64,000 bases of DNA from Spirochaetia bacterium (GCA_965208575.1 CBDBOV010000006.1:1408001-1472000), one strand, 5' to 3'. Shown: positions 1 through 64,000, counted from the stretch's first letter. Notes: generated by a model from the letters alone, not told the origin. Numbers and translations: made by a program.

Positions 1-903
1 GCCGCGCCGGGCGAGCTGTCGGCGCCCGCCGCCGCCTACGCGCGCGCCCGCGGCGCCGACCGCATGAGTTCCTACGGCGACTGGGTGGCGGTAAGCGACC
101 GGGTGGACCTGGCTACCGCCCGGCTCCTGAAGCGGGAGACCTCGGACGGCATCATCGCCCCGGGCTACGACTCCGACGCGCTGGCGGTGCTGCGCGCCAA
201 GAAGGGCGGCGGCTACCGCGTGCTGGCGGTCGATCCCGACTATCGTGCTCCCGCAACCGAGCGGCGCGAAGTGTTCGGGGTGACCCTGGAACAGCCGCGC
301 AACGATATCGCGATCGACCGCGGGCTGCTGGCCAATGTGCCCACGGCCGCGCGCGAGATTCCGCCGCCGGCGGCGCGCGACATGCTGCTCGCGCTGATCG
401 CCCTGAAGTACACCCAGTCCAACTCGGTGTGCATCGCGTTCCGCGGCCAGACCATCGGCATCGGCGCGGGACAGCAGTCGCGTATCCACTGCACCCAGCT
501 CGCCGTCGACAAGGCGTGCGCCTGGTACCTGCGGTTTCACCCGGTGCTGCGCGAGGTGCGCTTTCGCCCCGGCACGCGCCGCCACGACCGCGACACCTGG
601 CTGACCCAGTACGTGGGCGGGGTGCAGGTTACCGACGATGCCTGGCTGCGCGCGCAGGTGGAGGAGATGCCGCCGCCGCTGACCGAGGAGCACCGGCGCG
701 AGTGGCTGGCCGGGTTGGACGGCGCGGTGCTCGCCTCGGACGGCTTCTTCCCGCACCGCGACAGCATCGACGTGGCGCGACGCTGCGGCGTGCGTTACAT
801 TGTGCAGCCGGGCGGATCGCTGCGCGACGGCGACGTGATCGGGGCCTGCGACGAGCACGGGCTGGTGATGGCAATGACCGGCCTGCGCCTGTTTCACCAC
901 TGA
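1..903 (+). CDS. purH: AICAR transformylase (PurH-family), 5'-truncated by the window edge
   Basis: Frame open from base 1; motifs SSYGDWVA, SDGIIAPGY, LKYTQSNSV, GIGAGQQSRIHCT, SDGFFP, QPGGSLRD and C-terminal GLRLFHH. Confidence 0.93.
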   Translation, partial: AAPGELSAPAAAYARARGADRMSSYGDWVAVSDRVDLATARLLKRETSDGIIAPGYDSDALAVLRAKKGGGYRVLAVDPDYRAPATERREVFGVTLEQPRNDIAIDRGLLANVPTAAREIPPPAARDMLLALIALKYTQSNSVCIAFRGQTIGIGAGQQSRIHCTQLAVDKACAWYLRFHPVLREVRFRPGTRRHDRDTWLTQYVGGVQVTDDAWLRAQVEEMPPPLTEEHRREWLAGLDGAVLASDGFFPHRDSIDVARRCGVRYIVQPGGSLRDGDVIGACDEHGLVMAMTGLRLFHH

Positions 904-932
904 GCGTCACCGCCGGCGAGGAGGGGAAAGCA

Positions 933-2930
933 ATGGGCAACAGCAATGGCACGAGAGGCAGCAACGGGATGGTTCCGGTTGCGAGCCTGGATGAAGTACG
1001 CCGGCGCGGCGTGGTGGTGACGCAGGCGGGCGACCGTCCGGTGGCGGTGTTCGCGGACGGCGCCCAGATCCACGCGGTGGACAACCGCTGCCCGCACATG
1101 GGATTTCCGCTCGACCGCGGCAGCGTCAAGGACGGCATCCTGACCTGCCACTGGCACGAGGCGCGCTTCGAACTGGCGAGCGGCTGCACCTTCGACCTGT
1201 GGGCCGACGACGCCATCTCCTACCCCACCGAGGTGCGCGGCGGCAAGGTGTGGGTGGCCAGCAGCCCGCGCAGCGTGCGCGATGCCGCCTACCACCGGCT
1301 GCGCCTGCGGCGCGGCATGGAGATGGGGGTCGGTCTGGTGCAAGCCAAGAGCCTGATCAGCCTGCTCGGTGGTGACGGCGGCCTGCTGCCGATCGTGGCG
1401 AGCGTGGTGGACTACGCCGCGGCCAACGTGACCAGCTTCGGCGAAGGCATGGTGCGGCTCACCTGCGTGGCGCGCCTGGCGCCCTGGCTGAGCGACGAGA
1501 CGCTGTACCTGGGGATGAGCTACGCGGTTCGCCAACTGGCCGCCGAGGCGAACGACGGCACCGCGCGCCGTCCGCGCGATCCGCTTGCCGCGCCGGCCCC
1601 CAACGCGGCCCTGAAGGGGTGGCTCCGGCAGTGGGTGCTGACCCGCCACCGCGACGCCGTCGAGCGCACGCTGCTCGCCGGCGTGGCCAACGGCATGCCG
1701 GCGGCGGAGCTGGCCGACCTGCTGTACGGCGCCGCGGCGGACCGGCTGTACGCCAACACCGGACACCTGTTCGACGCCTGCAACAAGGCGCTGGAGCTCA
1801 CCGACCTGCTCGACGGGTCCGCGCCCGACGACCTGCTGGCCCTGCTGGCCCCGTCGCTGGCCGACGCACGCGGCGAGGAGGAGAACACCCCCTGGCACCA
1901 CCCGGTGGAGATCGCCGCCGCCGTGCGCGCCGCCGAACAACGCCTGCCCGCGTTGCTCGCCAACGGCGGAGCCACCCCGACCGGCGTGAGCGCAGGCACG
2001 ACGGCCCGGTCCGGCGCGGACGGCGGCGCCGGGAACGACGGTGCGCCTTCCGCCGATGCCGCCGGCGCGCCGGCCGCCAGCACCCCCGCCGACGGCGCGC
2101 CCGATCGTCCCCACGGCCCGGCTGCCGCGGCGACCGCTACCGTCGCGGACCGCGCGGCCGCCTCTCCTGGTGCGCCGGTATTGCTTGACGAGGCTGCCGA
2201 AGACGCCCTGGTGGAGCGGATTCTCGGCGACGATCCCGAGGCCATCATCGCCGCGGTGGAGGCGGCGCTCGCCGGCGGTGCGGCACCCGCGGCGGTGGCG
2301 GCGGCGATCACCCGCGCCGCCGGCCTGCGGCTGGCGCGGTTCGCCACCTCCAACGAGGTCAGCGACTGGTTCAACCCGCAGCATACGTTCATCTTCTGCA
2401 ACGCCGTGCAGCGCGCCCTGCTGCGCACCGGCGGCCCCGACGTGGTGCGGGCGCTGTACCAGGCCGCCATCGCCGTCTACATGGACCGCTACCTGAACGT
2501 GCCGGCCGCCAAGCTGCCGGCCGAGCGCGGCACCGCCCGCCCGGCCGTGGACGACGCGGCGGCGGGCGGCCTGCTCGACGAGTTGCTCGGCGCGCTCGAC
2601 AACCGCGCCGAGGTGGAGCGCGCCGCCGACCTGACCAGCAGCTACCTGAGCACGCCGGCGGCCGACTGGGACGCCCACCTGGGCCGCCTGGTGGACCGGC
2701 TCGCCTATGCCACGCTGCGCGAGGACCTGGACTTCCACACCCTGCAGGTGCTGGAGGCGGCCGCCACGCAGCTCGCGGCGCGCGGCAACGACCGCGGCGC
2801 CGAGCAGATCATGGTCGGCGTGGCGCGCAACCTCGCCGCGCACTGCCCGACGCAGCGCGCCGGCTACCAGACCGCGGTGATCGCCCGCCGCCTGCAGCAC
2901 GGCGAGGAGCTGTTCGCGGAAGACGCATGA
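933..2930 (+). CDS. Rieske [2Fe-2S] domain protein with long alpha-helical C-terminal region
   Basis: ATG at 933 after GAGGAGGG; Rieske motifs NRCPHMGFPL and TCHWHEARF; stop overlaps thyX start (ATGA). Confidence 0.85.
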   Translation: MGNSNGTRGSNGMVPVASLDEVRRRGVVVTQAGDRPVAVFADGAQIHAVDNRCPHMGFPLDRGSVKDGILTCHWHEARFELASGCTFDLWADDAISYPTEVRGGKVWVASSPRSVRDAAYHRLRLRRGMEMGVGLVQAKSLISLLGGDGGLLPIVASVVDYAAANVTSFGEGMVRLTCVARLAPWLSDETLYLGMSYAVRQLAAEANDGTARRPRDPLAAPAPNAALKGWLRQWVLTRHRDAVERTLLAGVANGMPAAELADLLYGAAADRLYANTGHLFDACNKALELTDLLDGSAPDDLLALLAPSLADARGEEENTPWHHPVEIAAAVRAAEQRLPALLANGGATPTGVSAGTTARSGADGGAGNDGAPSADAAGAPAASTPADGAPDRPHGPAAAATATVADRAAASPGAPVLLDEAAEDALVERILGDDPEAIIAAVEAALAGGAAPAAVAAAITRAAGLRLARFATSNEVSDWFNPQHTFIFCNAVQRALLRTGGPDVVRALYQAAIAVYMDRYLNVPAAKLPAERGTARPAVDDAAAGGLLDELLGALDNRAEVERAADLTSSYLSTPAADWDAHLGRLVDRLAYATLREDLDFHTLQVLEAAATQLAARGNDRGAEQIMVGVARNLAAHCPTQRAGYQTAVIARRLQHGEELFAEDA

Positions 2931-3895
2931 CGCGGTACGCGCCGGCCGCGGCCAGCCGCCGCCCGGCAGCGCCGGAGTTGGAGGCGATTCTCGGGCAGCC
3001 GCTGCCGGTGCTCGACGACGGCTACGTGCGGGTGGTGGACTACATGGGCTGCGACGCCGCCATCGTGCAGGCGGCGCGCGTCTCCTACGGCGCCGGCACG
3101 AAGCGGGTCAGCGAGGACCGCACCCTGATCCGCTACCTGCTGCGGCACCGCCACACCACCCCGTTCGAGATGTGCGAGATCAAGCTGCACGTGCGCGTGC
3201 CGATGGACTGCTGGCGGCAGTGGATCCGCCACCGCACCGCCAACGTCAACGAGTACTCGACCCGCTACTCGGTGGCGATCGACGCCGCCAGCCGCACCGC
3301 CGCCGACCAGTGGCGCCTGCAGGCGGCCGCCAACCGGCAGGGCTCCGAGGGGCGCGTCGACGCGGCGGCCGGCGCCCGGCTGTCCGCCGCCGAAGCCGCC
3401 CTGCAAGAGCGGGCGCGCGCGGTCTACCAGGAGCGCCTGGACGCCGGCGTGGCGCGCGAGCAGGCGCGCAAGGACCTGCCGCTGTCCACCTACACCGAGG
3501 CGTACTGGAAGATCGACCTGCACAACCTGCTGCACTTCCTGGGCCTGCGCGCCGACAGCCACGCCCAGGAGGAGATCCGCGCCTACGCCACCCTGATCGG
3601 CGAGCAGGTGGTGAGCCGCTGGGTGCCGCTCGCCTGGGAGGCGTACCTCGACTACCGCGCCGGCGGCCTGCTGCTGACCCGCGCCGAGCGCGAGATCGCG
3701 GCCTGCCTGAACGCCGGCCGCCGCCAGGAGGCGCTGCAGATCGCCGGGCAGGCGGGCTGGCTGCGCCGCCGCGCCGACCCGCCGCCCGGCGCGACGGGAG
3801 CCGCGCTCCTGCGCCGCAACCGCGAGCGCGCCGAGGCGGAGGCCAAGCTCGCCGCCCTGGGCCTCACCGCGCCCTGGCTCACCGAAGGAAGCTGA
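2927..3895 (+). CDS. thyX: FAD-dependent thymidylate synthase
   Basis: AARVSY, HTTPFEM, ThyX motif RQWIRHRTANVNEYSTRY, REQARKDLP, HAQEEIR. Confidence 0.96.
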   Translation: MTRYAPAAASRRPAAPELEAILGQPLPVLDDGYVRVVDYMGCDAAIVQAARVSYGAGTKRVSEDRTLIRYLLRHRHTTPFEMCEIKLHVRVPMDCWRQWIRHRTANVNEYSTRYSVAIDAASRTAADQWRLQAAANRQGSEGRVDAAAGARLSAAEAALQERARAVYQERLDAGVAREQARKDLPLSTYTEAYWKIDLHNLLHFLGLRADSHAQEEIRAYATLIGEQVVSRWVPLAWEAYLDYRAGGLLLTRAEREIAACLNAGRRQEALQIAGQAGWLRRRADPPPGATGAALLRRNRERAEAEAKLAALGLTAPWLTEGS

Positions 3896-4026
3896 CCGGC
3901 GCCTCGCAGCCCGTGGCACAGCCCCGGCTGCCGTCCGACGCGCGGCGGCACGATCGGGATGAACGGTTCATGAACGACCGCACGGACAAGTGGAACTGCC
4001 GCGGGGCCGGCGATACGTTTTCCGTC

Positions 4027-4734
4027 ATGGCTGTCGTCACGCTCACCGACGTACGCAAGATCTATCCGCTCGGCAAGACGGAGGTGCACGCCGTCAACGG
4101 CGTGAGCTTCGAGATCGATGAGGGGGACTTCGTCTCCATCGCCGGGCCGTCCGGGTCCGGCAAGACCACGATCCTGAACATGATCGGCTGCATCGACACC
4201 CCCACGTCGGGGACCGTGCGCGTCATGGAAACCGATACTGCCGGCCTGACCGACCGCGCGGTGACCGACCTCCGCCACCAGGTGCTGGGCTTCATCTTCC
4301 AGTCGTTCAACCTGATCCCGGTGCTCGACGTGACCGAGAACGTGGAGTTCCCGCTGCTGATCGGCCAGGCACGGGTGCCGAAGGCGCAACGGGCCGACTG
4401 GGTCCGCTACCTGATCGACGCCGTGGGGCTGGACGAGCACCGCGACCACCGTCCCGCCGAGCTGTCCGGCGGCCAGCGCCAGCGGGTGGCGATTGCCCGC
4501 GCCCTGGCCAACAAGCCGCGCATCGTGCTGGCCGACGAGCCGACCGCCAACCTCGACTCGGAGACCAGCGAGCAGATCATCGAGCTGATGAAGCGCATGA
4601 ACGCGGAGCTCGGCACGACGTTCATCTTCTCCACCCACAAGCCGGCGATCGTCGAGATTGCCGACCACGTCATCCGTCTGCGCGACGGAGTGATCACCGC
4701 GGATTTCAGGACGGAAGCGGAGCCGGCGGCGTGA
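4027..4734 (+). CDS. ABC transporter ATP-binding protein (LolD/MacB-like)
   Basis: Walker A GPSGSGKT, signature LSGGQRQRVAIARAL, Walker B VLADEPTANLD; start taken at MAVVTLTDV rather than the long ORF start. Confidence 0.93.
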   Translation: MAVVTLTDVRKIYPLGKTEVHAVNGVSFEIDEGDFVSIAGPSGSGKTTILNMIGCIDTPTSGTVRVMETDTAGLTDRAVTDLRHQVLGFIFQSFNLIPVLDVTENVEFPLLIGQARVPKAQRADWVRYLIDAVGLDEHRDHRPAELSGGQRQRVAIARALANKPRIVLADEPTANLDSETSEQIIELMKRMNAELGTTFIFSTHKPAIVEIADHVIRLRDGVITADFRTEAEPAA

Positions 4735-6203
4735 GCGTCGTCTGGCGCATCGCGGTCCGCAACCTGCAGGAACACCGCGCCAAGAGCCTGATCGTCGGCA
4801 CGATCATCCTCATCGGCACCTTCGTACTGGTGGTGGGCAACTCGCTGATGGACTCGGCGGCGGCCGGCATCCGGCGGTCGTTCATCGACAACTTCACCGG
4901 CCACCTGGTGCTGGCCGGGGTCGCCGACGCGCCGGTCAGCCTGTTCGGCGTCCGCAGCACCGACTTCCTTAACAACCGCACGCCTCGCCTGGACGGCTAC
5001 GAGCAGCTCCTGCAGGCGGTCGCCGACCACCCGGACGTAACCGCCTGGAGCCCGCAGGCGAGCGACGCCGCCACCGTGAACCTGGCGGGAGAGGACGGGT
5101 CGTCGCTCGGGGAGTCGTTCACGCAGCTCTGGGGCATCGAGCCGGCGCGCTACCGGGAGGCGTTCCCGGATGCGGCCGAGTTGATCGCGGGCTCGTTCCT
5201 GCAACCTGACCAGGTGGGGCTGGTCCTGTCGGAGGAGGTCGCCACCGATCTCGGCGAGTCGGCCGAACGGGAGATCCGCCCCGGCGACCGCCTGCTGCTG
5301 ACCGCCACCACGGACGCCGGCATCAAGGTGCGCGAGGTGCCGGTCACCGGCATCTTCCGGTTCCGCAACGCCCTGCCGCAGCTCGACTTCGTGTCGTTGG
5401 TGGACATCACGACGCTGCGCACGCTGACCGGCATGACCGTGTCGGCACCGGCGGAGCAGATCCTGACCGAGGCGCAGGTCGCGCAGCTCGGCTCCGTGGA
5501 CGAGGACGACCTGTTCGGCGGCGCGGACTCGGGCAGCCTGGTGCAGGAGGTCTCCACCGGCACCGGCGCGCCGGTGCTGCTGGACCTGGGCGGACGCGAG
5601 GAGACCGTGGTCGACTCCGGCGCCTGGCACTTCCTGCTGCTCAAGCTGCGCCGTCCGGGGGCGGCCGAGCGCGTGACCGGCGACCTGGAACGGATCATCG
5701 GCGACGGCGACCTCAACGCGCAGGTGCTGGACTGGCGCGATGCCGGCGCGCCGGTGTCGCAGCTCTCCGACGGGTTCAAGATCGTCTTCAACGTGGTAAT
5801 CATCGTCATCGCCGTGGTCGCCGTGATCATCATCATGAACACGCTGGTGATCTCGGTGACCGAACGCATGAGCGAGATCGGCACCATGCGCGCGATCGGC
5901 GCGCGCAAGGGGTTCGTGCGACGCATGATCGGCGCGGAGACGGTCACGGTGGCATTCGTGTTCGGCGCTGCCGGCGTCCTGCTCGGGCTGATGCTGCTGT
6001 TCATCCTGGGCGCTACCGGGATCCCCGCCTCCAACCTGTTCCTGCGCATCCTGTTCGGAGGCGAGGTGCTCAGGCCCGAAGTCTCGCCCGGCTCGGTGGC
6101 GTTCTCGCTGGTCATGGTCGCGGCGATCGCCGTGGTCTCCAGCCTGTATCCGCTGGCGGTCGCGCTGCGCATCTCGCCGCGGCAGGCGATGGGCGTCGAG
6201 TGA
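4731..6203 (+). CDS. ABC transporter permease, FtsX/LolC-E/MacB type
   Basis: IAVRNL N-terminus, one TM, large periplasmic domain, ERMSEIGTMRAIG motif followed by TMs; GTGA overlap with the ATPase. Confidence 0.9.
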   Translation: MSVVWRIAVRNLQEHRAKSLIVGTIILIGTFVLVVGNSLMDSAAAGIRRSFIDNFTGHLVLAGVADAPVSLFGVRSTDFLNNRTPRLDGYEQLLQAVADHPDVTAWSPQASDAATVNLAGEDGSSLGESFTQLWGIEPARYREAFPDAAELIAGSFLQPDQVGLVLSEEVATDLGESAEREIRPGDRLLLTATTDAGIKVREVPVTGIFRFRNALPQLDFVSLVDITTLRTLTGMTVSAPAEQILTEAQVAQLGSVDEDDLFGGADSGSLVQEVSTGTGAPVLLDLGGREETVVDSGAWHFLLLKLRRPGAAERVTGDLERIIGDGDLNAQVLDWRDAGAPVSQLSDGFKIVFNVVIIVIAVVAVIIIMNTLVISVTERMSEIGTMRAIGARKGFVRRMIGAETVTVAFVFGAAGVLLGLMLLFILGATGIPASNLFLRILFGGEVLRPEVSPGSVAFSLVMVAAIAVVSSLYPLAVALRISPRQAMGVE

Positions 6204-7543
6204 TGCGCAGCCTGCTCCGCATCGCCTTCCGCAACACCGGCCGCCAGAAGAAGCGCACCCTGCTGCTGGCCGGCGCGATCGCGTTCGGCGTGGTGGTGGT
6301 GACCCTGCTCAACGGGTTCACCGGCGGCGCGTCGCGCAACATCGAACGGGTGCTCACCGACCTGATCGGCGGCCACGTCTACGTCAGCGGCACCGAGCTC
6401 ACCGACTCGCGGCTGATCATCAACGTCATCCGCGACTGGGAGGGCGGAGACTCGTCGCTCGCTGACGTGGTCGGCGAGGTGGAGGGGCAGATCGCCGACC
6501 TGAACCGGCGCAGCCGGACGCTCGGGACGCTGATCTTCGGCTCCAAGCAGACCAACCAGTTCCTCGACGGCGTGGACTGGCACGGCGAGGCGAGCTTTTT
6601 TCCCAGCCTGTCGCTGACGGCGGGATCGCTGCCGGGTCCGGACGACCGCAACGCGCTGATCCTGCCGGAGGCAGCGGCCGAGCGGCTGCGCGTCGAGGTC
6701 GGCGACCAGGTCCTGGTGCGCGTCGCCACGGTCACCGGCCAGCAGAACGTCGGCGAGCTGGTGCTGGCAGCCACCATCGAGGACTCCGGGATCACGGCCT
6801 TCTCCTCGGCCTTCGTCCGCCTGGACTACATGGGCGAGCTGATCGGCACCGGCGCCGGCGAGTTCCAGGTCCTGAATCTGTACCTGCGTGACCCCCGGCA
6901 GTCAGGCCGCGTGGCCGAGGTGTTGCGCGCGCGGCTGCCGACCGCTCCGGAAGACGAACAGGAAGAGGTGAGCGGACAGCCGCCGGGGACGCCGGGGGCG
7001 CTTGGCGCCGGCGTCAAGCGGTTGGCCGACGACGAGGAGCCGTGGGAGGGCACGCGCTTCGAGATCACGACCCTGGACGACATCCTGGATCAGGTCTCGG
7101 ACCTGTTCGGGGTGCTCGACATCGTCAGCCTGGTGGTGTTCCTGATCCTGCTGACGATCACCATGGTCGGGGTCGTGAACACGTTCCGGATGGTGCTGCT
7201 GGAGCGCATCCGGGAGATCGGCACCATGCGCGCGGTCGGCATGCAGGGCCGCTCGGTGCGCGGCATCTTCCTCATGGAGGCCGGCTTCATCGGCCTGATC
7301 GGCGCGCTCATCGGGCTGGTGCTGGCCGGCATCGCCATGCTGGTCCTGGGCCAGCTCACCCTGGACACCGACTCGCCGCTGCAGTTCTTTCTGAACGACG
7401 GCCGGATCACCTTCGCGGTGCCGCCCCTGTCGGTGGTCACCAACGTGGCGATCCTGCTGGCCCTGAGCCTGCTTGCCGCCTTCATTCCCGCGCGCCGCGC
7501 GGCCCGCATGGAGCCGGCGGCGGCGCTGCGCAGCTCGGCATGA
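6203..7543 (+). CDS. ABC transporter permease, FtsX/LolC-E/MacB type (second subunit)
   Basis: IAFRNTGRQKKRT N-terminus, ERIREIGTMRAVG, C-terminal PARRAARMEPAAALR. Confidence 0.9.
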   Translation: MRSLLRIAFRNTGRQKKRTLLLAGAIAFGVVVVTLLNGFTGGASRNIERVLTDLIGGHVYVSGTELTDSRLIINVIRDWEGGDSSLADVVGEVEGQIADLNRRSRTLGTLIFGSKQTNQFLDGVDWHGEASFFPSLSLTAGSLPGPDDRNALILPEAAAERLRVEVGDQVLVRVATVTGQQNVGELVLAATIEDSGITAFSSAFVRLDYMGELIGTGAGEFQVLNLYLRDPRQSGRVAEVLRARLPTAPEDEQEEVSGQPPGTPGALGAGVKRLADDEEPWEGTRFEITTLDDILDQVSDLFGVLDIVSLVVFLILLTITMVGVVNTFRMVLLERIREIGTMRAVGMQGRSVRGIFLMEAGFIGLIGALIGLVLAGIAMLVLGQLTLDTDSPLQFFLNDGRITFAVPPLSVVTNVAILLALSLLAAFIPARRAARMEPAAALRSSA

Positions 7544-7596
7544 GCGGCGCAGGACGATTCCGTGCGAACGACCGACTTCTCTGGAGAAAAGACACC

Positions 7597-8358
7597 ATGA
7601 CCATCCGACGTTTCGCGATAGCGTTCCTGTTCGCTGCCGGACTGCTCACCGGCCCCGGCCTGTGGGCCGCCGACGTCGACGTGCCGTCGCTGCTTGACGA
7701 GATCGACCGGCAGCGCACGTTCGGCGACCAGGATTTCACGGCGGTCATGACGATGATCTCCGAAGATCCCGAGGACGGCGTCGAGCGCCTGGTCGTGCAG
7801 CAGTTCCGGCGGGACGCTGACGACGCGTTCCTGATCCTGTTCCGCGACCCGGCGGTCCAGCGCGGCCAGGGCTACCTGCGCCAGGGGGACAACCTGTGGT
7901 TCTACGATCCGGAGAGCCGCAAGTTCTCGCACACGTCGCTGAAGGAGGCGTTTCAGGGCACCGACGCGCGCAACTCCGACTTCGGCGAGGTCAGCTTCTC
8001 CGAGGATTACGCCGTGCGCGAGATCGACGAGGGTACGCTGGGCAAGTACGCGGTGTACGTGCTGGACCTGCAGGCGACCAGCGACGAGGTGACCTATCCG
8101 TTCCTGAAGGCGTGGGTCACGCGCGAGGGCAGCCTGGTGCTCAAGACCGAGGACTACAGCCTGACCGAGCGGCTGATGCGCACCTCCTACTATCCGCGCT
8201 ACGCCCGCGTCGGTGATTCGGTGGTGCCGACCGAGATGATCTTCGTCGACGAGCTGGTCGAGGGCAAGAAGACCCGGATCAGCATGAGCGACCTGTCCGA
8301 CGCGGCGATCCCGGACTCGGTGTTTACCAAGGCCTACGTCGAGCGGGCCAACCGGTGA
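7597..8358 (+). CDS. LolA-like outer-membrane lipoprotein-sorting protein
   Basis: ATG after GGAG; signal peptide; FRDPAVQRGQGYLRQGDNLWFYDP and FQGTDARNSDF resemble the LolA-like family found next to such ABC operons. Confidence 0.8.
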   Translation: MTIRRFAIAFLFAAGLLTGPGLWAADVDVPSLLDEIDRQRTFGDQDFTAVMTMISEDPEDGVERLVVQQFRRDADDAFLILFRDPAVQRGQGYLRQGDNLWFYDPESRKFSHTSLKEAFQGTDARNSDFGEVSFSEDYAVREIDEGTLGKYAVYVLDLQATSDEVTYPFLKAWVTREGSLVLKTEDYSLTERLMRTSYYPRYARVGDSVVPTEMIFVDELVEGKKTRISMSDLSDAAIPDSVFTKAYVERANR

Positions 8359-9878
8359 GCGCACTCCTGCTCGCCCTGATGCTGGTCGCAGGCGCGGCGG
8401 GCGCGCGGGCGGGCCTGCTGGCGGCGGCGATCCTGTTCGCCGCCGCCCTGGCGGGAGGGGTGGCGGGCGCGCAGGCGATCGACACCGATGAGGAATCGCT
8501 GTTCGGCTCGCCCGAAGAGGATGACGACGGCACGCAGGCGAGTGTCGACACGGCCGATCTGTTCGGCTCGCCCGACGGGGAGGACGACAGCGCAGGCGAA
8601 GGCGCGCTCGATACCTCGGACCTGTTCGATGGCGAGGTGCTGGTTACGGAGCCGGAGGCGGCGGCCGATACGCCCGCGCCGGCCGCCCGGCCGCCGGTCG
8701 AGATAGGCGGTTCGTACCGTTTCTCGCTGACCGGGGAGGCGCACTGGACGTCGCCGGCCGAGCTGGCCGACGAGCCGCTGCAGCCGGACTCGCACCGCGC
8801 CACCGTGGACCTGGGCGCGACCGTGTTCCTGGATGCCCGTCCGGCGGACGACTTCCGGGTGTTTGGCAAGGTAGACCTGAGCTATCCGTTCAGCACCGAT
8901 ACCGACGCGCAGCCGGCGCGCGATTTCGACGACGTGGTCTCGGTAAAGGAGCTGTTCTCGGATTTCTCGATCGGCGACGCGCTGTTCCTGCGCGGCGGCA
9001 AGCACACGATCGCCTGGGGCGTGGGCTACTTCTTCAGTCCGGCGGACGTGCTCAACCTGACCGCCATCGATCCGGAGGATCCCGACGCCGAGCGCGAGGG
9101 GCCGGTGTCGCTGCGCGCCAACCTGCCGATCGACTTTCACAACCTCTACCTGTACGCGATCGCCGACCCGGTCGACGGCGGCGTGCAGTTCGCCGCGGCG
9201 CCCAAGGCGGAGGTGGTGCTGGACGGGGCCGAGGTGGGCATCGGCGCCTACTTCCACCCCGAGCGGGTGCCGCGCGCCATGCTGACGCTGACCACCAGCC
9301 TGCTGGAGTTCGACCTGTTCGCGGAGCTGGAGGGCAGCCTCGGCTCCGACCGCCGGTTCGTGCAGCGGGCCGCCCGCGGCACCGGCAATGCGTTCGGGCT
9401 GCGCACCGCCCGCAACACCGAAGACCCGTTCGCGGCGGCCACGGCCGGGTTGCGCTACACCTACGCGCCGGCCGAGGAGGAGTGGTCGGCCACCCTGGCG
9501 GGCCAGTACCTGTGGAACGGCGAGGGCTACGACGACCCGGACCTGCTGCGCGCCAACCGCGCCGGGGTGGCCGCGCTGCTGGCGGCGGGCGACCTGAGCG
9601 GCGCCGACCTGGCGTTCCGGGGCCGGCACTACGCGGCCGCGTCGCTCAACGTCGCGCTCGGCCGCGGCGCCGACTGGTCGGCCGGCGTGCTGTGGCTGTC
9701 CAACCTGAGCGACGGCTCCGCGCGGGTCGCGCCCTCGGTCACGTTCCGGCCGCTCGACTACCTCAGCCTGCGCGCCGCCGCCACCGTGACCTACGGCGAC
9801 GAAGGCGCTGAAATGACCCCGCTCGGCCCCCGCGTCGGTGTCTCCCTCACCGCCACCCTCGGCTCCGGCCGGTTCTGA
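8355..9878 (+). CDS. Putative outer-membrane beta-barrel protein
   Basis: Signal peptide, acidic N-terminal repeats (DLFGSP), GKHTIAWGVGYFFSPAD motif, alternating beta-strand pattern, terminal Phe. Confidence 0.7.
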   Translation: MSALLLALMLVAGAAGARAGLLAAAILFAAALAGGVAGAQAIDTDEESLFGSPEEDDDGTQASVDTADLFGSPDGEDDSAGEGALDTSDLFDGEVLVTEPEAAADTPAPAARPPVEIGGSYRFSLTGEAHWTSPAELADEPLQPDSHRATVDLGATVFLDARPADDFRVFGKVDLSYPFSTDTDAQPARDFDDVVSVKELFSDFSIGDALFLRGGKHTIAWGVGYFFSPADVLNLTAIDPEDPDAEREGPVSLRANLPIDFHNLYLYAIADPVDGGVQFAAAPKAEVVLDGAEVGIGAYFHPERVPRAMLTLTTSLLEFDLFAELEGSLGSDRRFVQRAARGTGNAFGLRTARNTEDPFAAATAGLRYTYAPAEEEWSATLAGQYLWNGEGYDDPDLLRANRAGVAALLAAGDLSGADLAFRGRHYAAASLNVALGRGADWSAGVLWLSNLSDGSARVAPSVTFRPLDYLSLRAAATVTYGDEGAEMTPLGPRVGVSLTATLGSGRF

Positions 9879-9908
9879 CCGCCCGCCGGTGAGATGAACT
9901 CGGTAATG

Positions 9909-10004
9909 GATACGAAACAGAGATCGACAGTCTGTTGATATACGTAGTATCTATATTCAATCGGCTGCCGCTCCTTGCCATTCCGAGCCGTGAAGGAGTT
10001 GTTC
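9909..10004 (+). promoter_or_regulatory. Conserved AT-rich leader/promoter of array unit 1, with SD AAGGAG; copies precede units 2, 3 and 5
   Basis: Core TTGATATACGTAGTATCTATATTCAA at 9935-9960; variants at 11511-11536, 13104-13129 and 16266-16291; AAGGAG 6 nt before ATG. Confidence 0.65.
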
Positions 10005-11234
10005 ATGGTCCCAGGCTCCGCGCCCGCGGGCGGGCGTCGCCGGTCAGCTCGCGCAGCCCGAGTGCACGCCGCGGCCGCGTTGGGCCTGTTCCTTCTCCTC
10101 GCGCTCACCGGGTGTAGTCGGGCTTCCGGAGCCGCCGGCACGGAGGAGAGTCGGCAAGAACCCGTAATAACCATCGCCGCGGCGGTGGACTCCATGACTG
10201 CCGACGGCCCGCTGCAGTTCCTGGTGCACGCCGCTCCCGCCCCGCGCGCCGCCCTCACCGTCCGCGTCTCCATTGCGGCCGACTCCTGCACCCTCACCCG
10301 AACGTCGGATACGGTGACCATCGCCGCGGGTGAGTCACGCGCCTCCCTCACGGTGGAAACGAGCGGCGTAGCGGTGGGCGCCGGGCGCTGCGTCGTCACC
10401 GCCGCCATCGCGGCCGGCGACGGCTACCGCGCAGGCGCCGCCGAGGCGTCGGCGAGCGCGACCCTGATGCCGGTGCCGCCGGTGGTAACCATCGCGGCGG
10501 GCGACGGCCCGGTGACCGAAGGCGACCCGGTAACGTTCACGCTGACCGCGGCGCCGCCGCCGGCCACACCCCTGGCGGTCGACGTGAGCTGGGAGGAGTC
10601 CGGCTCGTTCCTGACCCCGAGCCGTCCGCAGACGCTCACCATCCCCGCCTCCGGGACCGCCCCGCTCACGGCGGCCACCATCGACGACGGCGCCGACGAG
10701 CCTAATGGCTCGGTGACGGCCACCGTAGCCGCCGGCAGCGGCTACACCGTCGGCCGGGCAGACACGGCCACCGTCGAGGTCACCGACAACGACCCTTCAG
10801 CGCCGTCGACGCCAAGGCCAAGGGGTCCGGTGGTGACCTGCACGGTTGCCGCCACGTTTGTGTGCGAGGGCGCCGACGCGGTGTGGACGCTGCAGGTGAC
10901 CCCGGCACCCGCGTCCTCACTGACGGTCCGTATCAGTCTGACGTACGCTGGAAGACTCTGGTGGCGCCAGCTCCCATCACCTCTCCCGCGTGCCGGCACG
11001 GTCACGATCTCCAGCACCTCCGGGAGGGGCACGTATAGAATGGCCACCGTCGACAACGACGTCAGAAACGATATAGCCCTGATACATCTTGCGGTCGAGC
11101 AGGTCGAGGGCTACGTACCGCCGCCCAGCGGATATGCAGGTGTGACAGTAATGGTTGTGGACAACGAAACGCCTAGCCGTCACTGCCCGACTTCGGCGGC
11201 GGTTCAGGGCGCTTACCCACCCGGCGGGGACTAG
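10005..11234 (+). CDS. Array lipoprotein 1: lipobox + two Calx-beta/Ig-like stalk domains + variable tip domain
   Basis: SD AAGGAG; lipobox LALTGC; VTEGDPVTFTLT...TIDDGADEPNGSVT...VTDND Calx-beta-like motifs. Confidence 0.85.
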   Translation: MVPGSAPAGGRRRSARAARVHAAAALGLFLLLALTGCSRASGAAGTEESRQEPVITIAAAVDSMTADGPLQFLVHAAPAPRAALTVRVSIAADSCTLTRTSDTVTIAAGESRASLTVETSGVAVGAGRCVVTAAIAAGDGYRAGAAEASASATLMPVPPVVTIAAGDGPVTEGDPVTFTLTAAPPPATPLAVDVSWEESGSFLTPSRPQTLTIPASGTAPLTAATIDDGADEPNGSVTATVAAGSGYTVGRADTATVEVTDNDPSAPSTPRPRGPVVTCTVAATFVCEGADAVWTLQVTPAPASSLTVRISLTYAGRLWWRQLPSPLPRAGTVTISSTSGRGTYRMATVDNDVRNDIALIHLAVEQVEGYVPPPSGYAGVTVMVVDNETPSRHCPTSAAVQGAYPPGGD

Positions 11235-11337
11235 GGCGCCCGATGCGCGTGCGGCGCCCAAGCGTGCCGCCGGACGCAAGGCCGTGCGGGTCCGCGCGAT
11301 CGATGCCCTCGACCGACCACGCATCGCGGCGCGTGCG

Positions 11338-11455
11338 GCGCCGACCTGGCGTTCCGGGGCCGGCACTACGCGGCGACGAAGGCGCCGAACTGACCCCGCT
11401 TGGCCCCCGCGTCGGCGCATCCCTCACCGCCACCCTCGGTTCGGGCCGGTTCTGA
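11338..11455 (+). repeat. Internally deleted copy of the 3' end of the beta-barrel gene (8355-9878)
   Basis: Matches 9601-9637 joined to 9798-9878. Confidence 0.92.
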
Positions 11456-11580
11456 CCCCCGACAGTGAGATAAATGCGGAAATTGATACGGAACAGAGAT
11501 CGACAGATTGTTGATGTACGTAGTATATAGATTCAATCGGCTGCCGCTCCTTACCATTCCGAGCCATGAAGGAGTTGTTC

Positions 11581-12825
11581 ATGATCTCAGGCTCCGCGCC
11601 GGCGGGCCGGCATCGGCGGTTAGCTCTCGCAGCCCGAGTGCAGGCCGCGCCCGCGTTCGGCCTGCTCCTTCTCCTCGCGCTCGCGGGGTGTAGTCGGGCT
11701 TCCGGAGCCGCCGGCACGGAGGAGGCCACCCCTGAGAGTCGGCAACCCGTCGTAACCATCGCCGCGGCGGTGGACTCCATGGCTGCCGAGGGGCGGCTGC
11801 AGTTCCTGGTGCACGCCGCTCCCGCCCCGCGGGCCGACCTCACCGTCCGCGTCTCCATCGCGTCCGACCCCTGCAGCCTCACCAGGACGTCGGATACGGT
11901 GACCATCGCCGCGGGTGAGTCACGCGCCGCCCTGACGGTAGAAACGGGCGCCGTAGCGGTGGGCGCCGGGGGCTGCGCCGTCACCGCCACCATCGCGGCC
12001 GGCGACGGCTACCGCGCCGGCGCCGCCGCCAAAACGTCGGCGAGCGCGACCCTCATGCCGGTGCCGCCGGTGGTAACGATCGCGGCGGGCGACAGCCCGG
12101 TGACCGAGGGCGACCCGGTAACGTTCACGCTGACCGCGGCGCCGCCGCCCGCCTCACCCCTGGCGGTCGACGTGAGCTGGGCGGAGTCCGGCAAGTTCCT
12201 GACCCCGAGCCGTCCGCAGACGCTCACCATCCCCGCCACCGGGACCGCAACGCTCACGGCGGCCACCATCGACGACGGCGCCGACGAGCCGGACGGCTCG
12301 GTGACGGCCACCGTAGCCGCCGGCAGCGGCTACACCGTCGGCCGGGCAGACTCGGCCACCGTCGAGGTCACCGACAACGACCCCCCAGCGCGGTCGACTC
12401 CAAGGCCAAGGGTGCCGATGGTGATCGTCACGGTTGACGCCGCGCATGTGTGCGAGGGCGCCGACGCGGTGTGGACGCTGTTCGCGATCCCGGCACCCGC
12501 GTCCTCACTGACGGTCCGTATCAGTCTGAGGTACGCTGGGAGTCTCTGGGGGCACCTGCTCCCATCACCCCTCCCGCGTACCGGCACGGTCTCGATCTCC
12601 AGCACCACCGGGAGGGGCACGTATAGAATGCCCACCATCGACAACGACGTCAGCAGCGATTTAGCCCTGATATATCTTAAGGTCGAGCAGGGCGAGGGCT
12701 ACGTACCGCCGCCCATCGGGAGCAGATATGCAGGTGCCAGAATAGTCGTTTGGGGCAACGGAACGCCTCGCCGCTGCCCGACTTCGGCGGCGGGCCAGGG
12801 CGCTTACCCACCCGGTGGGGACTAG
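11581..12825 (+). CDS. Array lipoprotein 2
   Basis: SD AAGGAG; lipobox LALAGC; same architecture as unit 1 with divergent tip. Confidence 0.85.
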   Translation: MISGSAPAGRHRRLALAARVQAAPAFGLLLLLALAGCSRASGAAGTEEATPESRQPVVTIAAAVDSMAAEGRLQFLVHAAPAPRADLTVRVSIASDPCSLTRTSDTVTIAAGESRAALTVETGAVAVGAGGCAVTATIAAGDGYRAGAAAKTSASATLMPVPPVVTIAAGDSPVTEGDPVTFTLTAAPPPASPLAVDVSWAESGKFLTPSRPQTLTIPATGTATLTAATIDDGADEPDGSVTATVAAGSGYTVGRADSATVEVTDNDPPARSTPRPRVPMVIVTVDAAHVCEGADAVWTLFAIPAPASSLTVRISLRYAGSLWGHLLPSPLPRTGTVSISSTTGRGTYRMPTIDNDVSSDLALIYLKVEQGEGYVPPPIGSRYAGARIVVWGNGTPRRCPTSAAGQGAYPPGGD

Positions 12826-12930
12826 GGCACGCCCGGTGCGCGTGCGGCGCCCAAGCGTGCCGCCGGACGCAAGGCCGTGCGGTTCCGCGCGATCAATACC
12901 CTCGACCGACCACGCATCGCGGCGCGTGCG

Positions 12931-13045
12931 GCGCCGTCCTGGCGTTCCGGGGCCGGCACTACGCGGCGACGAAGGCGCCGAAATGACCCCGCTCGGCCCT
13001 CGCGTCGGCGCCTCCCTCAGCGCCACCCTCGGCTCCGGCCGGTTC
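12931..13045 (+). repeat. Second internally deleted copy of the beta-barrel gene 3' end
   Basis: Same 9601-9637/9798-9875 junction; the TGA is mutated. Confidence 0.9.
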
Positions 13046-13173
13046 CGGCCGCCCGACGGTGAGATGAATGCGGAGATGATACGGAACAGAGATCGACAGA
13101 TTGTTGATATATGTAGTATCTATATTCAATCGGCCGCCGCTCCTCACCATTCCGAGCCGTGAGGGAGTTGTTC

Positions 13174-14757
13174 ATGACCCCAGGTTCCTCGCCGGCGGGC
13201 CGGCATCGCCGGTCAGCTCGTGCAGCCCGAGTGCAGGCCGCGGCTGCGTTTGGCCTGCTTCTGTTCCTCGCGCTCGCGGGGTGTAGTCGGGCTTCCGGAG
13301 CCGCCGGCACGGAGGAGGCCACCCCTGAGAGTCGGCAACCCGTCGTAACCATCGCCGCGGCGGTGGACTCCATGGCTGCCGAGGGGCGGCTGCAGTTCCT
13401 GGTGCACGCCGCTCCCGCCCCGCGGGCCGCCCTAACCGTCCGCGTCTCCATCGCGGCCGACTCCTGCACCCTCACCCGAACGTCGGATACGGTGACCATC
13501 GCCGCGGGTGAGTCACGCGCCACCCTCACGGTAGAAACGGGCGCCGTAGCGGTGGGCGCCGGGGGCTGCGCCGTCACCGCCACCATCGCGGCCGGCGACG
13601 GCTACCGCGCAGGGGCCGCCAAGGCGTCGGCGAGCGCGAACCTCATGCCGGTGCCGCCGGTGGTAACCATCGCGGCGGGCGACAGCCCGGTGACCGAAGG
13701 CCACCCGGTAACGTTCACGCTGACCGCGGCGCCGCCGCCGGCCTCCCCCCTGACCGTCGACGTAGAGTGGGAGGAGTCCGACTCGTTCCTGACCCCGAGC
13801 CCTCCGCAGACGGTCACCATCCCCGCCACCGGGACCGCCACGCTCACGGCGGACACCGACGACGACGGTACCGACGAGCCGGACGGCTCGGTGACGGCCA
13901 CCGTAGCCGCCGGCAGCGGCTACACCGTCGGCCGGGCAGACACGGCCACCGTCGAGGTCACCGACAACGACCCGCCAGCGCGGTCGACTCCAGGGCCAAG
14001 GGTGCCGGTGGTGTTCGTCACGGTTAACGCCACGCATGTGTGCGAGGGCGCCGACGCGGTGTGGACGCTGTTCGCGGTCCCGGCACCCACGTCGACACTG
14101 ATGGTCCGTATCAGTCTGTCGTACTCGGGAAGTCGCTGGGAGCAACTGGTCCCATCACCCATCCCGCGTGCCGGCACGGTCTCGATCTCCAGCACCACCG
14201 GGAGGGGCACGTATAGAATGACCACCGTCGATAACGACGTCGGCAGCGACATAGCCCTTTTATTCCTTACGGTCGAGCGGGGCGAGGGCTACCTACCGCC
14301 GCCCAGCGGGAGCAGATACGCAGGTGGCAGATATGTAGGTGTGAAAATAATCGCTTGGGACAACGAATCGCCTAGCCGGCACTGTCCGGCGGTAACCATC
14401 GCGGCGGGCGCCAGCCCGGTGACCGAAGGCAACCCGGTGACGTTCACGCTGACCGCGGCGGCGCCGCCGGCCTCCTCCCTGACGGTCGACGTGGGCTGGG
14501 AGGAGTCCGGCTCGTTCCTGACCCCGAGCCCTCCGCAGACGGTCACCATCCCCGCATCCGGGACAGCCACGCTCACGGCGGACACCGTCGACGACGGTAC
14601 CGACGAGACGGACGGCTCGGTGACGGCAACCGTCGCGACCGGCAGTGGCTACACCGTCGGCTCGACAGACTCGGCCACCGTCGAGGTCACCGACAACGAC
14701 CCGTCCAGCGCCGTCGACTCCAGGGCCAAGGGTTCCGGTGGTGACCGTCGAGGCTGA
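13174..14757 (+). CDS. Array lipoprotein 3, with an extra stalk domain after the tip and a frameshifted tail
   Basis: Lipobox LALAGC; third Calx-beta-like repeat at ~14389-14700; extra T at ~14704 shifts the frame relative to the paralogues. Confidence 0.8.
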   Translation: MTPGSSPAGRHRRSARAARVQAAAAFGLLLFLALAGCSRASGAAGTEEATPESRQPVVTIAAAVDSMAAEGRLQFLVHAAPAPRAALTVRVSIAADSCTLTRTSDTVTIAAGESRATLTVETGAVAVGAGGCAVTATIAAGDGYRAGAAKASASANLMPVPPVVTIAAGDSPVTEGHPVTFTLTAAPPPASPLTVDVEWEESDSFLTPSPPQTVTIPATGTATLTADTDDDGTDEPDGSVTATVAAGSGYTVGRADTATVEVTDNDPPARSTPGPRVPVVFVTVNATHVCEGADAVWTLFAVPAPTSTLMVRISLSYSGSRWEQLVPSPIPRAGTVSISSTTGRGTYRMTTVDNDVGSDIALLFLTVERGEGYLPPPSGSRYAGGRYVGVKIIAWDNESPSRHCPAVTIAAGASPVTEGNPVTFTLTAAAPPASSLTVDVGWEESGSFLTPSPPQTVTIPASGTATLTADTVDDGTDETDGSVTATVATGSGYTVGSTDSATVEVTDNDPSSAVDSRAKGSGGDRRG

Positions 14758-14779
14758 AGCCACGCATGTGGTGCCGCCG

Positions 14780-15946
14780 ATGTCCAGGTCAGCCCGCGCA
14801 GCCCGAGTGCAGGCCGCGGCCGCGTTGAGCCTGCTCCTCGCGCTCGCGGGGTGTAGTCGGGCTTCCGGAGTCGCCGGCACGGAGGCCGCCCCCGAGAGCC
14901 CGCAAGAACCGGTCGTGACCATCGCCACGGCGGTGGACTCCGTGACTGCCGACGAGCCGCTGCAGTTCCTGGTGCACGTCCCTCCCGCCCCGCGGGCCGA
15001 CCTCACCGTCCGCGTCTCCATCGCGTCCGACCCCTGCACCCTCACCAGGACGTCGGATACGGTGACCATCGCCGCGGGTGAGTCACGCGCCACCCTGACG
15101 GTAGAAACGGGCGGCGCAGCGGTGGGGGCCGGGGGCTGCGTCGTCACCGCCACCATCGCGGCCGGCGACGGCTACCGCGCCGGCGCCGCCGCCAAGGCGT
15201 CGGCGAGCGCGACCCTCATGCCGATGCCGCCGGTGGTAACGATCGCGGCGGGCGACGGCCCGGTGACCGAAGGCGACCCGGTAACGTTCACGCTGACCGC
15301 GGCGCCGCCGCCGGCCTCCCCCCTGACCGTCGACGTAGAGTGGGAGGAGTCCGACTCGTTCCTGACCCCGAGCCCTCCGCAGACGGTCACCATCCCCGCC
15401 ACCGGGACCGCAACGCTCACGGCGGACACCGACGACGACGGTACCGACGAGCCGGACGGCTCGGTGACGGCCACCGTAGCCGCCGGCAGCGGCTACACCG
15501 TCGGCCGGGCAGACTCGGCCACCGTCGAGGTCACCGACAACGACCCGCCAGCGCCGTCGACTCCAAGGCCAAGGGTTCCGGCGGTGACCGCCACGGCTGA
15601 CGCCAGGGACGTGTGCGAGGGCGACGCCGCGGTGTGGACGCTGACCGCGACCCCGGCACCCGCGTCCGCACTGTCCGTCCATGTCAGTCTGTTCTACTCC
15701 GCACTTTACCCCGGATCGTTCAGGCAGCTCCCATCACCCCGCCCGGTCACGATTTCCACCGCCGGGACGGGCACGTATAGTTTCGCCACCGTCGACAACG
15801 ACACCCGCGGGGAGAGACAATATCTCTCTCTCAGGGTCGATCCCGGCGCCGGCTACGTACCAGGGCCCGATACGAGGCCCATTGGGCGCCGATTTATCGG
15901 TGTGAGAATCGTCGTTAATGACAACGATGAGTTTCCCTGCCCGTAG
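14780..15946 (+). CDS. Array lipoprotein 4 (lacks the conserved leader)
   Basis: MSRSARAARVQAAAALSLLLALAGC lipoprotein signal; same stalk; tip of the second subfamily; start codon uncertain. Confidence 0.75.
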   Translation: MSRSARAARVQAAAALSLLLALAGCSRASGVAGTEAAPESPQEPVVTIATAVDSVTADEPLQFLVHVPPAPRADLTVRVSIASDPCTLTRTSDTVTIAAGESRATLTVETGGAAVGAGGCVVTATIAAGDGYRAGAAAKASASATLMPMPPVVTIAAGDGPVTEGDPVTFTLTAAPPPASPLTVDVEWEESDSFLTPSPPQTVTIPATGTATLTADTDDDGTDEPDGSVTATVAAGSGYTVGRADSATVEVTDNDPPAPSTPRPRVPAVTATADARDVCEGDAAVWTLTATPAPASALSVHVSLFYSALYPGSFRQLPSPRPVTISTAGTGTYSFATVDNDTRGERQYLSLRVDPGAGYVPGPDTRPIGRRFIGVRIVVNDNDEFPCP

Positions 15947-16092
15947 TCGGCGGCGACCTATGGCGCTTTCGCACCCGGCGGGGACTAGGGCACGTCCGGT
16001 GCGGTGCGGCGCGCAAGCGTGCCGCGGGAGGCAAGGCCGTGCGGTTCCGCGCGATCGATACCCTCGACCGACCACGCATCGCGGCGCGGGCG

Positions 16093-16210
16093 GCGCCGAC
16101 CTGGCGTTCCGGGGCCGGCACTACGCGGCGACGAAGGCGCCGAAATGACGCCGCCCGGCCCCCGCGTCGGCGCCTCCCTCACCGCCACCCTCGGCTCGGG
16201 CCGGTTCTGA
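16093..16210 (+). repeat. Third internally deleted copy of the beta-barrel gene 3' end
   Basis: Same junction, ends GGCCGGTTCTGA. Confidence 0.92.
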
Positions 16211-16335
16211 CCCCCGACAGTGAGATAAATGCGGAAATTGATACGGAACAGAGATCGACAGATTGTTGATGTACGTAGTATGTAGATTCAATCGGCTGCC
16301 GCTCCTTACCATTCCGAGCCATGAAGGAGTTATTC

Positions 16336-17631
16336 ATGATCTCTGGTTCCGCGCCGGCGGGCCGGCAACGCAATAGCCGGTCAACTCTCGCAGCCCGAGT
16401 GCAGGCCGCGGCCGCGTTGAGCCTGCTCCTCGCGCTCGCGGGGTGTAGTCGGGCTTCCGGAGCCGCCGGCACGGAGGCCGCCCCCGAGAGCCCGCAAGAA
16501 CCGGTAGTGACCATCGCCACAGCGGTGGACTCCGTGACTGCCGGCGAGTCGCTGCAGTTCCTGGTGCACGCCGCTCCCGCCCCGCGCGCCGACCTCACCG
16601 TCCGCGTCTCCATCGCGTCCGACTCCTGCACCCTCACCAGGTCGTCGGATACGGTGACCATCGTCGCGGGTGAGTCACGCGCCACCCTGACGGTAGAAAC
16701 GGGCGCCGCAGCGGTGGGGGCCGGGGGCTGCGTCGTCACCGCCACCATCGCGGCCGGCGACGGCTACCGCACGGGCGCCGCCAAGGCGTCGGCGAGCGCG
16801 ACCCTCATGCCGGTGCAGCCGGTGGTAACCATCGCGGCGGGCGACGGCCCGGTGACCGAAGGCGACCCGGTAACGTTCACGCTGACCGCGGCGCCGCCGC
16901 CGGCCTCCCCCCTGACCGTCGACGTAGAGTGGGAGGAGTCCGACTCGTTCCTGACCCCGAGCCCTCCGCAGACGGTCACCATCCCCGCCACCGGGACCGC
17001 AACGCTCACGGCGGACACCGACGACGACGGTACCGACGAGCCGGACGGCTCGGTGACGGCCACCGTAGTCGCCGGCAGCGGCTACACCGTCGGCCGGGCA
17101 GACGCGGCCACCGTCGAGGTCACCGACAACGACCCTCCAGCGCCGTCGACTCCAAGGCCAAGGGTGCCGGTGGTGACCGCCAGGGCTGTCGCCAGGCAGA
17201 TATGCGAGGGCGCCGACGCGGTGTGGAAGCTGACCGCGACCCCGGCACCCGCGTCCGCACTGTCCGTCAATGTCAGTCTGTTCTACGAAGCACTTTGGCC
17301 CGGATCGTTCAGGCAGCTCCCATCACGCCCGGTCTCGATCTCCAGCGCCGGGACGGGCCGGTATAGTATGGCCACCGTCGACAACCACTCCCGCGACATT
17401 CACCAATACCTATTTCTCAGGGTCGATCCCGGCGCCGGCTACGTAGCAGGGCCCGTTACGAGCCCCGTTTGGCGCCGATTAGTATTAATCGTCGTTTTGG
17501 ACGCGGACGCACTGGCGTGCGGTTCCGCACGGCATGAGCCTGAACGGACGGATCCGCCAGATGCTCGAACAGAGCGTGTCAGGCCGACAGGTCCAGAACA
17601 CCTGAAGCGGTTCAAGACCGCGAAACCGTAA
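16336..17631 (+). CDS. Array lipoprotein 5 (C-terminus runs into spacer-derived and unique sequence)
   Basis: SD AAGGAG; lipobox LALAGC; tip related to unit 4. Confidence 0.83.
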   Translation: MISGSAPAGRQRNSRSTLAARVQAAAALSLLLALAGCSRASGAAGTEAAPESPQEPVVTIATAVDSVTAGESLQFLVHAAPAPRADLTVRVSIASDSCTLTRSSDTVTIVAGESRATLTVETGAAAVGAGGCVVTATIAAGDGYRTGAAKASASATLMPVQPVVTIAAGDGPVTEGDPVTFTLTAAPPPASPLTVDVEWEESDSFLTPSPPQTVTIPATGTATLTADTDDDGTDEPDGSVTATVVAGSGYTVGRADAATVEVTDNDPPAPSTPRPRVPVVTARAVARQICEGADAVWKLTATPAPASALSVNVSLFYEALWPGSFRQLPSRPVSISSAGTGRYSMATVDNHSRDIHQYLFLRVDPGAGYVAGPVTSPVWRRLVLIVVLDADALACGSARHEPERTDPPDARTERVRPTGPEHLKRFKTAKP

Positions 17632-17668
17632 ATCAAGGTAATCAAAAAGGGCTTCGTTCACTCGTTTC

Positions 17669-17698
17669 TTGACATCCTCAGTGAATGAAAATGACGAT
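17669..17698 (+). promoter_or_regulatory. Possible sigma70-type promoter for the Fic gene
   Basis: Perfect TTGACA at 17669-17674 and weak -10 GACGAT at 17693-17698, 7 nt before ATG 17706 (would imply a leaderless mRNA). Confidence 0.35.
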
Positions 17699-17705
17699 GA
17701 CTGTC

Positions 17706-18581
17706 ATGGCTACTTCGGCTCACTTCAGAAGCCGTATCCAGGCACTGCACCGGGAGTACGCCAACCTGCGGCACGGCAAGGAGTCGCTCCTGGCAGTGAT
17801 CGACGAGGTGGAGATCCCGGAGAGCGTGTACAACTCCAACGCCATCGAGAACTCCACGCTCACCCTGGAGGAGACCGAGAAGATCCTGCTCGAGCAGATG
17901 CTGTCCCGCAATGTGTCGGTGCGGGAAGTGTTCGAGGCAGTCAACCTGGCTCGGGTCATCGGGTACCAGCGGAAGAGGTCCGGGGACGCCGATCCGGGCA
18001 AGGAACGAATCCTGCTGTTGCACCGGATGCTCCTCGGAGCGATAGACGACGACATCGCGGGGCGCTTTCGCGGCCCCGGGGAGTACGTGCGGGCAGGTAG
18101 CCACATCGCGCCGGCGCCGGAACAGGTGGAAGGCATGATCGACGAGATACTGTTGCAATACGACAGTAGCCTCGACGCCTACTTCCTGGACAGGATCGCT
18201 CGATTTCACCTGGACTTCGAAGTGATCCATCCCTTTTGCGACGGCAATGGCCGGCTGGGGCGGGTAATCATCAATGCCCAACTGCGGAAGGTGGGGCTGC
18301 CGCCGTTGATCGTTCGCAACTCGGAAAAGCAGACCTACTATCGCGCCTTCCGGGAGTACACCGACCGCAAGCGCACCGCTACCATGGAGCGGATCCTGGC
18401 GCTGGCGCTACTGGAGTCTCTGCACAAGCGGCGGAGTTACCTGCTGGGGCAACGCATCACTACGCTGTCCGACTACATCAGACAGGAAGGCCGGTCCGCC
18501 CCGGCCGTCACCAACGCCGCCCGCCGCCAGACAATTCCAGCGTTTCGCGAAAAGGGAGTGTGGAAGATCGGCCAGCCATGA
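17706..18581 (+). CDS. Fic family protein
   Basis: Canonical Fic motif HPFCDGNGRLGR; N-terminal SNAIEN (S/T)xxxE(G/N) autoinhibition motif; alternative starts from 17685. Confidence 0.93.
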   Translation: MATSAHFRSRIQALHREYANLRHGKESLLAVIDEVEIPESVYNSNAIENSTLTLEETEKILLEQMLSRNVSVREVFEAVNLARVIGYQRKRSGDADPGKERILLLHRMLLGAIDDDIAGRFRGPGEYVRAGSHIAPAPEQVEGMIDEILLQYDSSLDAYFLDRIARFHLDFEVIHPFCDGNGRLGRVIINAQLRKVGLPPLIVRNSEKQTYYRAFREYTDRKRTATMERILALALLESLHKRRSYLLGQRITTLSDYIRQEGRSAPAVTNAARRQTIPAFREKGVWKIGQP

Positions 18582-20653
18582 GTAACTGGATCACGCGGGT
18601 GGCGACCGACGTCGGCGGCACGTTCACGGACCTGGTCAGATTCGACGTCGATCCCGCGTCGGGCCGGTCGCGGGTGACCACGGCGAAGACGGCGACCACT
18701 CCGCCGGAGTTCGAACGCGGCGTGATCGAGGTGCTGAGCAAGGGCGGCGTGGCGCTGCCCGAGATCGATTTTCTCGCCCACGGCACGACCGTCGTCATCA
18801 ACGCGCTCACCGAGCGCAGGGGGGCGAAGGTGGGGCTGATCACCACCGCGGGGTTCCGCGACACGCTGGAGATCGCCCGCGGCAACCGCCCCGACCTGTT
18901 CAACCTGCACTACCGCAAGCCGCAGCCGTTCGTGCCGCGCTACCTGCGCCGCGAGCTGCCGGGCCGGATCAACTACCGCGGCATGGAAGTGCGGCCGCTC
19001 GACCTGTCGCCGCTGGCGGCGATCGTCGCGGACTTCCGTTCCGCCGGCGTGGAGGCGGTGGCGATCTGCTTCCTGCACTCGTACGCAAACGATGCGCACG
19101 AACGCGCCGCCGAGGCGGAGGTGCGGCGGCTGTGGCCCGGCGTATACGCGGTGTCGTCGCATACCATCGTGCGCGAGTGGCGCGAGTATGAGCGCACCAG
19201 TACGACGGTGCTGTCCGCCTTTGTGCAGCCGACCGCGGAACGCTACCTGCGCCGCCTGAGCGACGGCCTCGCCAGCCGGGGGTTCGCCGGCAGTCCTTTC
19301 GTGATGCAGTCCAACGGCGGCGTCGATTCGCTGCAGGCCGCGGCGCGGACGCCGATCACGATGATCGAATCGGGACCCTCCTCCGGCGTGCGGGGCGCCG
19401 CCGAGCTCGGTGCGCTGATCGGCGATGCGAACGTCATCGCCCTGGACATCGGCGGCACCACGGCGAAGTGCTCGCTCATCGACCGGGGCAACATCAGGAT
19501 CGTGAGCGACTACTGGATCGGGCGCGACCGCCGGTCGGCGGGCTACCCGGTGATGGTGCCGGTGGTCGACATGGTGGAGATCGGCAACGGCGGCGGTTCG
19601 ATAGCCTGGGCCGACGGCTTCGGCAAGCTGCACGTGGGGCCGCGTTCGGCGGGCGCGGTCCCCGGTCCGGCCGCCTACGGCATGGGAGGCCGTGACGCGA
19701 CCACCACCGACGCCAACCTGTGGCTGGGAAGGATCAACCGCGACTACTTCTGCGGCGGCGAGCTGGACGCGGACATGGACGCCGTGGAAGCGGCGCTGCG
19801 GGAGGTGGGCGGCCGGCTCGGCCTCGGGCCCGACCAGGCGGCCGCCGGCATCGTCCGGATCGCCAACAACAACATGGTCAACGCGCTCAAGCTGGTGTCG
19901 CTCAACCGGGGGTTCGACCCGCGCGAGTTCACGCTGGTCGCGTTCGGCGGCGGCGGTGGCATGCACGCGGTCGCGCTCGCCGCCGAGCTCGGCATCGCCA
20001 AGGTGGTGATACCGGCGGACGCGGCCGTGTTCTCGGCGTGGGGAATGATGATGTCCGACCTGCGCCGCGACTACATCGCGACGCGCCTGCTGGAGCTGGT
20101 TCCCGACAACGCGGCCGCGATCGAGAGCGCGCTGGCGGAGACCGAGGAGGAGGCGCGGGCACGGTTCCGGCGCGAAGGCGTCGCTCGCGGGCGCCTGTCG
20201 TTCCGGAGGTCCGGCAGGTTCCGCTACCAGAACCAGGAACACACCACCGAGGTCGCGCTCGGGGAGGGCGCGGTGACGGCGGACCGCGTGCGCGCAATCA
20301 GGGGCGCGTTCGAACGGGAATACGAACGCGAGTACACGTACCGCCTGGACGCTCCCGTGGAGATGGTCGGAATCCACGTCACGGCCACGGCAGCGGTGGG
20401 CCGCGTGCAGATGGAGCGGCAGGAACCCGGCCCGGAGAGCGCGGCCGGGGCGCACAAGGGTGCCAGGAAGGTCGACTTCGCACCGGAGGGGGCGTTCGAG
20501 ACCGCGATCTACGACGGCGCCGGGCTCCGGCCGGGCATGCGCTTCCCCGGTCCGGCAATCGTCGAGCATCCGGCGTCGACCGTGGTCGTGCACCGCGGCA
20601 ACGACGCGCAGGTGGACGGCTACGGCAACGTGGTCATCCACACCCATGCGTGA
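18578..20653 (+). CDS. Hydantoinase/5-oxoprolinase subunit A family
   Basis: DVGGTFTD, HGTTVVINAL, REYERTSTT, DIGGTTA, GPRSAGAVPGPAAYG, FGGGGGMH. Confidence 0.94.
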   Translation: MSNWITRVATDVGGTFTDLVRFDVDPASGRSRVTTAKTATTPPEFERGVIEVLSKGGVALPEIDFLAHGTTVVINALTERRGAKVGLITTAGFRDTLEIARGNRPDLFNLHYRKPQPFVPRYLRRELPGRINYRGMEVRPLDLSPLAAIVADFRSAGVEAVAICFLHSYANDAHERAAEAEVRRLWPGVYAVSSHTIVREWREYERTSTTVLSAFVQPTAERYLRRLSDGLASRGFAGSPFVMQSNGGVDSLQAAARTPITMIESGPSSGVRGAAELGALIGDANVIALDIGGTTAKCSLIDRGNIRIVSDYWIGRDRRSAGYPVMVPVVDMVEIGNGGGSIAWADGFGKLHVGPRSAGAVPGPAAYGMGGRDATTTDANLWLGRINRDYFCGGELDADMDAVEAALREVGGRLGLGPDQAAAGIVRIANNNMVNALKLVSLNRGFDPREFTLVAFGGGGGMHAVALAAELGIAKVVIPADAAVFSAWGMMMSDLRRDYIATRLLELVPDNAAAIESALAETEEEARARFRREGVARGRLSFRRSGRFRYQNQEHTTEVALGEGAVTADRVRAIRGAFEREYEREYTYRLDAPVEMVGIHVTATAAVGRVQMERQEPGPESAAGAHKGARKVDFAPEGAFETAIYDGAGLRPGMRFPGPAIVEHPASTVVVHRGNDAQVDGYGNVVIHTHA

Positions 20654-20747
20654 GGGGGACCGGTACCGTGACCGTACGAGAACATGACCCGATCACTATC
20701 GGAGTCGCGTGGAGCCCGCTGCAGGCGGCTGCCGAAGGGACCATCCG

Positions 20748-22412
20748 ATGACCGCGCGCAAGCATGACCCGATTACCCTCGAGATCATTCAGAACTCGGT
20801 GCAGGCGGCGGCCGACGAGATGTTCGCGGCCATGCGCCGAACGGCGATGAGCTCGATCATCTACGAGGTGCTCGACCTGGGCACCGGCATCCTGGACGCG
20901 CGCGGAGAGATCGCCTCCTCCGGCGCCGGGATCCCCGCCTTCATCGGCGTGCTCGACAAGTCGGTGAAGTTCATCGCCGCCAGGTTCGACCGGCCCGGCG
21001 GCGTCGAGCCGGGGGACGTGTTCGCCACCAACGATCCCTACTACGGCGGCGTCACGCACCTCAGCGACATCGTGGTGATGATGCCGGTGTTTCACCGCGG
21101 ACGGCTGATCGCCTGGACCGCCACCATCGCCCACCACTCCGACGTGGGGGGCATGGCGCCGGGGTCGCTGACCGGGGAGGCCACGTCGATTTTCCAGGAG
21201 GGCGTGCGGCTGCCGGCGATCAAGATCATCGCGCGGGGCGAGACCAACGAACCGGTGCTGCAGATCATCAAGGTCAACTCGCGCATGCCGGACGTGCTCG
21301 AAGGCGACCTGTGGGCCTCGATCGCCTCGGTACGGGTCGGGGCGAGGAGGATCGAGGCGCTCGCGGACAAGTACGGCACCGACACGTTCACGGCCGCGAT
21401 CGAGAGTATCATGGAGTTGGGCGAGCAGGCGTCGCTGCGCGCGCTCGCGAAGCTGCCCGCGGGCACGTGCGAACTCGCGGAAGAACAGGACAACGGCCAG
21501 ATCTACCACGTCCGCATCACCATTGCCGCGGACCGGTTCACGGTCGACCTGCGCAACAACCCCGACCAGCTCGCCGGGCCGCTGAACACCAGCCGCGACA
21601 GCGCCATGGTCGCCGCGCAGATGATCTTCAAGTCGCTCACCGATCCCGACACGCCGGCGAACGGCGGTTCGTTCCGTCCGGTCGAGCTGTTGACGCGCAC
21701 GGGCACCGTGTTCGATGCGCGCGAGCCGGCCGCGCTCGGCTTCTACTACGAGATCGGGCTGCGCGTGTACGACCTGATGTGGCGCTGCCTGGCGAATCAC
21801 GTGCCCGACCGCCTGGCGGCGGGCCACTTCGCGTCGATCTGCGGCACCTTCATCGGCGGCATCCATCCCGACACCGGGCGCCAGTACACGGTGATCGAAC
21901 CGCAGCTCGGCGGCTGGGGGGCGCGCACGGGCGGCGACGGCAACACGGCGATGTTCAGCGGATTCCACGGCGAGACCTACCATTGCCCCGCCGAGGTGAC
22001 CGAGGCGCGCAACGGCCTGATCGTCGACCAGATGCGGTTGAACACGGAGCCGGGCGGCGAGGGCCGGCACGCCGGCGGCCGCGGCATCGTGCTGGACTAC
22101 CGGGTGCGGTCCGAGAACGGGTTTCTGACCGCGGGCTACACGCGCTCGAAGTTTCCCGCCTGGGGCGTGGACGGCGGCCGCGACGGGTCGCCCAACTACA
22201 TCGAGTTCATTCCCAAGGTGGGCGAGCGGCGGCGATTCGCCCACGTGTCGGAGTTGGCCACCGGCACCGACGACGTGATCCGCGTGTTCACCGGCAGCGG
22301 CGGCGGCTGCGGCGACCCGCGCGAGCGCGACCCCGAGCTGGTGCGCGCCGACGTGCGCAACGGCCTGCTGTCGCCGCAGCACGCCCGCGACGTGTACGGC
22401 GTGGAAGTGTGA
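20748..22412 (+). CDS. Hydantoinase/5-oxoprolinase subunit B family
   Basis: DPITLEII, NDPYYGGVTHLSD, HHSDVGGMAPGS, IFQEG, GGGGCGDP-like C-terminus. Confidence 0.94.
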   Translation: MTARKHDPITLEIIQNSVQAAADEMFAAMRRTAMSSIIYEVLDLGTGILDARGEIASSGAGIPAFIGVLDKSVKFIAARFDRPGGVEPGDVFATNDPYYGGVTHLSDIVVMMPVFHRGRLIAWTATIAHHSDVGGMAPGSLTGEATSIFQEGVRLPAIKIIARGETNEPVLQIIKVNSRMPDVLEGDLWASIASVRVGARRIEALADKYGTDTFTAAIESIMELGEQASLRALAKLPAGTCELAEEQDNGQIYHVRITIAADRFTVDLRNNPDQLAGPLNTSRDSAMVAAQMIFKSLTDPDTPANGGSFRPVELLTRTGTVFDAREPAALGFYYEIGLRVYDLMWRCLANHVPDRLAAGHFASICGTFIGGIHPDTGRQYTVIEPQLGGWGARTGGDGNTAMFSGFHGETYHCPAEVTEARNGLIVDQMRLNTEPGGEGRHAGGRGIVLDYRVRSENGFLTAGYTRSKFPAWGVDGGRDGSPNYIEFIPKVGERRRFAHVSELATGTDDVIRVFTGSGGGCGDPRERDPELVRADVRNGLLSPQHARDVYGVEV

Positions 22413-22425
22413 GGAGGAGTCCGAA

Positions 22426-23235
22426 ATGGCACACGGCGGTCCGCTGAAGGTGATGTACCTGAACCCGGTCGGCACGCCCGACTACGACGAGGTGTTCGCC
22501 GCCATGGCGCGGGGCGTGAAGCTCCCCGGCACCGAGGTGCACATCACCTCGCTGAAGCCGGTCGACGGCGCGTTCACCCACATCGAGTACCGCTCCTACG
22601 AGGCGGTCGTCTCGACCGGCATCGTCCGGGCCGCGCGCGCGGCCGCCGCGGAGGGGTTCGACGCGCTGGCCATCGGCTGCTTCTACGACACGGCCTTGCT
22701 CGACGCGCGCGAGGTGTCCGGCGCCATGGTGGTGACGGCGCCGTGCGCGGCCGCGCTGGAGATCGCGGCGAGCCTCGCCAACCGGTTCGGCATTATCGTC
22801 GGGCGCCGCAAGTGGGTGCACCAGATGCACGCCACGGTGCGCGACAACGGCATGGCCGAGCGGCTGAGCGGCTTCTACGCGGTGGAGTTGGGCGTGAACG
22901 ACTTCCAGACCGATCACGCCGAAACCGAGCGGCGCCTCGCGGCAGCCGGCAGGAAGGCGATCGAGGAAGACTACGCCGAGGCGCTCATCCTCGGATGCAC
23001 CCTGGAGATCGGCTTCCACGACCGGCTCTCGCAGGCGCTCGGCGTGCCCGTGATCGACCCGTCGATCGCCGCGCTGAAGCGCGCCGAGTACGCCGCCGAA
23101 CTGAAGCGCACGTGCGGCTGGAAACCGAGCCGCCGCTGGTCCTGCGAGCCCCCTCCGGAAGCCGAGATCGCCGCCTTCGGCATCATCGGCGACCCCAACG
23201 TGTTCGGCAACCGGCTCGTGGTCGCCGCGGAGTAG
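22426..23235 (+). CDS. Asp/Glu/hydantoin racemase family
   Basis: SD GAGGAG; catalytic Cys motifs IGCFYD and LGCT; VPVIDP. Confidence 0.9.
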   Translation: MAHGGPLKVMYLNPVGTPDYDEVFAAMARGVKLPGTEVHITSLKPVDGAFTHIEYRSYEAVVSTGIVRAARAAAAEGFDALAIGCFYDTALLDAREVSGAMVVTAPCAAALEIAASLANRFGIIVGRRKWVHQMHATVRDNGMAERLSGFYAVELGVNDFQTDHAETERRLAAAGRKAIEEDYAEALILGCTLEIGFHDRLSQALGVPVIDPSIAALKRAEYAAELKRTCGWKPSRRWSCEPPPEAEIAAFGIIGDPNVFGNRLVVAAE

Positions 23236-23261
23236 CCGGCGTGCCGAGTGCCGGGGCGGCG

Positions 23262-24578
23262 ATGCCCGCCCGCCCCAACATCGTGTTCGTCTTCTCCGAT
23301 CAGCACCGGGCGCGGACGACCGGCTACGAGGGCGCAGCCGTCGCCACTCCGGCGATGGACCGCCTGGCGGCGGAGGGCGTGGTGTTCGACACGGCGGTCT
23401 CCACCATCCCCGTGTGCACGCCGTGGCGCGCCGCGCTGCTCACCGGGCAGTACCCGCTCACCAGCGGGTTGTTTCTCAACGACGTGCGGCTGCCTACCGA
23501 CCGGCTTACCCTCGGCACGATCCTGCGCGATGCCGGCTACGACACCGCGTACATCGGCAAGTGGCACCTGGACGGCAACCGCCGCGGCGCGTTCACGCCG
23601 CCCGGCCCGCGCCGGCAGGGGTTCCGGTTCTGGGCCGCCGCCAACTGCACGCACGACTACCTGCGATCGTTCTACTACCGGGACACGCCGGAGCGGCTGT
23701 GGTGGGACGGCTACGACGCCGCGGCGCAGACCGACATGGCCGTTGACTACATCGCCTCGCGGCGCGCGGGCGAGCCGTTCGCCCTGCTGCTCTCCTGGGG
23801 GCCGCCGCACAACCCCTACCGCGACCTGCCGCGGGAGTACCTGGACCGCTATCCCGCGGCGGACGTCGAGGTCCCGGCGAACTGCCCGGACCCGGTCCGC
23901 GACGACCTCGCCGGGTATTGCGCCCACGTCACCGCGCTGGACGAGCAACTTGCCCGCATCGACGCCGCCATCGACGCGGCCGGGCTGCGTGACGATACCA
24001 TCCTCGTCTACACCTCCGACCACGGCGACATGCTCGGTTCGCACGGGATGACCCGCAAGCAGCACCCCTGGGACGAGTCGATCCGGGTGCCGTTTCTCCT
24101 GCGCTGCCCGGACCAGGCGGGCCGCGGGCGCCACCTCTCGTTTCCGTTCGGCGTGGTGGACATCCTGCCGACGCTGCTCGGCCTGGCCGGCGTGCCGGTT
24201 CCCGATACCGTGGAGGGCCGCGACCTGTCGCCGGCCATCCGCGGCGAGCCGTTCGCGGAGCCGGAGTTCGCCCTCACCATGTGCATCGCCCCGTTCGCGG
24301 AATACGTCGGGCCGCCCTGGCGCGGCGTGCGCTCCGCCCGCCACAGCTACGCGCGCTGGCTGGACGGCCGCGGCATCCTGCATGACACCGCGGCCGACCC
24401 CGACCAACTCGCCAACCGCTACGGCAATCCCGCATGCGCCGCCCTGCAGCGCCGCCTGGAGGACGCCCTGCAGCAGCTCCTCGCCGAGCGCGGCGACCCG
24501 TTCCTGCCCGCCGCCCACTACATCGAGCGCCACGGATTTACCGTCGACGAGCGCGGCGCCGTTCCCTACACCCGGTGA
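23262..24578 (+). CDS. Cys-type (formylglycine-dependent) sulfatase
   Basis: RPNIVFVFSDQHR, CTPWRAALLTG (CxPxR), GKWHL, TSDHGDMLG. Confidence 0.94.
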   Translation: MPARPNIVFVFSDQHRARTTGYEGAAVATPAMDRLAAEGVVFDTAVSTIPVCTPWRAALLTGQYPLTSGLFLNDVRLPTDRLTLGTILRDAGYDTAYIGKWHLDGNRRGAFTPPGPRRQGFRFWAAANCTHDYLRSFYYRDTPERLWWDGYDAAAQTDMAVDYIASRRAGEPFALLLSWGPPHNPYRDLPREYLDRYPAADVEVPANCPDPVRDDLAGYCAHVTALDEQLARIDAAIDAAGLRDDTILVYTSDHGDMLGSHGMTRKQHPWDESIRVPFLLRCPDQAGRGRHLSFPFGVVDILPTLLGLAGVPVPDTVEGRDLSPAIRGEPFAEPEFALTMCIAPFAEYVGPPWRGVRSARHSYARWLDGRGILHDTAADPDQLANRYGNPACAALQRRLEDALQQLLAERGDPFLPAAHYIERHGFTVDERGAVPYTR

Positions 24579-24788
24579 AGCGTTGCTCGATTGGAGTGCT
24601 GTCTTCGGACAACGGCGGTGGTGTAGGGTGCGTCTGGATGTTTCGTCTTGTGCCGCGCCGCGGATGGCGGCCGTCGCCAGTGTTGCCGTCGCCTTGCCGG
24701 CACACGTGTCCCCACCACCACGGAGCCTTGGCTCGCCGGCTCGGTGAGCGTTGCGCCCGCCCGTCGCGGTCGCGGCAGCCGTCGACCG

Positions 24789-25205
24789 ATGACGGGGCAG
24801 CAGGGCTGTTACCTGGCGAAGGCCGAGCGGGACACCTGGGCCGGGCGCCTCGCCGACGTCTCCGGAAGCGCACCCTTGGCTGAGCAGCTCGAGCTGCTGT
24901 TCGAGTGGGAGTCAGCCGCGCCAGGACGGCCCGCTCCGGATCGGTCGGCGAGCGGAACACGGGGCCAATCCGGCCGGTCGCGACGAATTCGACAGCGCAG
25001 CCGGACAGAGGTCGCTCACAGCGGCGCCGCAACGGCTCCGCGGGAGCAGTCCTCGCTGGGCGCCGAGCCCACCGCCATTCCGGCGCAGTGCCCGGTGGTG
25101 GGCCGGCCGGTCTGTTACTACGCCGATTGCCACCACTACCAGGGAGGCGGCTGCGTCCACCCGGAGGCCGCAAGGCCGCGGCGGCGGCGGCGACGGCCGC
25201 GGTGA
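24789..25205 (+). CDS. Small hypothetical protein with Cys/His-rich C-terminus
   Basis: CPVVGRPVCYYADCHHYQGGGCVHP cluster and Arg-rich tail; start uncertain. Confidence 0.45.
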   Translation: MTGQQGCYLAKAERDTWAGRLADVSGSAPLAEQLELLFEWESAAPGRPAPDRSASGTRGQSGRSRRIRQRSRTEVAHSGAATAPREQSSLGAEPTAIPAQCPVVGRPVCYYADCHHYQGGGCVHPEAARPRRRRRRPR

Positions 25206-25319
25206 CATACGCCCGGTCATGACAGCCGCGGCGCTGCCCGGCCAACCGTGAGCGCGCTCCGGCATTGCGGCACGTGGCGCCGCCGCCGGCCCGGCGGCAA
25301 GCTACCGCGGCATGCCGGG

Positions 25320-25430
25320 CGGGCCGCGGAGAGTCCGGAGCCGGCGGCGGCGTTCCGCGAGGCGGCGCCGGCGTGGCGCCGCGCCGGCAAGGAGATGCGC
25401 GCCGTGGCAAGCGAGGCGCGCCACTACGAG
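25320..25430 (+). pseudogene. Degenerate fragment homologous to the TPR region of the downstream helicase gene
   Basis: AAAFREAAPAWRRAGKEMRAVASEARH versus [27 protein letters not shown] (28250-28360); DNA similarity also visible. Confidence 0.75.
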
Positions 25431-25595
25431 CCGGTCCGCGCCGCTGTCCAAACTGGGCCGGATCGTGCCGGCGCTGCTCCAGCTCAGCAAGGGGCGGGCG
25501 AAGACTCGGTTTCGTTACCTGAACCGTGGCCGGTGCCAGTGGTAAGATAGTGGGTGGAGCCACGCCTCCCGTCGTGGCCCGCCGGACTTGCTGCC

Positions 25596-28500
25596 ATGGC
25601 ACGCAACTACACCCTCCTCCTGCACGACACCGTGCGCGCCCACGTGATGTCCCTGGACGCCCGAGCCAGGCATCGCCTGCGTGAGAAACTGGAGTTCCTG
25701 CAGGAGGGCCTGTGGGACGCCGGTGTGCGGGTCAAGAAGCTCAAGGGCAGCGGCCGCGCGGTGTTCGAGGCGCGCCTCAGCCGCGGCGACCGCATCCTTT
25801 TCACGCTCGGCGAGCCGCCGGACGCGGATGCGAGTGGCAGTGGCGCCGGGGCTACCCGCATCTACGTGTGGGGGGTGGTGAAGCACGACGACGTGAACGC
25901 CGTCGCCGAGCGCCGCATCGTCCCCACCAACGCGCCGTTTCTGGACTTCGAGCCGGCGCAGGTGGAGGAGTTGCCCGATCTGGTCGCCGACGACCTGGGC
26001 GGCGACTACTTCTCACCGGCGCTGGACCAGCCGATGGCCGTACCGGTGGCCGGGCGCGGCGCGGTCGCTCACGGCGAGCCGCTCGACGGAGCGTCCGGAG
26101 ACGCCGGCCCGCAGCGCTGGCTGGTGGTGGACGAGGAGGAGTGGCGCCGCCTGCAGGCCGCCCACCAGGGCGATCATCTCGAACTGTACCTGTTCCTGAC
26201 CCGAGAGCAGGCGCGGCTGCTGCACAGCGAGCCGCCGCTGCTGTTGTCCGGCACTGCCGGCAGCGGCAAGACCACCGTCGCGGTCTACTTCCTGCTGCGC
26301 CACCGGGTGCGCCAGCTCGCTGCCGAGCCGGCCGAGCGTGGAGCACAGTCCGTACCCACCCGCTTGCGGGCGCCCGCTGCATGGGCGCCCGCCCCGGCAG
26401 CGGCCTCTCCGGCTGTCTTGCCTGCCCAGGCGGCGCCGCCGCGGGCCGTCGCGGCGGCGGGCGCACGGGTGAGTGCTTCCGCGGCGGGGACGCCCGCCGC
26501 TACGGGCGATGCCGTACCGGCGGGCGCCGAGCGGGCGTTGTTTCTTACCTGCAGCGCTCACCTGAAGCGGTTTTCCGAGCGCATCTACCGTGGGCTGGTA
26601 AAGGCCACCGAGTTGGAAGACGCGCCCGAGGCGGTGCGCTTCGCGACCCTGAGCGAACTGCTCGGCGAAATCCTGGGCCACGCCGGGCGCCCCGAGTGGC
26701 AGGCGCCGCCGGCCGGGCTGGCCGAGTTCGGCGCCATCCTCCGCAACCACCCCGGCGCCGCCCGCTACGACACGGAGTTAGTGTGGGAGGAGATCCGCTC
26801 CATCATCAAGGGCGCCAAGCCGCCGGTGAGCCGGCGCCGGTTCGCGGAGCTGGCGGCGCGCTTCGTGGCGGCACAGGCGTCGGCGCGCGACCGCGCTGAA
26901 CTGGCCGAATATGTCGTGCGGCTGGCCAACCTGGAGGCGGGCGCCAGGCTCGACGGCGTGCGCGCGCGCAAGACCGCCTTCGGCTCGCTGGAGGAATTCG
27001 CAGCCGGTCTGCGCGACGGCCTGGCGTTGCGCCGCGACGAGCAGTCGTTCCTGCTGGACGCTGCCGGGCGCTTCCTGGACAAGCAGTCGGCGCGTCTCGA
27101 CCAGCCTCTGCTCACCCTGCGCGAGTACGAGGGGTTGGGACACAAGCGCGCGCCGAACTTCCCGTTCGACCGGCGCGACATCCACCGCATCGCCGAGTAC
27201 TACCAGAAGCGGCTGGAGGCGGACGGGCGCTACGACGAGATCGACCAGACGCGTGCCGCGCTGCAGTACCTGGAGCGGCACGGCGATTGGTTCCGTTACG
27301 ACCTGGTGGTGTGCGACGAAGTGCAGGACTTCACCGACATGCAGCTTGCGCTGCTGTTTCGCCTCGCCGGCGACCCGCGCCGCACCGTGCTCACCGGCGA
27401 CCCCAAGCAGATCATCAACCCGAGCGGGTTCCGCTGGGAGGAGGTGCGCGCGCGCTACTACGAGCGCGGCCTGCCGGTGCCGCCGGTGATCAACCTCAGC
27501 ATCAACTTTCGCAGTGTCGGCAATGTCGTCAGCCTGGCCAACGAGGTGCTGTTGCTGAAGCGCGCCCTGATCGGGCTTGGCGGCGGCGAGATTACCGAGC
27601 GCTGGACGTTCCGCGGGCGGCCGCCGCTGCTGGTCGACGGCGTGGCCGAGGCCGGCCTGCTGGAGGCGATCCGCCGCGGCGGAGCGGGCCAGGTGGTGCT
27701 GGTGCGTACCGCGGCGGAGCGGGACCGGGTACGCGCTGTCTTGCAGAGCGAGCTGGTGTTCACCATCGGCGAGGCCAAGGGGCTGGAGTTCGACGCCGTG
27801 CTGCTGTGGCGCTTTCCGACCGCGCTCGGCTCGGCGGCGATCTGGCGGCGCATCGCGGCCGGTCAGGTGCGCGGCGCGGCCGATGCGCCGCATGTCCGCC
27901 ACGAATTGAACCTGCTGTACGTCGCGGTGACGCGGGCGCGCAACACCCTGCTGATCTGGGACGGCGAGCAGGTCAGCCCGATCTGGGGCATCGATGAGCT
28001 CGCCGGCCAGGTGGACCGGTCCGCCGATGCCGCGGACATCGACAACCTGTGGCAGCGGGTGTCCACGCCCGCCGAGTGGCGTGCGCAGGGCGACTACTTC
28101 ATGCAGCGCGAGCGCTTCGCCGCGGCCGAGGAGTGCTACCGCAACGCCCAGGCGGCCACCGAGGAGGAGTTGGCGCGCGCCCACCGGCTGGAGCGGGAGG
28201 GCGAGCTGGAAGCCGCGGCCCGGGTGTTCGTCCGCCTCGGGCGCGTGCCGCGGGCGGCGGAGGGCCTGGAGCGGGCCGGGGCATTCCCAGCCGCCGCGCA
28301 CATGTGGCGCCGCGCCGGCAACGAGATGCGTGCCATGGCGTGCGAGGCGAAACAGGCCGAGGCGGCTGGCGATCACGCCGCGGCGGCGGCGCAATGGCAG
28401 CAACTGGGCGTGGAGGAGGGCGTGCTGCGCAACTGGCAACGGGGTGGCGAACACGGCAAGCTGGCGCAGTTCTACCTGGACCGCAGAATCCCCAGCGAGG

Positions 28501-29252
28501 CGGCGCGCTACCTGCAGCGGATCGGCGACCACCCGAAGGCGGCGGAGCAGTTTCGCCGCGCCGGAATGCTGACGTCGGCGGCCGCCGAGTACGAACTCGC
28601 GGGCGACCCCGAGCGCGCCGCGGGGCTCTACCGGCGGCTGGGCGACAACGACGGCCTGCTGCGCAGCCTGACGAGCGCCGGCCTGTTCCACGATGCCGGG
28701 CTGCTGCACGAGAAGCGCGGCGACCTGGATCAGGCAGCCGACTGCTTCCTGCGCCACGCCGAGAGTTCGCCTGAGGCGCGCCAGGAGCTGGAGCGGGAGT
28801 TGCAACGCATTGCGGTCCGCCACACCGGCATGCGCGCCGCCATCCGCATGGCCGCCGTAGGACAGCCGGGGCGGGCGGCGCCGATCTACCTGGAGCACGG
28901 CCATCCCGAGCGCGCCGCCGAGCTGTTCAGCGCCGCCGGCGAGCACCAATCCGCCGCCCGCTGCCTGGCGGAGTGCGGCCGATTGCAGGACGCCGCACGC
29001 GAGGCGGTTGCCGGCGGCGAAGAAGGCACCCGCGAGGCGGTGCACTACCTGGTTGCCTACCTGTATGAGGACGATCACGAAACCCATGATCGGCTCAGAG
29101 AGTTGACCCGTACCGCCGGCCGCCTGTTGCGCGGCGCCGACTACGAGTCCGCGCTGGCGTATTACCTGGCCGTCGGCTCGGCAGAGGGCGCCGGGCGCGT
29201 ACGCGAGGAGATGGCGCGGCGCGATGCCGAGCCGAGCGCGCCGCCGAACTGA
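25596..29252 (+). CDS. UvrD/SF1 helicase with N-terminal RelE/ParE-like domain and C-terminal TPR-like repeats
   Basis: Walker [44 protein letters not shown]; N-terminal RVKKLKG...[13 protein letters not shown]; repeated AA..Y..AG helices. Confidence 0.88.
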
Positions 29253-29323
29253 GCAGACTGAGCAAGGCGCGGGTTGCCGGCCGGCCGTCCGCGCCGGTAG
29301 AGTGGCGCCCGGATGGAGGGCTG

Positions 29324-30421
29324 ATGGAGCGATTGCGGGTCGGCGTCGTGGGATGCGGCAAGATCAGCGCGGCCTACTTCAAGGGCTGCCGGGAGTTCCC
29401 GATTCTGGACGTGGTGGCGTGCGCCGACCTGGTGGCCGAGCGCGCGGCGGCGCAGGCGGCGGAGTTCGGCATCCCGCGCGCGCTCACGCCGGAAGCGCTG
29501 CTCGCCGACGACGGCGTCGACCTGGTGGTGAACCTGACCATCCCGGCCGCCCACCACGCGGTGTCGCGGGCGGCGATCGATGCCGGCAAGCACGTGTGGA
29601 GCGAGAAGCCGCTGGCGGTGCAGCGCGCCGAGGGCGAAGACCTGGTGCGCGCCGCCCGCGACGCGGGGGTGCTGCTCGGCTGCGCGCCGGACACCTTCTT
29701 CGGCGGCGGCCACCAGACCTGCCGCAAGCTGATCGACGACGGCTGGATCGGCGAGCCGCTGCACGCGGCGGCGTTCATGGCCGGCCCCGGCCACGAGAGC
29801 TGGCACCCCGATCCGGCGTTCTACTACCAGCCCGGCGGCGGGCCGATGTTCGACATGGGCCCCTACTACCTGACCGCCCTGGTGCACCTGCTCGGCCCGG
29901 TGCGCCGCGTCGCCGGCCTCACCCGCATCACCCGGCCCGAGCGGCTCATCACCAGCGCACCGCGCCGCGGCGAACGCATCACGGTACGGGTGCCGACCCA
30001 CGTGCAGGGCCTGTTGGAGTTCGCCGGCGGGGCGCAGGCGGTGATCGTGACCAGCTTCGACGTGCAGGCCGCGCACCTGCCGCGCATCGAGGTGTTCGGC
30101 AGCGACCGGACGCTGTCGGTGCCCGATCCGAACGGGCCCGGCGGACCGGTGGCGGTCGGCCAGGCGCGCAGCGAGTGGCAGGAGGTGCCGCTCACGCACG
30201 GCTACACCACCACCAGCCGCGGCATCGGCGTCGCGGACATGGCCCACGCGATCCGCACCGGCCGCCCGCACCGCGCTTCCGGCGCCCTCGCCTTGCACGT
30301 GCTCGACGTGATGCACGCCATCCACGAAGCGGCGGCCGAGCGCCGCCAGGTGGAACTCACCACCACCTGCGAGCGCCCCGCGCCGCTGCCGCTCGGCCTG
30401 CAGCCCGGCAAACTGGACTGA
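29324..30421 (+). CDS. Gfo/Idh/MocA family oxidoreductase
   Basis: [31 protein letters not shown]. Confidence 0.95.
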
Positions 30422-30493
30422 TCCTCAATCTCTGGAACCGGAACGACCACGCCACGTTGACGGCTCGTGGCGCGGTCGTGGTAATCAGGGGCC

Positions 30494-31123
30494 ATGACCA
30501 ACGACTCATCGACGGACTATCCCGTCCAGTTCCGCGTCGAGTACCCAGAGGGGCAGCGTGACCGCGGTTCGGTGCTGGTCCGCATCCTGCTCGCCATCCC
30601 CATACTGATCGTTTCCGGCCTGCTGTCCGGCAACTTCCCGCTCGACGATGCCGGCATGACCCGCGCGCAGGCGTCGTTGGCGGGCGCCGGCCTGTCGATC
30701 GCCACCGCCCTGATGATCCTGTTCCGCCACAAGTACCCGCGCTGGTGGTTCGACTTCATGCTCGCGCTGTCCCGCTTCAGCGCCCGGATCGGTGCATACC
30801 TGCTGCTGCTGCGCGACGAGTACCCCTCCACCGACGAGCAGCAGGCCGTGCACCTGGACATTGCCTATCCCGACGTCGCCGGGCTCAACCGCGTGCTGCC
30901 GCTGTTCAAGTGGCTGCTGGCAATCCCGCACTACATCGTGCTGTCGCTGCTGGGCGTGGCGGCGCTGGTGATCGCCGTGGTCAGTTGGGTCGCCATCCTG
31001 GTGACCGGGCAGCAGCCGAAGTGGGCGTTCGAGTTCCTGGAAGGGTTGATGCGCTGGGGCTGGCGCGTCACGGCCTACGCCTTCCTGCTCACCACCGACC
31101 GCTACCCGCCGTTCAGCTTTTGA
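30494..31123 (+). CDS. DUF4389-type membrane protein
   Basis: Two internal repeats LLAIP...YPRWWFDF...DEYP and LLAIPH...TDRYPPF. Confidence 0.85.
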   Translation: MTNDSSTDYPVQFRVEYPEGQRDRGSVLVRILLAIPILIVSGLLSGNFPLDDAGMTRAQASLAGAGLSIATALMILFRHKYPRWWFDFMLALSRFSARIGAYLLLLRDEYPSTDEQQAVHLDIAYPDVAGLNRVLPLFKWLLAIPHYIVLSLLGVAALVIAVVSWVAILVTGQQPKWAFEFLEGLMRWGWRVTAYAFLLTTDRYPPFSF

Positions 31124-31150
31124 TCTCTCGTTGAGTCGAAAGAGACGCGA

Positions 31151-32854
31151 CTAGTAGTCGGAATCGGTTACTCCCGATTCGCGCTCGGAATATTCATCGT
31201 CCGCTACATCGCTGTCCGCAATGGTCGCGGAAGTGTGCGCCATTGGTAGAACTACGCCCAACCGCTTCATAAAAACGCGCTCGCCGACGACGAGGGACTG
31301 AAGCCTCGCTTCGATCAACCCTGCTCTGTCACCCTGACGCAGGAGGGAGATCGACTCTGTCGGGAAGCCATGCGTTGGTAGTAGTTCCTTCAGGAAATCG
31401 TCACTCATACCCTTCAATACGCCGAACGCCTGGCCTACATGGCCGCGATCCAAGAACATGCGGTTGGCGGGGCTACGAATCAAATGTGCGAGTTGAGGTT
31501 GGTTTGAGGAGACATAACCGACCGCCCCTGTCCCCAACGTAGAGAGTAACTGTCCAGGATCGAGAGGTCCGTCTTCGTGCAGAGAACGAGGTCTGAGTGA
31601 CGCCAAATAGAGGAGAAATGTCCTCACGCGGGCGCTTCGACCATCGAAGCGTTCCGGAAACGGTTGTGCCGGCGCTGTCATGTTGACAACGGAAAGCTCA
31701 ACCCCGGCACCACTCGCACTATTGCGCATTTCGCTAAGTGCAAGTTCAGCTTGTGCGCTATTGACCCCACCAAACCAACCGGTAAACGATGTCACCCAGA
31801 ACCACCGCTTGAGTGATTCTTCAACATCCGAGTTTGGCTGGGGACACTGACGAAAGAATTCGCCAAGCATGACCAGTTGGAGACCATATGGTAACAATCG
31901 GTCGGATGTCACTCCAAGTTGGTTGAGAAAACCTAGCGCCGATCGAATCCCATCTGTGGCAGCACTAAACGCGTCTGGAAGGTTTTGGCGTACTATTGGG
32001 TTTACCATGAGCTTTGCCCAGTCCTTGGCGTATATGTCGCGGCCGAGCGCTGCCAATACTGCTCGGAGAATGAATACACGGTCGAGATTACCGAAGCCCT
32101 TCTTGTCGAGCTCGGCCTTAAACTCATCGATCTTCTGGGCAAGGTGGAACTGACCCTTCTGGTAAGTCAGGGCGGAGACCATTTCATCGGCCGCCATCTT
32201 GCGACCGGTCCGATTCAATCGAGCGAACACGGTAACCGCACTGTCAAGGTCAGCCTCGCGGATGTGAATGAGCGGCAGCTGGTAGTCCCGAAAGGCATTT
32301 GCGAGCCGGTCTGCCTCGTCGAGCCAACGTCGGCTCTGCGTCGGATCATCAGCTTCTGATTGGATCCGACGGCATGCGTTGAAGAACCCGACGGTGTTAA
32401 GTAGACTGCGTACTGGAAAATGCCGCGGTCCCGGACCCTCTCTCGGTTCTCGCTGAAACTCGCCGGTGTCGAGATCACAGTAGACGCGCCAGTCGACTCC
32501 GTGCACCGAGCGATCCATGTCATCGGTCAGCCTCAGCGTTCCTACAAGCGTAGAGACGCGCTGCTGACCGTCGAGCAGGTACCCAACCATCCCGCCCGGT
32601 GATGGACCGATGTCTACCGGACCGATGCGCTGAGTGGACTCTACGTTGTCGTCGGTGTCCCAAACGAGAATAGAACCGATCGGAAAGCCACTTAGAATGC
32701 TGTCAAGGAGCGCGAGCAGATCAGCTTGTTTCCAAACGAAGGTTCGTTGAAACCGTGGCACACGGATTTTACCCGCGGCGATACGTTCAACGAGCTTGCC
32801 TAGAAACATAACTTCGGTAGCAACGTCAGTACGAACGCGACGCTCGTTGGACAT
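31151..32854 (-). CDS. DUF262 (ParB/Srx-fold, GmrS-like) domain protein
   Basis: VPRFQRTFVW, LDSILSGFPIGSILVW, LLDGQQRVSTL, VFARLNRTG. Confidence 0.9.
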   Translation of the reverse strand: MSNERRVRTDVATEVMFLGKLVERIAAGKIRVPRFQRTFVWKQADLLALLDSILSGFPIGSILVWDTDDNVESTQRIGPVDIGPSPGGMVGYLLDGQQRVSTLVGTLRLTDDMDRSVHGVDWRVYCDLDTGEFQREPREGPGPRHFPVRSLLNTVGFFNACRRIQSEADDPTQSRRWLDEADRLANAFRDYQLPLIHIREADLDSAVTVFARLNRTGRKMAADEMVSALTYQKGQFHLAQKIDEFKAELDKKGFGNLDRVFILRAVLAALGRDIYAKDWAKLMVNPIVRQNLPDAFSAATDGIRSALGFLNQLGVTSDRLLPYGLQLVMLGEFFRQCPQPNSDVEESLKRWFWVTSFTGWFGGVNSAQAELALSEMRNSASGAGVELSVVNMTAPAQPFPERFDGRSARVRTFLLYLASLRPRSLHEDGPLDPGQLLSTLGTGAVGYVSSNQPQLAHLIRSPANRMFLDRGHVGQAFGVLKGMSDDFLKELLPTHGFPTESISLLRQGDRAGLIEARLQSLVVGERVFMKRLGVVLPMAHTSATIADSDVADDEYSERESGVTDSDY

Positions 32855-33808
32855 CTATACTTCGCCCCTGATCAGGTCAAGGCCGTACTCGAGGTCACCC
32901 CGCCCGCGGGCGGATAGCTCAGCCCTGACGGATCCTCTAACTGTCCAGCACACGTATACGGCCGATCCGAACCCATTCTGAAGGGTAGCGAGATCCGCGA
33001 CAGTTGTGCCAACGAAGAGCTGATTGGCCCCCGCGTGGTTACTCAACCCTTCTTTCATGTCGAAGAAATCCTTTTGGTCGTCACTGAGACGCTCCCATGC
33101 TGCAACGCGCTGGCGATGCTCAGCACCGCTATCTGGCCTCTCAATAAGGAGTGTGCGAGGCAGGTAATTGTCCGCCTCGCGTTTCGCTAAAATCCAGCAG
33201 GACAGACCGTGTTGCTGGCAAGCTCGGTGCAAACGCGACGCATCTCTGCTCGGAATATCGTCTGGGCTTCTACGATCGCTGTCGACTATAACCACCAAGC
33301 GGGGCCGATACGGTCTGCCGACCGAACGACGCTCGACTTCTCGTCGCATCTGGCCTTTACCACCAACGCTATCAAAGCGGATAGGGTCCCCTGGCTGATC
33401 CCAGATAGAGCGAAGGGGCGGATCAAGCTCGTCGACTATCCGCTTCACGAATGCGCCGTCGCTTTCTCGGTTCTCGACAAGGATCCACATCGGCTCTTCG
33501 GCGAGCCGGCAGGTATTTTCTGGATTGAGCTCATCTACGGCACCTGGCGCCAGCTTCACTCGCACCGATCTCCCGTGCGAAGCACTCGCCCAAGCGCTAC
33601 GTTGGATCGAAGCGACCAATAACTCACGTACCCATGTACCTTGACTGCCACGGTCGCAAACCCACGATGTGGATTCTATCTCGGTCGGGTCTAGTTGAAC
33701 TGGTATCTCCCATAGGTGCCAGCCGTCGTCGATCTTGTGCAGGATTCGGTCCAGCCAGCGGTGGGCGTCTGGATCATCAGCTACGCTAGGTGATATATCG
33801 ATGCGCAC
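32855..33808 (-). CDS. Putative OLD-type TOPRIM nuclease domain protein
   Basis: ILVENRESD (conserved Glu), GGKGQ, VVIVDSD (DxD), READNYLP; between an ATPase and DUF262 gene. Confidence 0.65.
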   Translation of the reverse strand: MRIDISPSVADDPDAHRWLDRILHKIDDGWHLWEIPVQLDPTEIESTSWVCDRGSQGTWVRELLVASIQRSAWASASHGRSVRVKLAPGAVDELNPENTCRLAEEPMWILVENRESDGAFVKRIVDELDPPLRSIWDQPGDPIRFDSVGGKGQMRREVERRSVGRPYRPRLVVIVDSDRRSPDDIPSRDASRLHRACQQHGLSCWILAKREADNYLPRTLLIERPDSGAEHRQRVAAWERLSDDQKDFFDMKEGLSNHAGANQLFVGTTVADLATLQNGFGSAVYVCWTVRGSVRAELSARGRGDLEYGLDLIRGEV

Positions 33809-33814
33809 CGTGGC

Positions 33815-35065
33815 TTATCCCCTGGTTCGACGTGCGCGGCGGATAGCAAGGATCTCTTCATAGTCCTCGACGAAAACTCCGCTTGGCCAGTTATCGACCT
33901 CGCCCTTCTCGTTGATTCCGATCTCTCGCAGGACGGATCCGCTTCCTTGCTCGACGTGAATCCAATATACGCGCACATGGTCGGCTGGGAGCCGTCCCTC
34001 CGCGATCCACCGTCGGGCGCGTAGCAGCAACATCTCCGAATGAGTTTCGACAACGAGCGGCCGCTGGTGACCCGCGAGATTCTCAAGCAATAGTTCTGCG
34101 ACATAGGCATGGGAAGCGGGGTGCAGCTCTGCTTCCGGGTGTTCGACGATGTCGACACCGGGGCCAGCAGAACGGGACGTAAGGGCCATGACTGCTACAG
34201 GGAGTACCTGGGCTAACCCACGGCCCGAGTGCGTAAGCGGTACATTCGTGGTATGGTGCGGTGCGCTAGCGAGTAATTCCGAGTAGGTTCCTTGTGCCCC
34301 GACATTAAGGGTTGTGCCAAATGCGCGACGGTACCATTTCCTCACCGATTCTTCCAGTTCGTCATTCGCGGCTACGAGCAGAGACGCATGCTCGCCGTGG
34401 GATCCTAGCGCCGCTGGGCCGGCGTCTGGAATTAGGAACAGTGACGGACCAAGTTTGCGTGGGCACTGCAGGTACCGAATACCGTGTGCCCAACTCTGAA
34501 GCGCTACCAAGCTCTGAAGCGCGTCGAGTCGAGGTCGCACCGAGGCAACCAGTTCGCGAGGAAGCTCCGGAATCAACCGTCGCCAACGCACGGGGGCGAC
34601 TTGTGTGGTCATCCCGGAAGCGTCGACGACATGTTCGAGTTCATCGTCGAATGCAGACCGTGTCAACTCGATCACGGTGCCATCGCGAGCGAGTCGCCAT
34701 TTGTAGACTTGGCGTCCCGGGCGGTACGGAGGGACCTGTACGGCCTGAACGCTCGCGGCTATCGAAAAGTCGGTTTGGCCGTCTGCAAGTGCCGCCGAAA
34801 GGTGCAATCGACCGTGGAGGCTGCGTCCTGTTACCAAGTCTGCGAATGTAGTGCCATGGCGAACTCCGCCGGATTCAAGCGGAAGCGGCTCTGACACATC
34901 CGCTCCTTCTGGCGATAGTCCGCCCGCTAGCAAGGGGATTGATTGAGCGAGAGCCGTCTTGCCTGCGTTGTTGGCGCCCACGAGAATAGTCAGCGGAGCG
35001 AACTCAAGCTCCTGTCGCTGTGCGTAGCCCTTGTAGCGCTCGACGCTAAGTTTCCGAAGTTCCAC
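33815..35065 (-). CDS. ABC-type ATPase (AAA_15/AAA_21, DUF3696-like C-terminus)
   Basis: Walker A GANNAGKT, SGRGLAQVLP, IVEHPEAELHP, VETHSE, NWPSGVF; start taken at GTG 35065. Confidence 0.9.
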   Translation of the reverse strand: MELRKLSVERYKGYAQRQELEFAPLTILVGANNAGKTALAQSIPLLAGGLSPEGADVSEPLPLESGGVRHGTTFADLVTGRSLHGRLHLSAALADGQTDFSIAASVQAVQVPPYRPGRQVYKWRLARDGTVIELTRSAFDDELEHVVDASGMTTQVAPVRWRRLIPELPRELVASVRPRLDALQSLVALQSWAHGIRYLQCPRKLGPSLFLIPDAGPAALGSHGEHASLLVAANDELEESVRKWYRRAFGTTLNVGAQGTYSELLASAPHHTTNVPLTHSGRGLAQVLPVAVMALTSRSAGPGVDIVEHPEAELHPASHAYVAELLLENLAGHQRPLVVETHSEMLLLRARRWIAEGRLPADHVRVYWIHVEQGSGSVLREIGINEKGEVDNWPSGVFVEDYEEILAIRRARRTRG

Positions 35066-35167
35066 GACGAAGCACCGTACCAAGTTTCGGCACCGCGGCC
35101 AACCAACCATGCATGCACCACCGGGCGGGTTGCACGGATTTCCAGGGTGGCAGTTCGATTACAGGAC

Positions 35168-35198
35168 AACGACGGGAGAGATCGTGGACTCCGTCGTT
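35168..35198. terminator. Stem-loop between larA-like gene and the low-GC cassette
   Basis: AACGACGG(G)AG...CTCCGTCGTT inverted repeat; no strong U-tract. Confidence 0.35.
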
Positions 35199-35244
35199 CT
35201 CAGGTGTGAACAGAAGCCACGGGTTACTTGCTGCCGCTCTTGGG

Positions 35245-36576
35245 TCAGGCTTGCGCGAGGTAGGCGATGGTGAGCGGGCCGTCGGGGAGCACGCACAGGC
35301 GCTCGGGGGCCAGGTCGGCGAGGGTCGCCTCAATGTTGCGGGTGGGGCGGAACAGGGCGGCGCGGATCTGGGCGTCGCTGAGGCCGTCGCTGTACACGTA
35401 GACGTCGGCGTGCTGCTGGATCAGCGCCTGGATCTGCACCTGCCACTGGTCCTGCTGGGAGAACCCCGGCCGCCGCAGCAGTTCGAGTATCGCCTCCGGT
35501 GAGCCGGCCTCGGCGAGCAGCTCGGCGTAGCGGCCGTGGTCGGGCAGGCCGTCCTCGCAGCCGGCGGCCATGACGATTGCGCCGCCGCGCCGCACGATGC
35601 CCTTCGCGGCCTGCATCCCCTTCACCGTCTGGTACAGGTTCTGGTCGAGCGGGTAGCCGCTGTTGGTGGTGACCACGGCGTCGAACGGCTCCTCCACCGC
35701 CACCATCGCGCTGTCACGCACGAACGCGCAGCCGCGCCGGTGCGCCTCGATCACGTCGCCGGCGAACACGCCGCTGATCTCGCCGGCGCTGTTCAGGGTC
35801 ACGTTGAGCAGGAACAGCGGCTCGACCAGCAACGCCGCCTCGCGCATCTCCTCCCAGATCGGGTTGCCGTCGGTGATGCCCCAGGTGGCGCCCGGATCGC
35901 CGATCATGCCGTAACCGTGGTTGGTGAGCACGCTCTCGTGGCCGGCCAGCGCCGGCAGCGCCCCCTTCGGTCCGCCCGAGAAGCCGGCGAAGAAGTGCGG
36001 CTCGATGAAGCCGGTGAAGATCACCAGGTCCGCCTCCATCACCAGCCGGTTCAGGCGGATGGCGTTGCCGCGGCTGGTAGTGCCGGCGGCCACCAGGCCC
36101 GCGTCGTCCCAGGCGTCGTGCTGCAGGCAGCGGTAGCGGTCGACGATCGCCGCGCCGAGCATCCGGCGCAGTTCCTCGGGTGTCTGCCGGCGGTGGGTGC
36201 CGAGCGCGTTGATCAGGGTGATGTCGCGGCGCGCCACGCCGGCTTCCTCCAGGGCCGCGAGCAACACCGGCAGGATGCGGTCGTTGGGGGTGGCGCGGGT
36301 GATGTCGCTGTGGGTCACCACGACGCGCCGCTTGCCGGCGGCCAGCTCGGCCAACGGCGGCGCCCCCGTCGGCTCGGCCAGCGCCGCCCTGAGCGCGGCG
36401 GCCTCGTCGCCCACCCCGGCCACGTCGCGCGGGCGCACCACCGCGGCCTCTTCCGGCACCTTGATGGTCAGCCCGTCGCGCCCGTAAGCGAGCGCCACGC
36501 GCCTGGTGGCCGCGCCGTTGCCGTTGTGCGCAGTCGCGGGACCGTTGGCCGGCCCCCCGCCGTCCGCGCCGCTCAT
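35245..36576 (-). CDS. larA: Nickel-pincer-dependent lactate racemase family (LarA homologue)
   Basis: SDITRATPN, ALGTHR, IEPHFFAGFSGGPK, GYPLDQNLYQTVKG. Confidence 0.9.
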   Translation of the reverse strand: MSGADGGGPANGPATAHNGNGAATRRVALAYGRDGLTIKVPEEAAVVRPRDVAGVGDEAAALRAALAEPTGAPPLAELAAGKRRVVVTHSDITRATPNDRILPVLLAALEEAGVARRDITLINALGTHRRQTPEELRRMLGAAIVDRYRCLQHDAWDDAGLVAAGTTSRGNAIRLNRLVMEADLVIFTGFIEPHFFAGFSGGPKGALPALAGHESVLTNHGYGMIGDPGATWGITDGNPIWEEMREAALLVEPLFLLNVTLNSAGEISGVFAGDVIEAHRRGCAFVRDSAMVAVEEPFDAVVTTNSGYPLDQNLYQTVKGMQAAKGIVRRGGAIVMAAGCEDGLPDHGRYAELLAEAGSPEAILELLRRPGFSQQDQWQVQIQALIQQHADVYVYSDGLSDAQIRAALFRPTRNIEATLADLAPERLCVLPDGPLTIAYLAQA

Positions 36577-36694
36577 TGCCGCCGCCTGCCCGTCTCTCGG
36601 TACGCTTGCGGGACGTCGATACGACCCGGCCCGCCTTCGCTTGCGGCCGCTTGCCGCTGCCGGGCACGCCCCGCCGGCATCCCGCGGTCGCCGC

Positions 36695-38086
36695 TCACCG
36701 TCCCTCCCCCGCCTGCAGCCGCCGGGCGGCGCCCGGGTCGCCGATGTGCAGCGTGTCGTAGGCCTGCTGCGACGAGGTGAAGGCGCCCAACCCGGCGTGA
36801 CCGTGCCAATCGCCCTGGTTCAGGATCGGCGCCGGCAACCCGGTGGCCCGGCAGCGCTGCTCGATCCAGCGCTCCATGCGCCCGCGCAGGAACGCCGCCA
36901 CGTCGGGCAGTTCGTCCGCCAGGTTGTGCAGTTCGTCCGGGTCGTCGGTCAGGCGGTACAGCTCCACCGGCGGCTTGAAGTGGAAGTCGGGCTCCAGCGC
37001 CGCGATCAGCTTCCACTCCGGCGTGCGCCAGCCGTGCTTGCGCATCCAGGTGCACTCGGTCAGGTACAGCTCGCTCGCGTGGCTGTGGCGTTCGCCGCGC
37101 ACCATCGGCAACAGGCTGCGACCGTCGAACCGCGCTCCGTCGAACGGCAGGCCGGCCAGCTCCAGCAGCGTCGGCACCAGATCCTGGTGCTGGTTGTAGC
37201 CGGCCACGCGTACCCCGCTCGGCAATCCCGGCGGATAGCGCAGGATCAGCGGCACGTGCAGCACGTTGTCGTACAGGCCGTGGTGATCGAACCAGCACTC
37301 GTGGTCGTACAGCGTCTCGCCGTGGTCGCCGTTCACCACCACGATGGTGTCGTCCAGGATGCCGTGCGCCTCGAGCGCGTTGAACAGGACGGCGATGGCG
37401 GCGTCCATATAGGCGACGGCGCCGTCGTACTGGGCGATCACGTACTCCTTGTCGGTGATGCCGGGCGGCATCCAGGCGGCGAAGTAGTCCCGGAACGGCT
37501 TGAACGACAGCACCGGATCCATCGAGCGGTTGGCCGGGTCGCACTCGTTGCCGTGGTAGAACATGCGCTCGTAGGGGTGCGGCGGCAGGTAGGGCGAGTG
37601 CGGGTCCATGTGGCGCAGGAACAGCAGGAACGGGTCGCCGCCGGCCACCAGCCGGTCCAGCTCCGGCAACGCGGTCTCGTTCAGCAGGTGCGCCTTGGGG
37701 GCGCGGCCGCCGGCCGCGGGGCCCCATGCCTCGTAGTCGAGGTAGGTGTCGAAGCCGCGCGCGGAGGGATTGCCGGAGAACCCGATGCAGGTGCTGGCGT
37801 AGCCGTGGCCGCGCAGCAGCTCCGGCAGGGTGGTGACGGCCGCCCCGAGCGGACCCTTGTGGCGCAGCGCCACCACCTGCGTGCTGAAGCAGTCGAGGCC
37901 GGACAGCATCGAGCAGTACGCGGGGGTGGTCGGCACCGCCGGCGAGTAGGTGCGCTCGAACAGCACCGCGTCGGCGGCGAAGCGGTCCAGGTGCGGGGTG
38001 GTGTGACGGGGGTAGCCGTAGCTGCTCATGTGCCCCGCGGACAGCGAGTCGATGCCGAGCAGGACGATGTTGGGTGGTCGGGCCAT
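36695..38086 (-). CDS. Sulfatase/alkaline-phosphatase superfamily hydrolase with atypical active-site motif
   Basis: PNIVLLGIDSL, HMDPHSPY, GDHGE, LHVPLI; TTPAY where CxPxR is expected. Confidence 0.88.
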   Translation of the reverse strand: MARPPNIVLLGIDSLSAGHMSSYGYPRHTTPHLDRFAADAVLFERTYSPAVPTTPAYCSMLSGLDCFSTQVVALRHKGPLGAAVTTLPELLRGHGYASTCIGFSGNPSARGFDTYLDYEAWGPAAGGRAPKAHLLNETALPELDRLVAGGDPFLLFLRHMDPHSPYLPPHPYERMFYHGNECDPANRSMDPVLSFKPFRDYFAAWMPPGITDKEYVIAQYDGAVAYMDAAIAVLFNALEAHGILDDTIVVVNGDHGETLYDHECWFDHHGLYDNVLHVPLILRYPPGLPSGVRVAGYNQHQDLVPTLLELAGLPFDGARFDGRSLLPMVRGERHSHASELYLTECTWMRKHGWRTPEWKLIAALEPDFHFKPPVELYRLTDDPDELHNLADELPDVAAFLRGRMERWIEQRCRATGLPAPILNQGDWHGHAGLGAFTSSQQAYDTLHIGDPGAARRLQAGEGR

Positions 38087-38117
38087 GTCCGGATCCTCCG
38101 CGTCGTTGGCGCCGGCG

Positions 38118-39599
38118 CTACCGTTCCAGGTAGTCGCGCGCCCAGCTCCCGCCGGCCGCACCGCTGCCGGGCGCCCGCCACAGCGCCTGCGCCGCCTCGT
38201 CGGCGCCGTATTCCTTGAGCGAGGCCAGCAGCAGCTCGTGCAGTTCGGCCACCGTGGCGCGATTCGCCTCGGCCACGTCGTGCTCGGCGCGCGGGTCGGC
38301 GGCCAGGTCGAACAACTGCGGCGCGCCGGCCGGGCCGACCGGCGCGTAGCCCCAGTCGGCGGCGCGCAGGAACGGCGTGCTCGCGCGCGCCGGGAGCCGG
38401 TCCGGGGTGGCGGCGGCCGGGCGCGCATGGGCGGCGGTAATCACGTGTTCGCGCAGCCCGCCGCCGCCGGCCAGCAGTTGCCCGGCGAAGGAGCGTCCCT
38501 GCATCGGTTGCGGGGGCGCGATGTCGACGCCGGCCAGCTCGCTCAAGGTGGGCAGCAGGTCGAACGGCTGCGCGCGCAGGTCGAGCTGCGCCCCGGCCGG
38601 TACCGGACCCGCCTGCGCATTGCCGGCGATCAGGCACAGCTCGTCGCTCAGCACCGGGTACAACGGCCAGAAACGCCCGTCGTCGTCGGTGATGTTGCTC
38701 TTGCCGCAGCAGTTGTGCTCGCCCACCGCCATGCCGTGGTCGGCCATCACCACCACCAGCGAGTTGCGCCACAGGTCCAGGTCGTCGATCTTCTCCAGTA
38801 CCCGTCCGATGTGGCGGTCCACCAGTTCCGATTCGGCCGCGTAGTGCGCCCACAGGTTGCGCAACTCGGCCTCGGTGTAGCGGTCGGCGGGGCCGTAGTT
38901 GGGGTGCAGCATCGGCGGTCCGTCGTAGTCGGGGTCGTAGCGCCGCACCAGGTACTCCGGCGCATCCCACGGCTCGTGCGGATCGAAGAAGTCGACCCAC
39001 AGGAAGAACGGGCCGGCCTGGTAGTTGCGCTCCAGCCAGGTGGCGGTGGTCTGAGCGGTTTGCGCGCAGAACGTATCGGCCTCCGCGCGGATGTCGTTCA
39101 GCCACACGTGCAGGTCGATCAGCGTCCCGCCGAGGGTCTGCGGCGCCAGGCGCGTCTTGGCGCGCGGCACCGCTTCGGCGATCGGGTCGTTCATGTGCAG
39201 CAGGGTGAGGTCGCCCTCCTGGCCGCGGTGCTGGTAGCTGCCGTGGAAGCCGACCTGGAAGCCCGACTTGAACAGGTGCGGGCAGTCGCAGATCAGTTGC
39301 GTGAAGTAGCCGTGCCCGGCGAGCAGCGATGCGATGTGGTTGGTGGTGCTGTGGCTGATCGGCTGCCACCCGTAGTGCGGCCACCCCACCCGGCCGCTGG
39401 CGAAGTCGGTGCGGTGCGGAATGGTGGGGAAGCTGCTCATGGTGAGCCCGGTCAGCTCGGTGGCGCGCTCGGCCGCGAACCGGTCGAGCGCGGGGGTGCG
39501 CACCGGGCGGACCGCGCGCGTGCCGAGGTTGTCGCGCCGGAAGGTGTCGGTGATCAGGACGATGATGTTGGGATGCTCGGAAGCTGCCATGACGGCCAT
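38118..39599 (-). CDS. Sulfatase-like hydrolase with Thr in the nucleophile position
   Basis: PNIIVLITDTFRRD, PTIPHRTDFASGR, FFDPHEPWD, ADHG; start at 39599 or 39590. Confidence 0.88.
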   Translation of the reverse strand: MAVMAASEHPNIIVLITDTFRRDNLGTRAVRPVRTPALDRFAAERATELTGLTMSSFPTIPHRTDFASGRVGWPHYGWQPISHSTTNHIASLLAGHGYFTQLICDCPHLFKSGFQVGFHGSYQHRGQEGDLTLLHMNDPIAEAVPRAKTRLAPQTLGGTLIDLHVWLNDIRAEADTFCAQTAQTTATWLERNYQAGPFFLWVDFFDPHEPWDAPEYLVRRYDPDYDGPPMLHPNYGPADRYTEAELRNLWAHYAAESELVDRHIGRVLEKIDDLDLWRNSLVVVMADHGMAVGEHNCCGKSNITDDDGRFWPLYPVLSDELCLIAGNAQAGPVPAGAQLDLRAQPFDLLPTLSELAGVDIAPPQPMQGRSFAGQLLAGGGGLREHVITAAHARPAAATPDRLPARASTPFLRAADWGYAPVGPAGAPQLFDLAADPRAEHDVAEANRATVAELHELLLASLKEYGADEAAQALWRAPGSGAAGGSWARDYLER

Positions 39600-39903
39600 T
39601 GTACGCCCCCGTCCGCGGCTCGGTAAACCTTCTGTGCCTGCCATCTCCTGGAGGCGGTCGAGGGCTGGACCGATCGCGGACCGCGCCGGGAGCCCGTGCG
39701 TGATGGATCGCCTGGCGGTCGCCGGCGCGCCGGGCATGGCCTCTCCACGGCGCATCGGATCATCGGCCGCGCCACCGGTCGCGCCGGCGTAAACGGTCTC
39801 GAATCGTCCGCGCGCCGCCCGGCCCGGCACGAGCGCCGGGCCGGTGCTGTCAATGTTGCGCGGAGCATGGAATTGGGCGATAATGAAGGTGATGTCGGCA
39901 CGC

Positions 39904-40395
39904 ATGCAATCCGCCCCGCGCCGGAGGTTCGATGCTGCGCCGGAAGCGGCAAGGGTGCCGCCGGGCGGAGCGCCGGAGTCTTCCGGCGAGAGCAGGCCGA
40001 TCTTGTTCGTCGATGGCTGTTGCGTGCTGTGCCAGCGGGCGGCCGGCTGGCTCGCCCGCCGCGACCGCCGCGGACGGGTCACGCTCGCCGCTCTGCAGGG
40101 GGACACCGCGCGCCGCCTGGTGCCGGCCGCCCTGCGCGCCGCGGCGGTGGACCGAGACCCCGGCTCGGTGGTGTGGCGCACGCCGGACGGGAGGCTGCTG
40201 CTGCGCTCGACGGCGGTGCTGGCCGCGGTCGCCGCGCTCGGCGGGCGCTATCGGGCGGCCGCCCTGTTGCGCCTGGTGCCGGCGCCGGTGCGCGACGCGC
40301 TGTACGCCGCGGTCGCGCGCCGCCGGCGCCGCTGGTTCGGCGTCACCCGGGAGTGCCTGCTGCCGGCCGCCGCGCGCGGCGCGGTACTCGACTGA
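39904..40395 (+). CDS. DCC1-like thiol-disulfide oxidoreductase
   Basis: FVDGCCVLC motif, RSTAVL, RDALYAAVARRRRRWFG; start uncertain. Confidence 0.82.
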   Translation: MQSAPRRRFDAAPEAARVPPGGAPESSGESRPILFVDGCCVLCQRAAGWLARRDRRGRVTLAALQGDTARRLVPAALRAAAVDRDPGSVVWRTPDGRLLLRSTAVLAAVAALGGRYRAAALLRLVPAPVRDALYAAVARRRRRWFGVTRECLLPAAARGAVLD

Positions 40396-40406
40396 TGGAG
40401 TCCGGC

Positions 40407-40799
40407 ATGGACATGGACGTACTGTTTCTGGTCGGCCGGCTGCTGGCGGCGCTGATGTACCTGCTGATGGGCGTGAACCACTTCGTTCACCTGCCGGAGA
40501 TGATCGACTACGCCGAGGCGCGCCGTGCCCCGGTGCCGTTGCTCACGGTACCGGTCACCGGCCTCGCGCTGATCGCCGGCGCGCTGTCGATCGGCCTGGG
40601 CGTGTACGCGGCCGCCGGCGTGATCATCGTGGTGGTGTTCCTGCTGCTCGGCGCGCTGCTCGTGCACCGCCCGCTGCCGAGCGACGACGCCCGCACCGGC
40701 CAACAGGAAATGGTCAACATGCTGCGCAACCTCGCCCTGGCCGGCGCCACCCTGGCCCTGCTCGCCCGACCCAACTGGCCCTACTCCCTGACACCGTAA
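40407..40799 (+). CDS. DoxX family membrane protein
   Basis: LVGRLL..YLLMGVNHF, four hydrophobic segments, NMLRNLALAG. Confidence 0.85.
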   Translation: MDMDVLFLVGRLLAALMYLLMGVNHFVHLPEMIDYAEARRAPVPLLTVPVTGLALIAGALSIGLGVYAAAGVIIVVVFLLLGALLVHRPLPSDDARTGQQEMVNMLRNLALAGATLALLARPNWPYSLTP

Positions 40800-40870
40800 C
40801 CGGTGCGCCGCCGGGCGCAGGGTGCCGCAGGTCGAGGAAGCCGGCGGTCGCCGTCCCGCCGGCAGCCGCG

Positions 40871-41200
40871 TCAGCGCGTGCCGGGGCGGCGGAGCAGGCC
40901 GCTGAGCGCGGAGATGCCGCCGGCCGCGATCAGGGCGGCGCCGGCGAAGCTGACCACGCCCTTCAGGAGCGAGCCGAACAGGAACATGCCGGCTCCGCTG
41001 GCGAGCGCGATCCATCCGGCGCGCCGGTTGTGCGGCTGCGTGACCAGCACCCACACGCCCCAGCCCGCAGCGGCCGCCGCGAGGACCGTGCGCGACACCG
41101 GGTTCAGCAGGATGCCGTTGGCCAGCAGGACCGCCACGCCGGTGCCGGCGAGGAACAGGCCGCCGGCCACCGGCGCCGAGAGCTGCTTGCGTTCATCCAT
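40871..41200 (-). CDS. Small hypothetical membrane protein
   Basis: 109 aa, about four hydrophobic segments. Confidence 0.6.
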   Translation of the reverse strand: MDERKQLSAPVAGGLFLAGTGVAVLLANGILLNPVSRTVLAAAAAGWGVWVLVTQPHNRRAGWIALASGAGMFLFGSLLKGVVSFAGAALIAAGGISALSGLLRRPGTR

Positions 41201-41233
41201 GGCTGGAAGGTACTCAGCCGTCCGCGCCGCGGG

Positions 41234-42016
41234 CTACCGTGCGGCGGACGCGCGCAGTTCGGCGCCGGTGATGCTCGGGCACCAGAACTGCTCGATGTAG
41301 TGCACGGTCATCTCGGTGGCCGCGGCGTGACTCACGTAGGGCGGCCGCGCCGGGTTGTACATGCAATCGGTGAGGTCGCGCAGCAGGTACACGGGAATGC
41401 CCCAGCGCACCATCTGTTTGATGGCGAAGGTGCGGTTCAGGACGCACATGTTGGTGTGCACGCCGGCGATCAGCACGGTGTCGATGCCGCGCTGCCGGTA
41501 CAGGCCGAGCAGCGCGCCGCCGTCGTCGCCGATGGCATCGCGCTCGGGATCGATCCACACCCCCGGGTGCTGGCGCGACCAGCGGCGGGTCGGCTTCGGG
41601 ACCGGATCCGGGTCGGTGTCCGAGGAATCGCTGCCGTCGACCGGCAGCGGCGGATCGTCATGCTCGCGCTCGGCGGGCGGTGCGACCGGCGGCGCCTCCA
41701 GCACCCGCGTTCGCGCCGGATGGCCGGCGTAGAACTCCATGGTGTCGGAGGGGGCGTGCACCACCAGCATGCCCTGGTCTCGCGCCGCGCGCGCGGTGCG
41801 GTCGATGTCCGGCACCAGCGGCTCCAGCCGCTCCTCGGCGCCGCGGCACCAATGGTGGTCCCACACGTCGCACAGCACCAGCGCCGTCGCCGCCGGCTGC
41901 AACGCCACCGGCCCTTCGCGCACGTGCCAGCCGCGGTAGCCGCGTTCATCGAGCGCCAACTCGCGCCGGCGCGCGGTCACGGCCAGCGGCCGTCTCCAAA
42001 CCGTGCTCACCGTCAC
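41234..42016 (-). CDS. Isochorismatase/cysteine hydrolase family protein
   Basis: LVLCDVWDHHWC, AGVHTNMCVLNR, LLRDLTD. Confidence 0.85.
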   Translation of the reverse strand: MTVSTVWRRPLAVTARRRELALDERGYRGWHVREGPVALQPAATALVLCDVWDHHWCRGAEERLEPLVPDIDRTARAARDQGMLVVHAPSDTMEFYAGHPARTRVLEAPPVAPPAEREHDDPPLPVDGSDSSDTDPDPVPKPTRRWSRQHPGVWIDPERDAIGDDGGALLGLYRQRGIDTVLIAGVHTNMCVLNRTFAIKQMVRWGIPVYLLRDLTDCMYNPARPPYVSHAAATEMTVHYIEQFWCPSITGAELRASAAR

Positions 42017-42906
42017 ATTCCCCACACCGTGACCGGTGTGCCGGCGCCGGGTGGCGCGCTACGGCGGAAGATCTTCTGCCCCCAACGGTCGCGGCCCGGC
42101 TTGTGGCGGAAGCAGGCGTCGTAGCACAGCGCGTTCACCAGCCACGGCTGGCCGGCGGTGCGCGTCCAGATCAGCTCCAGTGCGTCTTCCGTGAACTTCT
42201 GCCCGGTCTGCGCCGTGTGCTGCGCGGTCAGCGCGCGGACCTCCTGCTCGGAGAAGTCGCCCAGCCGCAATGACTCGGACTTGATGTTGAAGGCGCTGCC
42301 GCCGAGCACCATCCGATTCTCGGCGGTGGAGTGGATGCGGTAGTCGCGCACGTCGCGTAGCCCGCACAGGATGATGCTGTGCGGGAAGCCGTCCGGACGC
42401 TGGTCGTAGCCGGCGCGAAGCTGCCGCAGCACCGACAGCAGGGTGTCGCCGATCAGCGCGTCGATCTCGTCGATCAGCAGCACCAGCGGTGTGGCGTCGG
42501 CCTCCGCCCAGCGGACGAGCACCTCGATGAGCGCGCCGTCCGCCCCCTCCTGTTCGAGCGCGGCGTGCCGCACCAGGTTCGGCGTCGCGTCATTCAGGGT
42601 CCGCCGCGCCCGGCGCGCGAGCTCGCCCAGCATGGCGCGCATCGAGCGCGCCGTGTCCTCGCGTCCAGCCTGGCCGACCTCGAAGTTGGCGTATACGCAG
42701 CGCCAGTCGCCCGCCTCGCCGGAATTCAGGAGATCGCGCAGCGCCAGCAGCGCCGACGTCTTGCCGGTCTGGCGCGGTGCGTGCAGCACGAAGTACCGCT
42801 CGTCGCGAATCAGGCCGAGGACATCGTCCAGATCGATCCGTGACAGCGGTGCGATCTGATAGTGCCGTGCAGCTCGGACCGGACCGGCAGTGTTGAACGT
42901 GCGCAT
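42013..42906 (-). pseudogene. P-loop AAA-like ATPase, apparently C-terminally truncated
   Basis: MRTFNTAGP start, HAPRQTGKTS, LLIDEID, TAGQPWLVNAL; family-like sequence stops at ACFRHKPGRDR and is followed by a short unrelated tail. Confidence 0.65.
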
Positions 42907-43169
42907 GGCCGTGCTGCATTGTTTCACGCCACGGCGCGCCTGTCACCGCGGGCATTCCACCCGCACGACCCGACCACTCCACGGCTCCGTTGCGGCCCGA
43001 CCAACCGCCACTGGCCGGGGAGGCGAATTACGAAACGCGTGCGGACCAATACTGCGTATCGCACAAGCTCCCCGCGGGCGGCGGGCAGGGAGCGCAGGCG
43101 GCGTCCGGGACGTTGTCAGCGGCGCGGTGCCGTGGCAAGGTGCGCGGGAGATGGCGACGGCGGAGCGCG

Positions 43170-43988
43170 ATGCCTGAGCTGCCCGAGGTAGAGACTACCC
43201 GCCGCGGCATCCGCCCGCTGCTGGTCGGACGGCGCGTCGAGGCAGTAGTGGTGCGCCAGCGCAGGCTGCGCTGGCCGGTCCCGGAGGCGCTCGACGATGC
43301 GCTGCCGGGCCGTGCGATCCGCGACGTGCGCCGGCGCGCCAAGTACCTGCTTCTGGACACCGAGCCGGCCGCCGCCGTGCTGCTGCACCTGGGCATGTCC
43401 GGTCGCCTGCGCGTCATTCCGTCCGCCACCGCGGCCGCGAAGCACGATCACGTCGACTTGGTGCTGGACAGCGGCGACGCGCTGCGGCTCACCGACCCGC
43501 GCCGTTTCGGGGCGTGCCTGTGGATCCCGGCGGGCGGCCCGCCCCACCCGCTGCTGCGCCACCTCGGCGTCGAACCGTTGAGCGCGGGGCTTACCGCCGA
43601 CTACCTGTACCGGGTCTCGCGCCGGCGCCGGGTGGCGGTCAAGAACCTGCTGATGGACTCGCGCGTGGTGTGCGGGGTGGGCAACATCTACGCCAACGAG
43701 GCGCTGTTCCGGGCGGGCATCCACCCCCTGCGCGCCGCCGGCAACATCTCGCTACGCCGCTACGCGGCCCTGGTGGAGGCGGTGCGCGCCGTGCTCGGCG
43801 AGGCGATCGCGGCCGGCGGCACCACGCTGCGCGACTACCGCGACGCGGCCGGCAACCCCGGCTACTTCGTCACCAGCCTGGCCGTGTACAGTCGCGGCGG
43901 CCAGCCCTGCCTGCGCTGCGGCGCGAAACTCAAGCTGGTCCGCATCACCGCCCGCAGCACCTGCTACTGCCCCCGCTGCCAGCGCTAA
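43170..43988 (+). CDS. mutM: Formamidopyrimidine-DNA glycosylase
   Basis: MPELPEVET, RRAKYL, HLGMSG, GVGNIYANE, zinc finger CLRC...YCPRCQ. Confidence 0.97.
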   Translation: MPELPEVETTRRGIRPLLVGRRVEAVVVRQRRLRWPVPEALDDALPGRAIRDVRRRAKYLLLDTEPAAAVLLHLGMSGRLRVIPSATAAAKHDHVDLVLDSGDALRLTDPRRFGACLWIPAGGPPHPLLRHLGVEPLSAGLTADYLYRVSRRRRVAVKNLLMDSRVVCGVGNIYANEALFRAGIHPLRAAGNISLRRYAALVEAVRAVLGEAIAAGGTTLRDYRDAAGNPGYFVTSLAVYSRGGQPCLRCGAKLKLVRITARSTCYCPRCQR

Positions 43989-44021
43989 ACACCGATCGCG
44001 AGCAAGCCGGTGCGATTCGAT

Positions 44022-44609
44022 TTACGCCCGGCTACGCTTGCCTTCAACCAGTTGCATGAATCGCAACGTGTTGCGGGGTGGATTCTTGAACTTCCACATC
44101 GTATCAGGGCGATCATTCCTTGTTCTCGGAGATGGCCAAGAAGGCTTCTTGTTGGAGCCCACGTTCTTCACGCTCACGAAGTGCTCGTGGTAATTTTCCG
44201 CCGCCAGGAACCCGGCCTGTCGCCAGAACTGACGGCCTATGGCACGACAATAGGCAACGAGACAGTGCGCACCGCGCAACTGCGCCGCGATTTCTCCTGC
44301 CAGGCCGTCGCTGCCGCCCTTCATCTCTACGTACACGATCCAACTCCGGTCATCTTCGTTGGCGATGATCACATAGTCTGCGCGCTTGCGTTCACCCCGA
44401 TTACCTCTGAATACATGACATGGGGATGGAAACTCGTCTGCTCTGAACGCGATCGTGTCGTACGGAGCACCAATTATTCTTAGTTCGTATGATTGGCCGC
44501 GAGGTTCCGTCAGTACCAGCGCCTTCCGGTTTCTTGGCGTATCACTAGCCGGCGCCAGGATCTCATCCCGGAGCAGGGCGCGGAGTATGTCGAGATCACT
44601 CATCGTCAC
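44022..44609 (-). CDS. Hypothetical protein, PD-(D/E)xK nuclease-like
   Basis: RADYVII...VYVEMKG...Q motif; overlaps the upstream ATPase gene; lower GC. Confidence 0.65.
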   Translation of the reverse strand: MTMSDLDILRALLRDEILAPASDTPRNRKALVLTEPRGQSYELRIIGAPYDTIAFRADEFPSPCHVFRGNRGERKRADYVIIANEDDRSWIVYVEMKGGSDGLAGEIAAQLRGAHCLVAYCRAIGRQFWRQAGFLAAENYHEHFVSVKNVGSNKKPSWPSPRTRNDRPDTMWKFKNPPRNTLRFMQLVEGKRSRA

Positions 44610-45981
44610 CCGACAAGATAGCGTCCTGAATCTCGTTCATCTGGTTTATGGTGTCGTCGAAGCTCCGAGCTTCGATACCATAGTCTTCGTTTATGCGTGC
44701 TCTCGACAGAGTGTGGCTACGCCCAAGCTCGCCCTTGGATTCTGTTTCGACTGGCTCGGCAAGATATACGCTCACCTGCTCCGGCTTCAGTAATTCTTCG
44801 GGGCGGTACCGTTCCTTGCTCGATATCCGCCGCAAATGAGGCTTGTCTTGATTCAGCATTATCAGAGTGTTCAACTCCTTGACGATATAGTCGCTATGCG
44901 TGGTTGCGAACACCCGAATACCCAAGTTCACCAAACGCGCAAACAACCTCGCTATTCGACGTTGGTTCCTCGGATGCAAGTTTAATTCTGGCTCATCCAC
45001 TATGAGTAAGTCACCGCGTGTGGCGAGATGGCGCAAGTAGAATCCGAGAATTAGTAGAGACCGAACGGCACTGGAACTTTCGTCCATCGTGAGAGCGAGT
45101 CCGCCTTGAGCAGGTATGAAGTGTATCGTTCCGTTGTCAGTGACTACATAGTCGCCGCCTACAATGTCGGAGAACTCGGCGAGTAGATGCGCATGGTTCT
45201 TTGCGATATAGCTGACTTCCTTCGTAGTTCTTTCGAGCTTTCGGATGAAATCGATGTTTACGTTCACCGGCAGGGGATAGATCGGACGCTCATCAGAAAA
45301 CAAATCGAGTTGAGGATCGGTGTCTTGGGAGGGCCGAGTGTCTCCGCGTAAACGATTCCGAGCGTCATCCAATTCACTACGGAACATCGCAGCTCCGGTG
45401 CGTTCTGCACTCGCAATGAATGCGCGAGGGAATAGTTCATCGAACAGAAGCTCACTTATCCAGAATGAAATGACGTCTTGAATCAATTCAGCAGGCCACG
45501 ACTCACGCGTACTTACCAACAACGAAACGTTCAGATCACTATTACCCGGTTCCTTGCGTAGCGACAGGAGTGTTCTTTCTTCGGATCCTGTTCTCCGTCG
45601 GAATCTTCGTTCTTTCGCGCTGGCCAAAGCATGCGGGTCAAGTTCGACTCGGAATGTTGTGTCGTCGAATCGATTTGACTGTGATGCGAATACTCTCGAA
45701 AGACTGTGCACGTATCGGGCGCATCCACTCTGAAGTACTTCCTCTACTTGAGCCATATACGTGCTGAGGTCAATCCGTGTTGCGCCGTCCTTCAACAAAG
45801 AACTTATAGCAGAGCGCGGAATATCTACAGACATGAGAGTGCGCCAGCGCGAAAGGAACCCGAATAGCGCGTACGTAGCATACGTTTTGCCCGTATTATT
45901 GTCCCCACAAATTAGGGTTAGGTCACGCAGTTCGAATTCGGCACGTCTGAGGGCGCCAAGGTTCTCCGCGCTGATTTTCAC
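44596..45981 (-). CDS. ABC-type ATPase (AAA_15/AAA_21)
   Basis: Walker A GDNNTGKT, ESSSAVRS signature-like, IVDEPELNLHP, TTHSD; start taken at GTG 45981. Confidence 0.9.
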   Translation of the reverse strand: MKISAENLGALRRAEFELRDLTLICGDNNTGKTYATYALFGFLSRWRTLMSVDIPRSAISSLLKDGATRIDLSTYMAQVEEVLQSGCARYVHSLSRVFASQSNRFDDTTFRVELDPHALASAKERRFRRRTGSEERTLLSLRKEPGNSDLNVSLLVSTRESWPAELIQDVISFWISELLFDELFPRAFIASAERTGAAMFRSELDDARNRLRGDTRPSQDTDPQLDLFSDERPIYPLPVNVNIDFIRKLERTTKEVSYIAKNHAHLLAEFSDIVGGDYVVTDNGTIHFIPAQGGLALTMDESSSAVRSLLILGFYLRHLATRGDLLIVDEPELNLHPRNQRRIARLFARLVNLGIRVFATTHSDYIVKELNTLIMLNQDKPHLRRISSKERYRPEELLKPEQVSVYLAEPVETESKGELGRSHTLSRARINEDYGIEARSFDDTINQMNEIQDAILSGDDE

Positions 45982-46355
45982 GCTGGCATCTCGGTCCAAG
46001 GTCGGGCGTTCGTTACGATGATGGCGCCATACGAGTCCCGCATCGAGCCAATACGAGGATGGCGCTCGACACAGGGCAACCTGCCGTGCGCAATGTATAC
46101 GAGCTCGCTCCTTGGCGAGTGCCTGCGGAGGTCGGGCGTACAATGCATCGGGGAATAGTCGGTTGGTGGTAAGGGATACGTGCAACCGTTCGGTTGGTGC
46201 GCCCCGCGATGTGTGATAGCACGTCCTCGTTGCATGATGGGGTTGTACAGCACGGGCCGACGGCCGTCAAACGCATCGGTGGCTGAGCAGAGAACATCTT
46301 TTCTGGTCCACTTGGACATCTGTCGATGGTGGAGGCGTCAACGAACGATTGGCTG

Positions 46356-47798
46356 CTAGGCCGCGGATTCCTTGAACTCGGTGACTAGGCCTTCGACGGT
46401 GGACTTGGCGTCGCCGAAGATCATGTAGGAGTTGTCGCGGAAGAACAGCGGGTTGTCGATGCCGGCGAAGCCGCTGGCCATGGAGCGCTTCAGGATGAAG
46501 CAGGTGCGCGCCTTGTCGGCGTCGATGATCGGCATGCCGTAGATCGGGCTGCCTTCGTCCTCGCGCGCGGCCGGGTTCACCACGTCGTTGGCGCCGATCA
46601 CGATCGCCACGTCGACGGTGTCCATGCTCGGGTTGATCGAGTCCATCTCCACGAGCTGGTCGTAGCTGACGTTGGCCTCGGCGAGCAGCACGTTCATGTG
46701 GCCCGGCATGCGCCCCGCCACCGGGTGGATGGCGTACTTCACCTCGGTGCCGTTGTGCTCGAGCATCTCGGCCAGCTCGCGCACCGCGTGCTGCGCCTGC
46801 GCCACCGCCATGCCGTAGCCGGGAATGACCACCACCGAGCTGGCCGCCTCCAGGATGTAGTAGGCGTCGCTGGCCTGCATTGGCTTGGCCTCGCCCTCGA
46901 TGGCGCTGCCGCCGGACGAGCCGCCGGCCGCGCCGAAGCCGCTGAACAGCACGTTGCCGAGCGAGCGGTTCATCGCCTTGCACATGATGCTGGTAAGGAT
47001 GATGCCGCTGGCGCCGACCAGGGCGCCGGTAATGATCAGCAGGTTGTTGCGGATCACGAAGCCGGCCGCGCACGCCGCCAGTCCCGAGTAGCTGTTGAGC
47101 AGCGAGATCACCACCGGCATGTCGGCGCCGCCGATCGGGATCACCACCATGATGCCGAGCAGCAGCGCCACCCCGGTGGCCACCACCGCGATCCAGTACT
47201 GGTCGGGACTGACGGTAAACCACACCGCGCCCACCAGGATGGCGAGCAGGATCAGGAAGTTGACCACGTTCTGGCCGGTGAACAGCACCGGTTTCTGGGT
47301 CACCACCCCACTCAGCTTGCCCCACGCGATGATGCTGCCGGTGAACGTGATGCCGCCGATCAGGATCGCCAGGTAGATGGTGGCGGCGGAAAAGCCTCCG
47401 CCGATGTCCGACAGGAATTGGGCGGCCATGGCGGCATCCTGCGCCGGGGCGCCCCAGCCGATGCCCATCGAGTCGGCCACCACCTGGTAGGTGCCCCAGC
47501 CGACCAGCAGGCTGGCCAGGCCGCCGAAGCCGTTGAACAGCGCCACCATCTCCGGCATCGCGGTCATCTTGACCAGCTTGGAGGCGAGCACGCCGATGAT
47601 CGCGCCGACGAGCGCGCCGACGATGATCCACTGGAACTGGAAGCCGCGCCCCACCAGGGTGGCGACGATGGCGATCAGCATGCCGAGCGCGCTCGTTGCG
47701 TTGCCGCGCCGCGCGGTGGTGGCCTTGGAGAGCTGCTTGATGCCGAATACGAACAGGATCGCGGAGACGATGTACAGGAGCGGGGTGACGAAGTTCAC
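46356..47798 (-). CDS. pntB: NAD(P) transhydrogenase beta subunit
   Basis: MPEMVALFNG, GGADMPVVISLLNSYSG, PGYGMAVAQAQH, HPVAGRMPGHMNVLLAEA. Confidence 0.97.
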   Translation of the reverse strand: MNFVTPLLYIVSAILFVFGIKQLSKATTARRGNATSALGMLIAIVATLVGRGFQFQWIIVGALVGAIIGVLASKLVKMTAMPEMVALFNGFGGLASLLVGWGTYQVVADSMGIGWGAPAQDAAMAAQFLSDIGGGFSAATIYLAILIGGITFTGSIIAWGKLSGVVTQKPVLFTGQNVVNFLILLAILVGAVWFTVSPDQYWIAVVATGVALLLGIMVVIPIGGADMPVVISLLNSYSGLAACAAGFVIRNNLLIITGALVGASGIILTSIMCKAMNRSLGNVLFSGFGAAGGSSGGSAIEGEAKPMQASDAYYILEAASSVVVIPGYGMAVAQAQHAVRELAEMLEHNGTEVKYAIHPVAGRMPGHMNVLLAEANVSYDQLVEMDSINPSMDTVDVAIVIGANDVVNPAAREDEGSPIYGMPIIDADKARTCFILKRSMASGFAGIDNPLFFRDNSYMIFGDAKSTVEGLVTEFKESAA

Positions 47799-48118
47799 GC
47801 GCCGCCTCCCTTCTTGCCGGGCGCCGGCCGCGTCTTGAACATTTCAAGCATGCGGTCGGTCACCAGGTAGCCGCCCACCACGTTGATGGTGGCGAACCCG
47901 ACGGCGCACGCCCCCAGGATGGTGGTGAGGGTGCTCGGCGACTCGCGTACCTCGAGGGTGATCAACGCGCCCACCAGCGAGATGCCGGAAATGGCGTTGG
48001 AGCCGGACATCAGCGGCGTGTGCAGTTGGGACGGCACCTTGGTGATCAGCTCCAACCCCAGGAACATGGCGAGGATGAAGATGAAGAACAGAAATTCGAA
48101 CTGTTGCAGGGCTTCCAT
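47795..48118 (-). CDS. pntAB: NAD(P) transhydrogenase alpha subunit, membrane part
   Basis: LHTPLMSGSNAISG, INVVGGYLVTDRMLEMF. Confidence 0.95.
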   Translation of the reverse strand: MEALQQFEFLFFIFILAMFLGLELITKVPSQLHTPLMSGSNAISGISLVGALITLEVRESPSTLTTILGACAVGFATINVVGGYLVTDRMLEMFKTRPAPGKKGGGA

Positions 48119-48162
48119 GACAAATCCTTTCAGTATGGTCTTCCGATGTGGCTGCGGCGCAA

Positions 48163-49299
48163 TCAGGCGCCGGTGATGCTCTTGACCATCTCGTTCACCA
48201 TGCCGCCGTCATGCGTGACCAGGCTGCCGGCGATGATCTCGTCGTCGCGGTTCAGGGTGAACGTCTTGCCCTCCGCGTCCCAGAACTCGTCGACGAAGTT
48301 GAACAGGTTGTTGGCGTACATCTGGCTGGCGGAGCTGGCGAGGCGGCCCGGAATGTTGCGGTAGCCGATGATGGTGACGTCGCTGATCACCACGTCCCGG
48401 CCGGGCTCGGAGCCCTCCACGTTGCCGCCCGATTCGACCGCGTAGTCGACCACGATGCTGCCCGGTTTCATGCGCTGCACCATGTCGGCGGTCACCACCA
48501 CCGGCGCCTTGCGCCCGAACAGTTGGGCGGTGGTGATCACGATGTCGGCCTGCGCGCAGCGGTCGGCCATCGCCTCGCGCTGCTTGGCGAGCTGCTCCTC
48601 GGTGAGCGCCTTGGCGTAGCCCTGGGAGGTCTGGCCGGTCTCGCCGAGGTCCACTTTGACGAAGCGTGCGCCGAGCGACTCCACCTGCTCGGCGGTATCG
48701 GGGCGGGTGTCGAACGCCTCCACGCGTGCGCCGAGCCGCTTGGCGGTGGCGATCGCCTGCAGGCCCGCCACGCCGGCGCCGATGATGAACACGCGCGCCG
48801 GCTGCAGGGTGCCGGACGGGGTGACCATCATCGGCAGGATGTGCTTGAGCTGGTCCGCCGCCATCAGCACCATGGCGTAGCCGGCGATGCTGTGCTGCGA
48901 GCTGAGCGCGTCCAGCTTCTGGGCGCGGGTGGAGCGTGGCACCAGCTCCATGCTGAGCGCGCTGACGCCGTGCCCGGCGAGGCTGTCGACCAGCTCGGAT
49001 TCGTTGAACGGGTCCAGGAAGCTGATGTGGATCGCCCCCTGCTTGAGCAGCGCCACCTCCGCGGCCGGCGGCTGGCGGACGCGCAGCACGATGTCCGCCT
49101 CGCCGAGTGCGGCCTCGCGGTCGGCGCGTACCGCGGCGCCCGCCTGCTCGTAGGTTGCATCGGGGTAGAACGCACCGCCGCCTAGGCCGCTCTCCACCGC
49201 GACGGTGGCGCCCAGCTTGACCAGCCGGGCCGCGGTGTCGGGCGTCACGGCGGCGCGCGGCTCGTTCGGATCGGTTTCCTTGGGGGCAAATATGAGCAT
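48163..49299 (-). CDS. pntAA: NAD(P) transhydrogenase alpha subunit, NAD-binding part
   Basis: PKE..EPR, RAQKLDALSS, GAGVAGLQAIATA, ESGGNVEG. Confidence 0.95.
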   Translation of the reverse strand: MLIFAPKETDPNEPRAAVTPDTAARLVKLGATVAVESGLGGGAFYPDATYEQAGAAVRADREAALGEADIVLRVRQPPAAEVALLKQGAIHISFLDPFNESELVDSLAGHGVSALSMELVPRSTRAQKLDALSSQHSIAGYAMVLMAADQLKHILPMMVTPSGTLQPARVFIIGAGVAGLQAIATAKRLGARVEAFDTRPDTAEQVESLGARFVKVDLGETGQTSQGYAKALTEEQLAKQREAMADRCAQADIVITTAQLFGRKAPVVVTADMVQRMKPGSIVVDYAVESGGNVEGSEPGRDVVISDVTIIGYRNIPGRLASSASQMYANNLFNFVDEFWDAEGKTFTLNRDDEIIAGSLVTHDGGMVNEMVKSITGA

Positions 49300-49544
49300 G
49301 CAGGCTCCAGCTACCGCGGGCACATTGGCGCCATCCGGCTGGAGAGGGCACGCTGACGGCAAGCGGGTAGGATGTTCGAGATTAACGCCTAATAGCTGCT
49401 AATATTTCGCCCGAAAGTCAACCTCGGCAGCCCCCGGGCCACGCCGCCGGACCGTCTCGCAGCGCGTGTTTGCGCCGCTTGAGCGTCCGCGTTGCAGGGC
49501 GGCTTTGTTCTTCGGTACAGTCCTGCCAGGAGCACTCACGAACG

Positions 49545-49796
49545 ATGACGGAAGGCAAGGGAGTCAAGGGCAAGGTGGCCGAGTCGATGCCCGCGGTGCT
49601 GGAACTGGAGCCGGGCAGCTACTGGTGGTGCCGCTGCGGGGAGAGCCAAAACCAGCCGTATTGCGATGGATCTCACAAGGGTACGGAATTCGAGCCGCTG
49701 CGGTTCACCATCGAAGAGCAGCGCAACTATGCGCTCTGTCAGTGCAAGCAGACGGACAACGATCCATTCTGCGACGGCACCCACTCCCACCTGTAG
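49545..49796 (+). CDS. CDGSH iron-sulfur domain protein (two CDGSH motifs)
   Basis: WCRCGESQNQPYCDGSH and LCQCKQTDNDPFCDGTH. Confidence 0.93.
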   Translation: MTEGKGVKGKVAESMPAVLELEPGSYWWCRCGESQNQPYCDGSHKGTEFEPLRFTIEEQRNYALCQCKQTDNDPFCDGTHSHL

Positions 49797-49907
49797 CAGC
49801 CGGTGGCGAAACGCCGGCAGCATGCGAGGTGCGACGCCGGGTTCCCACCACGGGCTGCTCGCACCTGACGGCTCCGCCGCCCGGCGCCGGTGCGCCGGCC
49901 TGACCGC

Positions 49908-51494
49908 GTGCAACTGATCGAATCGCACCGCGTGGCGATGGGTCAGGTGTACGGCGGCAGCCGTTTCTACCTGGACTATCTCGCCGGCCGGGCCGACCGC
50001 TACTTCACCCACCCGGCCGGCGATGCCGCCGCGGCGCTGCGCGCCCGGCCGCCGGCGGCCGGCCCGCGTACCGGACTGGCCGGCGTGCTGTGCGACTACC
50101 AGCAGGTCCTGGGGGCGCCGGATGCGGCGCTGGCGGCGGCGCGCGCGCTCGGCGAGGCCGGCACGCTGTGCGTGCACACCGGCCAGCAGGCCGGCTTCAT
50201 GGGCGGGCCCGCGTACACGCTGTACAAGATCGTTACCGCGATCCGGCTCGCCGCGCGCTACCAGGAGCAGTTCGGGCGGCGCTGCGTGCCGGTGTTCTGG
50301 CTCGCCTCCGAGGACCACGACCTCGGCGAGATCAACCACGCCCACTTCCTCGCCGGCGACGGCAACGTCGGCCGGGTGCGCTTCCCGTGGCGGGACGCGG
50401 GCCGGCCGATCAGCGACCTGCCGGTGACGGACGAGGTGCGCGAGGCCGCGCGGCAGTACTTCGACCGCGTCGGCGATGCTCCGTTCGCCGGCTACGCCGC
50501 CGGGCTGTTCGCGCCGCGCGGCGGCGGGTTCGCGCGCTCGATAGCGGCAGCGCTGTCGCGCCTGTTCGGCAGCCACGGACTGGTCGTGCTGGAGCCGCAC
50601 CTGCTGCGGCGCCTGGTGCCGGAGTTCTTCGCACGGGCAATCGCAACGTCCGGCGCGGTGCGGCGCACGCTGCGGGCCGCCGCAGCCGCCCTGACCGAGG
50701 ACGGCTACCCGGTTCCGCTCGATCCGGAGCGTGCCGGAACGCTGTTCCACACCGCCGCCGCCGGCGGGCGGCGCGAACGGCTCGCGGATGGCGCGCCGGC
50801 GCCGCCGGTGAGCCACCTGTCCACCGACGCGGCGCTGCGTCCGGTGCTCGCCGATCTGGCGCTGCCGTCGCTGGCTACCGTGCTCGGCCCCGGCGAGGTG
50901 GCCTACCAGGCGATGCTGCGCGGACTGTACGAGCTGTTCGACGTGCCGCAGCCGCTGGTTGCCGCGCGCAAGGGATACACCCTGGTCGATTCCGCCGCGG
51001 CGGCCGCGCTGGAGCACTATGACCTGGTCCCCACCCAGATCGTCGGACCCGATTTCTCGGTGCGCGCCGCGTTCGGCGCCGCGGTGCCGGCGAGCGAGCG
51101 GTCGCGGTTCGCCGCGGTGCGCGATCGCCTGGCCGAGCTGTGGGCGCCGCTGGAAGGCCACGTGACCGACGTCGATCCCAATCTTGCGCGCACCTGGGAG
51201 CGCAGTCTCGGTCACGCCCGGCTGGCCCTGAATCGCCTGGAGGACCGCACGGCGCGGGCGTTGATGAGCCGGCGCGGCGCCGCCCGCCAGGAGTTGCAGG
51301 CGTTGCGCGGCCTGGTGTGGCCGCGCGGGCGGCTGCAGGAGCGCGTGCTGCCGGTTGCACACTTCGTGAGCCGCTACGGGGCGGAGTTGCCGGCGGCGCT
51401 GCTGGCCGCCTGCGATCCGGACGAGCCGGACCACGAGATCCTGGTATTTCGTGCGCCGGACGGTGGCCGCGGACTGACGTGCGCGGCGGACTGA
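49908..51494 (+). CDS. bshC: Bacillithiol biosynthesis cysteine-adding enzyme BshC
   Basis: TGQQAGFMGGPAYTLYK, PVFWLASEDHD, LGPGEVAY, LQERV. Confidence 0.9.
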   Translation: MQLIESHRVAMGQVYGGSRFYLDYLAGRADRYFTHPAGDAAAALRARPPAAGPRTGLAGVLCDYQQVLGAPDAALAAARALGEAGTLCVHTGQQAGFMGGPAYTLYKIVTAIRLAARYQEQFGRRCVPVFWLASEDHDLGEINHAHFLAGDGNVGRVRFPWRDAGRPISDLPVTDEVREAARQYFDRVGDAPFAGYAAGLFAPRGGGFARSIAAALSRLFGSHGLVVLEPHLLRRLVPEFFARAIATSGAVRRTLRAAAAALTEDGYPVPLDPERAGTLFHTAAAGGRRERLADGAPAPPVSHLSTDAALRPVLADLALPSLATVLGPGEVAYQAMLRGLYELFDVPQPLVAARKGYTLVDSAAAAALEHYDLVPTQIVGPDFSVRAAFGAAVPASERSRFAAVRDRLAELWAPLEGHVTDVDPNLARTWERSLGHARLALNRLEDRTARALMSRRGAARQELQALRGLVWPRGRLQERVLPVAHFVSRYGAELPAALLAACDPDEPDHEILVFRAPDGGRGLTCAAD

Positions 51495-51519
51495 CGTGCG
51501 CGGCGGACTGACGTGCGCG
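51469..51519 (+). repeat. Three perfect tandem copies of 17-bp GCGGACTGACGTGCGCG at the bshC/bshA junction
   Basis: Copies at 51469-51485, 51486-51502, 51503-51519. Confidence 0.95.
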
Positions 51520-52664
51520 TAGGCATCACCTGCTACCCGACCCACGGCGGCAGCGGCGTGTTCGCAACCGAACTGGGCAAGCAGCTTGCCCTGCGCGGCC
51601 ACACCGTCTCGTTCATCAGCTACTCGGCGCCGCTGCGGCTGGTCGACCTGCCGCCGCGGGTCACGTTCCACGAGGTCGAGGCCGGCGAGTACCCGTTGCT
51701 GAAGCAGTATCCCTACACCCTCGCACTGGCCGCCAAGATGGTCGAGGTGGCGACCGCCAACCGCTTGCAGGTTCTGCACGTGCACTACGCCATCCCGTTC
51801 TCGCCGGCCGCGATCCTGGCGCGCCAGATGGCGCCGGAGCTGAGCCTCAGGGTGGTTACCACGCTGCACGGCACCGACACGTCGCTGGTAGGCGCCGCGC
51901 CCTACTTCCACCCGGTGACCCGCTTCTCGATCGCGCAGTCGGACGCGGTCACTACTGTTTCGGAGTATCTGCGCAAGGAGACCGTGGACACGTTTCAGGT
52001 CACCCGTCCGATCGAGGTCATCCCCAACTGCGTGGATCTCGATCACTACCACCACGCCGGCCGCGACGGCGCCAAGAAGCTGCTGCTGCACATCTCCAAT
52101 TTCCGCGAGGTGAAGCGCGCCACCGACGTGATCAGGGTATTCGCCCGCGCCCGCGCCCACGTCGAAGCGCGCCTGGTGCTGGTCGGCGACGGTCCCGACC
52201 TGAGCCGCGCGCTGGCGCTCGCTCGCGAGTTCGCGGTGGCGGACGACGTGGCCACCGTCGGCGTGGTGGACGACGTGGCACCGTTTCTGCAGGCGGCGGA
52301 CCTGTTGCTGTTGCCGAGCGCGTCGGAGAGTTTCGGGCTGGTCGCCCTGGAGGCGATGGCCAGCGGCGTACCGGTGGTGGCGAGCCACGCCGGCGGTCTG
52401 CCGGAGGTGGTGCCGGACGGCGAAGCCGGTTACCTACTGCCGCCGGGGGATGTCGAAGCGATGTCGGCGCGTGTCGTGCAACTGCTCTCGGACGAGGGCC
52501 GGCATGCTCGTTTCGCCGCCGCCGGCCGCCGTCGGGCGGTGCAGTTCGGGTGCGACGAGGTGGTGCCGCGCTTCGAGGCGCTCTACGAGCGCGTGTTGCG
52601 CCAGCCGCCGGCGCCGCCGGTGATGGAGCCGCACGCCGGGGCGCGCGCCGGGCCGCCGGGATGA
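51513..52664 (+). CDS. bshA: N-acetyl-alpha-D-glucosaminyl L-malate synthase (GT4)
   Basis: GITCYPTHGGSGVFATELG, LHVHYAIP, TTLHGTD, HISNFREVKR, ESFGLVALEAMA. Confidence 0.93.
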   Translation: MRVGITCYPTHGGSGVFATELGKQLALRGHTVSFISYSAPLRLVDLPPRVTFHEVEAGEYPLLKQYPYTLALAAKMVEVATANRLQVLHVHYAIPFSPAAILARQMAPELSLRVVTTLHGTDTSLVGAAPYFHPVTRFSIAQSDAVTTVSEYLRKETVDTFQVTRPIEVIPNCVDLDHYHHAGRDGAKKLLLHISNFREVKRATDVIRVFARARAHVEARLVLVGDGPDLSRALALAREFAVADDVATVGVVDDVAPFLQAADLLLLPSASESFGLVALEAMASGVPVVASHAGGLPEVVPDGEAGYLLPPGDVEAMSARVVQLLSDEGRHARFAAAGRRRAVQFGCDEVVPRFEALYERVLRQPPAPPVMEPHAGARAGPPG

Positions 52665-53986
52665 GCAGCCCCCGCCGCCGTTCGTCCGGCGGACGGCCCG
52701 GATCCGAACTGGCAGGCACCCGCGGCGCGGCGGAGGCGGCCACTCCGCGGCAGCGCGCCGAACTGGTGCTGGCGAGCCGCGGCAGCGACCTGGCGCTGGC
52801 GCAGACGCGGCTGGTGGGCGAGGCGCTGGCCGCAGCCCATCCCGGCATCGGCTGGCGAATCCTCACGATCACCACTCGCGGCGACCGGAGCGCCGGCGCC
52901 GGATCCGGCGCCCCGCCACCGTCCGGCGCGGACACGATGCCGGGCAGTTTCCGGAAGGTGCCGGCCACGGCAAGGGAAGAGCGGCTGCCGCGAGCGCCCG
53001 GCGGTTCGGCGGGGACCACCGACGCCGCCGGGAGCGTGCCGTCCCGCGCCGGCCGGGATGCCCGTTCGGGACCGGCCGTTTCGGGACCGGCCGTGCGCCG
53101 AGGTGCGGCGCCGGGTCCGGGTCTGCCGTCGGCCGGCGAGCGGGCGGTCACCGGAAGCGGGCTGGCGGCAATGGCGCGCGTCAGCCCCGGGGTATTCACT
53201 GCCGAGGTGGCGGCGGCGGTGGCGCGTGGGGATGCGGTCGCGGCCGTGCACTCTCTCAAGGATCTGCCGCTGGACGGCCGGGACCGCCTGTACCTGGCCG
53301 CCATCCCGCCGCGCGCGGCGCCCGGTGACGTTCTGGTTGCGGCGGACCGGTGGGTAGATGCCGCCGCGCCCCTGGGGCTGCGCGGCGGAGCCACGGTCGG
53401 CACCAGTTCGCCGCGGCGGGCGGCCCTGCTGCGCACCTTTGCCCCGCAGGCGCGCGTGGTAGAGGCGCGCGGCAACGTGCCGACCCGCCTGCGGCGCTGC
53501 CGCGACGGCAAGCTGGCCGCGGTGGTGCTGGCGCGGGCGGGCCTGGAGCGGCTGGACGCGTCGCTCGCCGGTCTGCGCCTGCTGCCGTTGCCGCCGGAAC
53601 ACTGGCACCCGGCCCCGGGCCAGGGGGCGCTTGCGGTGCAGGCACGCCGCGATGACGCCGCCGCGGACCTGCTGGCCGCGCTCGACCATGCCTCCACGCG
53701 CACCGCGGTGGAGCTGGAGCGCGCCGTGCTGCGCGCCCTCGGAGGCGGCTGCGCGGCGCCATGCGGGGCCTGGGCCCGGAGCGGCGGCGACGGCGACTGG
53801 GAGCTGCACTACGGCATCGCCGCCGCCGACGGCCGCGGCTGGCGGTCGTACCGCCTGCGCGGCACCGCCGCCGGCTGCCGGCGCGCACTCGAGGCGTGGG
53901 CTGCCGGCGGACCGCCGCCAGGCGACGAGGTGCCGGCGGAGGCGGCGCGCGCCGGACTCGGAGCAGTACTATTCGGTACGACATGA
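52661..53986 (+). CDS. hemC: Hydroxymethylbilane synthase with large low-complexity insertion
   Basis: SRGSDLALAQ, TTRGD, AVHSLKDLP, VGTSSPRR, RGNVPTRL, PAPGQGAL, LGGGC. Confidence 0.9.
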   Translation: MSSPRRRSSGGRPGSELAGTRGAAEAATPRQRAELVLASRGSDLALAQTRLVGEALAAAHPGIGWRILTITTRGDRSAGAGSGAPPPSGADTMPGSFRKVPATAREERLPRAPGGSAGTTDAAGSVPSRAGRDARSGPAVSGPAVRRGAAPGPGLPSAGERAVTGSGLAAMARVSPGVFTAEVAAAVARGDAVAAVHSLKDLPLDGRDRLYLAAIPPRAAPGDVLVAADRWVDAAAPLGLRGGATVGTSSPRRAALLRTFAPQARVVEARGNVPTRLRRCRDGKLAAVVLARAGLERLDASLAGLRLLPLPPEHWHPAPGQGALAVQARRDDAAADLLAALDHASTRTAVELERAVLRALGGGCAAPCGAWARSGGDGDWELHYGIAAADGRGWRSYRLRGTAAGCRRALEAWAAGGPPPGDEVPAEAARAGLGAVLFGTT

Positions 53987-55269
53987 ATACAGAATCTGAT
54001 CGAACGCTGACGCGTTCGGAGCGGCTCTACGCGCGCGCACGGGGGCTGATGCCGGGCGGCGTCAACAGCCCGGTGCGGGCGTTCGGTGCGGTCGGCGGCA
54101 CGCCGGTGTTCTTCGCCTCCGCGCGCGGCAGCAAGGTGCGCGACGCGGACGGCCGCGAGTACGTCGACTTCTGCCAGTCGTGGGGGCCGCTGATCCTCGG
54201 CCACGCCGAGCCGGCGGTGGTCGGCGCCGTGCAGCGCGCGGCGGAGCGGGGCCTGTCGTTCGGCGCCTGCCACGCGGCGGAGGCCGACCTCGCGGCGATG
54301 ATCGTGGACGGCTACGAGGGCGCCGAACGGGTGCGGCTGGTGAGCTCCGGCACCGAGGCGGTAATGACCGCCATGCGCATCGCCCGCGGCGCCACCGGGC
54401 GGCCGCTCATCGTCAAGTTCGAAGGCGGCTACCACGGCCATCACGACAGCTTGCTGGTGAAGGCGGGATCGGGCCTCGCCACCACCGGGCTGGCCAGTTC
54501 CGCCGGCGTGCCGGAGCGCATCGCCGGCGCCACGGTGGTGGCCCGCCTGGACGACGAGGAGTCGGTGAGCGCGGTGTTTGCCGCCCACGGCGAGGCGATC
54601 GCCGCGGTCATCGTGGAGCCGGTGCCGGCCAACAACGGGCTCCTGTTGCAGCGCGGCGCATTCCTGGATCACCTGGCCGCGGAGACCCGCCGCGCGGGCG
54701 CGTTGCTGATCGCGGACGAGGTGATCGCCGGGTTCCGCCTGCGCTACGGCGCATCGCCCGCCGCCGCGCGCCTGCAGCCCGACCTGGTGACGCTCGGCAA
54801 GATCATCGGCGGGGGCATGCCGATCGGCGCGGTCGCCGGGCGTGCCGGGCTGCTGGAGCAACTCGCCCCGGTCGGCGCGGTGTACCAGGCGGGCACCCTG
54901 AGCGGCAACCCGCTGTCGGTCGCGGCCGGCGTCGCCACGCTGGATGCCCTGACCGACCGCGCCCGCTACGCCGAGCTGGAACGGCTGGGCGCCGCCGTCG
55001 AGCAGGCGCTGCGCGCCGCCGCCCCGCCCGGCCTGCAACTGGTGCGCAGCGGATCGATGCTGTGGCCCTACTACGGATCCGGCCGCCCGCGCGCCGCGCA
55101 CCAGGTCGCCGACGCCGCGATCGAGCGTTTCAACCGCGCCTACGACGGCTTCCTGGAGCGCGGCCTGTACCTGCCGCCGTCCGGCTACGAGGTGGGCTTC
55201 CTGTCCACCGCCCACACGGCGGACGAGTGCCGGATGCTGGCCGACGCGCTGCTCGCAGCCACAGCGTAG
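53983..55269 (+). CDS. hemL: Glutamate-1-semialdehyde 2,1-aminomutase
   Basis: MPGGVNSPVRAF, SWGPLILGH, SSGTEA, GKIIGGGMP, YQAGTLSGNP. Confidence 0.96.
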   Translation: MNTESDRTLTRSERLYARARGLMPGGVNSPVRAFGAVGGTPVFFASARGSKVRDADGREYVDFCQSWGPLILGHAEPAVVGAVQRAAERGLSFGACHAAEADLAAMIVDGYEGAERVRLVSSGTEAVMTAMRIARGATGRPLIVKFEGGYHGHHDSLLVKAGSGLATTGLASSAGVPERIAGATVVARLDDEESVSAVFAAHGEAIAAVIVEPVPANNGLLLQRGAFLDHLAAETRRAGALLIADEVIAGFRLRYGASPAAARLQPDLVTLGKIIGGGMPIGAVAGRAGLLEQLAPVGAVYQAGTLSGNPLSVAAGVATLDALTDRARYAELERLGAAVEQALRAAAPPGLQLVRSGSMLWPYYGSGRPRAAHQVADAAIERFNRAYDGFLERGLYLPPSGYEVGFLSTAHTADECRMLADALLAATA

Positions 55270-55422
55270 GACCCTCCACCCGCGGCGGCGTGTGGCGCCG
55301 GCGCCACCCGAACCCGGCGGGTGGCAAGGCAACGCGCCCCGCGACAGCCGGGGCGCGGCCATTCGCCATGTCCCGGCCGCAGGCGCGAGTTGCGTTCGCC
55401 GGCGGAGGGTGCGCCGACCGGG

Positions 55423-56253
55423 TTACCGGGCGGCGCCCGCCGCTTGCGGCGCGGCCGCCGGCGCGGCCTCGGGGGCGGGTGTATGCGCCGTGAACACCGT
55501 GCGCCGGTCCGGGTCGTGGATCAGCGTGGACAGCGGCAGGCGGCCGTTGCCGACGATTACCTCGATGCCGCGCGCGGTCATGCGTTCGGCGGCCACCACC
55601 TTGGAGTACATGCCGCCGAGCCCGACCGGCGACGGGCCGCCCCAGGCCAACGCCTTCACCTCGTCGGTGACCGCCGCCACGAGCGGTACCAGGGTGTCCG
55701 AGTGGCCGCCGTTGCCGTCGCCGCGGCGGCGCATCAATCCGTCCACGTTGGTCAGCAGCAGCGCCTGGTCGACGTGCAGCCGCTCGGCGACCAGGGCGGC
55801 GAGAATGTCGTTGTCGGTAAAGTGGCCGCGGTGTTCCAGCTCTTCCTTGTTGACCACGTCGTTCTCGTTGATGATCGGTACGATGCCGCGCTCCAGGTAC
55901 GCCTCCAGCAGCCGGCTTACCGTGCGCTCCTCGCCCGGCGAGGCGAAGTTGTGGTGGGTCAGCAGCAGTTGCGCGGTCTGCCGGCCGTAGTAGCCCAGGT
56001 AGTCGCGGTAGTACTTCATCAGCCGGGTCTGGCCGATGCCGGCGAGCAGTTGCAGTTCCAGCGTCTCGCTCGGGCGCTCGCGGTGCTCGGTGACCTCCAT
56101 GCCGGCGGCCACCGCGCCGGAGCTGACCAGCACGATGCGGTCGCCGGCGTCCATCAGCGCGGCGATCTCCGTGCACTTGGACACCAGGAACACGTGATCG
56201 AGCCGCCCGGACGGGCTGATCAGGGCGCTGCCGATCTTGATCAGCCGGGTCAC
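55423..56253 (-). CDS. proB: Glutamate 5-kinase (short form, no PUA domain)
   Basis: IKIGS, VSSGAVAAG, PIINEND, DNDILA, GGMYSK; GTG overlaps the proA stop. Confidence 0.92.
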   Translation of the reverse strand: MTRLIKIGSALISPSGRLDHVFLVSKCTEIAALMDAGDRIVLVSSGAVAAGMEVTEHRERPSETLELQLLAGIGQTRLMKYYRDYLGYYGRQTAQLLLTHHNFASPGEERTVSRLLEAYLERGIVPIINENDVVNKEELEHRGHFTDNDILAALVAERLHVDQALLLTNVDGLMRRRGDGNGGHSDTLVPLVAAVTDEVKALAWGGPSPVGLGGMYSKVVAAERMTARGIEVIVGNGRLPLSTLIHDPDRRTVFTAHTPAPEAAPAAAPQAAGAAR

Positions 56254-57530
56254 GTGACCAGCTCCTCGAACTGGTAGGAGCGGGCGCCGCTCTCGTAGTC
56301 GGCCACCACCTGGCCCGACCCGCGCACCTGGTACTTGTAGGTGACCAGCCCGTCCAGCCCCACCGGGCCGCGGGCGTGCACGCGGTTGGTGGAGATGCCC
56401 ACCTCGGCGCCCATGCCGAACCGAAAGCCGTCCGCAAAGCGGGTGGAGGCGTTCCACAGCACGGTGGCCGAATCGACCCGGGCCAGGAAGCTCTCGGCCG
56501 CCGCCGCGTCGGCGGTGACGATGGTGTCGGTGTGGTGGCTGCCGTGCGCGTTGATGAACTCGACCGCTTCGTCCAGGCCGCCGACCACCTTGATGGCCAG
56601 CACCAGGTCCAGGTACTCGGTATCCCAGTCGGCGTCGCTGCACGGCGCCGCTTCGATGAGCGCGCGCGCGGCCGCGTCGCCGCGCAGCTCGACGCCGGCA
56701 TCCCGCAACGCGGCCGCCGCCGCCGGCAGGAAGCGCGGCGCGATCGCCTCGTGCACGAGCAGCGTCTCGGCCGCGTTGCACACCGCCGGATACTGGGTCT
56801 TGGCGTCGCGGATGATGCGCGCGGCCATCGCGGCGTCGGCGCCGGCGTCGACGTACACGTGGCAGATGCCGTCGGCGTGACCCATCACCGGGATACGCGT
56901 GGCGTCCTTGATGGCGCGCACCAGTTCGTTGCTGCCGCGCGGGATGATCAGGTCGACCAGGTCGTCGAGGGCGAGCAGCGACTGGATCTCGGCGCGCGTC
57001 TCGGCCAGGTGCAGGGCGCCGGCGAGCGCCGCATCCTCGCGCAGCGCCGCGTCGATGGCGTCGAACAGCGCGGCATTGGTGCGGCTCGCCTCCGAGCCAC
57101 CCTTGAGGATGGCGGCGTTGCCCGACTTCAGGCACAGCGTGGCGATCTGTACCAGCGCGTCGGGGCGCGATTCAAACACAATGCCCAGAACGCCGATCGG
57201 CACCGCGATCCGGGTCAGCACGAAGTCGTGGTCCAGGCGCCGCCGCCACTGGATCTCGCCGGCCGGGTCGGGCAGCGCGATCAGTTGCCGCACCCCCTCC
57301 ACCACGCCGGTGAACTTCTTCTCCAGGCCGAGCCGCTGGATCAGCGGCGCCGCCACGCCGGCGCCGGCCGCGTGCTCCAGGTCCTCCCGGTTGGCGGCCA
57401 GGATCGTCTCGCGCCGCGCCTCCAGGCTGGCGGCGATGCGCTCCAGGGCGGCGTTCTTGGCCGCCGTCGAGGCGGTGGCCAGCCGCCGGCTGGCGATGCG
57501 GGCCGCCTCGGCCATCTCGCGTACCGTCAT
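56250..57530 (-). CDS. proA: Gamma-glutamyl phosphate reductase
   Basis: VPIGVLGIVFESRP, KSGNAAILKGG, CNAAETLL, NASTRFADG, HARGPVGL. Confidence 0.96.
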   Translation of the reverse strand: MTVREMAEAARIASRRLATASTAAKNAALERIAASLEARRETILAANREDLEHAAGAGVAAPLIQRLGLEKKFTGVVEGVRQLIALPDPAGEIQWRRRLDHDFVLTRIAVPIGVLGIVFESRPDALVQIATLCLKSGNAAILKGGSEASRTNAALFDAIDAALREDAALAGALHLAETRAEIQSLLALDDLVDLIIPRGSNELVRAIKDATRIPVMGHADGICHVYVDAGADAAMAARIIRDAKTQYPAVCNAAETLLVHEAIAPRFLPAAAAALRDAGVELRGDAAARALIEAAPCSDADWDTEYLDLVLAIKVVGGLDEAVEFINAHGSHHTDTIVTADAAAAESFLARVDSATVLWNASTRFADGFRFGMGAEVGISTNRVHARGPVGLDGLVTYKYQVRGSGQVVADYESGARSYQFEELVT

Positions 57531-57541
57531 GCTCCTCGTTT

Positions 57542-58330
57542 TCACTCCCCCAGCTCGCGGCTGCGCGCGGTCGCCGCGGCAACGGTGCGCTCCAGCGCCG
57601 TGCGTACCGCGCCCGCCTCCAGTTCGCGGCGTCCGGCGACGGTGGTACCGCCCGGCGAACTGACCATGTCGACCAGCGCGGCGGGCGCCATCCCCTGCCG
57701 CTGCATGAGCAGCGCGGTGCCGAGCGCGGTCTGCACCGACAGTGCCGCCGCCACTTCCGGAGCGAGTCCCTGCTGCACCCCGGCGGCGCTCAGCCACTCG
57801 ACGAAGCGCGCGAAGTAGGCGGGCCCCGATCCGCTCAGGCCGGTCACCGCGTCGAGCTGCTCCTCCGGAACCTCGATCGCCACGCCGGCGGCCGCCAGCA
57901 GGCGGGTCACCAGGGCCCGGTCGTCGTTGCCGACGCCGGCGCCGAGCGCGAATCCCGCCGCCATGGCGCCGACCAGGCAGGGCGTGTTCGGCATCACCCG
58001 CACCAGCCGCGCGCGCGGCAGCCGGGCGCCAAGCGCGGCCAGCGAGACGCCGGCCAGGATCGAGATGATCAGCGCGCCTGAGTCCTCCAGGCCGGCGGTG
58101 GCGGCGCGCACGTCCTGCGGCTTGACCGCCAGGAAGGTAGCGTCCGCCGCACCGCTCACGGCGCCTGCTTCGCCGGCGACGGTGACCCCGTCGAACTCGC
58201 TTCGGAACAGCTCGCAGCGCTCGGCCAGCTTGTCGTACACGACAATCCGCGTCGCGAGGCCGGCGCGCTGCAGGCTCCCGGCCAGTGCGAACCCCATGTT
58301 GCCGGCCCCTATGAATCCGATGGTGCTCAC
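57542..58330 (-). CDS. proC: Pyrroline-5-carboxylate reductase
   Basis: IGFIGAGNMG, LAVKPQ, RVMPNTP, SGSGPAY, SSPGGTT. Confidence 0.96.
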   Translation of the reverse strand: MSTIGFIGAGNMGFALAGSLQRAGLATRIVVYDKLAERCELFRSEFDGVTVAGEAGAVSGAADATFLAVKPQDVRAATAGLEDSGALIISILAGVSLAALGARLPRARLVRVMPNTPCLVGAMAAGFALGAGVGNDDRALVTRLLAAAGVAIEVPEEQLDAVTGLSGSGPAYFARFVEWLSAAGVQQGLAPEVAAALSVQTALGTALLMQRQGMAPAALVDMVSSPGGTTVAGRRELEAGAVRTALERTVAAATARSRELGE

Positions 58331-58625
58331 CGTCGGGAGAACTTATAGCAGGCCGATGCCGCAAGGCAACGCACCCACAAGGCGACAGGGCGACGCCGCG
58401 CGGGCGCAGGTGGCGGCGCTCCCTGGAGCCCGCCCCGGAAGCGGGACCTCTTCCGAGAGCGGCCGGAGCGCGCCGCCTGCCAGGAATACGTCGCCACGGG
58501 GAGGCGGACGAAAGATTCTCGCAGGGCTCGATCTGGCGGGGCACGGACGCCCGAGAGGTCCGTCTGCGACTGGACGCGCACGGAGCTGGCATCCTGCCTG
58601 AGGATGACGATTCGGCCCCGTTCGG

Positions 58626-61600
58626 TCACCAGCTCGCGGTCAGGGTCAGCCCGAGGCCGTGCTCGGGATGGTGGCCGCCGGACTCCCTGCGCGTCGCCTC
58701 GATGCCGAACTCGAACGCCGCCGGGGCGGGCTGCGCCAGGCCCAGCCGCACGCCGAGCGTATAGTCGCGGCTCGTCTCCGACAGGCCGAACCCGAACTCC
58801 GGCGTCAGGGTGAAGCGGTCGCCGGCCGCCGCGAAGCCGTAGCCGGCGCGCAGGTCCAGGCGGGCGCGGGCCAGGCCGTGTTCGGCGGCGGCGAGGCCGG
58901 CCAGGGTCGACCGCCCGAGCAGCGCCTGGCTGCCGCCGGTGGCCGCGGCGCCCATGGTCTGGGTGACGCTCAGCGACGGTCCCCGGTCGGAGGCCGGGTC
59001 CGAGTCCCAGGCGAGCGACCCGGACAGGCCGAGGTCGCGGAAGCCGTCGAACTCGGCGGTCAGCAACCCGCGCGCCGCCACCTGCGCCGACAGCCCGAGC
59101 GCCGGGGCCGACCAGGCCAGCCCGCCGCCCACGTCCATCCCGTAGCCGGTCTCCGCGTCACCGCCGTCGTGGCGCACCCCGACCGCGACCGTCGGCTCCA
59201 CCGTGCCGCCGCGCCCGAGCCCGATCCGGTAGCCGCCGTCGAGCCCCAGCCTGATCCGGGTGGCGTCCGCCTGCGTCTCCGCCAGCCCGGGCGCCGCCGC
59301 GGAGCTGGTGCGCACCCAGTAGGCGTCGGTCTCGATGGCCAGCGAGAAGCCGCTCCCGGCGGTCGGCTCCACCAGCCGCCCGCGCGCGCCGAGCGCCGCC
59401 AGCACCAGCGACAGGTCGGTCTCCAGCGCCGCCGCCCCCGCGGGCGTGAGCGTGAGCCCGCCCAGCCCCAGGCCGCCGGCCGCCCACACGGTCAGCCGCT
59501 CGCTCAGGTCCACCCCCAGGTAGGGGTGCGCGGCGGTCAGCGTGCTCGCCACCGTCCCGGCGCCGGCGGCGGCCCGGTAGCTGCCGTCACCGCGTGCATG
59601 CGACAGCATCACCCCGCCGAGCCACGCTCCGGAGGCCACCTCCGCGCCGAGCAGCGCCGTGGTCACCTCGCCCTCCACGCTCAGGCTCCCCTCGCGCCCC
59701 TCGAACCGCGACCACCCGCCGCGGCCCCACAGCGCCGCCGCCGGCCGCTCCTGCGCCGCCGCAGAGGTCACCGAGAACGCGCTGCCGGCCAGCAGCTCGC
59801 CGCCGCTCATCGTACGCGGCTGCTCCGGCCTGCCCGCCAGCCAGCGCGCCAGCTCCTGGTCGGCAAGCCGCGCCGATTCGTCGGCGTCGAGGCCGCCGCC
59901 GCCGGCGAGCTCCTGCCCGGCGATCCGCGCCTGTCCACCGCCGCCGCGCGGCGCCGCCAGCCGCTCCCCGACCGCGTCCACCACCTGCTCGGCCAGCGTG
60001 CGCCCGAAGCGCGCCAGCCACGCCCGCGGCATCGGGTCGGTGTTGACGATCGTGCCGGTCGCCTCGCCGTCGCCGATGCGCGCGCCGGTGGCGCTCGACA
60101 GCCTCAGCGTGAAGGTCTCCTCGCCTTCGTCATGGCTGTCGTCGAGGATGGCGACGCTCACCGTCTTGACCCGCTCGCCCGCGGTGAAGGTCAGCGTGCC
60201 GCTCGCCGCCGTGTAGTCCTCGCCCGCCGTCGCCGACCCGTCGGCGGTCGCGTAGTCCACCGTCACCCGGTGCCCGGCGCCGGCGAACGCGCGGCTCAAG
60301 GAGACCTCGAACGCCGCCGCCGCGTCCGCACCCTCGTTCGCCCGCGCGTCCGCCACCGAGATGTCCGGGCGCCAGTCCACCTTGTGGCCGGCGTCGTGGC
60401 CGAGACCGGTGTGGCCGAGCGCCGCGTTCGCGCCCGTCGCAGCGGAGCGGATCGTGCCGCCGTCGAGCCCGAGGGAGTTGGCGAGCACCGCGATCCCCTG
60501 CGACGAGTAGTTCGGCTCCACCACCGTGTGGGCGAAGGTGAGGCTGCTCGTGCCGTCGCCGCTCTCGTAGGCCGCCTGCTTCTCGCCCCACTCCGCCGGG
60601 TCCATGTCGATCGAGAGTTTCGGACTGCCGGTCACGGTCACCGCCTCGCTGAAGGTCAGCGCCACCCGGATGGTCTCGCCGAAGCCGTAGGTGGCGTCCT
60701 CGCCCGGCTCCGACGTTACCGCAACTCCGGTCACCGACGGAGGTCCGCCGCTCCCGCTCGCGCCCTTCGCGCCGCCGCTGCCCCCCGCGCCGCCCGGCGC
60801 CGCCTGCCCGTCGACCATGTGGGCCGGGTCGTGCCCCAGACCCGCATGGGCGAGCGCCGCGTTCTCCCCGGCCGTCAACGCGGACTCGATCGCGCCGCCA
60901 TTGAGCTCCAGCGTGTTCGCGAGCACTGCCACGCCCGCGCTTGAGGCGTCGCCCCGCGCCACCGTGTAGGCGAACTCCAGCGTCTTGGTGCCGCTGCCTT
61001 CCTCGTAGTCCGCCCACCGCTCGTCCCCGGTCGCGGAACTGAAGTCGATCCGCACCCGCGGTGTCCCGGTCACCGCAACCGCCTTGCTGAAGGTCAGCCG
61101 GACCCGGATCTTCTCGCCCAGCCCGTAGGTGGCGTCGCCGCCCGCGGCCGACGACACCGCAACCGCCGTCACCGCCGGCGCCACCCCGGTGAGGTTACTC
61201 AAGCTGATGTACCGTGTCTGCTTCCCCCCGTTCGCGTGACGTGGAGTCCTCACCGGGTTGCCGGCAACGTCGCGAAGCGCCTTGGCGGCGGGGGCGACGG
61301 GTTTCCAGTAGTACACATCGGCACGCAGGCCTGCTCTTGCCCGTCTAACGTCCAATCCGACCGTCACCGTGTTGCCGCTGATCTCCACCTTCCCTCTCGC
61401 ACGAGCTGTGTGCCAGGAGTTCCTCACGATCTCCAGACTCACCACGAAGCTGCCCCCTATCGAGTCCGGGTCGAGCGTCTCGCTGAAGTAGAGGGTCATC
61501 GTCCCGCCGTCGACCTCGCCCCGTACCAGCGTCGGCGGCGTAGTATCCCCGGCGTTAGCCACCAACTCGCCGGCGAAACTCGCCGCCTCGTTGCCGACGG

Positions 61601-64000
61601 CGTCCCGCAGCCGGTTGCCGGTTCCCGAGGTGGGCCTGGCGTAGCTCACCTTCACGTTCGTGTCGGTTTCCAGCACCGCGCTCGCCAGGGTGAGGGTCAC
61701 CATGGCGCCGTCGATGGCGGGCTTCCCGGTCAGGGTCACGGTCTGCTCGCCGCCCCCCTGCGGCGTCTTCTTCACCGTGAACGGGCCGTTCGTCAGCGAT
61801 GCAGCCGCGCCGAGGGGTTCGTTGAACGCGAGCGTCAGCTTCGTCCCGGCCACGACCTTACCGTACAGTGCGGGAGGTGTGGCGTCCGCCAAGGTACCGG
61901 CCACCTTGTGGGACAGGTTGTGGGCCAGGCCGCCGTGCGCCAGGTTCGCGTCCCTGCCCTTCAACACGCCGCGGATCGCGCCGCCATTGAGTTCCAGCGT
62001 GTTCGCGAGCACCGCCACGCCCGCGTTCGAGGTATCGGCCTGCGCCACCGTCCAGGCGAACACCAGCGTCGCGACGCCGCTGCTACGCTCGTAGTCCGCC
62101 CACTTCTCGGCTCCGGCCCCGGAGCCGAGATCGAGCTTCAGCCGCGGCGTACCCGTCACGGTCACCGGCGCGTGGAACGTCACCGTCACCCGGACGATCT
62201 CGCCCCGCGCGTAGGTCCGGTCGTCGCCCGCGTCCGAAGAGACGGCCACGCCGGTGACCGACGGATCCCCGGTCACGTTGTCCAATCCCAAGCTTCCTGT
62301 GCTCAAACGGCACCCGCTAGCCTCGCACACTTGGGCCGGAGTCCTCAGCAGGTTGCCGGCACGGTCCCGGAGCCGACTTGCGCTGCCCCTCGGCGGTATG
62401 TCCCATTGCTCGGGCGGTATGTACTCAACGTAGTTACTTGGCAGGCCTGTCTTCGTCCGCGGCTTGCCTTCGCCCAAGCCGACCGTCACCACATTGCCGC
62501 TGATCGCCACATCCCCCGTGGCATCAACGGTCTGAACACGCCGAGGCGAGGTCTGCACAATCACCCGAAACGTGCCCCCCACATAGCGCGGGTCCATCGG
62601 CTCGCTGAAATAGAGGGTCACCGTTCCGCCGTCGATCTCGCCCCGCACCAGCCGCGGTGGCGTGGTGTCCGCGCCGAAGTTGGTTACCGGCTCGTCGGCG
62701 AACCCCGCCACCTCGTTGCCGGCGGTGTCCCGCAGCCGGCCGCCCGTCCCCGAGTCTGACCGGCGGTAGCTCACCTTGACGTCCCGGTCGGTGCCGCGCA
62801 CCGCCTCTGCCAGGGTCAGGGTTACCGTCGCGCCCTCGATGGCGGGCGTCCCGCTCAGCCCCACCGTCTCCCCGGCGCCCGCAGGCGGCGTCCTCTTCAC
62901 CGTGAACGCGCCGCTCGACGGCGGTGCCTCTGCGTCTATGGTCTCGTCGAAGGAAAGCGTCAGCTTCGTGCCGGCCACCGCCGTCGCGGACAGCCGCGGC
63001 GGCCTCATGTCCGGCGTCCCGTCCACCTTGTGGACCGGGTCGGGTGCGAGGCCGACGTGCGCCAAGTCCGCGTCCTTGCTCCTCGCCGCGGCGCGGATGC
63101 TGCCGCCGTTGAGTGCCAGCGTGTTCGCCAGCACCGCCACCCCCGCCCCCGATGCGTCACCCAGCGCCACCGTCCAGGCGAACGACAGCGCCGCCGTGCC
63201 GCCGCCGCTCTCGTAGACCGCCCACCGCTCGGCCCCGGCGCCGAGGTCGAGCTTCAGGCGCGGCGTGCCCGTCACGTTCACCGCCTCGCTGAAGGTCAGC
63301 CGCACCCGGACGGTCTCGCCGAGCGCATAGGTGGCGTCCCCGTCCGCGACCGACGTCACCGCAACCCCCGTCACCGCGGGCGTCGCCACCGTGACATTGT
63401 CAAGGTTCAAGATGCGCGTGCGGCTGCGCCCGCCGGGGTGCGCCGACGGCGTCTCCACCGGGTTGCCGCTCAGGTCCCGCAACCCCCCGGACGCGGGGAC
63501 GAGCGGCGCGAGGTAGTACGCATAGTTCATCTCCGTCAGGCCCGCCCGCGCCCGCGGCCTGCCCGCGCCCACCCCCACCTTTACCACCGCGCCATCGATC
63601 GCCACCGCGCCGGTGGCGAAGAACGACGTCACGTCGTTGGCCGAGGTCTGCACCTGGACATGGAACGCGCCGCCGGCCGCGTCCGGGTCCAGCGCCTCGC
63701 TGAAGAACAGAGTCACCGTGCCGCCGTCGATCTCGCCCCGCAGCAGCCGCGGCGGCGTGCTGTCGGGTGCCGGCGCGGTGACGTTGGCAAGCGCCATGCG
63801 CACGTAGCGCCACTCCACCCCGTCGCCGACCGGCAGCACATCGGGCGCCGTGACCAGGTTGCCGGCCAGGTCGCGCAGCGCCCCGCCGCCGCCGTCGGCG
63901 CGCCGGATGTAGAGCACGCGGTTGTGGTCGAGCCGGCCCGCCTCCGCCCGCGGGTTGCCCGCGCCGAGCCCGACCGTCACCACGTTGCCGTCGACCGACA
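58626..64000 (-). CDS. Giant repetitive surface protein (SwmB-like and Ig-like repeats, Calx-beta, C-terminal autotransporter-like beta-barrel); 5' end lies beyond the window
   Basis: Repeats TLxFSExLD...LRDxAGN and TYxxGExIRVxLTFSEAVxVTGTP; Calx-beta VTVDYATADGSATAGEDY; AWLARFGRT linker; barrel region RHDGGDAETG ending in Trp. Confidence 0.88.
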   Translation of the reverse strand, partial: SVDGNVVTVGLGAGNPRAEAGRLDHNRVLYIRRADGGGGALRDLAGNLVTAPDVLPVGDGVEWRYVRMALANVTAPAPDSTPPRLLRGEIDGGTVTLFFSEALDPDAAGGAFHVQVQTSANDVTSFFATGAVAIDGAVVKVGVGAGRPRARAGLTEMNYAYYLAPLVPASGGLRDLSGNPVETPSAHPGGRSRTRILNLDNVTVATPAVTGVAVTSVADGDATYALGETVRVRLTFSEAVNVTGTPRLKLDLGAGAERWAVYESGGGTAALSFAWTVALGDASGAGVAVLANTLALNGGSIRAAARSKDADLAHVGLAPDPVHKVDGTPDMRPPRLSATAVAGTKLTLSFDETIDAEAPPSSGAFTVKRTPPAGAGETVGLSGTPAIEGATVTLTLAEAVRGTDRDVKVSYRRSDSGTGGRLRDTAGNEVAGFADEPVTNFGADTTPPRLVRGEIDGGTVTLYFSEPMDPRYVGGTFRVIVQTSPRRVQTVDATGDVAISGNVVTVGLGEGKPRTKTGLPSNYVEYIPPEQWDIPPRGSASRLRDRAGNLLRTPAQVCEASGCRLSTGSLGLDNVTGDPSVTGVAVSSDAGDDRTYARGEIVRVTVTFHAPVTVTGTPRLKLDLGSGAGAEKWADYERSSGVATLVFAWTVAQADTSNAGVAVLANTLELNGGAIRGVLKGRDANLAHGGLAHNLSHKVAGTLADATPPALYGKVVAGTKLTLAFNEPLGAAASLTNGPFTVKKTPQGGGEQTVTLTGKPAIDGAMVTLTLASAVLETDTNVKVSYARPTSGTGNRLRDAVGNEAASFAGELVANAGDTTPPTLVRGEVDGGTMTLYFSETLDPDSIGGSFVVSLEIVRNSWHTARARGKVEISGNTVTVGLDVRRARAGLRADVYYWKPVAPAAKALRDVAGNPVRTPRHANGGKQTRYISLSNLTGVAPAVTAVAVSSAAGGDATYGLGEKIRVRLTFSKAVAVTGTPRVRIDFSSATGDERWADYEEGSGTKTLEFAYTVARGDASSAGVAVLANTLELNGGAIESALTAGENAALAHAGLGHDPAHMVDGQAAPGGAGGSGGAKGASGSGGPPSVTGVAVTSEPGEDATYGFGETIRVALTFSEAVTVTGSPKLSIDMDPAEWGEKQAAYESGDGTSSLTFAHTVVEPNYSSQGIAVLANSLGLDGGTIRSAATGANAALGHTGLGHDAGHKVDWRPDISVADARANEGADAAAAFEVSLSRAFAGAGHRVTVDYATADGSATAGEDYTAASGTLTFTAGERVKTVSVAILDDSHDEGEETFTLRLSSATGARIGDGEATGTIVNTDPMPRAWLARFGRTLAEQVVDAVGERLAAPRGGGGQARIAGQELAGGGGLDADESARLADQELARWLAGRPEQPRTMSGGELLAGSAFSVTSAAAQERPAAALWGRGGWSRFEGREGSLSVEGEVTTALLGAEVASGAWLGGVMLSHARGDGSYRAAAGAGTVASTLTAAHPYLGVDLSERLTVWAAGGLGLGGLTLTPAGAAALETDLSLVLAALGARGRLVEPTAGSGFSLAIETDAYWVRTSSAAAPGLAETQADATRIRLGLDGGYRIGLGRGGTVEPTVAVGVRHDGGDAETGYGMDVGGGLAWSAPALGLSAQVAARGLLTAEFDGFRDLGLSGSLAWDSDPASDRGPSLSVTQTMGAAATGGSQALLGRSTLAGLAAAEHGLARARLDLRAGYGFAAAGDRFTLTPEFGFGLSETSRDYTLGVRLGLAQPAPAAFEFGIEATRRESGGHHPEHGLGLTLTASW

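Follow-up and report, generated by a model that had tools for sequence, protein, structure and literature searches.

The 64,000-nt window analysed here (the whole stretch of DNA examined, from a Spirochaetia bacterium that is probably a sponge-associated spirochaete) contains five similar lipoprotein genes arranged in tandem. This locus raises the question of whether it encodes a repertoire of surface receptors with constant stalks and variable tips, as an earlier note on this DNA had proposed, and of how the variation arises. Our analysis points to adhesin-like lipoproteins whose genes underwent a recent, lineage-specific expansion under the influence of gene conversion and of diversifying selection on the last domain (D3), with surface exposure and a ligand as predictions; we assign this reading a probability of approx. 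0.6.

Organization of the array

The array (window positions 9794-17631; Table 1) consists of five units of approx. 1.58 kb, each built according to the same plan: a signal peptide with a lipobox, two conserved domains (D1 and D2), then a Pro-rich linker, and finally a D3 that is divergent and carries a Cys at both ends. Direct-repeat families with five copies, spaced by 1585, 1593, 1570 and 1592 nt, show 88-94% identity over 300 nt. Five open reading frames were found on the plus strand (9975-11234, 11566-12825, 13159-14757, 14645-15946 and 16321-17631), and the start codons of g1, g2, g3 and g5 are located near Shine-Dalgarno (SD) sequences. The D3 coordinates re-derived here agree within 1 nt with those proposed earlier. 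We likewise recovered the framework ascribed to this domain (CEG..AVW.L...PAP.S.L.V..SL.Y ... G.Y...T.DN ... GY), the indels in its loops and its two terminal Cys.

Upstream of g1 lies a 507-aa gene, whose stop codon ends at 9878. The stretch comprising its 3′ end and the first intergenic bases has copies at the heads of units 2, 3 and 5; the relic at the unit starts corresponds to the last ~85-115 nt of the gene (direct-repeat family D11). A promoter is presumed to lie in the conserved upstream segments, in which no sigma-70-like site was called.

In the case of g3, D3 runs directly into an extra copy of D2 and a frameshifted linker (whole ORF, 532 aa), and its D3 is therefore internal and not a tip. 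The D2′ copy of this partial extra unit, the sixth copy, shows 68-80% nucleotide identity to the reference copies of repeat families D1-D3. The neighboring gene, g4, has neither an upstream region nor a Shine-Dalgarno sequence of its own. That two of the five copies are rearranged (g3 fused, g4 without a ribosome-binding site) was counted against the main reading. Since the repeat stops near 17520-17530, g5 has a C-terminal tail beyond the second Cys that no other copy shares.

Table 1. Coordinates of the array features within the window.
Feature	Coordinates	Strand	Basis or remarks
Head of repeat unit 1: 3′ end of the 507-aa gene and first intergenic bases	9794..9908	+	Direct-repeat family D11
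g1 lipoprotein, 409 aa from SD-proximal ATG	10005..11234	+	ORF, SD
g1 landmarks			Lipobox Cys codon 10113; D1 from 10161; D2 from 10479; Pro-rich linker from 10794
g1 D3, variable third Calx-beta-fold domain (predicted), tip type A	10824..11186	+	Alignment; Cys codons 10863, 11184
Unit 2 head, relic of 507-aa gene 3′ end	11371..11485	+	Repeat family D11; 77% identity to 9794-9908
Upstream segment, conserved, less G+C-rich	11486..11580	+	AAGGAG six bases 5′ of ATG
Equivalents of this segment	9909-10004, 13079-13173, 16241-16335	+	
g2 lipoprotein, 414 aa	11581..12825	+	ORF, SD; lipobox Cys codon 11689; copy used for modelling
g2 D3, tip type A	12412..12777	+	Isolated-domain model pLDDT 87.6; best structural matches Calx-beta CBD1
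Unit 3 head, relic of 507-aa gene 3′ end	12964..13078	+	Repeat family D11; 90% identity
g3, fused four-domain form, 527 aa from ATG	13174..14757	+	SP-D1-D2-linker-D3-D2′-frameshifted linker tail
g3 D3, tip type A	14002..14385	+	F-G loop longest
Partial extra unit	14389..14779	+	D2′ copy, frameshifted linker and first ~10 D3 codons, joined to g4 signal peptide
g4 lipoprotein, 388 aa from ATG 14780	14780..15946	+	Lipobox Cys codon 14852
g4 D3, tip type B	15575..15940	+	
Unit 5 head, relic of 507-aa gene 3′ end	16126..16240	+	Repeat family D11; 78% identity
g5 lipoprotein, 431 aa	16336..17631	+	Lipobox Cys codon 16444
g5 D3, tip type B	17164..17520	+	

Lipoprotein features

A lipobox (LTGC or LAGC), scored by a PROSITE-like pattern, follows a hydrophobic stretch in all five copies; the pattern was matched by 42 of the 54 family sequences in the alignment. 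Its Cys is residue 37 counted from the SD-proximal ATG, and residue 25 in g4. The genome encodes Lgt (LGT PF01790, E 1.4e-63) and LspA (Peptidase_A8 PF01252, E 8.4e-33), as well as Lnt, whose LNT_N and CN_hydrolase domains occur in a protein adjoining a dispersed paralog. The view of the locus as a tandem array of five lipoproteins is upheld by these results: judged by the lipobox and the processing genes, the five proteins are lipoproteins, their lipidation and location being predicted. The lipid anchor would be N-terminal, followed by a short acidic tether and then by three homologous Calx-beta-fold domains.

Fold of the three domains

D1, D2 and D3 are mutually homologous (hhalign probability 98.7%, E 2e-16, for D2 with D3, and 97.6% for D1 with D2). 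The AlphaFold2 model of g2 has a mean pLDDT of 84.1, with D3 blocks of 73-96, and the model of D3 alone has a pTM of 0.81. In VIA-align comparisons, D2 matched CBD1 of NCX1 (3gin_A) with Z 12.4 and an rmsd of 2.2 over 106 of 116 residues, and D1 matched the Calx-beta domain of integrin beta4 (3fq4_A) with Z 11.6; folds other than Calx-beta scored at most 9.4 in the D1/D2 search. The best six matches of D3 alone were all Calx-beta (Z 10.2, 9.9, 9.9, 9.6, 9.3 and 8.9), the first being 3gin_A (rmsd 2.6 over 110). With Foldseek, NCX/CALX calcium-binding domains made up 14 of the 15 best matches listed for D3 (TM up to 0.67/0.73, with 3ead). In fold, the tip and the stalk domains are alike, and in the models all three domains are Calx-beta-fold beta-sandwiches, D3 being a diverged third one. 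Of the two near-identical Calx-beta-like domains described earlier, the Calx-beta likeness holds by fold, but the near-identity does not: D1 and D2 are each 80-96% identical between copies but share only 40% identity with each other.

At E<=0.01, the Pfam Calx-beta profile (PF03160) had no match in any of the five full-length proteins, and at E<=10 it had none in isolated D1, D2 or D3; the Pfam scan of isolated D3 gave no match whatsoever at E<=10. Membership of the LapA family (PF20579) was rejected, since all five copies fall below its gathering score of 27 bits (24.6, 18.6, 17.9 and 18.1 bits for g1 to g4; none for g5). The protein database nevertheless labels P0005, which is g1, as PF20579.5 (a precomputed assignment). 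When the family profile was compared with solved chains, D3 was matched by sequence only with 6v3p_C (E 9e-5) and 8cxj_D (E 0.18).

Non-uniform divergence along the units

When units of different tip type are compared, nucleotide identity drops from 0.88-0.98 in the 5′ part to 0.53-0.67 in D3 and rises again to 0.91-1.00 in the 3′ intergenic DNA. In the comparison of units 1 and 4, these three ranges apply up to ~10824, in 10944-11217 and in 11217-11580, respectively. A conserved part and a variable tip, sharply bounded in identity, are real, and the uniform divergence over stalk and tip that the earlier note had named as refuting its proposal was not observed.

Patches of 100% identity occur within the 5′ part (g2 and g3, codons 46-90; g3, g4 and g5, codons ~181-240), and the trees of D1 and D2 disagree. 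The GC3 value is 0.90-0.92 in D1-D2 and 0.73-0.77 in D3, and dS between tip types is about 0.5. The “constant” part is conserved rather than identical and, as read from these sequences, is a putative gene-conversion mosaic. Gene conversion or unequal crossing-over would homogenise everything except D3, a segment of ~370 nt that would escape the process.

Selection on D3

Under model M0, omega was 0.44 in the constant part (about 0.4 for D1/D2) and 1.2-1.55 in the tip. Site models were fitted with custom-written code to six sequences from one genome, with recombination, and on this basis M2a was preferred to M1a: 2dlnL was 59.3 over the entire tip, 55.9 when only columns away from gaps were used, and 47.5 and 24.1 when each half was taken separately. 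Null simulations with the same code (n=8) gave 2dlnL of 0-9.8, with one replicate at 9.8. The whole-tip, clean-column and first-half fits placed ~23-29% of sites at omega 6-10, and the second-half fit 13% of sites at omega ~8. With domain-specific trees, the corresponding 2dlnL values in the constant part were 1.6 and 1.4; forcing D1 and D2 on one tree produced a spurious value of 12.3. These fits support the presence in D3 of a putative codon class of about 25% at omega 6-8.

Among 18 subfamily sequences, the invariant columns number 46 of 107 in D1, 58 of 105 in D2 and 29 of 121 in D3, and the high-entropy columns 3, 3 and 43, respectively. The framework is thus kept while a subset of tip positions changes, as had been claimed, with omega well above 1 in the site models. 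For g1 and g2, the tip gives a nonsynonymous:synonymous count of 43:7 and the constant part one of 31:20 (p 0.006); this count test gave p<0.05 in one of five pairs, the remaining four having p = 0.053, 0.21, 0.59 and 0.34.

It could be argued that the copies, having been duplicated recently, are redundant and that D3 merely drifts at omega about 1, with neither diversifying selection nor distinct specificities, the 5′ part looking conserved because gene conversion keeps resetting it. Pairwise maximum-likelihood estimates of tip omega (0.64-2.1) never rejected omega = 1 (largest 2dlnL 3.4), the codon-position counts of tip differences are near-uniform (e.g. 17:16:18 for g4-g5), and both observations fit such relaxed constraint, as do the two rearranged copies, the lower GC3 of D3 (expected if it decays under AT-biased mutation) and the fact that congeners dispense with the array. 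However, M1a, which allows neutral sites, was rejected against M2a by 2dlnL of 24-59 (null, 0-9.8), the frame is intact in all copies, the 29 invariant D3 columns persist in 18 sequences, and D3 is confidently modelled as a folded domain. Moreover, the tip types are kept between assemblies (D3 identity of 81% for g3 and P0003, and 100% for P0003 and P0004), and we consider relaxed constraint unlikely. A tip dN/dS well below 1, another outcome named as refuting, was not obtained either: the overall tip values are 1.2-1.5, with pairwise tests never rejecting 1. Under diversifying selection, D3 variants would be both kept and diversified.

Location of the fast-evolving sites

The fast D3 sites are 21% aromatic and 16% Arg/Lys, compared with 7% and 6% in the rest of the domain. 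By strand order, most of them fall in loops at the D3 C-terminal end, and 5 of the 21 that map onto g2 are placed mid-strand or at the anchor-proximal end, which counts against the main reading. On this basis, most of the fast positions would lie in the A-A′, C-D and E-F loops or in strand ends at the D3 C-terminal end, which would be far from the anchor and equivalent to the calcium-binding end of canonical Calx-beta domains. Both Cys are present in 17 of 17 subfamily members, and the first Cys in 0 of 37 other family members; this subfamily-specific pair would staple the D3 C-terminal end by a predicted disulfide.

D2 carries DDG[AT]DEP[DN]G in its E-F loop and a terminal DND, and D3 keeps DND (replaced by DNH in g5) and ends in a D/N-rich stretch. 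[quoted passage not shown]

Possible functions of the array

Two inner domains kept alike and a fast-evolving outermost one point to proteins that bind different targets. The five proteins would serve as adhesin-like binding modules of differing specificity on the cell envelope, in sponge tissue, and their diversity would arise through ordinary processes, namely duplication, point substitution, indels in loops and recombination, with no dedicated hypermutation or cassette switching.

The same array, under the same selection, may instead have been diversified by phages or predators that use the tip as a receptor, its variation then representing evasion. Receptor-evasion arms races leave an exposed domain with diversifying selection focused on one of its ends, as predicted here for D3, and the apparent variation in copy number between populations (see below) would also agree with this view. 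Evasion, however, usually proceeds via receptor loss or masking, which leaves five variants with aromatic- and Arg-rich loops unexplained, and no phage-related genes adjoin the array. We regard this agent of selection as rather improbable.

A more specific and quite doubtful idea is that the adhesin-like array forms a symbiont recognition repertoire aimed at the Calx-beta-based adhesion/self-recognition system of sponges. According to the available text of PMC5400394, the genes for the sponge Aggregation Factor are five in number, lie in a cluster, resemble one another, are highly polymorphic and contain 2-14 Calx-beta domains each; the array of this sponge-metagenome bacterium encodes five Calx-beta-domain lipoproteins whose distal, aromatic-rich loops would be stapled by Cys and subject to diversifying selection. 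If this were true, the tips could, in a calcium-dependent manner, dock onto polymorphic Calx-beta surfaces of the host or mimic them; they could also track host genotypes, and the symbiont might be retained instead of eaten. With identical DNA flanking D3, homologous recombination would be able to exchange tips among copies and strains, resulting in a constant/variable system that operates at the population level without dedicated machinery.

Search for programmed variation

Several families of bacterial lipoproteins vary by switching (Borrelia vls/Vmp, Mycoplasma Vlp/Vsa) or are diversified by a diversity-generating retroelement, DGR (Treponema denticola TvpA). In these families, as in the array, the signal peptide and 5′ region are conserved whereas the C-terminal part varies, and the genes form multigene families of host-associated bacteria. 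Unlike them, the array has no silent cassettes, simple-repeat/invertase switch, reverse transcriptase, template repeat or adenine-specific changes.

All 7 RVT_1 matches in the genome lie away from the array; the nearest one on contig C6 (951763-952107) is >460 kb from it (array at about C6:1417800-1425600). Tip substitutions cover all six pair types with no adenine bias. A DGR target was rejected on these grounds and for want of a nearby template repeat. Cassettes of the vls/pilS type were rejected since four of the five copies are complete, each having an SD, an ATG and a signal peptide of its own, and only g4 is without an upstream region. The only simple-sequence repeat (15 nt x2) lies inside g3, and the inverted repeats are weak and G+C-rich, none flanking an upstream region; a phase-variable family was rejected, as neither a 5′ simple-sequence repeat nor an invertible promoter is present at the array.

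Programmed variation, by a DGR acting on D3 or by promoterless cassettes donating tips to an expression site (vls/pil-like), could draw on the 91-100% identical DNA on either side of D3, which would permit cassette exchange, on the gene-conversion patches in the stalk and on the state of g4. Given the above results, and since the tip differences are old (to judge from dS between types) and not the outcome of fresh shuffling, this mode of variation is highly improbable. The likening of the array to an antibody repertoire was overstated: it has no diversification machinery, its tip types are stable lineages common to assemblies (P0003/P0004), and its stalk is a putative conversion mosaic. The variation in the array is evolutionary, not programmed.

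Related genomes and integrity of the assembly

The array is missing from the syntenic site in all four congeners examined, which indicates a young expansion. Congener G006 contains a tandem pair with ~70% identity over the signal peptide, D1 and D2, and with unlike C-terminal domains. In other assemblies, two subfamily genes are found per contig (P0007+P0016, P0010+P0036 and P0011+P0017), and the g3-type fused form recurs in P0003 and P0004 (532 aa). P0003 and P0004 are 86% identical in D1-D2, and P0007 and P0010 are 96% identical in D3 and 88% in D1-D2. These differences between assemblies in the “constant” part (P0003/P0004, P0007/P0010) were also counted against the main reading.

Short-read contigs fragment throughout the array and no contig record spans it. 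Both junctions of the partial extra unit, which are unit-specific, are bridged by exact short-read contigs of two runs, X1 (record 6) and X4 (records 12 and 13), with 0 differences each, and the fused g3 form was seen in runs from two other studies (X5, record 22; X7, record 28). In run X7, one contig links position 9885 with 17530, its shorter side being 59 letters, and on this evidence the copy number of the array appears to vary between populations.

An artefact in which the assembler stacked strain variants of a single-copy gene might account for the broken short-read contigs and for related populations that may be without the array (the X7 joint), but it is extremely improbable in view of the exact junctions from two runs, the independent occurrences of the fused form, the gene pairs on single contigs and the diverged relic of the upstream gene that every unit has of its own.

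Comparison with known systems

Our literature search found no paper on this lipoprotein family, and to this extent the earlier note, which recognised no described system here, is right; that view needs tempering, since Calx-beta enrichment in sponge symbionts and LigA/LigB-like paralogs have already been reported. Calx-beta-domain proteins are listed among those enriched in sponge symbionts in the available text of PMC11706023 and PMC9531527.

Passages of PMC7821625 describe LigA/LigB paralogs with near-identical upstream DNA and N-terminal domains and unique C-terminal domains with binding functions, as well as recombination between lig genes; Big domains are called calcium-binding modules in a passage of PMC3012076. 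Like the array, the Leptospira LigA/LigB proteins, as these passages present them, are spirochaetal lipoproteins of tandem beta-sandwich domains whose 5′ parts are shared and whose C-terminal domains are unique. They are composed of 12-13 Big_2 domains, whereas the array proteins have three domains of the (predicted) Calx-beta fold and occur in five tandem copies, and they belong to a pathogen, whereas the array host is an uncultured, sponge-metagenome-associated bacterium. Membership of the Lig family was rejected, as no Big_2 match and only a faint Big_3_5 match (E 0.21, on D2) was obtained; the resemblance is one of architecture and evolution, not of homology.

The streptococcal IgI3-type domains (beta protein/IgA Fc receptor, 6v3p_C, and R28, 8cxj_D) are surface adhesin domains with a weak sequence match to D3; they were absent among the matches listed in the structure searches with the D3 model, where Calx-beta ranks first.

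Compared with known Calx-beta proteins, the array encodes small three-domain lipoproteins whose sequence falls outside Pfam PF03160 and in whose last domain a subfamily-specific Cys pair is combined with fast-evolving loops. Giant bacterial adhesins (Calx-beta/LapA-type repeats) use the same module in up to 26 repeats within proteins of 1000-7700 aa, and at 24 of the 27 loci examined in MAGs of other phyla it occurs in ORFs of at least 1000 aa.

Organization of the lipoprotein array

The window (G000:C6:1408001-1472000) lies on contig C6 of the source genome, G000, a 6.5 Mb assembly of six contigs with a G+C content of ~67%. Direct-repeat analysis revealed five repeat copies, each with one of the lipoprotein genes g1-g5, spaced by 1585, 1593, 1570 and 1592 nt and 88-94% identical across 300-nt stretches, together with a sixth, partial copy (Table). 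In all five genes, a charged n-region is followed by a Leu-rich core and then LTGC or LAGC, and the genome encodes Lgt, LspA and Lnt. The lipobox Cys is followed by a short acidic tether, a domain with two conserved Cys residues (D1), a second domain (D2), a Pro-rich linker and a variable third domain (D3), which carries V/I-C-E-G close to its start and a Cys at its end. The observation, made in the earlier note, of five lipobox proteins with a conserved part and a variable tip was thus confirmed, and the D3 coordinates reported there match ours to within one base.

Table. Coordinates of features of the array and its surroundings (window positions, except for residues of the g2 protein, marked aa).
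Feature	Position	Remark
Array, five ORFs	9975-17631 (+)	g1-g5
g1 start	10005	
g2 start	11581	
g3 start	13174	
g5 start	16336	
g3, four-domain form	13174-14757	
Sixth, partial repeat copy	~14270-14640	D2 region
Unit 1 vs unit 4	start codon to ~10824	nt identity 0.88-0.98
Unit 1 vs unit 4, D3	10944-11217	nt identity 0.53-0.67
Unit 1 vs unit 4, island inside D3	10998-11057	nt identity 0.88
Unit 1 vs unit 4, 3' intergenic	11217-11580	nt identity 0.91-1.00
Lol-like cluster	3172-9878	
ABC ATPase	within ORF 3172-4734	Lol-like cluster
Two FtsX-type permeases	4731-6203, 6200-7543	Lol-like cluster
LolA_like protein	7600-8358	Lol-like cluster
507-aa protein	ends at 9878	no family match; C-terminus ...GSGRF
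Gap between 507-aa and hydantoinase genes	9879-18600	
Fic/DOC-family gene	17685-18581	G+C 0.62-0.65
Low-G+C island	31000-35000	G+C 0.56-0.60
Low-G+C island	44000-46000	G+C 0.51-0.54
D3 strands, g2 model (DSSP)	aa 280-285, 289-291, 296-303, 310-319, 334-339, 345-350, 361-368, 386-391	
Fast sites, C-terminal end	aa 288-289	directly before V-C-E-G
Fast sites, C-terminal end	aa 317, 319	strand C end
Fast sites, C-terminal end	aa 321, 322, 324, 325, 333	C-D loop
Fast sites, C-terminal end	aa 358-360	E-F loop
Fast sites, C-terminal end	aa 361-363	strand F start
Fast site, C-terminal end	aa 391	strand G end
Fast sites elsewhere (5/21)	aa 301, 365, 379, 382, 383	

Units 2, 3 and 5 each open with a relic of the upstream gene for a 507-aa protein, 77-90% identical to the final ~115 nt about its stop codon, which indicates that the units were duplicated in place. 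A conserved, less G+C-rich segment lies upstream of g1, g2, g3 and g5, with AAGGAG six bases 5' of an ATG, and the starts of these genes were therefore assigned to that codon. No sigma-70-like promoters were called at the conserved upstream segments between the units, and no intrinsic terminators were called between the units.

The region between g3 and g4 is rearranged. g3 lacks a stop codon after D3 and reads on through an additional copy of D2 and a linker that is frameshifted, to give a 532-aa ORF; past it, the next frame holds the first ~10 residues of a D3 fused to the signal peptide of g4. As this partial D3 is joined straight to the signal peptide, g4 has neither an upstream region nor a ribosome-binding site of its own. 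Both junctions are spanned at 0 differences by short-read contigs (run X1, record 6; run X4, records 12 and 13), and the first was recovered, with differences, from two further studies as well (run X5, record 22; run X7, record 28). The fused form, with an identical frameshift-derived tail, is present in other assemblies too (database proteins P0003 and P0004), and this four-domain protein, whose D3 lies inside the chain and not at its end, is probably functional. None of the contigs of the four short-read runs compared spans the full array, the contiguity of which therefore rests on the assembly.

Fold of the three domains

Pfam searches gave only LapA matches below threshold (at most 24.6 bits against a cut-off of 27), isolated D3 had no Pfam match even at E<=10, and NCBIfam had no match for the array proteins. 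Profile-profile comparison linked D2 with D3 (probability 98.7%, E 2e-16, 32% identity), D1 with D2 (97.6%) and D1 with D3 (89%), which shows the three domains to be homologous to one another.

Confidence in the AlphaFold2 model of g2 (mean pLDDT 84.1) was low nowhere but in the signal peptide, the tether and the 12 C-terminal residues, and D3 modelled alone gave a pLDDT of 87.6 and a pTM of 0.81. When the models were aligned with 48,161 solved chains, Calx-beta domains ranked first for each of the three: NCX1 CBD1 for D2 (Z 12.4, rmsd 2.2 A over 106 residues), the Calx-beta domain of integrin beta4 for D1 (Z 11.6), and for D3 alone the best six rows, all of them Calx-beta entries (Z 10.2 down to 8.9). 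Foldseek matched D3 to CALX-CBD1 (TM up to 0.67/0.73) and returned only low-TM multi-domain matches for the whole three-domain model; the ESM Atlas neighbours of P0014, a homologue of g2, are Calx-beta/LapA clusters. The Calx-beta likeness proposed earlier is thus borne out by the models. All three domains, D3 included, match Calx-beta structures, so that the 'Ig-like stalk' and the 'tip' represent one kind of domain. The family is predicted to be Calx-beta by fold, yet it falls outside the Pfam model.

Homogenized flanks and a divergent third domain

Divergence was examined in 18 sequences of the subfamily marked by a Cys-closed D3 (six from G000 and twelve from other assemblies). Mean pairwise identity was 0.83 in D1, 0.86 in D2 and 0.61 in D3, the invariant columns numbered 46/107, 58/105 and 29/121, respectively, and the high-entropy columns 3, 3 and 43. 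Inside the array there are two types of tip, {g1, g2, g3} and {g4, g5}. Comparison of units 1 and 4 (Table) revealed high identity on either side of D3, which means that the variable segment is enclosed on both sides by homogenized DNA.

The constant part contains patches of 100% identity whose partners shift along the genes (g2=g3 in codons 46-90, g3=g4=g5 in codons ~181-240), and the D1 tree differs from the D2 tree, a combination characteristic of gene conversion. GC3 is 0.90-0.92 in D1-D2, similar to neighbouring genes, and 0.73-0.77 in D3; the low value fits an escape of D3 from conversion, but a foreign origin of the tips would also account for it. Across G000, family members have a GC3 of 0.80-0.85, below most of their neighbours (mostly 0.81-0.97), and in the array the lower GC3 comes from D3 alone. 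The locus offers a clean natural case of a segment under selection whose two flanks evolve in concert.

Tests for selection on the third domain

The codon tests were limited to six copies, all from G000, because the relatives in other assemblies reached by DNA scans were at most 57% identical (<=57% in the metagenome scan, none above 57% in the genome scan). By the Nei-Gojobori method, the constant part had dS of 0.03-0.14 and dN/dS of 0.5-1.2, tips of the same type had dS of 0.06-0.14, dN of 0.14-0.20 and dN/dS of 1.2-2.3, and tips of different types had dS of ~0.5 with a ratio of ~1. In pairwise maximum likelihood (GY94 with F3x4), omega (dN/dS) of the constant part was 0.35-0.71 and below 1 with 2dlnL >3.84 in four of six pairs; omega of the tip was 0.64-2.1, with no pair significantly different from 1 (largest 2dlnL 3.4).

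Site models (M0, M1a and M2a, custom code) gave a tip omega of 1.2-1.55 under M0. M2a was favoured over M1a with 2dlnL of 59.3 for the whole tip, 55.9 for columns no closer than two positions to a gap, and, for the two halves of the tip, each with its own tree, 47.5 and 24.1; three of these fits placed ~23-29% of sites at omega 6-10, and that of the second half placed 13% at omega ~8. The control domains D1 and D2 gave 1.6 and 1.4 with their own trees and 12.3 when analysed together with a single tree, which shows what recombination alone can yield. Eight data sets simulated under M1a with the tip tree gave 0-9.8. A count test independent of the custom code was significant only for g1-g2 (43:7 versus 31:20, p 0.006; other four pairs, p 0.053, 0.21, 0.59 and 0.34). 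The predicted non-uniform divergence of tip and stalk was observed, and a tip omega above 1 was obtained in the site models but never significantly in pairwise maximum likelihood. The evidence that diversifying selection acts at some of the D3 positions while the framework stays conserved is in our view good but not conclusive.

Twenty-three columns were fast (posterior >0.8 in one or more runs), and 21 of these map onto g2. Their location was deduced from the order of DSSP strands and the alternation of an up-and-down sandwich, not from model coordinates; on this basis, 16 of the 21 were placed at the end of D3 that bears the C-terminus (one-sided binomial ~0.013, by hand calculation). The enrichment is modest, because about half of the D3 residues belong to this end by a rough count. 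CBD1 binds calcium through residues of the E-F loop and the C-terminus (bioRxiv 10.1101/791178), and the end rich in fast sites appears, from the model, to correspond to the calcium-binding end of CBD1. By the same strand-order logic, both Cys residues of D3, Cys291 and Cys399 in g2, would lie there as well. They occur together in 17/17 subfamily members, and the first is missing in 37/37 other family members; as the subfamily forms one clade, this co-occurrence counts as a single event. The fast sites are 21% aromatic and 16% Arg/Lys, as compared with 7% and 6% in the rest of D3, the cells not being independent.

Variation mechanisms and comparison with known systems

Programmed variation was considered in three forms. 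Switching by simple repeats or an invertase was rejected, as there are no simple repeats and no promoter-flanking inverted repeats at the array, and so was switching from silent cassettes, since four of the five copies are complete genes. A diversity-generating retroelement was likewise rejected: the seven RVT_1 matches in the genome are all far away and the tip substitutions use all base pairs. Five of these matches are identical 474-aa ORFs with identical scores (C1:508404, C2:296168, C2:586254, C5:153543 and C6:487662), which probably represent a single group II intron or retroelement in several copies, and two are partial. Without a programmed diversification mechanism, the antibody-like framing of the earlier note is unsupported; its reading of constant and variable parts largely holds as a description, given the bounded divergence of D3, but not as a new kind of system.

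LigA/LigB of Leptospira are the closest described parallel in architecture and mode of evolution. The two have identical upstream DNA and their first six and a half Ig-like domains in common, the C-terminal domains are unique to each, and there has been recombination between lig genes (PMC7821625). In contrast to the Big_2 domains of LigA/LigB, those of the array have a Calx-beta fold, which places the array outside the Lig family. It represents a family variant, new and unannotated, on the well-known theme of paralogous anchored adhesin-like proteins with a diversifying distal domain.

Sponge symbionts are enriched in 'eukaryotic-like' adhesion domains including Calx-beta, mostly on the evidence of Pfam counts. 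Such counts underlie the enrichment of the Calx-beta class in two reports (PMC11706023, PMC9531527). The family was not found in the literature searched, as judged by titles and the starts of abstracts, and supplements of sponge-symbiont papers may count its proteins under Pfam. To the picture drawn from Pfam counts, the locus adds a family missed by Pfam that is Calx-beta by predicted fold, an anchored three-domain architecture, a clear evolutionary signal for the part of the molecule likely to face a changing partner, and concrete variants usable for binding assays against sponge matrix or Aggregation Factor. That the tips dock onto, or mimic, the polymorphic, Calx-beta-rich sponge Aggregation Factor (PMC5400394) seems to us improbable. 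If they bind host molecules, the means by which sponges distinguish symbionts from food would become open to more direct testing; if they do not, the array would be an ordinary lineage-specific adhesin expansion.

Distribution of the family

G000 contains 28 matches to g2, including a sixth copy on contig C3, full-length and at 74% identity, and about nine dispersed paralogs of 400-510 aa, which have a common signal peptide, D1 and D2 and unrelated-looking C-terminal domains. No conserved partner genes were found beside these nine; the genes around them are of unrelated metabolic or housekeeping function, and there are two transposase/integrase genes among them. The same domain type is found in a G000 ORF of 4860 aa (C3:544051-558630) and in a pair of nearly identical proteins of ~1280-1310 aa (C2:90994-94830 and C3:342002-345931), the C-terminal part of which looked autotransporter-barrel-like on inspection of the translation.

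The Cys-closed type of D3 was found in only 17 proteins of a 5.8-billion-cluster database, all from G000 or ENA assemblies, and three contigs carry two such genes apiece. Matches at E<=1e-10 were detected in 8 of 31 related genomes (G000 counted), among them five of ten congeners. One congener, G006, has a tandem pair that follows the same rule as the array: identity is ~70% from the signal peptide through D1 to D2, and the C-terminal parts are dissimilar. Named sources of close homologues are Spirochaetaceae MAGs.

In named MAGs of many other phyla (including Ca. Poriferihabitaceae, Ca. Poriferisocius, Nitrospirales, Acidimicrobiales, Binatia, Alpha- and Gammaproteobacteria), a D1-D2-like module lies within ORFs of at least 1000 aa in 24 of the 27 loci examined, for example in a 2602-aa autotransporter-like protein. 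The D3 profile matched 1580 representative proteins, mostly giant multi-repeat ones.

Genomic context of the array

Upstream of the array lies a Lol-like gene cluster whose order is kept in four congeners. A terminal Phe, as in its 507-aa protein, is typical of outer-membrane barrels. The syntenic ABC-FtsX-FtsX-LolA_like-507-aa cluster of G001, G006, G007 and G011 is in no case accompanied by the array; a functional link between the two was therefore rejected and their adjacency is incidental.

The hydantoinase genes are also kept at the syntenic site in G001, G006 and G007. The gap between them and the 507-aa gene is a variable hotspot among the congeners: G001 has no genes there, G006 a partial Fic gene, G007 AddA/AddB-like helicase-nuclease genes plus Fic, and G000 the array and Fic. 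Genes flanking the array were found at ~96% identity in two sponge-metagenome runs (X5, records 17 and 24; X7, record 25), and an X7 contig joins position 9885 to 17530, with 59 letters on the shorter side, which suggests a related population without the array. Its absence from this contig and from the syntenic sites of the congeners shows that the array was inserted and expanded in a lineage-specific manner at a variable site.

The Fic/DOC-family gene immediately after the array is of lower G+C content. Two further islands of low G+C content (Table), in surroundings of ~0.70, may be horizontally acquired DNA.
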